A stretch of DNA of 63,894 nt, filler included, from Octopus bimaculoides (taxonomy: Eukaryota), in assembly GCF_001194135.2 (NCBI RefSeq). It is 4 parts of 4 records of this genome, joined end to end, with 100 filler letters (N's around TTAATTAATTAA, not from the genome) between each part and the next. Parts side by side here need not be neighbours in the genome. Positions count along the whole stretch, not along the records: positions 1 to 31,420 come from NC_068982.1; 3 more parts are not named here. One strand, given 5' to 3'. Shown here piece after piece: positions 1 to 63,894 of this stretch. The translations under genes and the position numbers were made by a program. Below the pieces are notes generated by a model. The model worked only from the letters and a program-made list of their open reading frames with translations, was not told the origin of the DNA and ran no database searches. The number at the start of each line of letters is the position of its first letter. The stretch's first letter is position 1.

Positions 1-669
1 TTTTCGTGCGTGCGTGCGTGTTGTGTATCTGAGTGAGTATTGTGTATGTGAGAGGTGTGTGTGCATGTCTGTGTACGTGTATGTGTGTGTATGTGTGTGG
101 ATGTGCATGTGTGTGTGGGATTGTGATGTGTGTGGGGTTGTGAGTGTTAGGTACGGGTGCGTGTGTGTGTATGCGCGTGTGTGTTTATGTGTGTCTGTAT
201 GTGTGTGTCCGTGTGCGTGTGTGTGTATATTTTTTGTGCGTGCGTGTCTGTGTATATTGTGTATGTTTTCGTGCGTGCGTGCGTGTTGTGTATCTGAGTG
301 AGTATTGTGTATGTGAGAGGTGTGTGTGCATGTCTGTGTACGTGTATGTGTGTGTATGTGTGTGTTTGTGTATGTGAGAGGTGTNNNNNNNNNNNNNNNN
401 NNNNNNNNNNNNNNNNNNNNNNNNNNNNNNNNNNNNNNNNNNNNNNNNNNNNNNNNNNNNNNNNNNNNNNNNNNNNNNNNNNNNCCGAGTAACAGATTTT
501 TGTTATATTTCTGCTGCTTTTAAATAAAGTATATGTATGTATATTTATATGTGTGTGTATATAAACATATATATATATATATATATACATATATATGTGT
601 ATATAAATATATATGTATACACATATATATGTGTGTGTACATATAAATATATGTTTATACATATATGTA

Positions 670-715
<46 letters not shown>
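1..715. repeat. Compound (TG/CG/TA)n microsatellites with an N gap
   Basis: Visible dinucleotide arrays. Confidence 0.9.
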
Positions 716-716
<1 letters not shown>

Positions 717-780
717 CTTGTTTTAGCCATGCAGCTGCGGTCATGCTGGAGCACTACCGTGGTCTTTCTGATTCCCTCAG

Positions 781-945
781 TCTGGGGTTGTTTGACATCA
801 CCACTCCTGTATGGGATCTAGTCTTTTCCATTCATAAAATGAACCCACTTAATTTTGCTCTGAATTCTGATTACGATCAACCAGTTACTTTATCTCATAA
901 ATTAAAGAATCTGATGTTATTTGGAATTAAAGTAGGGAAATTTAG
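781..945 (+). CDS. Candidate upstream exon, not linked to the gene model
   Basis: ccctCAG acceptor, ag|GTAATT donor, open in phase 2-2 ([14 protein letters not shown]...KVGKFR). No family recognised and no phase-compatible neighbour found. Confidence 0.3.
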
Positions 946-1365
946 GTAATTTTAGCCAATCAACAAGCAGCGTGGTTTTAGAAGCTTGTTACCACCACAG
1001 CCGTATGCTATGTTGTGTTTCACTGTTGTCTGTACCGCTGTTGTCTATGTTGATTTTTCACACTTGTTTCGTCACACCACGAGATTCTTTTCCCCCGCTT
1101 GTTTTGTTTTAATTTTTCTGTGTGTTAGTACATTACATATTCTCCTGTGCGTTAGTATTGTTACATAGTTTTCATTTCATATATTTTTAGGACTCATTGA
1201 CTCAGCTGGATTTATGATTTCACTAGGTTAATTCTATTCATAAAAATTTCTTAAACCATTAGCTTCACATTTCAATAGCTTAACTGAAATTTAGCCCACG
1301 TAACGGGAACTGAGAGGGATATCGTGGAACGTGTTACAGATAATTTGACATTATGTTTGAATTCT

Positions 1366-1660
1366 TAATTCTTTATTGCCCACAAGGGGCTAAACATAGA
1401 GGGGACAAACAAGGATAGACAAACGGATTAAGTCGATTACATCGACTCCAGTGCGTAACTGGTACTTAANNNNNNNNNNATAGACAAACGGATTAAGTCG
1501 ATTACATCGACTCCAGTGCGTAACTGGTACTTAATTTATCGACCCCGAAAGGATGAAAGGCAAAGTCGACCTCGGCGGAATTTGGAATCAGAACGTAATG
1601 GCAGACGAAATATCGCTAAGCATTTCGCCCGGCGTGCTGACGTTTCTGCCAGCTCACCGC
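1366..1660 (-). mobile_element. tRNA-derived SINE family B
   Basis: GCGGTGAGCTGGCAGAAACG head and GTCGACTTTGCCTTTCATCCTTTCGGGGTCGATAAATTAAGTACC core; many copies in the window. Confidence 0.85.
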
Positions 1661-2625
1661 TTTATTTTTGAATTCTGCATACAAAAACATAAGATACAGG
1701 TATTCTTCTTCTTGGGACAAATTCTTTGTTGACCAGTGTTATTCTTATCGTAGTTTACAAATCCAAGCATGAAAACGTTACTCAACTTTGGAGTTTTGGA
1801 GACAGACACCCCCTTTTCACACACACAAACACATACTCTCTCACACACACGCGCGCACTTACATATTAATGATGTACACAAATATACGACAGGTATACAT
1901 AATACTGAAATACGCATAAAGCAAACACATGCAGACACATATTAATATAACAAATTTTCAAAAATAATTAAAGAATACAATCATTGAAGAGAAGAGAAAC
2001 AGTAAAATGACACGTTGATTTTATTAGGTATTCCTGTTTAATTAGAAACCTTCAATGAACAGGTCAGACACTAAACTATAAATTTCACAGGGTACAACTA
2101 TAATGTTCACACCGCTCCGCTAAACGCAGAAAATTTGTCTCGCTATTAGCTAAAAATATACAGTTTTTTTTTTTCGATTTTTAAACCTCTGTAACTTTCT
2201 TCTTCAATTTTTTTCTCCACTTTATCATGCCTTCAAAACAATGAGACTGGAAGGCTACATTAGTATAGCCGATTTTCAGATTTTTCACTTCCTTTTAAAA
2301 AAAAATGCATATTTTGCGAATGAAAAATACTAGATCCCTTGTATGTGCCTTTGTCTCAGCTGCTGGCCCATTTGGTGTATAAGGGAGTTTGATTCCGCTG
2401 CCCCTCATGTCGGGCTGTTGGTTCATGATGCAGGTAGTTTATCCCATCCCTCTCCGACTTTTAGTTCATGCAATTGAAAAACCGCGTTCTTTATGTTATG
2501 ACCCAGTATAAAGTCTCCATTCAACACATCGAAAAGGTGAGTATGAAGTTTTTTTGTTATTAACTGAACAAATAACCAGTCAATTTCATACTTTATAATA
2601 AATATGAAACTGTTTTATTTGACAG

Positions 2626-2882
2626 CGTTTTGTGTGCTATCAGAGGCGATGGATGATGAATCTTTCATCCCAGATACAGCCATCTATCTCAATCCGTCAG
2701 TTGGCAATCCTGGTGACATCAGACCAAATGTTGGATGGATAACTAATTCAGATACAAGAAGGACTATCACATTAAATATTGGCCCCAACCTTGATGCTGG
2801 CGCTACAATTCGCCTTGTTCAACACGACAATGTGGAATCCTATATCGTTTACATATCGTTTCCTTCTGTACAATATATCAAG
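2626..2882 (+). CDS. SCO-spondin-like gene, first supported exon: N-terminal part of discoidin/F5-8C-like domain
   Basis: tttgacAG acceptor and aag|GTagtt donor; phase 1 to 0. Reads FCVLSEAMDDESFIPDTAI...GW..., resembling the C..GM...IPD..I start of FA58C domains. Confidence 0.75.
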
Positions 2883-3113
2883 GTAGTTGATTTTTCTTTC
2901 ACTAATTCTCTTAATAATTGTAAATTTTTTCAACTCAGTTGTGATGTCCATGCAAATAAACATAATTGACTTAGTGTCTTCACATTTTCATTTTAATCCC
3001 GGCATTTTGATGATTCTAACATTTCATTTTAATTTAATGATTTAAATATTGTTGAAGAACAGTGTATACATCAAGAATCTGCTTTTCAATATAATTTTCA
3101 TTTCGTCCACTAG

Positions 3114-3240
3114 ACTTCCAAACCCAATAAATCAGTCAACATTCCACAAGGTAATGGTCATTCAGTGGTGACAATTACACTTCTGCCCACTAATCGAACA
3201 CAAGACATGTTGGTATCCATATCGGCAAAACTTTGTAAAC
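3114..3240 (+). CDS. SCO-spondin-like exon: end of discoidin-like domain
   Basis: cacTAG acceptor, c|GTAAGT donor; phase 0 to 1. TSKPNKSVNIPQGNGHSVVTITLLPTNRTQDMLVSISAKLCK. Confidence 0.8.
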
Positions 3241-3389
3241 GTAAGTAGTTTAAACGAGCACCTCGTTGAAATTAGTAGAATTGTGTTTATACAGTAATCC
3301 CTTGCCATATCGTGTTTCACCAATCGCTGCTTATTATTTAAGCTTACGTCGATTCCTCCGTGGTATTGTTTTGTATTTATAATAAAATG

Positions 3390-3750
3390 AGTGGAGGTGC
3401 AATGGCGGTCATAGGATCGCGGTTTCGATTCCCAGACTAGGCGTTGTGAGTGTTTATTGAGCGAAAACACCGAAAGCTCCACGAGGCTCCGGCAGAGGAT
3501 GGTGGCGAACCCTGCTGTACTCTTCCACCACAACTTTCTCTCACTCTTACTTCCTGTTTCTGTTGTGCCTGTAATTCAAAGGGTCAGCCTTGTCACACTC
3601 TATCACGGTGAATATTCCCGAGAACCACGTTAAGGGTGCACATGTCTGTGGAGTGCTCAACTACTTGCACGTTAATTTCACGAGCAGGCTGTTCCGTTGA
3701 TCGGATCAACTGGAACCCTCGACGTCGTAAGCGACGGAGTACCAACAGCA
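3390..3750 (+). mobile_element. tRNA-derived SINE family E; fragments also at ~19610-19850 (-), ~25770-26000 (-), ~47763-48015 (+)
   Basis: GTGGAGGTGCAATGG head and GGTTTCGATTCC B box; shared segments recur in the window. Confidence 0.7.
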
Positions 3751-3988
3751 ACAATAAGCAAATAAATATATACAAATTATAAAAATAATTTTTTAAAATA
3801 AACAATACAGTACTGTTTCTACTTCGCGGATTTTCACCTATCGCGGGGGTGGGTGTGAAACGTAACACCCGCGATAGTCGAGGGATTGCTGTATAAATAA
3901 AATATGCTGCTTTCTAGATTTTACAGCAAAAACAACTCTATGGGCCTGTTATTGTCTTCGGTGAATGCTTATGCTTTCTAAATTTCAG

Positions 3989-4057
3989 AGCCTATCTCAA
4001 GACCAATGACACCAAGCACTCCAGGACGCGGACCAACTACACCAAAAACCAGCCCAA
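3989..4057 (+). CDS. SCO-spondin-like exon: Pro/Thr/Ser-rich linker
   Basis: tttCAG acceptor, a|GTGAGT donor; phase 1-1. PISRPMTPSTPGRGPTTPKTSP. Confidence 0.8.
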
Positions 4058-4109
4058 GTGAGTGATGCATTTATCGTATGGTTGATAAGTAAAATAACTA
4101 CTTTTTATA

Positions 4110-4529
4110 CATTATTTACATTTGACGGATATTTTTGTCCTCATCTTGTTTGTTTTTAGCACAACGTTTCGGCTGATATACCCTCCAGCCTTCATCAGGT
4201 GTCCTGGGGAAATTTCGAACCTGGGTCTCATTCCTAAGGTATTTTTCGATGTTATTATTATTATTATTATTTAGGCCAGTGCCTGGAATCGAACTCGGAA
4301 TCTTGCGGTTAGTAGCCTGCGCTCTTAACCCTTACGCCATATGCCCATAATAACAATAACAACATCGAAAAATATCTTAGGAATGAGAAGCCAGGTTCGA
4401 AATTTCCCCAGGACACCTGAAAAAGGCTGGAGAGTATATCAGCCGAAAGTTTGTGTTAACAACGAACAAGATGCGGACAAATATTCGTCAAATGTAAATA
4501 ATTCCTCCTCTCTCAAATACAGAACTGTA
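4110..4529. mobile_element. SINE family C inverted pair: full minus copy 4110-4346, headless plus copy 4347-4529
   Basis: tRNA-like head with A/B boxes, (AAT)n linker and hammerhead-like tail; homologous to the other family C loci. Confidence 0.85.
4158..4203 (-). ncRNA. Predicted minimal hammerhead ribozyme, one stem I mismatch
   Basis: GACAC-CTGATGA-A-GGCTG...CAGCC-GAAACGTT-GTGCT. Confidence 0.6.
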
Positions 4530-4621
4530 TTAAGTATTTCTTATGTTTTCAACTTTTCCTGACTTCGTTAAAAGATTATAATCACATGCTTAGTCATCTA
4601 TGTGATGCTTTTAATCTATTA

Positions 4622-5231
4622 CAGGGATGGGGAACCTGCGGCCTTATGGCCGCATGCGACCTTCTGGGTCAACAATTGCAGGCTATTAACTCCAAGATTC
4701 TGTGTTCGATTCCAGGCACTGGCCTAGATAATAATGATAATAATAATAATAACAACAACAACATCGAAAAATACCTTAGGAATGAGAACCCAGGTTCGAA
4801 ATTCACTGAGAAAACAGTTGACAGATGTGCATTTAGAGGACCAATTGATACTAAGAACCACTGTGTTAGAACCTGATATCAAAATGCTTTCTCAAAAAAG
4901 CAAACTCAAAGAAGTCATTAATTTGAATAAAGAGTAAATACAAGCCTAAAGGAAATATTTCAAAATTTCATATTCTTGGTGTTTATAAGGTTGACTTTTT
5001 TTTAAAAAAAAGATTATTATTCATTTACTTATTAAAAAAAAGTTCCTACTTAAGTAAAATATTTGAAAATGTCATATTTCTAATTTTTATTCACCTGTCT
5101 TTTTTTATGAGATTACTATTAATTTACTTAACAGCCTAAGCCTAGGGATAAAATGACAAAAGAATATTTGTTCTATGAGGTGCGATGAATTGTAAGGTGG
5201 CCTCCATGAACAAAAAGGTTCCCCACCTCTC
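4622..5231. mobile_element. hAT-type MITE containing a nested family C fragment (~4681-4805)
   Basis: Imperfect TIRs CAGGGATGGGGAACCT / AGGTTCCCCACCTCTC; exact 8-bp TSD ATCTATTA at 4614-4621 and 5232-5239. Confidence 0.85.
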
Positions 5232-7380
5232 ATCTATTATTTTAACTTACTTCACAATAGAATGAATAGAGAGATAGACGAATGTTAACGTGTTTATTGT
5301 TAAATAAATATAGAATCAGAGACGATGTTTCAATAGAGAACTACAGGTAGTTGTGAGCTTTTGTGGTGGACGCATTCCGTAGTTATGAGAATGTTGGAGA
5401 GAGAGAGAGAGAGAAATACGAGCTGATCGTGTTGCAGGTCTTCGTATTTTACAAGTCAGTCAAAACAAACAGTTGATGGCCGAATAGCGACTGGCATAAA
5501 ACACCAAGCGGCATTTTAATCTCTTCTCTGCTCTACTTGACGCTGTTGCTTTGCTGAGTGGGTTTATATTTAACTCGACTGATACACAATCAACACTGCT
5601 AAGTGTTTCGTTGGTTCTTTTACATTTGGCTGCCAATTTCAATTTCCGTTTGAATTGATTTCATATTAAGTATAATTATACACTTTTTTAGGCTAACCAA
5701 TACTATGAAAATCATTTTCGTTATAAATCAATAAATAAAGAGTTATTAGCTATTAAAGTTTGAAAATTTGGAGTAACGTTAGTCGATCGTAATCCACAGA
5801 CACATTGATAGCCAAACATGAGAACTCTTTTGTCTACGAGAAAGCACGTGTTAATAAATATATTGAAATCACTTGTTGACGCTGTGTTCTACTGTTTTAC
5901 CCTACCGAATGCTGAAATGTTTGTTTGTTTTTTAATATTTAATTTGTAATGTGTTGTTTATCGCATTAAATAAATATTGAATGCTTAAAACTACAGACGT
6001 CATCATTTGAGTTTGAGAAACAAATAATAGTCATCCCCCACCTTATGTCAATGAATTTAACAGGTATTTGTTGAATGCCATCAATTACGTTTTTGTTTCA
6101 TTTTAAGGGGAGAAGGTGCCATCAATTTGATGCACTCAGATTGTTTATCACAAATCTTATCAATTGGAAATAGCAAGATCGAGACTTGTCCCATTACATC
6201 CACTGCACAAAGCTGGTTACATTACAACGAAGACAACCAAGCTATGAGTGTACCATGCTGTGCAACGGATGCTAACAGATTCTGCAGAGAAATGGTGTCT
6301 ACATAATTAATGATAACACTAACGTTGTGTTTGATATGCTTTGGTCAGCCTGAGGCTGTAGTAGAGACTACTTGCTAAAAGGTGCTATGCAGTGGGATTG
6401 AACTCAGAACTATGTGGTTAGAAAGTATACTGCTAACCACATAGCCACGCCTGTGGCTAATTTTTTTTTTTTTTTGTTATATAAAAACCTATTATTCGTT
6501 TTCATGTTTTTAAAGTTGTTTTATGAATTTTATGACGGCTTTAATTTAAGAATATCTTTTATTGACAGCTTCTACTGCAATCTTCTTGTCATCTAATGCA
6601 ACTAATTTTTTAAAATAGCTCATAATATAAAATACCAACCAGTCATCACTTCCTATCTCAAAGGAAAAATAATTAGAAAAAATATAGATCCTAGCAGTAA
6701 AGATTATATGAAAGCCGAGGAAGAGTTGTCTTAAACAATAGAAATTTTCAGTCAATCATTCATGAATGGCAGCAACTTCGAATGAAGGCTATGTTCTTGT
6801 AGCATGATAATAGTATCTCCTTCATTAAGCAGTGATGTGTATAAATACAAACTTTCGACCAGTTCAAATATGCTTCGAGCATATACGAACTTATAATACA
6901 GCCATTGCCTGTATTTTTGCTATGATGAAATGCTTGCTTAGTGTTGTCACCCCATACTTTATTTATAGTGAGCCACTGAATAGCACAACCAATCATTGAA
7001 CGATGACAGGAATATCATAAGAGGAACACTCATGTCAGTTCACAGTATCTGCCTTTCTAGTCTCTGCTGCTGAAGAGGGGATAAGCACTCCAAAATGCAT
7101 GCACCTAGCAGTCTGGTTAGGGAACACTGTGACTGATTAGGTGTATTTACACCTATTTGTTGGCATCAAAACATTTTCTCCGTGACTAAATACAATCAAT
7201 GGTTTTCTTATGCATTCGAATATGCCTCATATTTGAACTGGAAGCAAATTTATATTTATTAATTAGAATCGTATGCTTTGATCTATGCCCATTCCCTTGT
7301 TAAAAGTTTTTCTAGCTATTTGTTGTTCTAAGCATACTTAGATCGCAAATTTCAACAGCAAGCATCATTATTATTAAATT

Positions 7381-7597
7381 TAAGGCGGCGAGCTGGTAGA
7401 ATCGTTAGCACGCCGAACGAAATGCTTAGCGGTATTTTGTCTGCCGCTACGTTCTGAGTTCAAATTCCGCCAAGGTCGATTCTGTCTTTCATCCTTTCGG
7501 AGTCGATTAAATTTAAATAAGTACCAGTTACGCATTGGGGTGGATGTAATCGACTTAATCCCCTACCCCAAGCTGCCCTTGTGGCAAAAATTTGAAA

Positions 7598-7600
<3 letters not shown>
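7381..7600 (+). mobile_element. SINE family B
   Basis: TAAGGCGGCGAGCTGG head, GAGTTCAAATTCC B box, shared core, (ATT)n tail. Confidence 0.85.
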
Positions 7601-7634
<34 letters not shown>

Positions 7635-7685
7635 ATTGTCCAAATTAATTTCTGATAATAATGTAAACTCACTCTATTCTCACAG

Positions 7686-7733
7686 GTAAACCACAACTTA
7701 CGACAGCGATATCATATGCCACTAAACCACCAG
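7686..7733 (+). CDS. SCO-spondin-like micro-exon: Pro/Thr linker
   Basis: ctcaCAG acceptor, g|GTtggt donor; 48 nt, phase 1-1. KPQLTTAISYATKPP. Confidence 0.65.
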
Positions 7734-7896
7734 GTTGGTAAATATTCATAAACTTTTCAAGAAAACTAGATTTAATAAGGAAGTATTAGTATTACTTTAA
7801 ACACCATAACAGGATAGTTTTATCGTGCATCTATTACTTGCTAATTCTATAGATTTACAATCCCAGAGATCTATATTATGGTGAATGCTTTATACG

Positions 7897-8065
7897 TAAG
7901 GCGACGAGTTGGCAGAAACGTTAGCACGCCGGGCGAAATACTTAGCGGTATTTCGTCTGTCTTTACGTTCTGAGTTCAGATTCCGCCGAGGTCGACTTTG
8001 CCTCTGATCCTTTCGGGATCGATAAATTAAGTACCAGTTTAGGGCCTTGTGCCTAGAGTAGAAAA
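7897..8065 (+). mobile_element. SINE family B
   Basis: Same head and core as 7381-7600. Confidence 0.8.
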
Positions 8066-10010
8066 GGGTATATGTTTTTGATATTATTTAGCAGAAGCAA
8101 CAGAGTGACCCAAGGACTGAGAGTTTCGTGTATTAGCACTTGTTTCGTGTATTAGCCACTCCTGTGCCCGAAAATTGTGTGAGATGCTTACAGCACCTAG
8201 GTTTCCCAAGCGGTCATCCATCTAAGTACTAACTGGACTCAACGTTGCTTAATTTCAGTAACTATGCATTATCTCATAGCTTTGAGATTTTGACGATGTG
8301 ATTGTTTATTTGTAAAAGGACACTATAGAGTAGGTATGAAAGGCAAGATCTGGCCTGTTTGAAGATAAAGCAGACAGAATATTTTGGCCGGATATGGCTG
8401 GCTTTAAATGCTAAGGAGTTAAATAAATTTCACTCCCTCAAGCTTAAATGATTATATAAAATGAAGAACATTCACCTGTGAAACCACCATGAAGCCTGTG
8501 AGACTACAAAAGCCAAAGGTTGGGGTAGCTTTATGCTAGGAGATGAGGTTTGAGATATAAATAAAGGGGGACCCAGAGCAGGTTCTTGTTGTAGAGCAGC
8601 GACATGGTTACTCGTATTTACAGGAGAGAGAGTAAGAAGGAATTTAGTCATAGCTGTGATGAGACAAATAGTGGTGTGAGGTGTCCGAGTAGAAGTGAGT
8701 GGGGACAGAGAAAGTAAGGTGAGTGGGTGGAGGCTGGCAAGAATGTATCGGGATTGGTGGGGGGAGCATGGAAAAGAGGATATTAAATGATGGTGATGTA
8801 CTGTTTTTATTGAATATCATTATATGATCCCTAAATTGTAAAGTATTTCAAAAATATTGTTAAAACTAACACTCCATTGGTTATGATGCAGAACAGTGAT
8901 TCGCAACCTGTGGTCCATGGATCCCTGGTAGTCTGCAAAGGTAGTACTGGGGGTCTGTGAAGATGTTAAGCTGACAGACCTTTCAATATCCTGGGGTCCG
9001 TGGAACATGGCAGGCTGGCAGAAATGTTAGCACGCCGGGCGAAATGCACCATAGAAACCAGGAAACCGGGCCCATGAGCGTGGCTAGGTTTTAAAAGGGC
9101 GCATAAATAAATAATTACATACTGGCACGGATTGGACGGTTTGACAGGAGCAGATCAGTTGGAGAGCTACTCCATCCTCCACTTATCTGTTTTGGCATGG
9201 TTTCTACAGTTGGATGCCCTTCCTAACACCAATCACTTTACAGAGTATATTGGGTGCATTTTATGTGGCCCTAGCATAATTTCTCTTTATATGGCACCAG
9301 CAAGGGTGGCTTTTAAGTGGCACCAACACCTGTGAACTCATAAGACAAGGACCTCTCAGCTGGGAGAGAGGGTATGGATCTGAGAGATTAGAGTATGATA
9401 GAGGGAGAGGGATAGCCTCCTTATTATCAAGGAGATACTTGGCTACTTCAGTAGGACAAGGAAGGAGAGGAAGGGGGAGAGAGAGAGTTGTTAGAGAGAG
9501 AAATAGTGAGACAGTAGGGATGAGAAAGAGAGGGAGAGAGAGTGAGAGAAAGGAAGAGCCTGTACACAGGGAATACTGAGGGTTGTATAAGTTGTACAGA
9601 CAGGATGGAGTGTGAGGGGAGATATTTAGAGATGACAGTGATAGCAAGTGATATTGAAAGATATTGGAGAGGCTGTAGAGATAGCAAGTGATGTTGTGCT
9701 AATTAGAGTTCTTGTAGAGATTTACCACACTGAAATAAGTACTAAAATGAGGAATGAAGTCCCCCCCCCCCCAGCATAGCCATGGGTATAGACCAGGGAA
9801 AGAATAAAATAACTTATGTTATACTTCCACTTAAAAAGATATTTCTGGCTTCTGGTTTATGTGTAAATACACTGTTATTGCTCAGCTCTTTGTCTACAAT
9901 TTTCGTTATACAAACCAACAAGAGAGTATTATTCCATGGTCACTTGCTCTGCTAGACATAGAAACTAAATCCTCTTCAAAATATAATATCTTTCTGACTT
10001 TTATTTCTAG

Positions 10011-10182
10011 TGTGTGTCCTCAAGGTATGTGATATTGAAGAACTACTTGGCTACATACCTGGAAATATAATAGGGTGGATTGAGAAGGATGGTAGAACTG
10101 GTGCCTCAAGTGAAGAAGAAGTTGCACATGTATTTGATCAAGTTGAAGAAGGGGTCACTGTTCACATTTCTTGCAATAACTG
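10011..10182 (+). CDS. SCO-spondin-like exon: start of Cys-rich VWC-like module
   Basis: tttcTAG acceptor, tg|GTAAGG donor; phase 1 to 2. CVLKVCDIEELLGYIPGNIIGW...VHISCNNC. Confidence 0.8.
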
Positions 10183-10603
10183 GTAAGGGACAATTCTTGA
10201 CTAATGGATCTTTGTTTTCTTTGCATTCTATTTTGAGATTTCTGAAATATATGCAAGATAATTATAAATAAAGGCAAAAGAAAAAAATTCTATGCCAACA
10301 TGCTGAGAAATAGACTTTAAATCACCAATCACCACATACAATATACATTACTATAAATACACATCGTGTTGAATCGAGGAAAGCAAGCTAACAGTTTGAC
10401 GATTTAAAGTCTATTTCTCAGCATATTGGCATAGACATTTTTTTTTTCTTTTGCTCTTATTTATAATTGTTTATAATTTTCACCTTAAAAGGTATTTTAA
10501 TATGCTGGCCACTTGGAAATTTTTTGAAAAAATTTTATCTTATATTAGAAATATATGTAAAATAGATAAACTTCTATAATTCATTTTTGTTTTTCGTTCT
10601 TAG

Positions 10604-10650
10604 TACTTGTAGTGAAGGCATGCTGCAGTGCACCAACAATGTTTGCAAAG
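10604..10650 (+). CDS. SCO-spondin-like exon: end of VWC-like module
   Basis: ttctTAG acceptor, g|GTgatt donor; phase 2 to 1. TCSEGMLQCTNNVCK completes CNNC-TC. Confidence 0.85.
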
Positions 10651-10747
10651 GTGATTATTGATTTTTTCATTAAATATGATCAACTTGTGAAATTTTACAA
10701 ATGCTGATGTTTATTTTTTTTTTTTTCCTGTCTACTATCCCTTTTAG

Positions 10748-10906
10748 GATGTGCTTATTCAACATGGTCTCAATGGACAGCATGCAGTAAGGGCTGTGAT
10801 GTAGGGAATCGAATAAGATCAAGAAAGAGACTGATAAAAAAGGGAACAGCTGATTGCAATTTACCAACAGAAGAGACATCTGATTGTAACTTCATTCCAT
10901 GTGAAG
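10748..10906 (+). CDS. SCO-spondin-like exon: TSP1 repeat 1
   Basis: CAYSTWSQWTACSKGCDVGNRIRSR...CNFIPCE; canonical splice sites, phase 1-1. Confidence 0.92.
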
Positions 10907-11900
10907 GTAGTTTGTTGTTCAGCTTTTTGGATGAATTTGAAATTGTTTCAGTTATCACAATTGTATTATATGTCATGATTAACATTTTACCACTTTGATA
11001 GCATAAACCTGTTGAAAAGCACGTCTTTTGTTTCAAATAATTCTGAAAATAATGAAGAATTTAGTAAAATAATTATGTCATTATTATACTGGTGTTTGGA
11101 AAATATTATTAACATGGAATATTATTGTCTTCTAAGATTTAGGAAATCCAACAGTAGTCTTTATTCTAATGAATGCTGCAGATTTACAGCATTCTAACAA
11201 TACAACCACATTAAATTAGATATAAAGACTACCATTTGGTATTAATACATATTCTGTGGCAAATATTTAATTCTTACAGAGGCAGCTGACTATTTGTGAC
11301 ATCAGTGACTGAATAGTCCCTGTTTTTCTATATATTGGTGACAGTGAGACTAGACTAGGATACAATGAGTGGATGACTGCAACTGAGGAAGCACAAACAT
11401 GCTGAAATCATGTGAGCTACCAGGTTGATCACTAATACTTGACAATTTTTCATCTGCTACTGATATGTCTGTGCTTCTTAACACCATAAGTCTATATGAG
11501 AAGATTTCTCTAAGCAAATAATGCAGCATTAAAGCCTCCTAACCATACATCCACATTGAGTAGGATATAAAGGTTGCCATTTATATGAGAAATTGTGTTG
11601 GTAGAGCAGATTTCACAAGGGTATAGAATAGCAATGAAAGGACCTTGACAGAGAAAACTAATAACCATTTGATTGCTCAATCAATACATTAAACAACAAT
11701 TGAATATTTAGTTAATAAAATTAAGAAGTGATATTAAACCAGTGCATGTGTTTATTTTAACATCTATCAGCATAATGACCCTCCCTAGACACAGATTTGT
11801 TTCAACACACAAATTCACATTAAGAACCTTACAAACTAAAAATAGAAATTTTAATTATCTTAAATGGTTTTATGTGAATGATTTGTATTTTTAATTTAAG

Positions 11901-12074
11901 AATCACCTTCATGGATGCCTTGGGCAACTTGGGAAAGTTGTTCAGCATCATGTGATGTTGGATACCAGAGAAGAACTCGAAAATGTCAAAATAAACTTGA
12001 AGTAATATCTGAATGTCTTGGAGTAGGAGTGCAAATCCAAGCATGTGGATTGGAAAGGTGTTCAAATGAACGAG
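11901..12074 (+). CDS. SCO-spondin-like exon: TSP1 repeat 2
   Basis: WMPWATWESCSASCDVGYQRRTRKC...ACGLERC; canonical splice sites, phase 1-1. Confidence 0.93.
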
Positions 12075-12191
12075 GTATTTTCTTGTGTTTTCAATGCATC
12101 CTAACAGTTTTTCCATTCCTTAAAAATAATATTTTTTTTCTTCAGATTTTGCTACATTCATTGTAAACTGATTACTGAATATTTTATAATG

Positions 12192-12495
12192 TCATCATCA
12201 TCATCGTCGTCGTTTAACGTCCGCTTTCCATGCTAGCATGGGTTGGATGATTTGACTGAGGACTGGCGAACCAGATGGCTGCACCAGGCTCCAATCTAAT
12301 CTGGCAGAATTTCTACAGCTGGATGCCCTTCTTAACGCCAACCACTCCAAGAGTGTAGTGGGTGCTTTTACGTGCCACTGGCACAAGGGCCAGTCAGGCG
12401 GGTACTGGCAACAGCCACGCTAGAAATGGTATATTTTACGTATCACCTGCACAGGAGACAGTCCTTCGGCACTGGCAACGATCTTGCTCGAATGT
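12192..12495 (-). mobile_element. Repeat family D (SINE-like, AGGAAGGGCATCCAGC core, (GAT)n tail)
   Basis: GGAAAGCGGACGTTAAACGATGATG 3' end; near-identical copies across the window. Confidence 0.85.
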
Positions 12496-12592
12496 ATAAA
12501 ATGATATATTTCTTTGTGTATCCTTTGTACACTTTCTTTACATTTTTATTTAAATTCTAAATTCTCAAATCCACTTCAACCTTAGTCAAGAA

Positions 12593-12933
12593 CAGAGGTT
12601 CTCAACCATTTTTTTTTTTATCTATGGAACCCTTTTGATTACTATTTTATTCTGGTGGGTCTCCATAGCCATTCAAAATTTAAAAACTAGCTTTATAGAA
12701 ACTTCTTTCAAAATTCTTATTTTGTTTTTCACACATTAATTTGTTTAAGTCAAACTATCTAAAACATTAGAGAAAGAAACCCTACCTGTTTCTTACAATA
12801 CATACATCTAAAGCAACATTTTTCCAGGGGCCCTTAAAATACTTTGAATCCCAAATTTACTATTTTGTTGCATAGAACCCCAGAAATATTATATGGACCC
12901 TCGGGGGTCATATAGATCTGATGAGAACCATTT
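12593..12933. mobile_element. Probable hAT-type MITE
   Basis: Ends CAGAGGTTCTCA...TGAGAACCATTT; flanks GTCAAGAA / GTCTTGAA match at 6 of 8. Confidence 0.5.
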
Positions 12934-13244
12934 GTCTTGAAGGATAGTCTTCCTTATATTTGACCACCAAGGGTACACCATACCTTTGATTTCAAATAGT
13001 TTTTTTTTTCCAATATTCATCACCCTTCCATATTAAGCAATGCAGACACCTTTTACATGTAATACATATTTTAAAAAAACACTGTGTATTAAGGTTCTAC
13101 TAGCATTTCTTTTTTTAAAAAAGTCATCGACTGATTCTTGAGAAACTTCCAGCTTTTCTCATATATAAGTGAACTGTAAGTGTTAATTGGAAACAGAGAA
13201 GGGATCATGTTTTCTATTGAAACAAAAGATCATGATTTCTTCTT

Positions 13245-13287
<43 letters not shown>

Positions 13288-13365
13288 ACGATGGGCTTCT
13301 CTCAGTTTCTGTCTACCAAATCCACTTGCAAGGCTTCGGTTGGACTGATGATATAGTGAAGACAC

Positions 13366-13571
13366 TTACTCTTTTACTTGTTTCAGTCATTTGAATGTGT
13401 CCATGCTGGAGCACCGCCTTTAATCGAGCAAATCGACCCCAGGACTTATTCTTTGTAAGCCTAGTACTTATTCTATCGGTCTCTTTTGCCAAACTGCTAA
13501 GTTACGGGGACGTTAACACACCAACATCGGTTGTCAAGTGATGTTGGGGGGACAAACACAGACACACAAAC

Positions 13572-13606
<35 letters not shown>

Positions 13607-13774
13607 CATATATACGACGAGCTTCTTTCAGTTTCCGTCTACCAAATCCACTCACAAGGCTTTGGTCAGCCCGAGGCTATAGTAGAAGGCATTTGCCCAC
13701 GGGGCCTAACAGTGGGACTGAACTCTGAGTCATGTGATTGGTAAGCAAGCTACTTACCACACAGCCACTCCTAC
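13366..13774 (-). mobile_element. tRNA-derived SINE family A (CORE-like body, internal microsatellite)
   Basis: GGAGTGGCTGTGTGGTAAG head and GAAACAAGTAAAAGAG tail on the minus strand. Confidence 0.85.
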
Positions 13775-14015
13775 TTGTCCAAATTATTTTATATGAGACT
13801 TGTCCTTATTTAGGGACCTTTTGAGTGGGATGGGCTACTTAACCTGAAGAAAATTCTAACTGGGCCCCACCTGCAAGATCATGCGCTGTTTATCTTGACA
13901 TGAGATCCCCATGTCACACACATTTTGTTGTGATGCATGTGCCTGGTGTACCATTATTTGTGTTTATACATAAAATCTGTTATATTAAAATAGTCTATCT
14001 TGTATCTTTTTATAG

Positions 14016-14262
14016 TGTGCACTGGAGGTAAAGTTTGGTCTGACTGCGCAAATGAATGTCCACTTCATTGTGCAGACTACAAAGCTGGAAGGGGTGTATG
14101 CCAGGAATCAGATACGTGTGTCCCTGGATGTCGATGTCCTGAGAACACCCTTGAACAGGATGGAAAGTGTGTAAAGAAAGAACAATGTTTTTGCCACGAT
14201 AAATATGGAACTGCTGTACTGGAAAATTTTGAAACTTCATCACATGCAATTTGTGAGAAATG
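14016..14262 (+). CDS. SCO-spondin-like exon: TIL domain 1 plus start of TILa/VWC-like module
   Basis: CTGGKVWSDCANECPLHCADY...CVPGCRCPENTLEQDGKCVKKEQCFC; phase 1 to 2. Confidence 0.93.
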
Positions 14263-15111
14263 GTTAGTATCTATCGTTCACCTTTACTTGTTTCAATCAT
14301 TATACTGTGGCCATGCTAGGAAGATTTTGTTGCTGTCGCCCACGTTGGAACCGGACCATAATAATAATAATCCTTTCTAACAAAGGCACAAGGCCTGAAA
14401 TTTGAGGGGAGGAGACCAATCGATTGCATCAACCCCAGTACGTAACTGGTACTTAATTTCTCAACCCTGAAAGGATGAAAGGCAAAGTCAGCCTAATAAT
14501 AATAATAATAATACAGGGCAAGTTCATCTCATCACATACCCAAATCTGATGGGTGACTTAAATTATTTAATGAATGTTACCTTTAAGAATCCTTTTCTGA
14601 TCCATGGTGCTGGCCTTAGTATGCACAAGGTACTGCCTAGAAGGCATTGGATGCATCATGTCTAAAATACACAGATGTACATATACGTACAGTAGAATCT
14701 CGCAGTATGAGTGATCCATTGTACGAATAATTTGCTGTGAGTCGAAACTCATGCAAATTTTTGTCTTGAAGTACGAGTGGAAATCCGCAGTATGAGCACA
14801 CAAATCGTCCCACCTTTAAGGTAATTCAGTTTATAAAACCAGTTTACATGTTTCATTTGCATTCACTTTTTTATAATTGTCATTTTACTTGTAACAACAC
14901 CTTTTCTGATTTAAAACCCATAAAAAATTATTTTTGAGTGGTTTGTTGGGGGACTGAAACGGATTAATTATATTTTAGTTAATTTCAATGCGAAAATTGA
15001 TTTGTAAAATGAGTAAATCATAAGACCAGCTTGGTCATGGAATGAATTAAACTCGTACTGCAAGGTATCTCTATATATGCATATAAAATATTGTATTTTT
15101 CTATTTAACAG

Positions 15112-15158
15112 TTTATGTAAACATGGAGAAATTACTTGTACAAATATTACAAAAAGTT
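15112..15158 (+). CDS. SCO-spondin-like exon: end of TILa/VWC-like module
   Basis: ttaaCAG acceptor, t|GTAAGT donor; 47 nt, phase 2 to 1. LCKHGEITCTNITKS; same size and phase as 10604-10650. Confidence 0.85.
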
Positions 15159-15875
15159 GTAAGTAAAATAAACATTTGAATTTAAAATGTTTTATTTCTT
15201 CATTTCTATATATATTTATTTTTGTATATTTATCAGATGGCAGACAAAAGTCATCACAATTTCTGTAATTTAACAACAATGTAGTTTGATTTTAGGGTGT
15301 TAACAGTAAAATGCTGCTGGAGTATAAACAAATTAGCATGAAGGACAGAAAGAGACGAGTACAAAAAATAATACAGATCGCTTGACTGAATGATAAAATG
15401 GACAAGTTACGAGGACAATGGGGTGGGGGGAATATATAAAATGAGAAAGCAAGGACAGTAACAAAACAATAAACAAATAATAAATGACATGGGTATTTTT
15501 ATATACATAGAAGGCCTTTCAGTTATACAACAGAATTAAAATGGAGAAAGTGTGAAAATAATGCTAATAGGAAAGAATATGATGGTCCCTTAGGACATGG
15601 GAAAATGTATATGCAGACAAAAAAGAAAACCATTGGAGTAAGTTCTTTCACAGCAGTGGAAAAATTTCTATGATAGGGATTGAATTATACCCAACTGACC
15701 GAGTGAGTGGTCAAGCCAAAAAGGATGAGGAATTTTAGAAAGAGGATGGTCAGGTGGCACCTTTTAGGTGATGTAAGAGCTTGGTACAGTCGTCTGATTT
15801 ACCAGCTCCAGTCACACTGTCCAATCCATGCCAGCATGGAAGACAAATGTTAAACAGTGATGATGATGATGATGC

Positions 15876-15913
<38 letters not shown>

Positions 15914-16098
15914 TCAGCATTATCATCATCATCATCATTATCATCATTTAACATCTGTCTTCCACGCTGGCATGGGTTGGACAGTTTGACTGGGGCTGGC
16001 CAGGCAGAGAGTTGCACTGAGCTCCACTGTCTCTTTTGGCTTGGTTTTCTTACAGTTTAATACCCTTCCTAATGCCAACCATTTACACACGTGCACAG

Positions 16099-16150
<52 letters not shown>

Positions 16151-16949
16151 TCATATACACATAATGCATTCACAGAAAGGGAATAATGGAGCCATCATAT
16201 ATGCATATCGAACTCTGCTTAGAATTTCCTCATTATAACACTTACTTCCTTCTTGGTTTGCAAATATAGACATAATATTCCCATTCATCTCAACCCATAA
16301 TGCTGGGTTGAATAAAACCAATAGTAAAGTCCTATAGTACATTGTACAGCAATGAAACAAATCACAATTAACAATCCAGTAATTTAATATTTGAACAAGC
16401 TGCTTATAAATTGTTAAATATGAAAATTGGTCAGTTTACTTTTGCCACTAGCATCAATGGGTTTATAAACAGTGGGTTCATGAATAGTTAAGGAAGATAC
16501 ACAGCTGATGATGATATCTCCAAGTGGAGTTGAAATATGCATGTACAGTTGTTCCTTCTCGGTCTGTCCATGAATGTATTGTGTGTGCCGCCATAATGCT
16601 TACGTTTTTCAAATGCAGTGTTGGCTAAAAATCTCTAGATATGTTCTAGTATATTCTACAACAAAGTAATTGCAAGCCATGCTCTCTTTCTCTCTTAATG
16701 TGTTTGTAAAGAAGATAGTTGAAACTTATTCATTCTGCTCTTGAGAGTAAGTCCTGGAATTTAACCACCAGATTAGTTTGTGGAGCAAAGACAAATATAT
16801 GCTTATCAAATGTACACAAATTTTGTCTCAATCATCATCATCATCATCATCATCGTTTAACGTCCGCTTTCCATGCTAGCATGGGTTGGACAATCATGGT
16901 GCTAATTAATTAGTGTACACTACATGTAGTATACACTTATTAATTCATA

Positions 16950-17197
16950 ATTTAACGTCTGCTTTCCATGCTAGCATGGGTTGGACGATTTGACTGGGGT
17001 CTGGGAAGCCAGAAGGCTACACCCTCCAATCTGATTTTGCAGAGTTTCTACAGCTGGATGCCCTTCCTAACGCCAACCACTCCGAGAGTGTAGTGGGTGC
17101 TTTTTACGTGCCACCGGCATGAGGGTCAGTCTGGTGGTACTGGCAATGGTCACACTCAAATGGTGTTTTTTACGTGCCACCTGCACAGGAGTCAGCC
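16950..17197 (-). mobile_element. Repeat family D flanked by a ~30-bp direct repeat
   Basis: Flanks 16915-16945 and 17198-17227 are near-identical. Confidence 0.8.
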
Positions 17198-17468
17198 GTA
17201 CACTACATGTATGCACACTTATTAATTAGCTCAAGAACTGAAATAAAATGTTTATGGTTAAGATCATTAATTAATTTATATATGTACATTTAATAATAGA
17301 GACATGACTAATCTTTAGGTAAGATCCAATGGCAATGGTTTTGGGGGAATTTTCCAATGTTTGTTCCATACAAATATCAAATTATTCAGTGTAAATTATA
17401 CTTTTTCTAAAACAAATATGAACTGTTTCATTTGACAGCAGAATAAATAAACTACTGAATCATTACAG

Positions 17469-17544
17469 GTTGTGTATATGCCAAATGGTCGAGTTGGGGA
17501 GCTTGCAGTCGTACCTGTGGTGCTGGTATACAACATCGTTACAG
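17469..17544 (+). CDS. SCO-spondin-like exon: TSP1 repeat 3, first half
   Basis: CVYAKWSSWGACSRTCGAGIQHRYR; phase 1 to 2. Confidence 0.92.
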
Positions 17545-18312
17545 GTAACACATTCTTATTGTATCTAATCACTGCAATAGTGTTTTTAAATTGTGTGTGA
17601 ATAGAATTGAACTTAATTGAATGTTTTTAAGTAAATCTTATAGAGAAAGTATGCTAAATCAGTTGTGTGTCAGATTAAATGCTTAGGTAAGTATTTCATC
17701 CCTTAATATGCCCTGCATTCTAATTCTTTGCCTTTGATTCATCCATATCTAAATGAAAAAAAAACCTGTGCTAAGTATGTATGTACTGTGTATGATATGA
17801 CTGGCTAAACTCTTCCGCTAAGATTTGTGGTCTTATGCTAGTGTGGGAAATTGTAGATTTTATAATGTGAGCCCTTGTAAGATAAAAAGTTTGTTAAGAG
17901 GAATAAATTAGTTTATAATGTATATTTTTGACAGAACCTTCTGTTTTTTAGAGATGGATTTTATCTTTCTTTTTCTTCTGACAAATGGATCTGCTCAACA
18001 CATTAGATTTCTTGTCTTCTAAAATGGCTGCAACTTTCTGACATTTGAATTCAGAGCCTCTGCACAAATGATCCAATACCTTTACTTTGTAGACATTTCA
18101 ACTCTGCTAATAGTCACCTGAGAAATCTTAATTAACTCATAACAGAAGAATGATATAAAGCAGTAGTGAGTTGCCTTGTACGTTTGTGTTCAGAGTCCAG
18201 TTTCAAGTGGGTCATTTTGTATTTCATCCTTCTTGAATGTAAATTATGTCCTTTCTAATAACAAATTGGTTTTTTTCATTTACACAAAATAAGAGAGAAA
18301 AAAATCAAAATT

Positions 18313-18740
18313 AAGCTGTGGATGTGTGATAAACAGCTTGCTTCTCGACCACATGGTTCCAAGTTTTGTCCCACTGTGTGACACCTTGGACAAGTGTCTT
18401 CACTGTATCATCATGCCAACCAAAGCCTTGCAAGTGGATTTGGTAGACAGGAACTGAAAGAAGTCCAACATATTGTGTCTCTTTGTGTGTATATGTATGC
18501 GCATGCATGTATGTGTGATTGTGTATATGCATGTGTGTGTCTTTATGTCTGTGTTTGTCCCCCACCACCACCACTGCTTGACAACCAGTGTTGGTATATC
18601 TATGTCCTCATAACTTAGTGGTTCAGCAAAAAGAGATTGATAGAAAAGTACTGGAGTTGATTCGTTTGACTAAAAATCCTTTAAGGCACTGCCCCAGAAT
18701 GGCCACAGCCTAACGACTGAAACAGTTAAAAAGATAAGAG
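18313..18740 (+). mobile_element. SINE family A (diverged)
   Basis: Collinear with 25397-25770. Confidence 0.75.
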
Positions 18741-18807
18741 ACACTGATAAATCTGTATAATTATTCCATTACAAATCATTTTCAAAAATTTCAAATTCTC
18801 TTTCCAG

Positions 18808-18954
18808 AAAGTTGCTCTCCCATGGTTCATTGTGTGAAGAATATATTCATGAAAACAAAACCTGTACCTTAGGAACTTGTCCTTTTGATTGTTATTTCAA
18901 TGAAAATGGTTACTATAATAATGAATTAATTCGTGAAGATTCTTGTGAAGTGTG
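18808..18954 (+). CDS. SCO-spondin-like exon: end of TSP1 repeat 3 plus start of VWC-like module
   Basis: KLLSHGSLCEEYIHENKTCTLGTCPFDCYF...EDSCEVC; phase 2-2. Confidence 0.9.
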
Positions 18955-19069
18955 GTAAGTTGTAAAATTATGTTCAGAATACTTTATATTAAGTTTTATA
19001 AAGAAATTTTACTTTAAATTAATGGTTTAGTGCTTTAACAAGACTATTTTATATTGGATTTACATATCA

Positions 19070-19607
19070 CATTATTTACATTATTTACATTCGACGGATA
19101 TTTGTCCTCATCTTGTTTGTTGTTAACACAACGTTTCGGTTGATATACCCTCCAGCCTTCATCAGGTGTCTTGGGAAAATTTCAAACCTGGGTTCTCATT
19201 CCTAAGGTATTTTTCCATGTTGTTGTTGTTGTTGTTGTTGTTGTTCAGGCCACTGCTTGGAATCGAACTCGGAATCTTGGGGTTAGTAGCCTTCACTCTT
19301 AACCACTACGCTATATGCCCATGCATGCATATGGTATAGTGGTTAAGAGTGTGGGCTACAAACCCCAAGATTCCAGGTTCAGTTCCAAGCAGTGACCTGA
19401 ATAATAATAACAATAATAATAATAACAACAACAACATTGAAAAATACCTTAGGAATGAGAACCCAGGTTCGAAATTTCCCCAAGACATCTGAAGAAGGCT
19501 GGAGGGTTTATCAGCCAAAACGTGTTAACAACAAACAAGATGAGGACAAATATCCGCTAAATGTAAATAATGTACAGAATTCCTCATCTCTTAAATACAG
19601 AACTGTA
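19070..19607. mobile_element. SINE family C head-to-head inverted dimer: minus 19070-19320, plus ~19327-19607
   Basis: Two near-complete copies in opposite orientation with heads about 6 nt apart. Confidence 0.88.
19125..19170 (-). ncRNA. Predicted minimal hammerhead ribozyme, one stem II mismatch
   Basis: GACAC-CTGATGA-A-GGCTG...CAACC-GAAACGTT-GTGTT. Confidence 0.6.
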
Positions 19608-20248
19608 TAGAGCACTCCACAGACATGCCGACCCTTAATATAGTCCTCAGGGAGATTCACTGACACAGAGTGTGACAAGGCTGGCCCCTTTGAATTACAG
19701 GTACAACTCATTTTTGCCAGCTGAGTGGACTGGAGCAACATGAAATAAAGTGTCTTGCTCAAGGACACCAATGCACCACTGAGTATTGAACTTGTGACCT
19801 TAAAATCAAAAGTCAAATACCCTAACCACTAAGCCATGCACCTTCACAGATGTCACTATGTGTCTTATTTAAATAAAACTAAGCCCCTATATTTAAAATT
19901 TACTGAATGCTACAAACAATGTGGAAGACTTGAACTAAAAAACACGAAAGTATTTTAGTTCAGTGTTTTAGCTTTGAAAAACTATTAAAATAAATATACT
20001 TTAAACCCATGGTTAGTCAACTGAGTATAGCTGGCTCAACCAGAGAAACAAAATTCCTTGCAAGAGGAACAAGAATCATCTTATGTATTCTGTTTACCTT
20101 TGTAGCTTCATGATGAGCACAGCACTATTAGAACTGACATTTGCTTTAATCACTTCATTTTATCAAGTATCTTTTTAACCTGAATAAGTCACAATAGAAA
20201 TGTTTCTTAGTAGTTTACAGTAAATTTATTATATCCTTTATGTTCTAG

Positions 20249-20298
20249 TTATTGTACAGCTTCAAATATATCCTGCTTTTATCAACCAAATGCAAAAG
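20249..20298 (+). CDS. SCO-spondin-like exon: end of VWC-like module
   Basis: ttcTAG acceptor, g|GTAACT donor; phase 2 to 1. YCTASNISCFYQPNAK. Confidence 0.85.
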
Positions 20299-21019
20299 GT
20301 AACTTTTCACCATTTTGTTTTCAATTCCAGTTTACAAACACAATGTATTTGAAACCTTGAAAAAGTACTTCATAATTTCTTGATGTTGTTGATGGTGGTA
20401 GTAAAGATATCTAAGGCAAAAAATTGAAGAGTATTCCAAAATCATTCCAATTTTGCAGCATATATGTGTCTGTAATTTTATTTTATTCTTTTGCAAGCCT
20501 CAGGAAAATTAGTTATTCATAATTTGGGGTTTATGTTGCTCATTTTACACAGAAGCAGCATAATATCAGTGCCAACAAGATCTAGAATATAAGTTCTTTT
20601 TAAGTAATGTATTAATAGGGTATTTATGAAGGCAAGCGTATTATTTTTTAGATATAAAATGTTATCTATAATACAGGAATTGTTGTTGACCTAGTTGATC
20701 ATCCAAATACAAGGATGTGATAATCCTTTCTAAGGCAGATACAAGACCTGAAATTTGGTGGGAGGGGCTCAAGTAGATTAACCCCAGAGTTCAACTGGTA
20801 CTTATTTCATTGACATTCAGAAAGATAAAAGACAATGTTGACCTCAGCAGGATTTGAACTCAGAACATAAAGTCAGATGAAATGCTGTTAGGCATAATAA
20901 TAATGTTATTACCTTAAATATTTCATTTTAAAATGGTGCAAATAGTAAAAACCAAATTAAATTTATGTTAATATTTCAATTAAATACAATTCTAAAATAT
21001 TTCAAATTTACTTGACTAG

Positions 21020-21190
21020 CTGATGGAAAATGGGCAAGTTGGTCTGAGTGGGGACCTTGCAGCCATTCATGCCAGCCTGGTGGAATCAGAATAAGAACTC
21101 GCTCTTGCTCAAATCCTTTACCACGCTGTGGGGGAAAAGTATGTTCAGGAAACGCTGTTGATTATGAATACTGTACAATGAAGAAGACAT
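21020..21190 (+). CDS. SCO-spondin-like exon: TSP1 repeat 4
   Basis: DGKWASWSEWGPCSHSCQPGGIRIRTRSCSNPLPRCGGKVCSG; phase 1-1. Confidence 0.95.
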
Positions 21191-21669
21191 GTAAGTAATT
21201 TATGATACTGTGGTATTTCAAATCTACCTTAGGAGTACATTAATTCCCAGCATCTCTGAAATACTGTTTGCATTTAAGTCTTGAAGTTCTCTCATACTTT
21301 CCTCTTCACTTCACATAACATGCTTATTATTCACATCACCCAATGGATTCCTGCTTCAGTTTCACCCAGCTTAATAATGGCATTGTTGGCAGTGCCATTT
21401 CTCTTATCTCAGCCTATATGTCTTGCTTCCTGAAACAAATTGATATATCTGACACTATTTTGTCATTCTAGTTGATTAATTGTCGTACATCAGCTCCAAT
21501 AAAGCAAATATATCATGCAGGTGATCAGTCAAACAACTAAATACATTCTACATATCAAACTCTTTAGATATATTGTTCTTCTGCCTAATTAAAACTGAAG
21601 CCATGTATTTCAGTTTTCATTGCACAAGGTACATTGTGGTATCTGTGTCTTTACATTTCTTCTACAATC

Positions 21670-21923
21670 CGTAGTGCTTAAGAGCATGGGATACTGACCC
21701 CAAGATTCCAAGTTTGATTCCAGGCAGTGACCTGAATAATAATAATAACATCAAAAATACCTTAGGAATAAGAACCCAAGTTCGGAATTTCCCCAAGACA
21801 CTTGATGAAGGCTGGAAGGTATATCAGCTGAAATGTTGTATTAACAACAAACAAAATGAGGACAAATATCCATCAAATGTAAATAATGTACATAATTCTT
21901 CATCTCTTAAATATAGAACTGTA
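21670..21923 (+). mobile_element. SINE family C single copy
   Basis: Slightly 5'-clipped tRNA-like head through terminal AAATATAGAACTGTA; ribozyme core mutated (TTGATGA). Confidence 0.85.
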
Positions 21924-22138
21924 TAATCCAGTCTTTTATTCTTTATTTATAGATTTCATTGTTTGCTATCCAGGAATCAAATGAGGTAAAATAGTTCCAG
22001 AATTGCTCTCAAGAGTTTTGGTCGTATAGAATAAGCATATTCCATTGCAATACATTCCGTGGTGATATATCTACAATTTTGCATTACTTTATTTGGATAT
22101 TTAAAACAACAGGCATTTTTGTTTTCTCCATGTTGCAG

Positions 22139-22291
22139 GCTGTATTTATGAAGAATGGTCAATGTGGTCAACATGCAGCAAACCATGTGGTAAAGGTTTT
22201 CAGATCAGTGAACGAATTAAAACTAGGGATTCATCTTGCAAATTAAATACTAAGACTAGAAGACAAACTTGTCGAGTACAGCCTTGCAGAG
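22139..22291 (+). CDS. SCO-spondin-like exon: TSP1 repeat 5
   Basis: CIYEEWSMWSTCSKPCGKGFQISER...CRVQPCR; phase 1-1. Confidence 0.93.
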
Positions 22292-22547
22292 GTATTATCT
22301 AAAAGCCTTTAATAACTTTTTTCATATATATTTTGCTAATTTTTCAATATCAATCATTGTGAAGTGTATTTTAAGATTTTCTAGAGAAATGCAAACAAGA
22401 GCGATCGCTCAGTAATGAAAAGGTCTGAAACACTGCCTTAGAAATAAATGCTATAAACTTCAAATTCACCCTATATCTACATCTATATCTATCAGTCTAT
22501 CTAGCTAGCTAACTTTCTAACTATCTATCTATCTGTCTATCTGTCTG

Positions 22548-22590
<43 letters not shown>

Positions 22591-23048
22591 GTCTATCAGA
22601 ACACCCCTATTGGTTGTCTCCTAATGGACTGTGCCACAATACAACTGGACATACGCAGAGAGCTTTCAGAGCAGAGTAGAGCCAAGAGTTGCATATTGTC
22701 AAGGGTTATTACCAGTATCTTAAGTAGAACAATTTGCAAGGACTTTATTATAATTCCATTATATCATGCATCGAAGGTGTGATACAATACATTCTCTACA
22801 TATATAAATATAATTCTGGACACTAGTTTGAGATGGGAGACTTATCAAACCGCCACCTTGCTGTAAACAAATACTGTAAGCACAAGTAGTTTATAACCAG
22901 TTTCATTTATTTATTTATTTATTTACTCAAATTTAACGTCTATTATTCTTGTTAATGCTTCATTATTATTGCTAATATTGTTATAGTAATTGCATTTAAC
23001 AAAAAGATCGTTATCAAACAGCATTTAACACATTTACAAAAGTTAATA

Positions 23049-24794
23049 CAGTAGATCCCGCGTTATAAATCCATTGATAATAAATCTACCCGCTTGATGT
23101 ATCAAAAATGGGTTGGAATGGAATTTTTACACATAAAATCTCTCATTTAATAAATCCAAACCATCACTTAATAAATCCAACTGTTGCTGCTTCTTCCTAA
23201 AGTGTCACCAAGCAAATGAATCAAGTGTTCCCCCCCCCCCCCATTAAATGCTGACAGGTAGGCTCCAGCAGCCACGGTCAGCCAGCTGTCATGTGGTACA
23301 CTCTATCATCCCAAAATAGATATAGTGTATATATATAAATACACATACACTACCATTTACCATTACCAACAGGGTCACGACTACTACTACAACCAACAAA
23401 AAATGCTCCCACCTGGACTGTTGACACCAGTAAAACAATTATGAACTTTTCGTTTAATTTCATTTTTTTTAAATATGTATTTTTGATAAGGTTCGTTTTT
23501 TCAAGAACCGAAACATGTTAAAAATATCTCTGACAAAATTATAAATTAAAATTCATTTTTTTATATTTATTTATTTATTTATTTATGTGTTTCAGCCAAG
23601 TGGCTGCGGTCATGCTGGTGCACATTGACGTTTTCAAACTTCTTTTTTATAAATATATATGTTTTCCTGTCTTGGTTTTTGTCCGCCACTACATTCCTCC
23701 ATGGTAAGATTTAATTTGCGTATACAAATTTAATCTGCAGTCCATGGGAAGAGCTGTTTTAACGATGCGTCCCGCCCAGCTCTTCGAAACGCTGGTGTTA
23801 AAACGGGGGTAGCTGATGAAGTAGAATGTTCTCTATGTGGCTTGTGTGTTTTCTCGTCTACGTTTTGTTTGCAATGTCCTGTACCCAGATATGCACCTAT
23901 ACATACAGGTGGATGTCGGTATGCACATACCTGTACGTATATATGCATATACTCATTTATTATTTGTTTTTATATATATATATGTATATATAGTAGCTGG
24001 CAGTGGCTGCTGGAGCCTAAAACACATCCTTGTCATTCAAGTGAAAAAGTAGGCTCCAGGACACCTCTTGTCAAAATTACATGCCCTTCTCATTTATTGG
24101 ATGATGGAGTGTACCATGTGACAGCTGGTTGGTTGTGGCTACTGGAGCCTACCTGTCAGTATTGAAGTGTGAAAAAACACATCATTTGTCATTCATGTAG
24201 AGAGGCAGACACACACACACAAGTTGTTCAAAATGAAATATGAGAAGCAGGACCAATCCATGGTAGAAAAGATTCAATTGTTAGGATGTTACAAAGCTGA
24301 ACGTTAGAATGATGGTGCTGTTGTTTGCTCCAGGGATCATCACTGAAGAAGGAAAACTAGACGAGATCGTTCATGACAATTGGCAATCTGAAAAGGAAAC
24401 CGAAGGAGATGAAGATGGCAATTCCATCATTGATGTTGAGGAAAGAGCTCCAGAGCCTCCAACGTCAGCTGAAATGAGACACTATCTCATTCGATTAGAA
24501 AGTGGCCTTGAAAGTTTTGATTTCGGTGACATGAATCCTTTTAGAACTCTTTTGGAAAAAATCAATGCAGAGTTGCAAACGAAGCGTCCAACAAAGCAAA
24601 CAACACTCAACAAATTTCTCATTCAAGGACCCTGTTTATAATGCTTTTTATTCTTGTATTCGCATATTATATGTATTTTAATAAATACACATGTTTAATC
24701 AATCAACAAATTTTCTTCCCTCGGTTAATAAATCCCTCGTTTAATAAATCCAAAATAGGTGGTCCAAGATGGATTTATAAAGTAGGGTCTACTG
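23049..24794 (+). mobile_element. pogo/Tigger-like DNA transposon deletion derivative with foreign inserts
   Basis: TIRs CAGTAGATCCCGCGTTATAAATCC / GGATTTATAAAGTAGGGTCTACTG with TA on both sides. 24309-24641 encodes an acidic C-terminus ending KQTTLNKF, typical of Tigger-type transposases. Confidence 0.8.
23780..23990. repeat. Dispersed repeat shared with 56743-56935
   Basis: GGGGGTAGCTGATGAAG...CCAGATATGCACC...CTCATTTATTATTTGTTTT occurs at both loci. Confidence 0.8.
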
Positions 24795-25106
24795 TATTTA
24801 AATAAGAGATGAAGACAAAAAAAAAACTGTTGCGAAGCATCTCTCATGCCCCATTTCTCACTGTCTCAGTGCTCCTCTTTGACTACAGCATCTATATTTA
24901 ATTTCTCACCATCCCCTAAGAAGTAGTACTGCCCACATTGAGAACCATTTGATGACATAAACTAAGTAACTAAGTTCGGCTGAGAAATGTTTCTGAAACA
25001 TCAGATTAGCTTTGTGCTCTTCGTTCAAAATTTATATCTTCTCAAACAAAAGCAACTTGTTAAACTGTTTTATACTTTTCTCATGAATCTGTTTCTTTCA
25101 CTCCAG

Positions 25107-25262
25107 TGAGATGTGGTAGATGGACAAGGTGGTCACCTTGTGTGGGTCAGTGTGACAAAGGAGTCAGCAAAAGAACTTTTAGAGTTTCCACGAGACGAAG
25201 AAATAAGTCTGTCTGCAAGACTCAAACGGAAGAAAGGGAATGCAAACTGGCCAAAAAATGCA
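25107..25262 (+). CDS. SCO-spondin-like exon: TSP1 repeat 6
   Basis: CGRWTRWSPCVGQCDKGVSKRTFR...ERECKLAKKC; phase 1-1. Confidence 0.92.
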
Positions 25263-25396
25263 GTAAGTAAACATTCATCTCAATTTCTCTAAACTGTCTG
25301 TTAAAAAAGGGGAAAAAACATGACACTCCATTGATTACAACAACAAGGGTTCCAGTTGATCCGATCAGTGGAACAACCTGCTTATGAAATTAATAG

Positions 25397-25770
25397 GCAC
25401 AGGAGTGGCTGTGTGGTAAGTAGCTTGCTTACCAACCACATGGTTCCGGGTTCAGTCCCACTGCATGGCACCTTGGGCAAGTGTCTTCTACTATAGCCTC
25501 AGGCCAACCAAAGCCTTGTGAGTGGATTTGGTAGACGGAAACTGAAAGAAGCCCGTCGTATATATGTATATATGTGTGTTTGTCCCCCCAACATCACTTG
25601 ACAACTAATGATGATGTGTTTATGTCCCTGTAACTTAGCGGTTCGGAAAAAGAAACCAATAGAATAAGTACTAGGTTTACAAAGAATAAGTCCTGGGGTT
25701 GATTTGCTCGACTAAATGCGGTGCTCCAGCATGGCCGCAGTCAAATGACTGAAACAAGTAAAAGAGTAAG
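25397..25770 (+). mobile_element. SINE family A
   Basis: A box TGGCTGTGTGG, B box GGTTCAGTCC, GGCACCTTGGGCAAGTGTC body, GTAAAAGAG tail. Confidence 0.88.
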
Positions 25771-26608
25771 TGGCTGAGGACTCCACAGACCTATGTACCC
25801 TTAAAGTAGTTTCCAGAGAGATTCAGCACGATACAGAATGCAACAAGGCTGGCCATTTTAATTACAGGTATGACTCAATTTTGCTGGCAGAATGGATTGG
25901 AGCAACGTGAAACAAAGTGTCTTGCTCAAGGACACAATGCACTGCTAGAAATAAAACTCTCACCTTACAACCATGAGCTGAACCCCAACCACTAAGTCAG
26001 TTATTGTGTTACAATAAGCAGACCCATGATCTGAAGATACCTATCTCCTCTCCAAGCATGGCTGACCAATGTTAAGCATGCTTTGAGAAACTTATCCACA
26101 CTCTGATAGGTTTTATTTTAAATCCTAGTAAAAGTAAGGGATTGAAAAACCTTCAACCACCTGAGATTATCCAGGCAATAAAGAGATAAAAACTACCTCC
26201 AAAGGAGTTTAAAACAAGCAAGGAAGATAACTCTAACAAGATCAGTTGATCAAAAGTTTTGGAGAAAATAGAAAATGCAGTACAGAGTGGAATTGATCTG
26301 GTCTTTAAAGTTAGCTGGTAAAAGTAACAGATATGTTTTGGTTTTAGTTGACCTTACAAATGAATCATGTTTGACTCAGAAAGCATAAAGAGTGATCAAT
26401 ATATATTTCTTTGTCTGTTTTTTCTGTGCTAGCATGTTTACATGTTTATTTACATGTTTACATGTTTACATGTTTATTAGTGAGGCATTGTTTTGCAGCC
26501 AGATGCCTTTTCTGTCAATAACACCGTTGTTCAAGTAAACAATATCTTATTTTCATTATTTACATTATTTACATTTGACGGATGTTTGTCCTCATCTTGT
26601 TTGTTGTT

Positions 26609-26654
26609 AACACAACGTTTCGGCTGATTTACTCTCCAGCCTTCATCAGGTGTC
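26609..26654 (-). ncRNA. Predicted minimal type I hammerhead ribozyme
   Basis: GACAC-CTGATGA-A-GGCTG[gagagtaaat]CAGCC-GAAA-CG-T-T-GTGTT: intact core, ACGT palindrome. Confidence 0.72.
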
Positions 26655-26948
26655 TTGGGAAAATTTCGAACCTGGGTTCTCAATCCTAAGGTATTTTTCG
26701 ATGTTATTGTTGTTATTATTAGTGTTCAGGTCACTGCTTGGAATCAAACTTGGAATCTTGGGGTTAGTAGCCCGTGCTCTTAACCACTATGCCACATGCC
26801 CACTATGACGTAGTGGTTAAGAGCATGGGCTACTAAATTCAAGATTCCGAGTTTGATTCCAAGCAGTGACCTGAACACTAATGATAATAATAATAATAAC
26901 ATCGGAAAATGCCTGAGGAATGAGAACCCAGGTTCAAAATTTCCCCAA

Positions 26949-26994
26949 AACACCTGATGAAGGCTGGAGGTTATATCAGCCGAAATGTTGTGTT
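26949..26994 (+). ncRNA. Predicted minimal type I hammerhead ribozyme
   Basis: AACAC-CTGATGA-A-GGCTG[gaggttatat]CAGCC-GAAA-TG-T-T-GTGTT: stem I AACAC/GTGTT, stem II GGCTG/CAGCC, near-palindromic helix III. Activity untested. Confidence 0.7.
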
Positions 26995-27239
26995 AACAAC
27001 AAACAAGATGAGGACAAATATCCGTCAAATGTAAATAATGTAAATAATGCACATAATTCCTCATCTCTTAGATGTAGAACTGTATAGAGAACTGGTTTGG
27101 TTGGATGGGAGTCTGATGGTAGCAATGGAGCAGATAGAAATACAATTACACAAAACCAAGTTAATGCTGATGATACAAGATATAGTAACTGTTACTTTTT
27201 ATCTTGGCACACAGACTGACATCGCCAGATTTCTACTTA

Positions 27240-27610
27240 ATGTGCTGACACGTAAAAGGCACCATTCGAGCATTGTGCCTAACTGGCACCCATGCTAGTG
27301 ACATGTAAAAAGTACCATTCGAGTGTGACCGATGCCAGAGCCACCTGACTGGCACCTGTGCTGGTGGCACATAAAAAGCATTGTTTGAGTGTGGCCGATG
27401 CCAGTGCTGCATGGCAGGCACCCATGCCAGTGGCACGTAAAAAGCACCCACTACACTTTTGGAGTGGTTGGTGTTAGGAAGGGCATCCAGCTGTAGAAAC
27501 CTTGCCGGATCAGACTGGAGCCTGGTGCAGCCTTCTGCTTTGCCAGTCCTCTGTCAAACCGTCCAACCCATGCCAGCATGGAAAGCGGACGTTAAACAAT
27601 GATGATGATA
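27240..27610 (+). mobile_element. Repeat family D
   Basis: Core plus (GAT)n tail; internal repeated GGCACGTAAAAAGCACC-like units. Confidence 0.8.
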
Positions 27611-27691
27611 ACTGTTTTTTTTTTCATTATTATGTTATGTGATATGTTTCAAGAGATATTTTACCTCTGTAATATCTATACTGAATTTCAG

Positions 27692-27897
27692 CATGTGGTG
27701 AAGGAGAAATATGGTCAACTGAGCCAGTATGTGATAACACATGCAACAATGTTTTCGGACCTATGAATAATTCCTTATGTAAGGCACCACAGAAAGGCTG
27801 TAAATGCAAAAAGAACTTATTTAGAGACTCAACAGGCAAATGTGTTCCAAGACAAAATTGCAGTGAATTTTGTTTTGCTGATGGTTTAATAAAACAG
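27692..27897 (+). CDS. SCO-spondin-like exon: TIL domain 2
   Basis: CGEGEIWSTEPVCDNTCNN...GCKCKKNLFRDSTGKCVPRQNC; phase 1 to 0. Confidence 0.92.
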
Positions 27898-28291
27898 GTA
27901 AGTCTCGGTTAATCTACTTGGTATTTGTTTAAAGTTATCATAGCTTTCAACACATTTTCTTTTAATTTTAGCTTTCCAAATAACTGATTGATGGAAATTA
28001 AAAATTGAAAAAAAAAAACAGATTTTGATAACTTAGCTAACAATACATTTTAAGTTTACAAATATATCTTTGAAAAGAACAGATAAACTAATAAGGAAAC
28101 CCATTAGTATCTTTGTTCTGTTAAATCAACGAAGCTTTCTTTTCCAATTTTAGAATTTAACATAACCTAATTTTATAGTATCACAATGAAATATTTTGCA
28201 GTCATTTCTAAAGCTATGCAATGTGACTGATAATAAATTCTGTTGATAAATATGTGACTCAAGTTGTAACTCAATGTTATTTATTTCTCAG

Positions 28292-28396
28292 GAGAATGAA
28301 ATGTGGACTAACCCTAAAAACAACTGTTCCAAATGCGAATGCATTGGAGGCATAACAAAATGTCACCCAATTTGTAAATCACCTTCTTGTAAAAAT
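28292..28396 (+). CDS. SCO-spondin-like exon: VWC-like module
   Basis: ENEMWTNPKNNCSKCECIGGITKCHPICKSPSCKN; phase 0-0. Confidence 0.92.
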
Positions 28397-28574
28397 GTAA
28401 GTTTATAACTGATTACATAAATCTTCTTAAAACTTTTTGCAAGCACAGCTGTGGAGTTATATCTATGATGACATGGTTTTGGGTTCAATCTTTCTGCGTG
28501 GTCCTGGAGACAAGTTTCTTGTTTATCCATAACTATCTCTATATGTATGTGAGGTGTGTGTTCGTAGTATGTTT

Positions 28575-29670
28575 AGATGCCAGCATGGCCCTGTGGTAAG
28601 AAGTTTGTTTCCCAACCACATGGTTCTGGTTTCAGTCCCACTACATGAAATATTTTACAAATGTCTTCTACTATGGCCTTAGACTGACCAAAGCCACATG
28701 AGTGGATTTGGTAGGCAGAAACTGAAGGGCAGTCAGCTGGCAGAAACGTTAGCACACCTGGCGAAATGCTTAGCCATATTTCGTCTGACTTTATGTTCTG
28801 AGTTCAAATTCCGCTGAGGTCGACTTTGCCTTTCATCCTTTCAGGGTCGATAAATTAAGTACCAGTTACACACTGGGGTCGATGTAATCAACTTAACCCC
28901 TTTGTCTGTTCTTGTTTGTCCCCTCTATGTTTAGCCCCTTGTGGGCAATAAAGGAATAAGAAACTGAGAGAAGCATGGCCGCTGTCAAATGACTGAAAGA
29001 AATAAAAGAATAAAATAATGTGTGTGTGTGGGTGAGTCTCTGGGTGTGTGTGTGTGTGTGGGTGAGTCTCTGGGTGTGTGTGTTTGTGTGTGTGTGTGCA
29101 TCTTTCTGTTTGTGTTTACCCACCCACCCACTGCTTGATTATTTGTGTCAGTGTGTTTAGGTCCCTGTAACAGAGCAGTTAGGCAAAAGAAACAATAGAA
29201 TAAATACCAGAATAGGCTTAATATAAAAAAGTACTGGGGTCGATTCATTCAAGTAAAATTCTTCAAGGTAGTGCCCCAGCATGGCCACAGTTTAATGACT
29301 GAAACAAATAACAGATAAAAGAGATCTGGAGGCACAAGGCTTGAAATTTTGGGGCAGGGGTTAAGTCAATTACATCGACCCCCCCAGTACTTAATTTATC
29401 AATCCTAAAAGGATGAAAGGTGAAGTCAACCTTGGCAGAATTTGAACTCAAAACAAAGCGGTAGATGAAATACCGCTAAGCATTTCACCTGGTGTGCTAA
29501 TGATTCTTTTCTACTTTAGGCACAAGGCCCAAAATTTTGAGGGAGGGGGCCAGTCAATTAGATCGACCCCAGTGTGTAACTGGTACTTAATTTATCGACC
29601 CCGAAAGGATGAAAGGCACAGTCGACCTTGGTGGAGTTTGAACTCAGAACACAGCAGCAGACAAAATACC
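28575..29670. mobile_element. Nested SINE cluster: family A split by a plus family B copy (~28731-28965), then two minus family B copies (~29330-29665)
   Basis: Family A head at ~28580 resumes after the B insert at ~28965; tandem minus B copies follow. Confidence 0.7.
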
Positions 29671-30208
29671 ACTTTAGCTTCAAATAATTTGAAGCATGGA
29701 ACTGTGAATAGAATATAGATTACTTTTTACAGATTTTCTATAGAAACTAAAATCAACACTAAAAGTTTTGCCATTTCGTAGATAAAAAAATAGGTAATTT
29801 GCATATTTGAGGAGTTGTTACTGCAGGTGTGTTTATAGCAACAGGTGTGAGAGCAGGACTTCATAGTGGAGCACACTTAATCTGTTTAAGAAGTCAGAAA
29901 TGTTGTGAGATGAAGTGCTTCTTAGTTTTGAAGAGAAGAACCACTTTTTGAGATGCAATCATAACTATGTTAAGGATATTCTTACACTAGGAGAGATCTA
30001 ATATTTGATTCAATCACAAATGCTCTTCTATTTATTAATTTCCTTAACCTTGTATTAATTATTGTTTATACTGCTGACAGCTTTAATTATAAATTTTCTT
30101 CTAAACATTTTACTAAGGCTAATACTATAACTTGATAATTCCCAACAATAGCTATACTTTCCTTTGATACATTTAACTATTCCATAATTTCTAAGTGAAT
30201 CGTATGAA

Positions 30209-30268
30209 ATATTTTTAAGCAGTTCTCAATATTTTTAAGCAGTTCTCAATATTTTTAAGCAGTTCTCA
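30209..30268. repeat. 20-bp tandem repeat x3
   Basis: ATATTTTTAAGCAGTTCTCA repeated three times. Confidence 0.9.
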
Positions 30269-30447
30269 AAGTCTGCTATGGAATTTGTATTGTTACAATG
30301 TAAGATTAATCAACCAAAATGAGAAGACTTGTAAAGTTCATCCCTTTATTGCTGGAGATACAAGCAAGGCATCTCTTATGGAAATTATGTTCGAAATCAA
30401 TAATTAAAATATTTATTTAGTTATGTTCCATTTTTATGACATTGTAG

Positions 30448-30508
30448 GATGAAACCTTATTTTACCTGGAGACCGATCCTTGTTGTCCAGTTTGTCGAAA
30501 GAAAGAAG
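30448..30508 (+). CDS. SCO-spondin-like exon: end of VWC (CCPVC)
   Basis: DETLFYLETDPCCPVCRKKE; phase 0 to 1. Confidence 0.9.
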
Positions 30509-30602
30509 GTAAATAGAGAAATTTTATTCAAAAACTTTTGAATGCATTTTATAAATTTCACATTAGCATTTTCAAATTGTTTCTGCATTTCATTTACCAC
30601 AG

Positions 30603-30631
30603 GTGTGGTGGAGGCATTCAAGCAGGTGTGA
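30603..30631 (+). CDS. Putative terminal exon of the SCO-spondin-like gene
   Basis: accaCAG acceptor, in frame VVEAFKQV then TGA; AATAAA about 20 nt downstream (~30652). Confidence 0.55.
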
Positions 30632-31420
30632 AAATATTAACTTGCACTACAAATAAATGTTTAACTGTCTGTATGGAATACATATTATCGTTTGCTTTAG
30701 ATTAACTATGAGGATTAATGATGAGAAATAAGAGACAGATTATTTGAGATTATTACTATCACTCCAATTGTATTATCGAAGCATCTTACTCTTACTCTAG
30801 CATATTATATTGGCAAAGCTTTAAGCAATGACCCTAAGAGCCCCTACGGGTCACAAAATCATTTATTGCATTAAGTTTATGTGTCAGGTGAGTTTAGAGT
30901 TTCTTACATTATACAAAACAATCAGCTGATAGGTATTGGTCTTATTTAGATTCCATCTACTATTTAACAGATAACTTTTGGAGAGATAACTTCCATTACG
31001 GAAGCGTGAACACTCAAAAGCTGTTACTTTCACTTTTAGTTTATTTTTAGCAAGTACTGTCTACTATGTAGTGTTAACAAGCTTTATTGCACTCCCAAAA
31101 CCTGTTCACTGGCGTATCTCCAGTGGCCACAGTGCTAAATGCCACAAACTTCATTGTAGACAGTATTAGCCAGAAAATATGGCTGTCTATGAAAGCACAT
31201 CTTCAATAATATAAAAATCTTTCCTGTAATGTCAAGCTGTAGTAGTGATACCAGAGCTTTAATATAACACTGAAATCAATACAATGCTACGTTATATTCT
31301 AATCACCCAGAATTCATTGCTCTTTTTAAAAAAATTACGATTTATGCATTGTTGTCTCTCAAATATTTAAAATCTACAATTAAGAGCCCTCTCTACTCGC
31401 TGGCGGTAACCCGCCCTCCC

Positions 31421-31520
31421 NNNNNNNNNNNNNNNNNNNNNNNNNNNNNNNNNNNNNNNNNNNNTTAATTAATTAANNNNNNNNNNNNNNNNNNNNNNNN
31501 NNNNNNNNNNNNNNNNNNNN
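31421..31520. other. Artificial scaffold-joining spacer
   Basis: 44N-TTAATTAATTAA-44N; the 12-mer has stops in all six frames. Confidence 0.92.
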
Positions 31521-33127
31521 CCTAAATAAATAGCTGCAAAAGATACAACAATGAGAAATAAATGCAACAATATTAACCATAATATAAAAGATGTGTCCTG
31601 TAGGTTGTTATAAATATAACGAACTTTATCAATAGAGAAATAAAGAANNNNNNNNNNGAAATAAAGAAACATGAAAAATATAAGACATTGTTTTCTATTG
31701 ACAAAAATAACAAAGAATTTGAATTAAACGAGATTTTTAAAGAAAATTAATTGAAAATTATACTTGAGAAAATATACGGTAAACGAGGGCAGGAGATGTT
31801 TTGTGAAGGCAAAAGTATATCAGAACCACAAGAATTAACATAGACCTCCAACAGAGAAAGCATATGATCCATCCATTTCCCCTGCTCAATATTCTTGGAA
31901 GGGTTGTGGGAATAGAGTCCTCAGGCACCCCCTCCATAGGNNNNNNNNNNNNNNNNNNNNNNNNNNNNNNNNNNNNNNNNNNNNNNNNNNNNNNNNNNNN
32001 NNNNNNNNNNNNNNNNNNNNNNNNNNNNNNNNNNNNNNNNNNNNNNNNNNNNNNNNNNNNNNNNNNNNNNNNNNNNNNNNNNNNNNNNNNNNNNNNNNNN
32101 NNNNNNNNNNNNNNNNNNNNNNNNNNNNNNNNNNNNNNNNNNNNNNNNNNNNNNNNNNNNNNNNNNNNCTCCCAGATCTCTGAACTATACATCCTATTGA
32201 GTAACATTACTCCAGAGAGGAATCCCATATATCTGTCTTATTCTGGTAGATTTCAGATCTGATATTCAAAGGGTCATGAAAGTAATGTCTCTTTGTGCAA
32301 AAGAATNNNNNNNNNNNNNNNNNNNNNNNNNNNNNNNNNNNNNNNNNNNNNNNNNNNNNNNNNNNNNNNNNNNNNNNNNNNNNNNNNNNNNNNNNNNNNN
32401 NNNNNNNNNNNNNNNNNNNNNNNNNNNNNNNNNNNNNNNNNNNNNNNNNNNNNNNNNNNNNNNNNNNNGAGCCTATTCAGTTATTCTTATGTCAGTCTCA
32501 ATCAGAGATGCCACCTCCAGTTTGGCTGGACTTCTCAAGGTTCGTTTTCTGGTAAATTCCCTCAAAGGAATTCTCNNNNNNNNNNNNNNNNNNNNNNNNN
32601 NNNNNNNNNNNNNNNNNNNNNNNNNNNNNNNNNNNNNNNNNNNNNNNNNNNNNNNNNNNNNNNNNNNNNNNNNNNNNNNNNNNNNNNNNNNNNNNNNNNN
32701 NNNNNNNNNNNNNNNNNNNNNNNNNNNNNNNNNNNNNNNNNNNNNNNNNNNNNNNNTAAAGATGCTTTGTTTTAGATGTTAACTTTGGTATTTGTCCTTC
32801 ATTACAACAGCCTAACACTGGACCTAAAGAAGATGTAAACCAAATTCACTCACTTGCTTACCCTTAAACAGCATATTTTAGTTCCCTCTTNNNNNNNNNN
32901 AAATTCACTCACTTGCTTACCCTTAAACAGCATATTTTAGTTCCCTCTTCCAAAAGACAATATTAAACGCCATTTGTATTTTCTAGTTTATCCATTATTA
33001 CCAACCATGCTAACCTCAGTGGATATTTTANNNNNNNNNNAGTTTATCCATTATTACCAACCATGCTAACCTCAGTGGATATTTTATGAAATATCAGTAA
33101 TATCGTAAGTAAAATTATCATACATAT

Positions 33128-33608
33128 AGGTGCAGGAGTGGCTGTGTGGGAAGTAGCTTGCTTACCGACCACATGGTTCTGGGTTCAGTCCCACTGCGTG
33201 NNNNNNNNNNNNNNNNNNNNNNNNNNNNNNNNNNNNNNNNNNNNNNNNNNNNNNNNNNNNNNNNNNNNNNNNNNNNNNNNNNNNNNGGATTTGGAAGACG
33301 GAAACTGAAAGAAGCCCATCGTATATATGTATATGTTCGTGTGTCTGTGTTTGTCCCCCCAATTTTGCTTGACAACCGAGGCTGGTGTGTTTACGTCCCA
33401 GTAACTTAGCGGTTCAGCAAAAGAGACCGANNNNNNNNNNAGTACTAGGCTTACAAAGAATAAGTCTTGGGGTCGATTTGCACGACTAAAAGGCGGTGCC
33501 CCAGCATGGCTGCAATCCAATGACTGAAACAAGTAAAAGAGTAANNNNNNNNNNGTGCCCCAGCATGGCTGCAATCCAATGACTGAAACAAGTAAAAGAG
33601 TAAAGAGT
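33128..33608 (+). mobile_element. SINE family A (gapped)
   Basis: Same head, body and tail, interrupted by N runs. Confidence 0.8.
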
Positions 33609-33718
33609 ATAGAGATAACCTATCAATTGGAAATTAGGAATGTAACCTGTCCTCCTTCATTCTGACAAATAAAATAAATGAGGTGAAAGTAAAATATATA
33701 GAAATCAAATATACTCAC

Positions 33719-33825
33719 CCACTTGCCACCAATTACTTCCTAACCTCTTGGCCACTCTCAGAAGATCCTTCTCCTTCAGCTCTGNNNNNNNNNNAGAAGA
33801 TCCTTCTCCTTCAGCTCTGAACTCC
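33719..33825 (-). CDS. Exon encoding the N-terminal helices of a death domain
   Basis: After removing the 10N plus 25-bp overlap artefact the exon is 72 nt, tttCAG...g|GTGAGT, phase 1-1. SSELKEKDLLRVAKRLGSNWWQVG fits the death-fold L..vA..LG..W..vG pattern. Confidence 0.75.
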
Positions 33826-34049
33826 CTGAAATAAATATTTCCAACTTTTATAATTTATTGTAAAACTTATTTATCTCTATAAATATTCTGTATTTTATTA
33901 TTGTGTGACATTGTTATCATCAGTGGTTAGCTAGTGACCCCTCGGGTTTAGCTCTGTATTTTTATACTTTCCATTGTGGGACCATGTAATAGCTCAAGAT
34001 TTAGGCCCACAACAAAATAGACTAACTTTCCGAAACCTTGTTTCTCTTT

Positions 34050-35640
34050 AACAGAGACATCCTACATAATCTAACAATGTTGCAATTATTTCATTTATGA
34101 GAATGTTTTTCCTCATAGTTCTATCTCTCCAAATCTATGACATGTGATTGTCCTCTGAACGCTAGGCTTCACTAACCACCATTCATCTCATCTTCTGCTT
34201 AATTCCATATCATCCAAGGATCACAAATGCATGACACACCACTTCAAGTAGGATAAACATAATACCTGATCTCTTTGCTGTTGGTAATCTTCAATTTTAT
34301 CATCCCACATCCCAGTTCACCGGGTCATTATCTGGTGCAGGGAATATTTTAAGACTCCTTAATGAAACGGCTTTTTCAAGGTGAGCAATGATCAGTTCTC
34401 CACAGGTAAAACAGAAAGTATTATAAGGTGTCCTAAAACACTGTGCACTTACACAAAACCTCATTAAATACACGTACCTGGACATCTACACATTATTGCA
34501 GTGAAGACATCTGAAATGGTACAAAATAACTGATACTCAAAAATATATAAGAAAGACGATAATACAGATTAAACTGCAAGCGCCAAATCTTTTATTTTCC
34601 AAAATGTTTGGCATAGTCATTTCTTTTAACCCACCTTCGTTTTGTGCCATGATCTCAATGCCTTTACTCTTATTGGAAAATTAGGTAGTGTACCATCGTC
34701 GTAATGGTTTTTCAGGTTTCTTCTGCTATTTTGACCTTCACAAATGACGGGCTGCATTACTCATTTGCATTAAACCACATTCTTGGCCAAGTTACTTAGT
34801 ATACCCAGTTAATTCAGAACTATTTGCATATCCTTTTATTTATTGTTCTGCAATCCATTAATGTCTTCTCAAGTGTTTTCTCTTGAGCCATTTCTTCTGA
34901 CCAATCTGCTCATTTAAGTAACATCTCCATAACAAACACAAACCAAACGACTGATATTTTACAAACTACAGCAATTCCCGATTCNNNNNNNNNNACACAA
35001 ACCAAACGACTGATATTTTACAAACTACAGCAATTCCCGATTCAAAATGATACCAGTCTGTTGTGAAAGTTTTCCTTATGAACTGCATATTGAAATTGTT
35101 ATAGCAGCTCCTTAATCTTTTCTCATATATAAAACAAGTCCACTCCATCCATCAGCAATTTGTTTGGTAGAGAACCATAAACCAGATCCAATCATACAAC
35201 ATTCAATCCCTTTTATTCTTCTTTCACATCCTAGATTGAAAACACATGTTCCACACAGCCAGGAATGCCAGAAGATTCCAGTCTTCGAGATACTTTTAGT
35301 CCCATAGCCATTATTCTGTAGATTTGCAGGTGATCTCTTTGTGAGTAGAACCTTGTAAATCTTGCCCGCTATATTCAAGGTTGAAATTAGTCCGAACTAA
35401 TTAATCGGTATTTAATTGCTGGTTTCGATGGACATTTCAAACTGCCTATGAATGAGAATCATTGGTTTTGCTTTGGATCTTCTGCATATATCCATCCCGT
35501 TCATCTTTATTGCATTTTAGCTTTCTGTTCTCAGTATCTGCAAGCAACATTTCCTTGTATAAGTTAAAGAGGAGCGTTTAATTTTGTTGAGGACACGACA
35601 ATTTTTCTAGTGATTTTGGAGCAAAATTGTGCCCAAGGCC
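34050..35640 (-). mobile_element. Decayed HERO/R2-group non-LTR retrotransposon (RT relic), copy 1
   Basis: Frameshifted RT motifs (LNIAGKIY, GIPGCVEH-like, GIAVVCKIS); homologous along its length to 38830-40760. Confidence 0.65.
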
Positions 35641-36377
35641 CTTTATAAAGTGGTTGATGTTAGGAAAGGTACATCACCATAGAAAAGCTGGAATGTTTAA
35701 GTGAGATGTGTTCNNNNNNNNNNAAAGGTACATCACCATAGAAAAGCTGGAATGTTTAAGTGAGATGTGTTCCTCATCCAATCAAGGCAGATAGTAATTG
35801 ATAATAAGAACTGACATGGATAGTGATCATCCATCCAATCAATAGGAGCATGGAAATCAGATGATAAATGATGAGGGTCATGTTTCTTGCAGTCAGTGTC
35901 TATCTTAAAGAGAGAGAAAGGGAGAGAGAGAACGGTTGTCTCAACCACAAACCTAAGTCTTTTACATGGATAAAGACAATANNNNNNNNNNAGATGTAAT
36001 GAATAATTTATTATCAGTGAAAAAAAGGCAGGGTGTTCACATAAGGAACACATTTCATTGTAAATCTGTCGCATTATGAGAGATGTCTGCCTAAATAGCA
36101 ACAGCAGCAATAACCTGTCAGTAGTCCTCTGTTTCAAAATACAATATTAATTCTATTGTCTTTTAAATTATCCATTTTCCGAACCATGCTAACCCCGTCG
36201 GATATTTTGTGAACTTCCATTGATATCAAAATGTCTAATAGAAGTATTATACAGCTAATATTTTTTCAGATGTAAATTAGGAATGGCTCTTGTCCTCAGT
36301 CATTCTGATATACTAAAAATGCTCAGGTGAAGGTTAAATCTGAAGAAATCCATGCGGTACTGTTATTTTATACTCAC

Positions 36378-36425
36378 CAACTGGCTGTGATGTTGTCAAA
36401 ACCTCCTTCACAGAAGTTGGAGTCT
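36378..36425 (-). CDS. Micro-exon of the death-domain gene (linker)
   Basis: catttCAG acceptor, GTGAGT donor; 48 nt, phase 1-1. TPTSVKEVLTTSQPV. Confidence 0.65.
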
Positions 36426-38592
36426 CTGAAATGAATATTTTCAAGTTTTACATTTTATAGTATCATTTCATTATAGTTATTGATATTCAACACTTTATTG
36501 TTGTGGGAAGGGCATCCAGTTGTAAAAACTAGTTCGTAGGGATGTGGTTGTGTACCCAAGTAAAAGATATGTTTATATTGAGGGTAACAAGGTGTAAAAT
36601 ATTAGATGAGGGTACCAGATAATGCTATGACATTTTCAGACAGACAAGTTTAAGAGAGTTAATGAATGGTAGCTAATTAATTATCATGTTAATGCGGCAT
36701 ACAAATACTAGTTATCAATATATATTGTATAAAATCTGTATAAAGAACATGTGACATTTGTTACAATTAATATGGTTGTGTCTCAGCACAGTTGATATTA
36801 TGGTAGTTTCATGAGAAACCATAGAAAAATGTTACCATTTCCAGTACCAAATACTTACGATGAATTCTTTTCTTGATCAAATAACAATGACCAGGTTCCA
36901 TGATCTAATTTCAACATAACTATCAAGTTGGAANNNNNNNNNNCAATGACCAGGTTCCATGATCTAATTTCAACATAACTATCAAGTTGGAAGTAAAACC
37001 AAAATGTAAAAGACTGAAAAAGGTGTCTCTCTTACAATTGAAACCATCTCAAAGTTGCCAACAATTGTCAGTATNNNNNNNNNNTCTCTCTTACAATTGA
37101 AACCATCTCAAAGTTGCCAACAATTGTCAGTATAAGGATGTCTATATGGATAGTAAACGTTATTCAAACATTGTAACAAGTGATAATTATATATAATTAG
37201 AAAGGTGTTGTGAGCTCAAGTCACACTGGAATCTCATACGTTCATTCCTTTCCATATATTGTATATGTTAACATCAATGAACGTGTTTTCACAATCAATA
37301 TTCTTATACTGAGCTAATATGTTATACCAAACAGGAAACTACTGTAACAATCTAAGACAATGAATTATGATGAACTACTGGAAGACAGCATCATCCTCAT
37401 CAACATTCAATGTTTGTTTTCCATGTTGGAATGGCTTGGATAACTTGACAGGAGCTGGAAAGCCAGACAACTACACCAGGCCCCAGATGGTTTCTTTGGC
37501 ACGGTTTTCTACAGCAGGACACTCTTACTGATGCCAAACACCTCACAGAGTGTACGTGACCCTTTTTATACAGCACAAATACTNNNNNNNNNNNNNNNNN
37601 NNNNNNNNNNNNNNNNNNCCCCCCAAACCCATTTAAGACAAAGATCTCACAACCGGGAGAGTCGGGGTATTGCAAATTTCTCTCCCCGCATCCTGATTCT
37701 TTTGTCATCACATTCCCTTCTCACCTCTTGAAAATGTCATCAGCTCCAGTGAACCAACACATCATGGAGTAGTGAGGACCGTCTAATTATATGGAATGTA
37801 ACACAACTTGATTACTACTTGTGCTATAATTAAGTGCTCCCACTACACACTAGGAAGTGGTTGGTGAATGAAAGTTGACACCACAAGTTTGAGAGGGACG
37901 TTTGATATTGTTGAGAACTTGATGATCATTTCTAACGATTGTGCTACAATAAAATATACCCAGGACCCTTTATAAAGTGGGTGGGGTTAGAAAGGGTCTA
38001 CCACCTCAGAAAAGCTGCAATGTTTAAGTGAGATGTTTTCCTCAACCAATGATGGTTGGGAGTAATTCCAGATACAACTGACTTGGACAGTGATGACCCA
38101 CCCAGTGCATGGGAGCATGGAGAGTAGATGAGAGAGAATGAGGATGACATCATTTATTGCATTGAAACTTGTAACCAGCATCATTTCTGAAAGGAGAGAG
38201 AGAGATATCGAGTGAATGAGTGAGGACGATGAGATGACAGACAGGGTGAATATTCCCCTTNNNNNNNNNNGTGAATGAGTGAGGACGATGAGATGACAGA
38301 CAGGGTGAATATTCCCCTTAAGGGGAAAGAACCGTTTCAGTGTTTATATTTTATTTTTGTATTGTTTCCAAATGCTAAGAGACCTTACTTCCTACGAGTG
38401 AATGAGTAACTGATGTTTCTATAAACTATATTTATTGGATATTCGTGTTGTCGTAGAAGAATAGATTCCTTTATAGCTAACCATTCAAATAAAATGTAGT
38501 GGAACTTGTTCTCCGTCATCCTATTGACCAAAATAGCTCAGTGAAAGCGGAAATTTATAGAAATCAATTAGGTGCTGCTATTTTATACTCAC

Positions 38593-38643
38593 CACCTGGC
38601 TCTGCTACTGACTGGACCCCTTGTTCTTCAATGTTTGTATTTT
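38593..38643 (-). CDS. Micro-exon of the death-domain gene (linker)
   Basis: tatttCAG acceptor, GTGAGT donor; 51 nt, phase 1-1. NTNIEEQGVQSVAEPG. Confidence 0.62.
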
Positions 38644-38829
38644 CTGAAATAAATATTTCCAAGGATATGCTTTATAATAAAATTTCTTTAATGCCAATCA
38701 ATATTATATTATTGTAAAACATTCATATAAGCAAAAGTCAACATTGACCGTCCCAAATCTCCTCAGTCTGNNNNNNNNNNTTCATATAAGCAAAAGTCAA
38801 CATTGACCGTCCCAAATCTCCTCAGTCTG

Positions 38830-40760
38830 TTAGGATATCCTACGTAATCTAACAATGTTGCAAATTCTCTAATTTAATTATCACATGATAACACTATCTC
38901 TTAGTTTAGTTTTCCCTTTCTTATATCTATGCTAAATTCATGACATATTGTCCTCTCACCTCAATACTTCACTATCCAAATTTTCTCATCTTCTACACAG
39001 TTCCAATGTCATCCACGTTGATCNNNNNNNNNNNAACCACAAACACATGACACACCATTTCAACTAAGATAAACATGCACCTTCTCTCTTTTTTTTAAAG
39101 TTTGCTGCTGATAATCTTTAATTTTAATTGCTCGTGTCACAGTTCATCAGAATGCCATCTGATTCAGGAAATATTAGAAGATATTTCAATGCCAATCATC
39201 TTCCTTGATAAGCAGCCTTTTTCAGGTGAGCAATAATTAGTTCTACCCAGGTGGAACAGAACGTGATATCAAGTATCCTAAAACACAGTACACGTGTAGA
39301 AAACAATGTTAACTACATATAACTGTTCATCGAAAACATTATTGAAAAAGAAAAATATCTGAAATTATACATAAAACATTGTTCTCCAGAATACATAAAC
39401 AATATGGTGTTATTGATCAAATTGTTGTTTCGATTCATCTGTTGTTGTTAACCCAACCTCAGCTTGTGCCATGATCTCACTGCCTTAACACTTATCAGTC
39501 AACAAGGAAGCATACCACCATCTTTATCTTTTCGCTTGTCTTCAAATTTTGGCTTAGTTTCTCCTGTGATTCTGACCTTCATTTGTTTCTGCTGACCTTC
39601 GACAAATGAGAGACGGCATTATTTATTTTCCTTTAAACCACATACTCGAACAAGTAATTACTTAATCCAGTCTACCCAGCACTAATCGTATATCCTTTCA
39701 GTCTGTTGTTAATAGTGTTATGTCATCCATTAATTCCTTTGAAGTTGATTTCACTCGACTCTTTTCTTCTGATCAATTTGCTGATCTAAGTAACATCTCC
39801 ATAACAATCTTAAACCAAATGACTGATATTTTGAAAACTACAGCAATTTCAGTTTCAAAACAATGTCCGTTTGTTTTGAAGGTTTCTCTCCTGAACCATA
39901 TTTTGAAATTGTTATAGCAGCTCCTTGTCAGATCCTTAAACTTCTCTCATATGTAACAGATGTACATTGCTTCCGTCAATAATTCATATGGTACTAAACC
40001 ATANNNNNNNNNNAACAGATGTACATTGCTTCCGTCAATAATTCATATGGTACTAAACCATAAGCATTAACCAGATCAAACCATACAACATTCAAAATCC
40101 CTTTTATTCGCCTTTCTGTCTTGCATTCACCCCCAATTGAAAATGCATGTTCTACACACCCAACAATGTCAGGCATTTCAATTGTCTGGGCACTTTTAGT
40201 CCCATGNNNNNNNNNNTGTTTGCAGATAAGAAGTTGGTCTGAACTGGTCAGTCTGTTCGGCTTCAGATTCCTTTGATAAGTAAATTCCTTCAGCCTTGCA
40301 CCAATCATCGACCATCTCACCTTTATGCCACCATTCTCAAAGAAGTAAACAAAGCTTATAACATAATTCAGTACAATACTTGTAGACCTTCTATGTTACA
40401 TCATCACCTCCTGGGGCACTCTTTGTTCTTGCCTTCTTCACTCAGCTAAATACTTGTTTCTTGCTGAAATTACCAAGATGAAATATTTGATTGCTGCTCT
40501 CCTTTGTAATTTCAAACTGTCCATGATTAGGAATGGTTGATTTCGTTTTGGGTCAGTGTAGGTGTCCGGTATACACCCATCAATTTCATCTTTATCACAT
40601 CTTAGCCTTCTGCACTTAGCATCTGCAAACAATGTCCTAGTAAACTAATCAGGGTACTTAAGGAGCTGCTCCATAATCTGTTTCTTCTCCTTTCTTCCTT
40701 GCATAAGTTAGAGATGAACGTTTGATCTTCTTGAGGACATGACAGTCTCTTTTAATGCTT
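38830..40760 (-). mobile_element. Decayed HERO/R2-group non-LTR retrotransposon (RT relic), copy 2
   Basis: KKARTKSAPG..V..KVYKYC, GCVEHAFSI and LNVVWFDLVNAYGLVPYELL resemble HERO RT motifs; many stops and frameshifts. Confidence 0.75.
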
Positions 40761-41358
40761 TTGGCACAATAAAATGTCCTCAAGACACTTTATGAAGCGG
40801 TTGGTGTTAGGAAGGGCAGGCCACCATAGAAAAGCTGGAATGTTTCAGACACGTTCCTCAAACAATCAAGATGAGCAGTAACATCGAATAAAAACTGACT
40901 TGAACAGTGATGACCCACTCAGTGCATGGGAGCATGGAGAGCAGATGAGAAATGATTAAGGTGATATCCTTTATTGTATTGAGACTTGTAACCAGCATCT
41001 TTCTTGATGGGAGGGAGAGAAACAGNNNNNNNNNNGAGAGAGAGAGAGAGTGAGTACAATGAATATTCACCTTAAAAGGAGAGAACCGTTTCAGTGTTTA
41101 TATTTTATTTTTCTATAGTTTCCAAATCTTGAGAGACCTTTCTTTCTATCTTCCTACGAGTGAATGAGAAACTGCTGTTTCCATAAAGTATATTTATTGG
41201 ATATTCGTGTTGATGAAGAGGAATAGATTTTCTTTATAGTTAAGCATTCAAATAAAATGTAGCAGTGGAACCTGTTCTCGGTCATTCTATTAACCAAAAT
41301 AGCTCAGCGAAAGCTGAAATTGATAGAAATCAATTAGGTACTGTTATTCTATACTCAC

Positions 41359-41391
41359 TACCTGCCTCTACTACTCTCTGGACCTCTTTAT
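41359..41391 (-). CDS. Micro-exon of the death-domain gene (linker)
   Basis: catttcAAG acceptor, GTGAGT donor; 33 nt, phase 1-1. KEVQRVVEAG; flanks homologous to the other three exons. Confidence 0.55.
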
Positions 41392-41504
41392 CTTGAAATG
41401 AATATTTCCAAGGATATAATCTATACTAAAATTCTTTAATGAACATCGATGTTGTATAATTGTGAAATATTCTTATAAGAAATTGTCAAGATTAACTGTC
41501 CCAA

Positions 41505-42033
41505 ATCTCCTCACTCCGTTGGTAACGAAGGGCTTCTCCCTAAGAGTGGAAAGCAGATTGTATGAGACTTGTGTACGGACAGATATACAACACAATAAAG
41601 AAAAAATAGGCTTTGAACATAGAAGACATGCAAAGGGTTGGAGACAAATGAAACCCGCATGCTCCACTGGATGTACAACATCAGTGTTCAGGTAAGTCAC
41701 AGTGTAAATGTCTTAAGAGAAAATCTGGGTATAAGAGTCATCTGATGTAGTGTACAGAAGAGANNNNNNNNNNAAGAGAAAATCTGGGTATAAGAGTCAT
41801 CTGATGTAGTGTACAGAAGAGAAATCTTTGATAGTATGGTTTATATGATTCATACGGATGAGGTCATCAGCATAAAGGGAGGCGGATCTCTAAATGTGGA
41901 GAGAACCTCAGGAAGAGGAAGACTGAGGAAGACATGGGGCAAAGGAATGAGAAATGATCTTCAGATGCTGAGCTTCACACGAGAGATGACTAAAACGACT
42001 GTGACAACCAGCAATTTTCTGTGCTTGAAAAGA
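41505..42033 (+). mobile_element. RTE-clade LINE 3' fragment (degenerate)
   Basis: LVTKGFSLRVESRLYETCVRT and SLNVERTSGRGRLRKTW resemble the RTE ORF2 C-terminus (GRGRPRKTW). Confidence 0.75.
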
Positions 42034-42133
42034 NNNNNNNNNNNNNNNNNNNNNNNNNNNNNNNNNNNNNNNNNNNNTTAATTAATTAANNNNNNNNNNN
42101 NNNNNNNNNNNNNNNNNNNNNNNNNNNNNNNNN
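42034..42133. other. Artificial scaffold-joining spacer
   Basis: Same 100-bp layout; 12-mer at 42078-42089. Confidence 0.92.
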
Positions 42134-42166
<33 letters not shown>

Positions 42167-43415
42167 TTATGTAGCTGATTGGCTGTTTTTACATGGGCAA
42201 GATGACAAAATGCTGATACGCTGTACCACAGACATGTTTAGCTCATGCTGTCAGAGAAAAACAGACATTAAAAAAAAATGGTGGTGGTGGCGGTGACAGG
42301 GAATGATGGTGGCAGATTTGTTTCTAGATTGATTTGGAATTTCAAATACTGCATTGAAACTTTGGAAGCAAGCATATCTGCGTTTCTGTATTTCTGAGAT
42401 GCATTTTTATTCAGATTGTAACAATTGCAATCATAACTTCAATGACAAGGAAACTGACGTGTCAAGTGTTCGATCCTCACCAAAGTTAGCATCAGAAATG
42501 TAATGCAATATCTTCACCCCAGGAAATAGGAGCATTCCTTTTGACAACTATTTTCTTTCACCATTTTGCTTATTATGCTTTTTGAGTCAAATTGAGGATT
42601 TTGCTTAACTCTAGTTTGTGTTTGCACTTAAGTTTGCAGAGCTGAAGTAGTTTTTAGACTCAAAGAGACAGCTTTAATCTTTTGAATTAAGTTTCTGCAG
42701 TTGTTGTTGTTGCTATTATTGTTGTTGCTTAGCTCTAAGCACAGCCATAAACAAAGCTATGCCAGCTGCCAAATCCAAATCCAATGTATTTTCTGTTATT
42801 TTTAAGATGGCAGGGTCTGATTTGAGGCAGATTTAACTGCAATTTTAAGCAGATTGAATGACCCCATTGTGCTGGTGACTGTGTGGTTGCTACAAATACA
42901 TAAATAAAATCCTTAGAGATTACAAGGCCATGCTTTTCCAATAAGTTTTAAATGTCTTAGCTGTGTTGTCTGCAACTTTGAACAGATATGCCGTATCACT
43001 GGGTGTCATATGTGATGGCCAAAAGGTTTGGTGAGGTGAAGGGATCTGGTTGTGAAACATTTCCTCAGAGACAAAAATTCTAACCCATACAGGCATGGAA
43101 AAGTGAATGTTAAATGCTGGTGTTGACAGCATCATCATCATCATCATTTAACGTCCACTTTTCCCAGCTTGTATGGGTCAGTTGGAATTTGTTGAGGCAG
43201 ATTTTCTATGGTTGGATGCTCTTTCTGTTACCAAACTTCACTTGCTTGTAAGCAAGGTGATATTTCCCATGGCCAGGCACTTTTTTTCATGAAAGACTGG
43301 AAACAAAAACATCACTTTTATGATGGTGAAACTCATTTACAACCCTATCATGTGATGTCAAAACAAAGGTACATACATTCACATATATATGACAGGCTTC
43401 TTTTAGTTTCCTATT

Positions 43416-43635
43416 TCTTTATTCCCCACAAGGGGCTAAACATAGAGGGGACAAACAAGGACAAGCAAAGGGATTAAGTCGATTAGATCGACCCCAGTGT
43501 GTAACTGGTACTTAATTTATTGACCCCCGAAAGGATGAAAGGCAAAGTCGACCTTGGCGGAATTTGAACTCGGAACATAACGGCAGATGAAATACCACTA
43601 AGCATTTCGCCCGGCATACTAAAGTTTTTGCCATC
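43416..43635 (-). mobile_element. SINE family B; further copies at ~14370-14490, 20720-20895, 43855-43970, 47455-47600, 48062-48530, 51245-51425, 56240-56440
   Basis: Shared core and tail. Confidence 0.8.
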
Positions 43636-43807
43636 TCACTGCCTTCTTTTAGTTTCCATCTACCAAATCTACACACAAAGTTTTGGTGGGCCCAGGGCTG
43701 AAATAGAATACACCTCACCAGGATGTTGTACAGTGGGACTAAACCTGAGACCACATGGCTAGAAAGTAAGTGTCTTAACCACACAGTCATGCCTGTACCT
43801 CATTGAC

Positions 43808-43858
<51 letters not shown>

Positions 43859-43972
43859 AGCAGTGAGCTGGCAGAATCATTAGTACGCCAGGCAAAATGC
43901 TTGGTGGCATTTCGTCCAACTTCATGTTCTGAGTTGAAATTCCATCAAGGTTGACTTTGCCTTTCATGCTTT

Positions 43973-44262
43973 CATCATCGTCGTTTAACATCCGCTTTCC
44001 ATGCTAGCATGGGTTGGACGATTTGACTGAGGACTGGTGGACCAGGAGGCGATACCAAGCTCCAATCTGATTTGGCAGAGTTTCTACAGCTGGATGCCCT
44101 TCCTAACGCCAACCACTCCGAGAGTGTAGTGGGTGCTTTTATGTGCCACCGGCACGAGGGCCAGGCAGGCGGTACTGGCAACTGCCACGCTCGAAATGGT
44201 GTATTTTACGTGCCACCTGCACAGGAGCCAGTCCATCGGCACTGGCAACGATCTCGCTTGGA
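43973..44262 (-). mobile_element. Repeat family D; further copies at ~9125-9340, 15790-16085, 37390-37580, 45435-45612, 46250-46490, 50905-51175, 53820-54006, 56460-56640
   Basis: Near-identical to 12192-12495. Confidence 0.85.
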
Positions 44263-46850
44263 TGTTTTACTGGCAATGGCTTACTGGCTTTCATGATTGA
44301 TGAAATAAGTACCAGTTATGCACTGGGGATCGAAAAATTCACTTGCCCCTCCTCCCAAATTTCAGGCCTAGTGCCTTTCGTAGAAAGGATTATTATTATC
44401 GTTTTGTTGTTGCCATTGTTTGTGAGTCTGAAGAATCCAGTGTTGGAAGACTGTTTTTGCAGTATCTGTATTTAGTATCTTTCCTCTGCACTATTGTTTT
44501 AATCAGCACCACCTATTATGTTGTATTACTTACAATTTTATTAATTTATTTATTCTCACAGTAAGTTTCCTCTTTGTTTTTTTTGTTTTGTTTTATTTCT
44601 TTTTTTTTATTCCATTTATTTTAAATTCCATCTGTTATCTTTCCATATCTCTTTCATCTATGAAAATATGTTTTTGATATCTACATGGGGGAATTTTTCC
44701 TTGATAGTGTCTCTTGTTGTTATTCCTGTTATTCTCTTTCTTGTTGATTATTCTTGCACCGCCCTTCCTCTTCTCTGCGGTTTGCCAATTTCCATTTATT
44801 TTCATGTCTTTTGGTGAGGAGAGGCGTTCCTTTCACTAGTTTATGTAATAGACTGTGTCAAGAGAATTTAATATAATCTCTTTCCTTACTCCCCAGTTTA
44901 CCAAAAAAGCATGTCTCTACACATGATACTGATTTTTATTAAGAAAATATATCTTTTTTTGTTGGGTGTTTCTTTTTTTTTATATATATACTGGAGTATC
45001 TTGATAAGCCTTCTGTCTCTTGTCTAAGTCTACCGCATTGTTTTTGTTAGTTTCTCCCTTCCATTCACTGCTTTCCTATCTCACCCACTGTCTTTCTAAT
45101 TTCCTATGTCTCTTGTTTAATCAACACCCATTTGTATTCTATTACTGTGCCTTCTGTGTGTGTACATGTTTATATATATATATATAGATATAGATTCCGT
45201 TTACATATTTGTTTTGCAATGGCTGATAGTTAGCAAGGTGAGATACACATAAGAAAAAAGAAAACAAAAGACCACTGATGAGGTCACAGAAGTGTGACGA
45301 AAGAACTCTGGCCGAAATAGGATTAATGTAATATAATGTAATATAAAGCTGAAGCAAATTAACACCAAATATACAGTGCGTGTGTTTTTATTGGCTAAAC
45401 TGGCAATATGACCATCCCCAAGTACAACAACATATATCATCATCATCATTATCATCATCATCGTTTAACGTCCGCTTTCCATGCTAGCATGGGTTGGACG
45501 ATTTGACTGAGGACTGGTGAAACCGGATGGCAACACCAGGCTCCAATCTAAATTTGGCAGAGTTTCTACAGCTGGATGCCCTTCCTAACGCCAACCACTC
45601 AGAGAGTGTAGTATATATAAATATATATATATATATATATAAAATCATCGTCATCAATGTTTTACGTCTGTTTTAGCATGGTGGCCATGAGTTAGATTGC
45701 ATTTCTGAGGCAGTATTTTAATGGTTGGATCCCCTTCCCGTTGTCAACCATTTTAGCCACCATAGTAGAGATTACTTTGCAAGTGACTGATTCAATCAAA
45801 ATAAAATATGATATGTATCTCTATGTACAGTTGCAGCCAAAATTTTGGAACATTTATTTTAAAAACTAAAATTGTTATACTCAACTACAATTCGACTCAA
45901 ATATATACGATGTACATATTTGGGGGTTTTAATATAAAAATTCTAATTTTCAGACCTATGTTCCAAACTCTTGGTCATGACTGTATGTACACACACACAC
46001 ACACACACAGAGATTTGTTGGATAACAATCCAGAGAAGTACTTAATACAAATGTAGACTATGGTGTTTATTTAAGCCGCTCCAGATGGCCCATTACTCTG
46101 GAATTATCATAATGTGCCACTGCTTCTTCAAAGAAGCTTCATTTGACTTAAGAAGTGGTGACATTCCATGAAAATTCTAGAAAAATAGGTCACCGAACCT
46201 GCGTGTGATATGATGTGATCACATGTATTTTATTTCAGTGTGTCTATACTGGTGCCACATAAAAAAAAACATCTGTGCTGGTGCCACATGAAAAGCACCA
46301 ACACCAGTGCCACTTAAAAAGCACAGGTGCAGGTGCAACATATATAGCACTCAATACAGTCTAAAGTGGTTGGTGTTAGGAAAGGCATTCAGTCATAGAA
46401 ACCATGCCAAACAAATAATTGGAGCCTGGTGCAGCTGTTGGGCTGACCAGCATCGAAAATGGACACTAAATGATGATGAATATGATGATACACACACACA
46501 CACATGCACACACATGCACCCAAGGACAGTAAAATGGAGTATAAAAAAAAACATATTGGTTACATATAATATGCTATAATAAAAGTGAATATAATATTTT
46601 TGAATGTGTTTTTAATGGTTTCAATGAATCTATCAAAATACAATCACCATGTGTGTATCTGTGTGTGTGTGTTGTGTGTGTGTATGCACGTGCATGTCTG
46701 TTTGTTCTTTATAAATCGTATTTCGTAAAACTAATCTCATATTTCTGTCTGTCTTTTAATTTTTTTTTTTTTTTTTATATCCCAGTTGTATATATGTCCG
46801 CTCATACTTGGCATTGAACTTCTATTATTTTTTTTTTACTTCTCTTCTAG

Positions 46851-46931
46851 ATACATCCGTGCTCAAAAGTGCAACGAGAGATTGTCACTGACTGGCGACA
46901 GCAACCTAAAGAAAACCAACAGAGATGTTTG
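46851..46931 (+). CDS. Candidate isolated exon
   Basis: Long polypyrimidine tract plus TAG, tg|GTAGGT donor, 81 nt, two open frames. No domain recognised. Confidence 0.3.
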
Positions 46932-47095
46932 GTAGGTGTCAACAAGCTTCATTTTTATGAATTAAAACAAAAAAAAAAAAAGAATCATATGGAAAAAATG
47001 ATTCCTCTGTCCACTTTTCACTCTCCAATAAAAATTTTCACAACACAAGAAAGAAAAAAAAAAAAGCTTAAAAGTGATTCTCTTTCTTTAAGCAC

Positions 47096-47165
<70 letters not shown>

Positions 47166-48015
47166 ACTGCTGTTATGTAGCACCCTCCAGTGAACAGAAT
47201 GTGTATGTCTCTTATTGTCAAAGACCTCACTCTGGTACTGTCCTTATGTGAATATATTGAAGGGTAGGTAAATGCAGTAAAAAGGGGTCACTGAATGCAA
47301 AAGTTTCTAAGTCAGAGAATAGTGTTTGGAGTGGGCACTTCTCTGTGGTGCTCAAGGTGATCTTGAATCTCTAGGATTCCTCAATTTGCTCTTTAGTATT
47401 AAGAGGAATGCAACATCACCATTCTTCATTATTCATATGCCAGTATTTCACCTGCTGCTACTTTCTGAGTTCAAATTCCACCGAGGTCGACTTTGCCTTT
47501 CATTCTTTCGGGGTCAATAAATTAAGTACCAGTGAAACACTGGGGTCAATGTAATTGACTTAATCCCCTCCTGCAAGCGGCCCTTGTGGCAAAAATTTGT
47601 ATACCATGTGTACTTCTATTTCATGTTTTTTTTATTGTTTTTCTTTTGTTCCTCATTCAATCTTCTGTATAAATCACCACCCTGTTTTACATCCCTTTAT
47701 ATTATTCCTCCTAATCTGTCACTCTCATGGTAGATAAAAGAAATTATTATTATTAATATTATGAGTGGAGGCACATGGCTTAGTGGTTAGAGTGTTGGAC
47801 TCACTATTGTAAGATTGTAGTTTCGATTCCTGGACCAGGTGATGCATTATGTTCTTGAGCAAAATACTTCATTTCACATTGCTCCAGTCCACTCAGAAGG
47901 CAAAAGTGAGTAATACTATGATGGACCGGTGCCCCATCCAGGTGGGGAATATATACGCCATGGAAATTGGAAAACCAGCCCTTATGAGATTACATGACTC
48001 AAGAAAGAACTTTAC

Positions 48016-48064
<49 letters not shown>

Positions 48065-49689
48065 GGGTATGTACTGGCAACATTATTAGCATGTTGGACA
48101 AAAATGCTTAGTGATATTTTGCCTGTCTTTACAATCTGAGTTCAAATTCCACTGAGGTTGACTTTGTCTTTCATCCTTTTGAGGTCAATGAAATAAGGAC
48201 CATTTGAGCACTGGGGTCAGTGTAACTGACCTACTTCCACCTCAGAACTGCTGGCCTTGTGCCAAAATCCAAAACTATTATTATTATTATTAGTAGTAGT
48301 AGTAGTAGTATGCAGGGAACTGGCTGAATCATTAGAACTTCAGACATAATGCATTTATTGACATTTCTTCCAGATTTATGTTCTTGTTTCAAATCCCACT
48401 GAGGTCAACTTTGCCTTTCGTTCTCCACAGGGTCAATAAAATAAAGCACCATTGAAGCACTGGAGTTGATGATAATGACTAACCCTCTCTCCTCTAGATT
48501 GTTGACCTTTTACCTAAATTGAAAACAGTTGTTGTTGTTGTTGTTGTTAATGTCATTTGCCAGTACCAGACATCTGTAACACAGCTCCTAAAAGAATTGG
48601 AATTTTGTCACATTTCGTTTAATAGACTATTTGTATTTTTTCAGTGAGGTTGGTTTATTGCATTTTGGAACCTTTGAGTATCCACACTATTTGCCTAAGG
48701 GTAAAAAAAGATAAAATATGGCTTTTGGACATAGGTATTTTCTTTTGTTTTATAAACTTTCATTTACTTGTGTAAACAATATGGCTCCTTTGTCTGGAGT
48801 AGTGGTAGGAGGTAGTAACTGCAAAGGATGTAGCAGCGTATGTACTTCCTAGGTTTTTAAAGAAAATTTCATTGAAAATTATGAAAATAAAAACACAGAC
48901 TGTTATAAAAAAAAAAAAAAAGGACAAGCAAAGAAAAAAAAATTTATGACAATTAGACTAACAAATGGAATTGCAAACACAAACATTGATTCTCTGAAAA
49001 ATACACAGAAACACACATAAACGGACATATTTATAATGTAAACAGAGACTGGCAATAACCAAAATTTGTATAATGCAAACAATAGCGAAAATAGCTTTGC
49101 CAGTGTTGTGAGCCATTGAGAATCTGTGAACTTAAAGCCATTTCCTACTACTGCAACTACTCGAAATTATAATGCAGTTGAAGTATGTCATGAAAAACTT
49201 TGTCGTCTTGCCTGAAAGTTCTATATAAGAAAAAAATGTAAGGAGAAAAGTGGCATACCTCGAGCTTTCAGTGTACCCCTAGATGAGCAATTGAAGAAAG
49301 CTGTGACTAATGTGTAGGTGATGCAGTTTCCGTAAACCAGGACAGAGCACATATGAATGTATGCTTGGTCTCCACAAAGAGGAAAGCAATATGGCTAATG
49401 TTGTTAGAAATGCAGAAAGAACAGCTGTTACTTGTGTGGTTATAAGAACTAATTGAGGAGAAGTAACAGCAGAAGGCAACACCAGAACTTAGAAGCTACT
49501 ATTTCCAAAATATCTCTGGTTGCAACTCTGAGAAATAAATGGTCAGAGGACTTGTCTCATCCTTGGTGTTTGGAGATGATGAGAACTAGGAAATCAATGA
49601 CCAAGAAACAGAAATACCCATTCCACAAACAGCACAACCTTGTCATTGCAAAACAATAGGATGGTACTGCTCTATAAATTTACAAAGGT

Positions 49690-49930
49690 AAAAAACACCT
49701 TTTGAGCGTGACCATTGCCAGTCCTTTGTGACTGGCCCTCATGCCGGTGGCATGTAAAAGCACCCACTACACTCTCGGAGTGGTTGGCATTAGGAAGGGC
49801 ATCCAGCTGTAGAAACTCTGCCAAATCAGATTGGAGCCTGGTGCAGCCATCTGGTTCGCCAGTCCTCAATCAAATCGTCCAACCCATGCTAGCATGGAAA
49901 GCGGACGTTAAACGATGATGATATGATGAT
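49690..49930 (+). mobile_element. Repeat family D
   Basis: Reverse complement of the 12192-12495 type. Confidence 0.85.
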
Positions 49931-50379
49931 GTAGTTCTACTCTGCAAATTTTCAAAGGTGGGAAATCCTACAAGTTTCCACTGTAGTTCACTATTGTGAT
50001 GATGAAGTGAAAATAATGAGAATTAAAAAATATGACATGTAAGAGACATAAAAAGAATTTCACCTTCATAGAAATTATATGAGAATCATAGTTCTGTGAA
50101 CAAGCAATGTGGCCCTGAGATCAAAAATGGGCATTTGGAAGTGTTATTTGAGGGCAATGTCCTGACTGAGGAAGAAGAAATAAGTGGAATTTTAAGAGAG
50201 ATTCTGACAATAGGATGTTTTTGAAGATTACACTGATAGGTAATGACACCAGAAGATAGGTGACAATTTGTTGAGACAGGTTCCTCTAATGGACACTTGC
50301 ATGGGAAAGTGAACATAAAAATAAAAGTGATTTTAGCCAGTTAATGAAATGGCTTTTCTTTTACTTTCTTTTCTTTTAT

Positions 50380-50700
50380 TTCTTTTACTTGTTTCAGTCA
50401 TTTGACTGTGGCCATGCTGGAGCACCGCTTTTAGTCAAGCAAATCGACCCCAGGACTTATTCTTTGTAAGCCGAGTACTTATTCTATCGGTGTCATTTGC
50501 CGAACCGCTAAGTTACGGGGATGTATATATATATACATACATATGACAGGCTTCTTTCAGTTTTTGTCTACTAAATCCACTCACAAGGCTTTGGTCGGCC
50601 CGAGGCTATAGTAGAAGACACTTGCCCAAGGTGCCATGCAGTGGGACTGAACCCGGAACCATGTGGTTGGTAAGCAAGCTACTTACCACACAACCTGTCC
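50380..50700 (-). mobile_element. SINE family A; partial copies at ~53020-53170, 54405-54520, 55172-55340, 63000-63160
   Basis: Same head and tail on the minus strand. Confidence 0.8.
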
Positions 50701-52140
50701 GGCTGTAAAGAGTAAAGAAATATCCAATATTTTGTCTCTCTTCAAACAATTGTGATGTCTGTGAGTGTCTTTTCGGTTCAGCAACCAAGGAACCTGTAAA
50801 AAGAAGATGTCTCTCTTTCTCTAGAACAGTAGTTCCGAAATTTGAAATCCACCTCCCTTCCTTAGTTGGGAGGTCTTTGTCTTGCAAGCTACTTGCTAAC
50901 CCCACTGGTACCCTGTGAAAAGCACCTGTGCTGGTGCCTTGTTAAAAGCACTTGTATTGGTATCAGGTGCCATATAGAAAGCACCCATGCTAGTGCAATG
51001 TAAAACGCACCTAGTACACTCTGTAAAGTGGTTGGCATTCGGAAGGGCATCCTGCCATAGAAACCATGCAAAAAAAAACATACAAATGGAGCTGGTGTAG
51101 CTCTACTGCTTGTCAGCTCCTGTCAAACCATCCAACCCATGCCAGCATGGAAAACAGATGTTAAATGATGATGTTGTGCTCCATAACATGTTGATGTTCT
51201 GTGAAACATAACATGTTAAATCAGAAAAAATAATAATTTCTAATTTAGGTGTAAGATCAGCAATAGGGTGAGCTAACACTATCAACCCCCAGTATTTGAT
51301 TTGAACCTTATTTTATTCAACCCCAAATGCATGAAATGAAGAAAAATGCCCCAGTGGGATTTGAACTCAGAATATAAAGAACCAGAACAAATACCACAAG
51401 GCATTTTTAACTATGATCTGATGATTCTGTCACTACACCACCCTTATGCCATGAAAGTCATAAAATTATATTTATAATATCTGAAGACCATGAGTTGAAA
51501 TTCTAAATGTATTGTCTGTTAATTATTTTGTTTATTGAATATAGAAGTACTTTATAATTTTCTGTTGCTTAAATTATTTATATTTATAGGTTAAAATATA
51601 TAAATACTATCTTTTGTATACATATTTTTCCTATTACATTTCATTTATCTAGTAGAGATTAGTTTTTAATAATCAGTTCTGTTAGCAGCAGTATAACAAC
51701 TAACTCGTTAATTGTTTTCCTGTTCCACTTCCTCACCTACCTTGTCGCCTATTATTATTATTTTGTTTTTCTTTTTGTCCAGGTCTTGTTTTTATAGTGT
51801 CACTAATTAGCATGTAATAATGCTTATAATTATAAACATTGCAAATCTTAGTGTAAAGATGGATTGAAGATGAAATGTTTTTTTTTTTCTTTCTTTTTTT
51901 TTTTTGTTCCTCTCCACTTCTCCAATGTCTGCCTCTGAAACGTTGCTTTGTCTCAGGAGCTGAGTTGCTAAGAGACTGCATTCTACTCCTGAAGACATAA
52001 ATTAATATGTAAATAAAAATAAAAATAAAACCCAGAAAAATGCGGGCTATAGAAAAGGAAACAGATTGGGAATAGCGGCAAGGCAAAACGATATAATGTT
52101 TGTTTTGCATTAGATCGCTGGTACTATTGTTGGTATAGCT

Positions 52141-52183
<43 letters not shown>

Positions 52184-53173
52184 AGATGTGGAGGTGGTTT
52201 TGGTTGTCATTGAGTAGAATCTGATCATAATCTAGTCCGAAGCAGAGTTAACCTTTTTTTTACAATAGATGTCACCGGTGTCGTGAAATGTTGCCGCTGA
52301 GAACTGATGAAGGAATATATTCCGGTGCCGTTTTAGTTGCTTTATCATTAAGACTCTTTTGATAAGTCGAGAATGTTTTGATTGAAAATATTTCCACTGC
52401 TTTGTATCAATACTGCCTCTACACCTCCACAGCCACCACCATCACCAGCGGTGGCAACAACAACAGCAGGCCTAGAACCGTTAATTGCTTCCACCAATTC
52501 ATGCTATTAATTTCTCAACACTGCAAACATGTAAAGCAATGTTTTCGTTTAGGCTTAATATTGCCTTTCTTAATTAAAGAGTGATTAGAAAAGACCAGCG
52601 GGTTTCATATGAGAGTAGGATGGGTGGGGAGTGGATTTTATTTTTGTGTCGGGAGATGGGACATTTATTTTCTTGTGTAATGGTCATTTTCTTTTATTCC
52701 ATTTTTTTTTCCAATTTTCTATTTGTTTTCATATTATTATTTTCCTTCTCGGGGGCTGTTTTCATTTCACCTCTTCTTTTGTTTCCTTTAAGGAATCTCA
52801 CATTATACAAGTGTGTGTGATGTGGTGTTGGTGCTGAAGATGTGTTGTGCAATGTCATTTGAAATTCCTTAACTTTGGTTAATTATAACAGCTGTATCAA
52901 TTTCTGTGTTTGAGAGAAATAACTACTCTTATGGTCAGTTGGTGACGCAGTGATTCCAGTCCTGAAGTGTTCTATCTACCTACATACTTACCCACCTGCT
53001 TTTTAATTATCATTCTATTTCTCTTTATCTTTTACTTGTTTCACTCATTGGACTGCAGCCGTACTTGGGCATTGCCTTGAAGTATTTGGTGGAATATATC
53101 AACCCCAGCACTTATCTTATTGGTGTTTTTTGCTGAACTGCTAAGTTACAGAAACTTAAACAAAACAACGCCA

Positions 53174-53455
53174 CATTATTTACATTTGATGGATATTTGT
53201 CCTCATCTTGTTTGCTGTTAACACAATGTTTTAGCTGATATACTCTCCAACCTTCATCAGGTGGTTTGGAGAATTTTCGAACCTGGGTTCTCATTCCTTA
53301 GGTATTTTTTGATGTTATTATTATGGGCATATGGCGTAGTGGTTAAGATCACGGGCTACTCACACCAAGATTCCGAGTTTGATTCCAGGCAGTGACCTGA
53401 ATAATAATGATAATAATAATAATAATAATGATAATAATAATAATAATAATAGCAT
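53174..53455. mobile_element. SINE family C: headless minus tail (53174-53323) abutting a plus head (53325-53400) with (AAT)n
   Basis: GGGCATATGGCGTAGTGGTTAAG...GAGTTTGATTCC head; reciprocal of the 4110-4529 layout. Confidence 0.8.
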
Positions 53456-55597
53456 CGATATGTGCATCTCTGATCATAAAAAGGAGCAGTGGGGGAGCAT
53501 CATAGCCATGTGTCGAGAGGAATTCTTTGGTGTTTGAATAATTCACCTCTGGAAATATGGGTGTTTCATTTATCTTTTAACAACCCTTATTCAGGGACAT
53601 TTTGAGTCGGAAAATTCAAACTGGGCCCTACCTGCAAGTTCATGTGCTGTTTATTTTGTTATGAGATTGCCATGTCATGCACATGTGGTAGTGATGCATG
53701 TGTTTAGTGTACCCATATCAGATGGGTGGTCATGAGGGGTATATTGGGCTTTGTATATTTGTACCCCAGCATCACTTTGATGGCACATGCTGCTTTCTCA
53801 CTCAATAATAATAATAATAATCATCATCATCATCGTTTAACGTCCACTTTCCATGCTAGTATGGGTTGGACGATTTTAATGAGGACTGGTGAACCAGATG
53901 GCTATACCAGGCTCCAGTCTGATTTGGCAGAGTTTCTACAGCTGGATGCCCTTCCTAACGCCAACCACTCTGAGAGTGTAGTGGTTGCTTTTACGTGCCA
54001 CCGGCACAATAATAATGATAATATTTTTAATAGTAATAAATAAATAAATAAAATTAAAAAACTGTATCTCTGCTCAGCAGTCTTGAAACACCTGGGTTTT
54101 GATCTGGTACATTGATCGAGTATTCATGGAAAAGATTTTATTATAATCTTGATGCTGTAATACCTTATATATTTTTTTATGTTGATCAGTGTAGATAAAT
54201 CAGTGCATAAATATTGACTAATTGTGTTCTCATCATCATCATCCCACCACCACCACCACCACCACCACCTCTCTTGTGCATGACTGAACAATGTTCATGG
54301 TGATAATAGTATCATCCATTGTTAAATAATGCATTACCACACCTTGTTGTTATGCCATTATGTATGTTCATGCAGAAAGCAAACTTGTAAACGTGGTCTA
54401 ATGGGTGTAGGCATACCTGTGTGGTTAATAACTTTGCTTCGCAATCATGTGGCTTCAGGTTCAATCTCACTGCACACCACCTTGGACAAGTGCCTTCTGC
54501 TATGGTCCCAGGCCTCAATCAATATCTTGTTTTTTATGTGCTTGCAAAAAAAAAAAAAAGACAAAACCAAATGAACAAACAATTTAAATGAATGTTATTC
54601 ATAAGTTACATTCTTTATATTCTCTCCATCATTCTCTACCTCCCTCAATTTCTCTCTCTCTTTTTCACTATTTATTTTCTATGCTGTCTATCATGCCCCC
54701 CCTCTCTCTCTCTGCAAGTCCCTCTTTTCCTTGCTCTCTCCCTCTCTCCACCTCTCTCTCACTTCTGTTTCTCTACCTTGTCCTCTTCAGTCTTACCAAA
54801 CACATACACAATCTGATCCAGGTTACTTATTTCTCACCCCACTCCAGTAGAATCTCATTCTGCAACATTGTTATTGGTAACATCAGGGAATGAAACCAAC
54901 TCAAGTTGATGGAGAAAGATGTTTACTAACAACTGTTAACCCCTCTTTTGTTACATTGAATATTAAAGCAATTTGTCGATAGTTGGCAAAGTCAGAGAGG
55001 TTTCACTTCCCGGGGATGCAACACACTGTAACAGTTCACTTGCAGAGTCATCCCAGCGGAGAAATGGTGTGTACAAGGATTCCACAAAATTGGTAGAAAT
55101 TGGTAGAAATTGGCAGGAAAGCTTGCAGAATGGGCAATAAATGACAGTACTTTCTGTTTCCTGTATGTAAAATAGGCATGGCTATGTGATAGAAGTTTGC
55201 TTCTCAACTACATGGTTCTGGGTTTTAATCCCTCTAGGTGGCACCTTGGCTAAGTGTTCTCTGCTATAACCCCAAGCCAACCAATGCCTTGTGAGGGGAT
55301 TTTCTCGACAGAAATAGAAAGAAACCCATTGTACGTGTGTGTTACTGTCTCTTTGCCTTGATATCATGTGACAGTCAAATGAACGTTACCATCATGAAAG
55401 TGGTGTCATTCATTCATCTTCCATGAGTAACATGTCTGGTCATGGGGGGTGGAATACATTGCCTCTCATGGAAACAGTTGAGGGTGGGTGACAGGGAAGG
55501 TGTCCAGTTGTAGTAAATGTACCTCAACAAAATTCTATCCAACCCATTCAAGCATGGAAAACTGTTCATGAAAATGATGATGGTGATGCTAGTCCTT

Positions 55598-55824
55598 TTA
55601 CATAAGCTTTGGTTGTGGATAAAAACCAGTTGATAGGTGAGTGGGGTCTTTTGGGGTTGTTGCAGTTGTTGTAGGCAGTGTTCTTCCCCTTTTCTGTTGT
55701 AGTGCAGCTAAATGTGAATCATTTGGGTGATTTGAAGTTAGGCATCTTTGTTTGGATGATGGATGTGAAGGGACATGCTTAATGCTCGTTGTGTTGATTA
55801 AATTTTTGCTGGCGATGTAACATG
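55598..55824 (-). CDS. Candidate terminal exon, S/T/P/H-rich
   Basis: Stop-free frame of about 76 codons (CYIASKNLINTTSIKHVPSHPSS...PKLM then TAA) after a weak gatTAG acceptor. No homology recognised. Confidence 0.2.
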
Positions 55825-56642
55825 CTAATCATATGCAAATCAGTTCTAGCAACTTCTTTTATTAACCAGTAAAAAAAAAAAAAAGTGTGTATTATGTTAT
55901 GTGAAATGTGGAGAATTCCAGAAAGTACCCCACTATCGAAGATGAGTCAACTCAGGTCCCATGAATCAAGTGCACATACATGGAACTGAGTGTATTTTAT
56001 CCCTGTGCAATAAAGGTTAAGAATATAGTTTTGGTCATTAATTTAGCTGCCTTGGATGAATCAAGATTGAAGCACAATTAGTGGCAAAGACAGATTGTGT
56101 AAAACTGCAGAGCTTTAACTAGTTAGCTGACACGAAGGGTCATAGGGTCTCGGAGGTGGGGTGAACATTGTGTATTGTATTATGTGCTGGGTATATGTGG
56201 TAAAGCCAACTGAACCTATACTAATATATTACTGATATTAAGGCAGTAAGATGGCAGAATTGTTAGTGTGCTGAGCAAAATGTTTGCCGGCATATTTTCC
56301 AACTCTTTACATTCTGAGTTCAAATCCTGCTGAAGTCAACTTTGTTTTTCATACATTTAAGGTCGATAAAATAAAGTTCTGGGGTCAGTGTAATTACCTT
56401 GATCTCTCCCCTGGAATATATTGGTATTTTGCCAAAATTAGAAAGAAATGTATTTGGAGGTATTTATCTTGCCAGTGGCACAAAAAAAAAAAGTCCCCTG
56501 TACTCACTGTGGGGTGGTTGGTATTAGGAAGGGTATCCGACCATAGTAAACATGCCAAGGCTTGACACAACCCTGTGGCTTGCCAGATCTTGTCAAACCA
56601 CCAGACCCATGCAAGCATGAAAAACGGGTGTGTGGTGGTGGT

Positions 56643-56742
56643 NNNNNNNNNNNNNNNNNNNNNNNNNNNNNNNNNNNNNNNNNNNNTTAATTAATTAANN
56701 NNNNNNNNNNNNNNNNNNNNNNNNNNNNNNNNNNNNNNNNNN
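56643..56742. other. Artificial scaffold-joining spacer
   Basis: Same 100-bp layout; 12-mer at 56687-56698. Confidence 0.92.
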
Positions 56743-56925
56743 TGGGGGTAGCTGATGAAGGAAAATGTTCTCTATGTGGCCTGTGTTTTCTGTACTCTGG
56801 TTATTATTATTTTTTTGTCTACGTTTTGTTTGCAATGTCCTGTACCCAGATATGCACCTATATATACAGGTAGACGTAGGTATGCACATACCTGTACGTA
56901 TATATGCATATACTCATTTATTATT

Positions 56926-56929
<4 letters not shown>

Positions 56930-56983
<54 letters not shown>

Positions 56984-57285
56984 CTGTGTGTACATCTATA
57001 TATGTGTGTATGTATCTGAGTTTCTGTGTATGTGCATGTGTGTGTGAGGGGGTGCTTGTATATATACATGTGCGTATGTATGTAAGTATGTATATATGAT
57101 ATGCGTGTATTCGCATACATGCATATATGTATAAATATATGAATATATGCATGTCTATCCATGCGTGTATACGTATGTAAGAATGCATACATGTATATGT
57201 ATGGATATATATGTATTCATTTGTATATATGCGCCTTTATGTATGCATACGCATGTATACATGCATGTATGTATGTACGTATGCT

Positions 57286-57328
<43 letters not shown>

Positions 57329-58423
57329 GCATGTATGTATCTATATTTCTGTGTGTGTATATATGTGTGTGTGTCTCCACACATTTACAAAAACAAATAC
57401 ATGTAAAGGCAAGCGCAAACGGGCGCACATACACAAACAGAGACACACACATTTTTATTCACACACGTACCTATGCACGCATTCATACACGCATACACAC
57501 ACCCTTACGCGCATACACACAAACTGCAACTCACATATTCTCACATAGAAACACATATACATACACACTCATACACATAATTACATACATAATCATACGC
57601 AAAATCATAATACACACATGCATACACACACATACAAATACACTGACCATGATAAGCATGTACAATAATATACATACATATACACAAACAGAAACTCATA
57701 CACGCACACACACACACGCACAGAATGTTTTAGATGCTCCCACATAGAAACACGTACACACACAATCATGCCCACCAACATATACACAAACATACACACG
57801 GTCACACAAACGAAACGCATATGCACACGCACGCATATGCACAGACCATCACATGCACAGACCATCACATGCATTCACTGTAATACGCATATGTATGCAC
57901 AAATAGAAACACGCGCAGAGAGAAAATTTTACACACTTTCACATAGAAACCCGTACACACACATTCATACACATAGTCATATACACAACCATACACACAA
58001 AAGCACACACACACACACAGAGTCATGCATGCATGTATGCGTGCGGTCGGACATATACACACGAGCGCAGATATAGAGACAGAGAGAATACATATGGACG
58101 GAGGCAGAGAGTGAAATTGCCACTTAATTGAGCAACTTATCATTTGAATAATCTAATAGTGAACCGCCTACATAGAATTAGAGGTCCTTAATAGCCGTCT
58201 GGCATCTAGTTCATAGGTTGTATGGGTTGTATATACGCTACTGCCTGGTCTACCCACACCAGTCATACACCGACAACCTCCACGCACAATACGTACGCAT
58301 GCTTTCACCAACACCCATTCACATATTGTCATACAAATGTACATACAACCGCGCTAACGTAGTCATGCAATGGTAAACACACGCAATGACACAAATATGA
58401 TTGCATACAAACACAAGCGCTTC

Positions 58424-58494
<71 letters not shown>

Positions 58495-58560
58495 ACACAT
58501 AAATACATGCGGACGTTTTGTGGCATGTGTGTCTGTGTGTCTGTGTGTATGATGTAAGCT
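56930..58560. repeat. Long degenerate (TA/TG/CA)n low-complexity tract
   Basis: Visible; the ORFs here are C/V/Y/H/T-biased artefacts. Confidence 0.9.
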
Positions 58561-59299
58561 GTTTGTTAGTAGACAGCCAGCNNNNNNNNNNNNNNNNNNN
58601 NNNNNNNNNNNNNNNNNNNNNNNNNNNNNNNNNNNNNNNNNNNNNNNNNNNNNNNNNNNNNNNNNNNNNNNNNNNNNNNNNNNNNNNNNNNNNNNNNNNN
58701 NNNNNNNNNNNNNNNNNNNNNNNNNNNNNNNNNNNNNNNNNNNNNNNNNNNNNNNNNNNNNNNNNNNNNNNNNNNNNNNNNNNNNNNNNNNNNNNNNNNN
58801 NNNNNNNNNNNNNNNNNNNNNNNNNNNNNNNNNNNNNNNNNNNNNNNNNNNNNNNNNNNNNNNNNNNNNNNNNNNNNNNNNNNNNNNNNNNNNNNNNNNN
58901 NNNNNNNNNNNNNNNNNNNNNNNNNNNNNNNNNNNNNNNNNNNNNNNNNNNNNNNNNNNNNNNNNNNNNNNNNNNNNNNNNNNNNNNNNNNNNNNNNNNN
59001 NNNNNNNNNNNNNNNNNNNNNNNNNNNNNNNNNNNNNNNNNNNNNNNNNNNNNNNNNNNNNNNNNNNNNNNNNNNNNNNNNNNNNNNNNNNNNNNNNNNN
59101 NNNNNNNNNNNNNNNNNNNNNNNNNNNNNNNNNNNNNNNNNNNNNNNNNNNNNNNNNNNNNNNNNNNNNNNNNNNNNNNNNNNNNNNNNNNNNNNNNNNN
59201 NNNNNNNNNNNNNNNNNNNNNNNNNNNNNNNNNNNNNNNNNNNNNNNNNNNNNNNNNNNNNNGTGTCTGTGTGTCTGTGTGTATGATGTAAGCTGTTTG

Positions 59300-59687
59300 T
59301 TAGTAGACAGCCAGCGAAGCGTGTATATAGTTATGTATGATGGAAGTCTTTCTACAGCTATGTCTGATGTAGGTGTGTACACAGCTTTGTCTAATGGTTA
59401 TATACAGCTTTGTCTGATGTAAGCTGATATATATTTTGTCTGATAGACATTTTTATACAGTTGTGTCTGATGTAAGCAGTATTATATATCTTGTCTGATG
59501 GTGGAATACATATACAGCCTTTCTAATGGATGGTTGTATACAGCTGTCTGGTGTAAGCTGTGTTATGTATCTTGTCTGATGGAGGAGCGATTATACACAT
59601 TTTTATACAGTTATGTCTGATGTAAGCTGTGTTATATGTCTTGTCTGATGGAAGAGTACTGGAAGTATTTGGTGTAGGTGTATATAT

Positions 59688-59736
<49 letters not shown>

Positions 59737-61080
59737 NNNNNNNNNNNNNNNNNNNNNNNNNNNNNNNNNNNNNNNNNNNNNNNNNNNNNNNNNNNNNNNN
59801 NNNNNNNNNNNNNNNNNNNNNNNNNNNNNNNNNNNNNNNNNNNNNNNNNNNNNNNNNNNNNNNNNNNNNNNNNNNNNNNNNNNNNNNNNNNNNNNNNNNN
59901 NNNNNNNNNNNNNNNNNNNNNNNNNNNNNNNNNNNNNNNNNNNNNNNNNNNNNNNNNNNNNNNNNNNNNNNNNNNNNNNNNNNNNNNNNNNNNNNNNNNN
60001 NNNNNNNNNNNNNNNNNNNNNNNNNNNNNNNNNNNNNNNNNNNNNNNNNNNNNNNNNNNNNNNNNNNNNNNNNNNNNNNNNNNNNNNNNNNNNNNNNNNN
60101 NNNNNNNNNNNNNNNNNNNNNNNNNNNNNNNNNNNNNNNNNNNNNNNNNNNNNNNNNNNNNNNNNNNNNNNNNNNNNNNNNNNNNNNNNNNNNNNNNNNN
60201 NNNNNNNNNNNNNNNNNNNNNNNNNNNNNNNNNNNNNNNNNNNNNNNNNNNNNNNNNNNNNNNNNNNNNNNNNNNNNNNNNNNNNNNNNNNNNNNNNNNN
60301 NNNNNNNNNNNNNNNNNNNNNNNNNNNNNNNNNNNNNNNNNNNNNNNNNNNNNNNNNNNNNNNNNNNNNNNNNNNNNNNNNNNNNNNNNNNNNNNNNNNN
60401 NNNNNNNNNNNNNNNNNNNNNNNNNNNNNNNNNNNNNNNNNNNNNNNNNNNNNNNNNNNNNNNNNNNNNNNNNNNNNNNNNNNNNNNNNNNNNNNNNNNN
60501 NNNNNNNNNNNNNNNNNNNNNNNNNNNNNNNNNNNNNNNNNNNNNNNNNNNNNNNNNNNNNNNNNNNNNNNNNNNNNNNNNNNNNNNNNNNNNNNNNNNN
60601 NNNNNNNNNNNNAACCGTGTCTTAATGAGATTTTATACAACTATATCTGATGTAGGTGTGTATACAGCTATATCTCTTTATACAGCTGTGTGTGATGCTA
60701 TATCCGTAATATATATTATGTTTGATGGAAATGCATGCATACAAATATGTCTAATATAGATGTGCATGAACAGACATGTCTGATGTAGGTCTGTATATGC
60801 AGATATGTCTGTTCAGAGCTGTGTATACAGTAGTGTGCAATGAAGGTGTGTGTGTGTGTGTGTGTGTGTGTATACATATATGCGTTTGATGGCTATAAGT
60901 ATATACAGCTGTATTTGACCAGCGGTGCGTATACAGCTGTGCCTGACGGAGATGTGTGTAGAGGGTTAAATCTGATGGATGTGTGGATATATAGTTTTGT
61001 ATGATGTAAGTGGATGTCTATAGTTTTGTATGATGTAGGTGGATGTCTGTGTTTGAACAAAAGTGTATACTGTAGGTGTG
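59300..61080. repeat. Degenerate minisatellite spanning an N gap
   Basis: Recurrent TATACAGCT(A/T)TGTCTGATGTA(G/A)G-like units on both sides of the gap. Confidence 0.7.
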
Positions 61081-61356
61081 TATATATATATATATATAGT
61101 GAGAATTTACAAAAAAGAGACGAAGACGGGTGTGTAAACAACAAACAGATGTATTAGTTTAACGCTCGAGAAGTGAGAAAATGTTTTACGTTTCGAGCCT
61201 ACGCTCTTCGACAGAAAGGAACACAGAAATAAAAAGGGAGAGAAAATAGATNNNNNNNNNNTGTGCTTATAAAAAAAAAAACAGATATCTAATAACAGAT
61301 AATAACCTTATTTATCAAAAAAAATACTATGAGGATAAAAATAAACCTTTTCTATG

Positions 61357-62389
61357 TTATTCAATAAAGCCACCTTCAGCTTCAACAGCTGCTTCTATAT
61401 GAGATCTAAATCATCGACATGCTCGAATCAAGTGGTCCTGGTTCATTTTGGACATCACTCTGACTATGGCTGCTTTCAAAGAATCGTTGGTTTTATACGG
61501 GTGTGTTCATTGACCTCTCTCCACGTGTAATAGTCCAATGGATTGAGATTTGGGGAATAAGGAGGCCAAATGTTAGGGGTTATGTAATCATGAAAATTTT
61601 AAGCCATCCATTTCTGTGTTACTAGAGCTATGTGTGATAGTGCCGAGTCTTACTGAAACACATATGGCCTTCCATTGCATACACTGTCTATCCAGAGCTT
61701 AACAATTATTTCTAGGACCTCAATGTAGGCGGCAGAGTTAACTCTAAAGCCTTGTGGAAAGAAGTAAGGAGGCATCACATGTCCTTCATTGCTGACAATC
61801 CCTAAAACCATGACAGTCGCAGGAAATATTGTATGCATAACACTTGGAACTTTAGAAGTGTCTGCACATAGCCAGCTGTCATTTCTTCTGTTAACTTTAT
61901 GCTCTTGGCCGAAGTTTTTCTTGTTTGAGAAAAACCAAATCAAATCTTCTGCTGGATTTTTCAGTTTGTTTAAGAGCCTTTTAGATCTGATGTAGTGATT
62001 TTCTTTCGCATTTTCTGACAAACTGACCTTTCCTCATCATATAAGATTTATATTTGATGTCTTCGTGGGCAACATTACTGACTGTTCCTTCTAACACATG
62101 GAAATCTTTTGCACTTGACCTCATGAACTTTCTGAGAGTAATAAATGGTCTGTTGAACTTGCTGGATAAATTCAAGTGTTCTGATGATTTCAGAGCGTTT
62201 AGAATGCTTTTTATGCCTTGATACTGGTGATACGATTCAATCTTCAATCTCTAGCTCCTTACAAACTTTGTAGACGAAAGATCTGGAAACTTCTAAAAGT
62301 CGAGATATTTCTAAATCGCTATGCTCAACCTTTATAACCACAATAACAGCATGTTTCTTCATTTCTTCAGTAAGCTGAGGGTCTGCCAT
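61357..62389 (-). pseudogene. maT (DD37D) Tc1/mariner transposase relic
   Basis: MADPQLTEEMK... start; WFFSNKKNF; VMVLGIVSNEGHVMPP; RPYVFQ*DSA...WPPYSPNLNPLDY with 37 residues between the two Asp; EAEGGFIE* end. Stops and a frameshift are present. Confidence 0.9.
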
Positions 62390-62950
62390 TATTATTTTCT
62401 GAAACAAAAATGATACAGAGCTAGCAAAAAATGCAGCAATGACCCCAAAAAGGTATACCATCAAATACCTTAGGCACCCTTTATATATATAGATCGGAAG
62501 NNNNNNNNNNNNNNNNNNNNNNNNNNNNNNNNNNNNNNNNNNNNNNNNNNNNNNNNNNNNNNNNNNNNNNNNNNNNNNNNNNNNNNNNNNNNNNNNNNNN
62601 NNNNNNNNNNNNNNNNNNNNNNNNNNNNNNNNNNNNNNNNNNNNNNNNNNNNNNNNNNNNNNNNNNNNNNNNNNNNNNNNNNNNNNNNNNNNNNNNNNNN
62701 NNNNNNNNNNNNNNNNNNNNNNNNNNNNNNNNNNNNNNNNNNNNNNNNNNNNNNNNNNNNNNNNNNNNNNNNNNNNNNNNNNNNNNNNNNNNNNNNNNNN
62801 NNNNNNNNNNNNNNNNNNNNNNNNNNNNNNNNNNNNNNNNNNNNNNNNNNNNNNNNNNNNNNNNNNNNNNNNNNNNNNNNNNNNNNNNNNNNNNNNNNNN
62901 NNNNNNNNNNNNNNNNNNNNNNNNNNNNNNNNNNNNNNNNNNNNNNNNNT

Positions 62951-63286
62951 ATATATATATATATATTATATTATATTATATTATATTATATCTATATATA
63001 TGTAAGTATTTGTGTCTGTATTTGTCCCCCTACCATCGCTTGACAACCGATGTTGGTGTGTGCAAAGGAGGCAGATGGAATAAGTACTAGGTTCACAAAA
63101 ATAAGTCCTGGGATCGATATGTTTGACTAAAAAGGCGGTGCTCCAGCTTGGCCGTAAAAGAATATATATGTATATACACATGTGTGTGTGTGTGTGTGTG
63201 TGTGTGTAGGGAGAATTCACGAACAAACAACAGACGAAGACAGGTGGTGTAAACAGTTGATCTATCTATCTATCTATCTATCTATC

Positions 63287-63324
<38 letters not shown>

Positions 63325-63512
63325 TGTCGGTCTATCTGTCTATCTGTTTATCTATCTATCTCCATAAATATGTATGTGTGTATGTATGTATGTATGTATG
63401 TATGTATGTATGTGTGTATGTATGAACATATGTATAAGACTTGTCCTTCATTTCGTCTCTCACTTTTTCTCACCAGCGCACAAACACATACACTTCCTCT
63501 CTCTCCGCCCCT

Positions 63513-63557
<45 letters not shown>

Positions 63558-63860
63558 AGTTTCTTTCAATTTCTTTTTATCTAGTTGATATGTCTGCGTG
63601 TGTGTGTGCGCTTGTGTATGCAAATATCTATGTACAAATGTATGTATATGTGCATGTACATATTAGTGCGTATATATGTAAGTAGATAGATAGATAGATA
63701 GGTGTGTGTATATTTGCATGCATGCAAGTATGTATGCAATTATGCATATATGTACGTCATTTATCTTTCGTTTTTCTTACCTTGTCTTTGTCAGAAATAT
63801 GCACACACACACACACACACACACGTGTGCACACACGCACACACATACATATACGCATGC

Positions 63861-63894
<34 letters not shown>
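62951..63894. repeat. Compound microsatellites: (TA), (TG), (TCTA), (TATG), (CT), (CA)
   Basis: Visible arrays. Confidence 0.88.

What the first reader, a model, noticed from the sequence alone, without database searches (positions are those of the whole stretch)
26804..27084. tRNA-headed SINE carrying a Penelope-type minimal hammerhead ribozyme
Seen in sequence: a ~280-bp family with a tRNA-like head (A box TGGCGTAGTGG, B box GAGTTCGATTCC) and an (AAT)n linker. It then reads (G/A)ACAC-CTGATGA-A-GGCTG-10nt-CAGCC-GAAA-(C/T)G-T-T-GTGTT, i.e. stem I, hammerhead core, 5-bp stem II, a palindromic ACGT in place of helix III, and a GUU site. Four copies keep both core motifs with at most one stem mismatch (4158, 19125, 26609, 26949). 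Established: minimal type I hammerheads with a palindromic helix III occur in Penelope-like element terminal repeats and cleave as dimers, and an extra A after A9 is a known natural variant. SINEs normally borrow LINE tails. Inference: this is a Pol III-headed non-autonomous element with a Penelope-derived self-cleaving tail, a pairing I do not recall being described.
Basis: partly seen in the sequence, partly recalled or inferred. Interest (0 to 1): 0.9.

Follow-up and report, generated by a model that had tools for sequence, protein, structure and literature searches.

The report
Octopus SINE with Penelope-type hammerhead tail
This is an abundant short retroposon of octopus genomes that joins a tRNA-like promoter head to a 3' module carrying a minimal hammerhead motif, and its insertion scars (head-to-head inverted pairs, an optional 40-base tail) suggest it is copied by Penelope-like elements rather than by LINEs.

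Summary
The window holds seven copies and one fragment of a family of about 240/280 bp, roughly 6% of the sequence. The consensus carries a perfect Penelope-type minimal hammerhead: GACAC-CUGAUGA-A-GGCUGG/UCAGCC-GAAA-CG-UU|GUGUU. The descriptor gave 0 hits in 300 shuffles.

Three of the four loci are head-to-head inverted pairs with different, 5'-truncated junctions. A 40-nt tail is present on all 5 forward copies and on none of the 3 inverted arms (p=0.018). Both features are published hallmarks of Penelope-like element (PLE) integration. The copies have no poly(A) and no target-site duplication.

The family occurs in Octopus sinensis and O. vulgaris.

Caveats:
- Rfam and ARAGORN recognise neither a hammerhead nor a tRNA.
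- The core is no better conserved than its flanks.
- No compensatory changes were seen.
- No PLE partner could be searched for.
- Cleavage is untested.

The pairing is less novel than claimed. Schistosome Sm-alpha and Sj-alpha are Pol III SINE-like elements with hammerheads, and animal retrozymes are already proposed to be PLE-dependent.

Verdict: probably a PLE-mobilised tRNA-headed SINE, a new variant of a known kind and of moderate interest.

The parts
26804..27089 (+). It is 5'-truncated by about 6 nt and carries the tail.
   Evidence: nhmmer profile positions 4-274, E=2e-89; alignments.
26806..26816 (+). A-box-like motif TGACGTAGTGG. The family consensus is TGGCGTAGTGG and starts at +8 from the element's first G, as in tRNA genes.
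   Evidence: Sequence; consensus; exact-string check.
26849..26860 (+). B-box-like motif GAGTTTGATTCC (consensus GAGTTCGATTCC).
26876..26899 (+). Variable (TAA/CAA)n linker.
   Evidence: Alignment; its length differs in every copy.
26900..26948 (+). Body segment containing a second B-box-like GGTTCAAAATT (consensus GGTTCGAAATT).
   Evidence: 5.0% divergence from the consensus.
26949..26994 (+). Minimal type I hammerhead motif. Helix I 26949-26953 pairs with 26990-26994. Core CUGAUGA is 26954-26960, with an extra A at 26961. Helix II 26962-26967 pairs with 26976-26981. GAAA is 26982-26985, followed by UG-U-U at 26986-26989. The predicted cut lies between 26989 and 26990.
   Evidence: Descriptor scan. 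The structure with helices I and II is within 0.6 kcal/mol of the MFE. 93% of cells are paired across 8 copies.
26995..27049 (+). AC-rich 3' body ending at 3' terminus 1, ...(TAAATAATG)2.
   Evidence: All three inverted arms end exactly at this point. It is the best conserved region, at 3.1% divergence.
27050..27089 (+). 40-nt tail ending at 3' terminus 2 (...GAACTGTATAGAG). Its UCCUCAUCU pairs with AGAUGAGGA of the 3' body.
   Evidence: Present in 4 of 4 forward window copies and in the O. sinensis copy, and absent from 3 of 3 inverted arms (Fisher p=0.018). The 9-bp stem appears in the consensus fold.
26554..26803 (-). Inverted arm of pair 3. It has a full 5' end (GTGGGCAT...), no tail, and an intact hammerhead at 26609-26654.
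   Evidence: (I5: 173-nt arms 26547-26719/26884-27056, 91% complementary, 164 nt apart).
19070..19322 (-). Inverted arm of pair 2. It is full length and tail-less, and its hammerhead has one helix II mismatch.
19327..19612 (+). Forward arm of pair 2, with tail. Its hammerhead is dead (G12>A plus a 3-nt deletion).
4108..4346 (-). Inverted arm of pair 1. It is full length and tail-less, and its hammerhead core is intact with one helix I mismatch.
4347..4534 (+). Forward arm of pair 1. It is 5'-truncated into the linker (no head) and carries the tail. Its hammerhead is dead (G8>A).
21670..21926 (+). Solo copy, 5'-truncated by about 12 nt, with tail. The core has C3>U.
4677..4809 (+). Fragment with part of the head, the linker and the body, but no hammerhead or 3' module.
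   Evidence: nhmmer profile positions 24-144. The downstream sequence is unique.

Best explanation
The feature is a non-autonomous retroposon family of octopus, about 241 nt without its tail and 281 nt with it.

Its modules, 5' to 3', are:
- a tRNA-related head of about 75 nt with internal Pol III A and B boxes;
- a variable (TAA/CAA)n linker;
- a body of about 50 nt;
- a 46-nt minimal type I hammerhead;
- a 51-nt AC-rich segment ending at 3' terminus 1;
- an optional 40-nt tail ending at 3' terminus 2.

Proposed mechanism, marked as shown or inferred:
1. Pol III transcribes a discrete RNA starting at GGGCAU. The defined 5' end and the lack of any internal T4 run are shown. Transcription itself is inferred.
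2. The 3' module mimics the pLTR/ORF-junction region of a Penelope-like element. That element's RT/GIY-YIG protein recognises it in trans (inferred).
3. The endonuclease cuts both DNA strands, and each 3'-OH primes reverse transcription at one of two internal start sites on a SINE RNA (inferred by analogy with the PAc in vitro system).
4. The two cDNAs run towards each other and are joined at their 5'-of-RNA ends. This leaves a head-to-head inverted pair with variable 5' truncation at the junction and the 40-nt tail on one arm only. The architecture is shown.

The hammerhead was most likely inherited with the PLE-derived module. As a monomer it has no helix III, so at best it would cleave through ACGU-mediated dimers. 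Efficient cleavage would separate the promoter head from the RT-entry module. It is therefore probably weak, regulated or vestigial in the SINE (inferred).
For: - The motif matches every sequence feature listed for PLE minimal hammerheads: short helix I, long helix II, an unpaired nucleotide between A9 and G10.1, a G10.1-C11.1 pair, and palindromic 15.2-16.2 (searches compared with 35 and 37). The descriptor gave 0 hits in 300 shuffles.
- Three of four loci are head-to-head pairs whose junctions differ, at +1/+96, +1/+3 and +1/+7, so each pair arose independently. An O. sinensis copy also has an inverted partial head abutting its 5' end.
- There are two discrete 3' termini 40 nt apart. The tail is on 5 of 5 forward copies and on 0 of 3 inverted arms.
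- These are the published PLE signatures: an inverted 5'-truncated copy at the 5' end, and a 30-40 bp tail at one end. PAc cleaves and extends both strands, and the tail is the sequence between two internal RT start sites.
- The geometry is similar. In PAc, RT starts 85-92 nt downstream of the hammerhead cut, in an AC-rich stem-loop. Here the two termini lie 51 and 91 nt downstream, in an AC-rich segment with a 9-bp stem.
- There is no poly(A) and no target-site duplication.
- In all four head-to-head loci at least one arm ends at the same GGGCAT 5' end, and the A box begins at +8 from it, as in tRNA genes.
- N7, the only free core position, is the only core position that varies in more than one copy: U in 5 copies and A in 3.
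- PLEs are present and recently active in Octopus vulgaris. Dual minimal hammerheads on opposite strands, 100-700 bp apart, have been reported in other animal genomes.
Against: - No autonomous PLE was found to share the 3' module. No RT or GIY-YIG domain was found among open six-frame segments of at least 45 aa in the window. Long ORFs of at least 130 aa in the two octopus loci look by eye like LINE RT/endonuclease and Helitron-type helicase (not domain-searched).
- No Rfam hammerhead or tRNA hit at E<=10, and ARAGORN finds no tRNA.
- The hammerhead region diverges 6.9% from the consensus, against 3.1-9.3% for the other regions, so there is no excess conservation.
- There are no compensatory changes in 11 pairs across 8 copies.
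- No tandem or pLTR-like arrangement is present, although PLE hammerheads are thought to act in tandem dimers.
- In PAc the hammerhead is dispensable for insertion in vitro.
- The sample is small: four head-to-head loci.
- The tail-less terminus, (TAAATAATG)1-2, superficially resembles the short-repeat 3' ends of some LINE clades.
Confidence: 0.65

Rival explanations
1. It is an ordinary LINE-dependent tRNA-derived SINE. On this view the hammerhead-like motif is a relic or a coincidence with no link to PLEs, and the inverted pairs arise from some other process, such as snap-back or template switching during LINE-type reverse transcription.
For: - SINEs make up about 11.6% of the O. vulgaris genome, mostly unclassified, and LINEs are the usual SINE partners.
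- The tail-less terminus carries a 9-nt unit repeated once or twice, reminiscent of stringent-type LINE 3' ends (my own knowledge).
- There is no covariation and no excess conservation of the hammerhead.
- The inverted arm in O. sinensis contains only the head and linker, which fits snap-back better than two-ended priming.
Against: - There is no poly(A) and no target-site duplication.
- The 40-nt extension is shared by 5 copies, so it belongs to the element, and it is strictly associated with arm orientation (p=0.018).
- All three inverted arms end at the same nucleotide, which is not expected from snap-back.
- The 3' module matches nothing else in 114 kb of octopus DNA, which includes CR1-like and RTE-like LINE copies.
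- A chance hammerhead in a 280-nt element is very unlikely. My rough estimate is about 1e-9 per position, and there were 0 hits in 300 shuffles. It also shows PLE-specific features that the descriptor does not require.
Confidence: 0.15
2. It is a short non-autonomous PLE derivative, of the solo-pLTR or retrozyme-like kind, and not a Pol III SINE. On this view the A and B boxes are fortuitous or non-functional, and transcription comes from read-through or a Pol II promoter.
For: - ARAGORN and the Rfam tRNA model do not recognise the head, even in the consensus or in the best-preserved copy.
- The T arm and the acceptor 3' strand cannot be folded by eye.
- PLE pLTRs contain promoters.
- Most dispersed minimal hammerheads were previously interpreted as truncated PLEs.
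Against: - The consensus A box matches TRGCNNAGTGG at 11 of 11 positions and the B box matches GGTTCGANNCC at 10 of 11 (these box consensus strings are quoted from my own knowledge).
- The A box begins at +8 from the shared 5' end, as in tRNA genes, and the two boxes start 43 nt apart.
- In all four head-to-head loci at least one arm stops at the same GGGCAT 5' end. This implies a discrete RNA of about 280 nt rather than random truncations of a 3-4 kb element.
- The sense strand has no T4 run.
Confidence: 0.13
3. The mobile unit is a palindromic DNA element of about 540 bp, a foldback or MITE-like element with 250-bp terminal inverted repeats, and not a retroposon.
For: Three loci are near-perfect inverted repeats that fold into a hairpin of about 250 bp.
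Against: - The central junctions differ between loci, and one arm lacks 96 nt.
- The two ends are asymmetric, with the tail on one arm only.
- Solo 5'-truncated copies exist.
- No target-site duplication was found.
- Arms within a pair are no more alike than arms of different pairs, at 88-91%.
Confidence: 0.04

Closest known systems
[quoted passage not shown] 2017)
   Same: It shares the CUGANGA and GAAA boxes, a 5-bp helix I, a 6-bp helix II closed by G10.1-C11.1, an unpaired nucleotide after A9, and a palindromic ACGU in place of helix III. Pairs of motifs on opposite strands a few hundred bp apart were also noted there.
   Different: Here the motif sits in a unit of about 280 nt with a tRNA-like Pol III head, not next to an RT/GIY-YIG ORF. 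No tandem arrangement is seen. No covariation was seen in this small sample.
Sm-alpha / Sj-alpha SINE-like retroposons of Schistosoma (Ferbeyre et al. 1998; Laha et al. 2000; as summarised in PMC6765202 and PMC8490949)
   Same: These are short, non-coding, highly repeated elements that are apparently transcribed by Pol III and carry a type I hammerhead.
   Different: [quoted passage not shown] From my own knowledge, its hammerhead is a canonical one with helix III and loop-loop contacts that is active in vitro. The octopus element has a minimal motif without helix III, is dispersed as inverted pairs, and shows PLE-type tails. Sequence homology was not tested.
Metazoan non-LTR retrozymes (Cervera & de la Pena 2020; Li, Clavereau & Pollet 2026 preprint)
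   Same: These are non-autonomous, hammerhead-bearing elements of 170-400 nt proposed to be mobilised by PLEs. They have been described as SINE-like.
   Different: Retrozymes are defined by head-to-tail tandem repeats that yield circular RNAs, and they carry classical type I hammerheads. No Pol III or tRNA head is described for them. The octopus copies are never in tandem in the sequence examined.
PLE insertion architecture (Craig et al. 2021; the 2024 PAc in vitro study)
   Same: The shared features are an inverted copy abutting the 5' end, variable 5' truncation, a 30-40 bp tail at only one end, two RT start sites, and a hammerhead upstream of the RT entry region.
   Different: There is no ORF and no pLTR-forming partial tandem. 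In these pairs the inverted arm is the full-length one and the forward arm is usually the truncated one.
LINE-partnered tRNA-derived SINEs, including the abundant octopus SINEs
   Same: They share a tRNA-type A/B-box head, a short non-coding body and a very high copy number.
   Different: Those SINEs end in a LINE-derived tail with poly(A) or short repeats and have target-site duplications (my own knowledge). This family has none of these, and it shows PLE-type scars instead.

Membership tests
Hammerhead ribozyme, type I (Rfam Hammerhead_1 and related models) | Conserved catalytic core CUGANGA ... GAAA ... UH | tested here: met
   The consensus and 4 of 7 window copies keep every core nucleotide, and the O. 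sinensis copy does too.
Hammerhead ribozyme, type I (Rfam Hammerhead_1 and related models) | Three helices around the core, including an intramolecular helix III | tested here: not met
   Helices I (5 bp) and II (6 bp) form. Only ACGU stands in place of helix III, and it cannot close within one molecule.
Hammerhead ribozyme, type I (Rfam Hammerhead_1 and related models) | Score at or above the covariance-model threshold | tested here: not met
   No hammerhead family is reported, even at E<=10, on stretches of 591 and 401 nt.
Hammerhead ribozyme, type I (Rfam Hammerhead_1 and related models) | Site-specific self-cleavage | not testable with these tools
   This needs in vitro transcription of monomer and dimer constructs.
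PLE-type minimal hammerhead (min-HHR) | Short helix I (4-5 bp) and long helix II, with a G10.1-C11.1 pair | tested here: met
   GACAC/GUGUU and GGCUGG/UCAGCC, compared with the description.
PLE-type minimal hammerhead (min-HHR) | Unpaired nucleotide between A9 and G10.1 | tested here: met
   The A is invariant in all 8 copies.
PLE-type minimal hammerhead (min-HHR) | No helix III, with palindromic 15.2-16.2 that would allow a dimer | tested here: met
   The consensus reads A-CG-U. CpG decay to UG in two copies still allows G-U pairs.
PLE-type minimal hammerhead (min-HHR) | Consensus families rich in covariation | tested here: inconclusive
   There are no compensatory changes in 11 pairs, but only 8 closely related copies were available.
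PLE-type minimal hammerhead (min-HHR) | Located in the pseudo-LTR of an element encoding RT and GIY-YIG | tested here: inconclusive
   No RT or GIY-YIG domain was found among open six-frame segments of at least 45 aa in the window. The long ORFs of the two octopus loci look by eye like LINE RT and Helitron helicase, not PLE. The genome itself could not be searched.
tRNA-derived SINE | Internal Pol III A and B boxes at tRNA-like positions | tested here: met
   The consensus has TGGCGTAGTGG starting at +8 from the shared GGGCAT 5' end, and GAGTTCGATTCC 43 nt further on. Individual copies carry 1-2 substitutions.
tRNA-derived SINE | Head recognisable as a tRNA (cloverleaf or homology) | tested here: not met
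   ARAGORN on the window and on the consensus finds 0 genes. The Rfam tRNA model gives no hit at E<=10.
tRNA-derived SINE | Short, non-coding, dispersed and in high copy number | tested here: met
   Eight pieces lie in 31 kb, covering 6.1% of the window. Copies are also present in O. sinensis and O. vulgaris.
tRNA-derived SINE | LINE-type 3' end (partner LINE tail, poly(A) or simple repeat) with target-site duplications | tested here: not met
   There is no poly(A) and no flanking direct repeat of 7 nt or more. The 3' module matches nothing else in 114 kb, which includes LINE copies.
PLE-mediated insertion | Inverted copy immediately adjacent to the 5' end, with variable 5' truncation | tested here: met
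   Three pairs in the window have different junctions, and there is one further case in O. sinensis.
PLE-mediated insertion | 30-40 bp tail present at one end only | tested here: met
   The 40-nt tail is on 5 of 5 forward copies and 0 of 3 inverted arms, Fisher p=0.018.
PLE-mediated insertion | Partial tandem (pseudo-LTR) organisation | tested here: not met
   No head-to-tail copies occur in the window or in the two octopus loci.
PLE-mediated insertion | 3' end shared with an autonomous PLE of the same genome | not testable with these tools
   No eukaryotic genome collection is available.
Metazoan non-LTR retrozyme | Head-to-tail tandem repeats, each with a type I hammerhead, giving circular RNA | tested here: not met
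   The copies are solo or inverted, never tandem. Circular RNA is not testable here.

The most novel reading that the evidence does not exclude
This would be the first clear Pol III (tRNA-promoter) SINE family that parasitises Penelope-like elements rather than LINEs. Its 3' module of about 140 nt (minimal hammerhead, AC-rich stem-loop and tail) would then define the natural minimal cis-signal for a PLE reverse transcriptase.

Because PLE integration primes on both DNA ends, the family would be born as ready-made inverted pairs. That would seed hundreds or thousands of 250-bp double-stranded RNA hairpins in octopus introns, in an animal known for extensive A-to-I RNA editing.

It would also explain many of the 'orphan' dispersed minimal hammerheads reported in animal genomes.
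Probability: 0.35. Interest if true: 0.7.

Novelty: new variant of a known kind. Interest (0 to 1): 0.55.

Why it matters
All SINE classes I know of borrow their 3' ends from LINE clades. A SINE that borrows from a Penelope-like element would add a new partner class.

It would also give a compact natural substrate of about 90-140 nt for studying how the telomerase-related PLE reverse transcriptase chooses its template and its two start sites. It would further account for part of the thousands of dispersed minimal hammerheads in animal genomes that were provisionally ascribed to truncated PLEs.

The family is frequent in this window, at about 6% of the sequence. Insertion as inverted pairs would make it a systematic source of long intronic hairpins, with possible consequences for double-stranded RNA sensing, RNA editing and small-RNA pathways.

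It also sharpens an open question: why PLE-derived modules keep a hammerhead that is dispensable for insertion in vitro.

Tried and rejected
- **Rfam.** I ran gathering and E<=10 searches on the whole window, on 26520-27110 and on the best-preserved O. sinensis copy. No hammerhead and no tRNA hit appeared. The only weak hits were miRNA-like ones caused by the palindromic junction.
- **ARAGORN.** It found nothing on the window or on the consensus.
- **Covariation and conservation tests.** There were no compensatory changes, and the hammerhead is no better conserved than its flanks. I do not take this as refutation, because dispersed SINE copies decay neutrally. The consensus is what reflects the source genes.
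- **Sister-arm test.** Substitutions exclusive to a pair are not enriched within loci, so the sequence alone cannot show that both arms came from one event. The case for that rests on the architecture.
- **Target-site duplications.** None were found.
- **Search for a PLE in the window.** A Pfam scan of open six-frame segments of at least 45 aa found only TSP1 and TIL exons of the host gene.
- **Partner search through the protein collection.** A composite six-frame query of the SINE returned only one octopus protein, in which the SINE is exonised. No PLE ORF begins with the SINE's hammerhead-embedded ATG frame.
- **More octopus DNA.** Two loci were fetched through that protein. A LINE RT query returned no octopus proteins, and the TIL exon gave no homologue.
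- **Metagenome scans.** Two scans for the hammerhead and for the 3' body gave 0 hits.
- **Foldback or MITE reading.** Rejected because the junctions differ and the ends are asymmetric.
- **The fragment at 4677-4809.** I tested whether it represents a second SINE family sharing the head. Its downstream sequence is unique, so it is simply a truncated copy.
- **Literature.** The Lunse et al. 2017 and Ferbeyre et al. 1998 papers are not held. Their content is cited only through reviews.
Full report
**What is in the sequence**

The region 26804-27089 (+) is one copy of a repeat family that occurs seven times in the window, plus one fragment. A profile built from the copies finds the same seven and a head-and-body fragment at 4677-4809. 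Together they cover 1909 bp, or 6.1% of the window. Pairwise identity is 85-91%.

The consensus is about 281 nt. From 5' to 3' it has:
- a head of about 75 nt beginning (GT)GGGCATATGGCGTAGTGG, with an A box matching the Pol III consensus as I know it (TRGCNNAGTGG) at 11 of 11 positions and a B box, GAGTTCGATTCC, 43 nt further on;
- a (TAA/CAA)n linker whose length differs in every copy;
- a 49-nt body containing a second B-box-like GGTTCGAAATT;
- the 46-nt hammerhead motif;
- a 51-nt AC-rich segment;
- a further 40 nt in some copies.

It is the consensus, and it is present in an Octopus sinensis copy. The cited copy reads TGACGTAGTGG and GAGTTTGATTCC.

**The hammerhead motif**

The consensus reads GACAC-CUGAUGA-A-GGCUGG-(8 nt)-UCAGCC-GAAA-CG-U-U|GUGUU.
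- Helix I is 5 bp.
- Helix II is 6 bp, including a terminal G-U pair and closed by G10.1-C11.1.
- An unpaired A follows A9.
- A15.1-C-G-U16.1 is a palindrome that cannot close within one molecule.
- The predicted cleavage follows GUU.

The secondary structure with helices I and II lies within 0.6 kcal/mol of the predicted minimum.

A strict descriptor is passed by 26949-26994(+) and 26609-26654(-). It requires the core boxes, G10.1-C11.1, helix II of at least 4 bp, a palindromic helix III substitute, UH, and helix I of at least 4 bp. It was passed by none of 300 dinucleotide shuffles of the window. With helix I relaxed to 3 bp, the copy at about 4160(-) passes too, as do the O. sinensis and O. 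vulgaris copies. My rough analytic estimate for the strict descriptor is about 1e-9 per position and strand. A chance origin in one 280-nt family is therefore very unlikely.

The motif also shows the features that Cervera and de la Pena found recurring in PLE minimal hammerheads although their search did not require them. [quoted passage not shown]

**Evidence against the motif being a working ribozyme**

- No Rfam hammerhead model reports it, even at E<=10 on stretches of 400-600 nt. This is expected for a motif without helix III, but it is still a failed test.
- Among eight distinct copies, 93% of pair cells are paired, yet there is not one compensatory change.
- The hammerhead region diverges 6.9% from the consensus. 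The head diverges 9.3%, the body 5.0%, the 3' segment 3.1% and the tail 6.2%.

Three of the seven window copies have lethal core changes: G8>A, G12>A with a 3-nt deletion, and C3>U. This is what neutrally decaying retroposon copies should look like. It says little about the source genes, but it gives no positive support either.

One weak hint of constraint is that N7, the only free core position, is the only core position that varies in more than one copy, being U in five and A in three.

Three of the four loci are head-to-head inverted pairs:
- 4108-4346(-) with 4347-4534(+);
- 19070-19322(-) with 19327-19612(+);
- 26554-26803(-) with 26804-27089(+).

The 3' ends point outwards and the heads meet in the middle. 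The junctions differ between loci:
- In pair 1 the forward arm starts in the linker, so 96 nt are missing.
- In pair 2 both arms are essentially complete, with 4 nt between them.
- In pair 3 the forward arm lacks about 6 nt.

In every pair one arm ends exactly at GGGCAT. An O. sinensis copy (L001 9838-10157) likewise has an inverted partial head abutting its 5' end. The pairs are therefore not copies of one palindromic unit. They arose repeatedly, with variable 5' truncation, from an RNA that has a defined 5' end.

There are also two discrete 3' termini. All three inverted arms end at ...(TAAATAATG)1-2. All four forward copies in the window, and the O. sinensis copy, continue for 40 more nucleotides to ...GAACTGTATAGAG. 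This association of tail with arm orientation gives Fisher p=0.018.

No copy has a poly(A) tail, and no target-site duplication was found.

**Why this points to Penelope-like elements**

- Craig et al. describe PLE insertions as strongly 5'-truncated. [quoted passage not shown] They note that these features are not seen in LINE-type insertion.
- The 2024 in vitro study of the Anolis element PAc shows that the PLE protein cleaves and extends both DNA strands. Reverse transcription starts at two internal sites of the RNA, and the tail is the sequence between them. The first site lies in an AC-rich stem-loop 85-92 nt downstream of the hammerhead cut site.
- In the octopus element the two termini lie 51 and 91 nt downstream of the predicted cut. 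The segment is AC-rich, and a 9-bp stem (AGAUGAGGA/UCCUCAUCU) brackets terminus 1.

Priming on both ends of a double-strand break, each on a SINE RNA, would give exactly the observed product. That product has two copies with 3' ends outward and heads joined in the middle with variable truncation, and the two arms can use different start sites.

Cervera and de la Pena also reported pairs of minimal hammerheads 100-700 bp apart on opposite strands in Schistosoma. This is the arrangement seen here.

**The head**

ARAGORN and the Rfam tRNA model do not recognise it, and I could not fold a T arm or an acceptor stem. Its geometry is nevertheless that of a tRNA gene. The shared 5' end is seven nucleotides upstream of the A box, so the A box begins at +8, and the B box starts 43 nt after it. 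The sense strand contains no run of four T that would stop Pol III. From memory, the head resembles a tRNA-Ser(GCT)-like D and anticodon arm. I could not test this. I regard a Pol III head as likely but not shown.

**Host**

A six-frame query built from the SINE consensus hit one protein, 'uncharacterized protein LOC115224785 isoform X2 [Octopus sinensis]'. Its first 35 residues are the exonised SINE, at 92% identity. The locus was fetched from O. sinensis (L001) and O. vulgaris (L002). It holds an orthologous full copy with an intact minimal hammerhead and a second, truncated copy.

The window itself carries TSP1 and TIL exons of a SCO-spondin-like gene on the + strand, and three of the four SINE loci lie between its detected exons. 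The published O. vulgaris repeat annotation reports 11.6% SINEs, mostly unclassified, and about 30 recently active Penelope families. It also reports a SINE/LINE burst at a Jukes-Cantor distance of 0.065, similar to the 5-7% divergence of these copies from their consensus. A PLE partner is therefore plausible in this genome, but I could not look for it:
- No RT or GIY-YIG domain was found among open six-frame segments of at least 45 aa in the window.
- The long ORFs of the two loci look by eye like LINE RT/endonuclease and Helitron-type helicase.
- The 3' module matches nothing but its own family in 114 kb.
- Metagenome scans found nothing.

**Most likely function of the hammerhead**

A monomer has no helix III. 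Dimerisation through four base pairs would be weak, and PLE minimal hammerheads cleave poorly even as dimers in vitro. In PAc, catalytic mutants do not affect insertion, and the minimal RNA template starts just upstream of the cut site.

For a Pol III SINE, efficient cleavage would sever the promoter head from the RT-entry module. A related drawback of cleavage has been noted for Sm-alpha. No copy in the window or the two loci starts at the predicted cut site. I therefore think the motif came along with the captured PLE module, and that it is either weakly or conditionally active or a tolerated relic in the SINE. This is inference.

**Comparison with what is known**

- Hammerhead-bearing, apparently Pol III-transcribed SINE-like retroposons have been known since 1998 (Sm-alpha, Sj-alpha).
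- Minimal hammerheads in PLEs have been known since 2014.
- Animal non-LTR retrozymes have been called SINE-like and are proposed to be PLE-dependent.
- Non-autonomous PLE derivatives are described in Chlamydomonas.

I did not find, in the searchable literature, a tRNA-box-headed, dispersed SINE whose 3' module and insertion scars are of PLE type. The search covers open-access papers only, and Repbase and Dfam could not be consulted.

I therefore rate this a new variant of a known kind. Confidence in the PLE-mobilised SINE reading is 0.65, and interest is moderate.

Noticed in passing
window 26547-27056 (also 4103-4534 and 19070-19612): If transcribed as part of the host intron, each head-to-head pair folds into a nearly perfect hairpin of about 250 bp (-382 kcal/mol, z=-56). 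Such hairpins could be substrates for double-stranded RNA pathways such as A-to-I editing. The weak Rfam miRNA-like hits at 26770-26831 come from this palindrome.
   Followed up: partly
window + strand: TSP1 exons 10765-10902, 11912-12061, 21031-21192, 22156-22287, 25121-25261; TIL exons 14018-14188, 27694-27861: The window lies inside a gene of alternating thrombospondin type 1 and TIL domains, which looks SCO-spondin-like. Pfam hits are TSP_1 at E=1e-22 and TIL at E=5e-7. The TIL exon had no homologue in the word-indexed protein search.
   Followed up: partly
O. sinensis protein P0001 (XP_029651560.2); locus L001 9959-10157: The SINE, including its hammerhead and 3' body, is annotated as the first 35 codons of isoform X2 of LOC115224785. 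This is an exonised copy or an annotation artefact. The orthologous copy is present in O. vulgaris (L002 12457-12782).
   Followed up: partly
window 8185-8287 (-): A 5S rRNA-like sequence scores 30.8 bits, below the Rfam gathering score of 38. It may be a 5S-derived SINE or a pseudogene.
   Followed up: no
window 1362-1669, 7376-8039, 28729-28962, 29356-29673; 13248-13772, 18319-18511, 25401-25775, 28586-28726; 12192-12369, 15926-15995, 16835-17195, 27349-27609: At least three other short interspersed repeat families occur in direct and inverted copies. The window is densely packed with SINE-like repeats and with TG/TA/CA microsatellites.
   Followed up: no
window ~19836-19767 (-): Another A-box/B-box pair, TGGCTTAGTGGTTAGGG...AAGTTCAATAC, lies about 200 bp from pair 2. 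It belongs to a different tRNA-like head.
   Followed up: no
L001 24704-24786 and L002 27172-27254: A hammerhead-like motif has a 6-bp helix I (CCUAUG/CAUAGG), CUGAAGA, GAAA and a palindromic ACGUGCGU-C, but a long irregular helix II. It is conserved between O. sinensis and O. vulgaris and is not reported by Rfam at gathering threshold. It may be chance.
   Followed up: partly
window 26995-27068 (consensus 3' body and tail): A 9-bp stem, AGAUGAGGA/UCCUCAUCU, links the 3' body to the tail and encloses the tail-less terminus. The terminus itself is a 9-nt unit, TAAATAATG, present once or twice, which suggests slippage at the start of reverse transcription.
   Followed up: partly
window 385-484 and 1470-1479; 1-111 versus 266-376: Runs of N mark assembly gaps. 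A 97% identical direct repeat of TG-rich sequence lies next to the first gap.
   Followed up: no
window 24309-24641 (+): A 110-aa ORF ends ...KRPTKQTTLNKFL. By eye it resembles the C-terminus of pogo/Tigger-type transposases. Pfam gave no hit.
   Followed up: no
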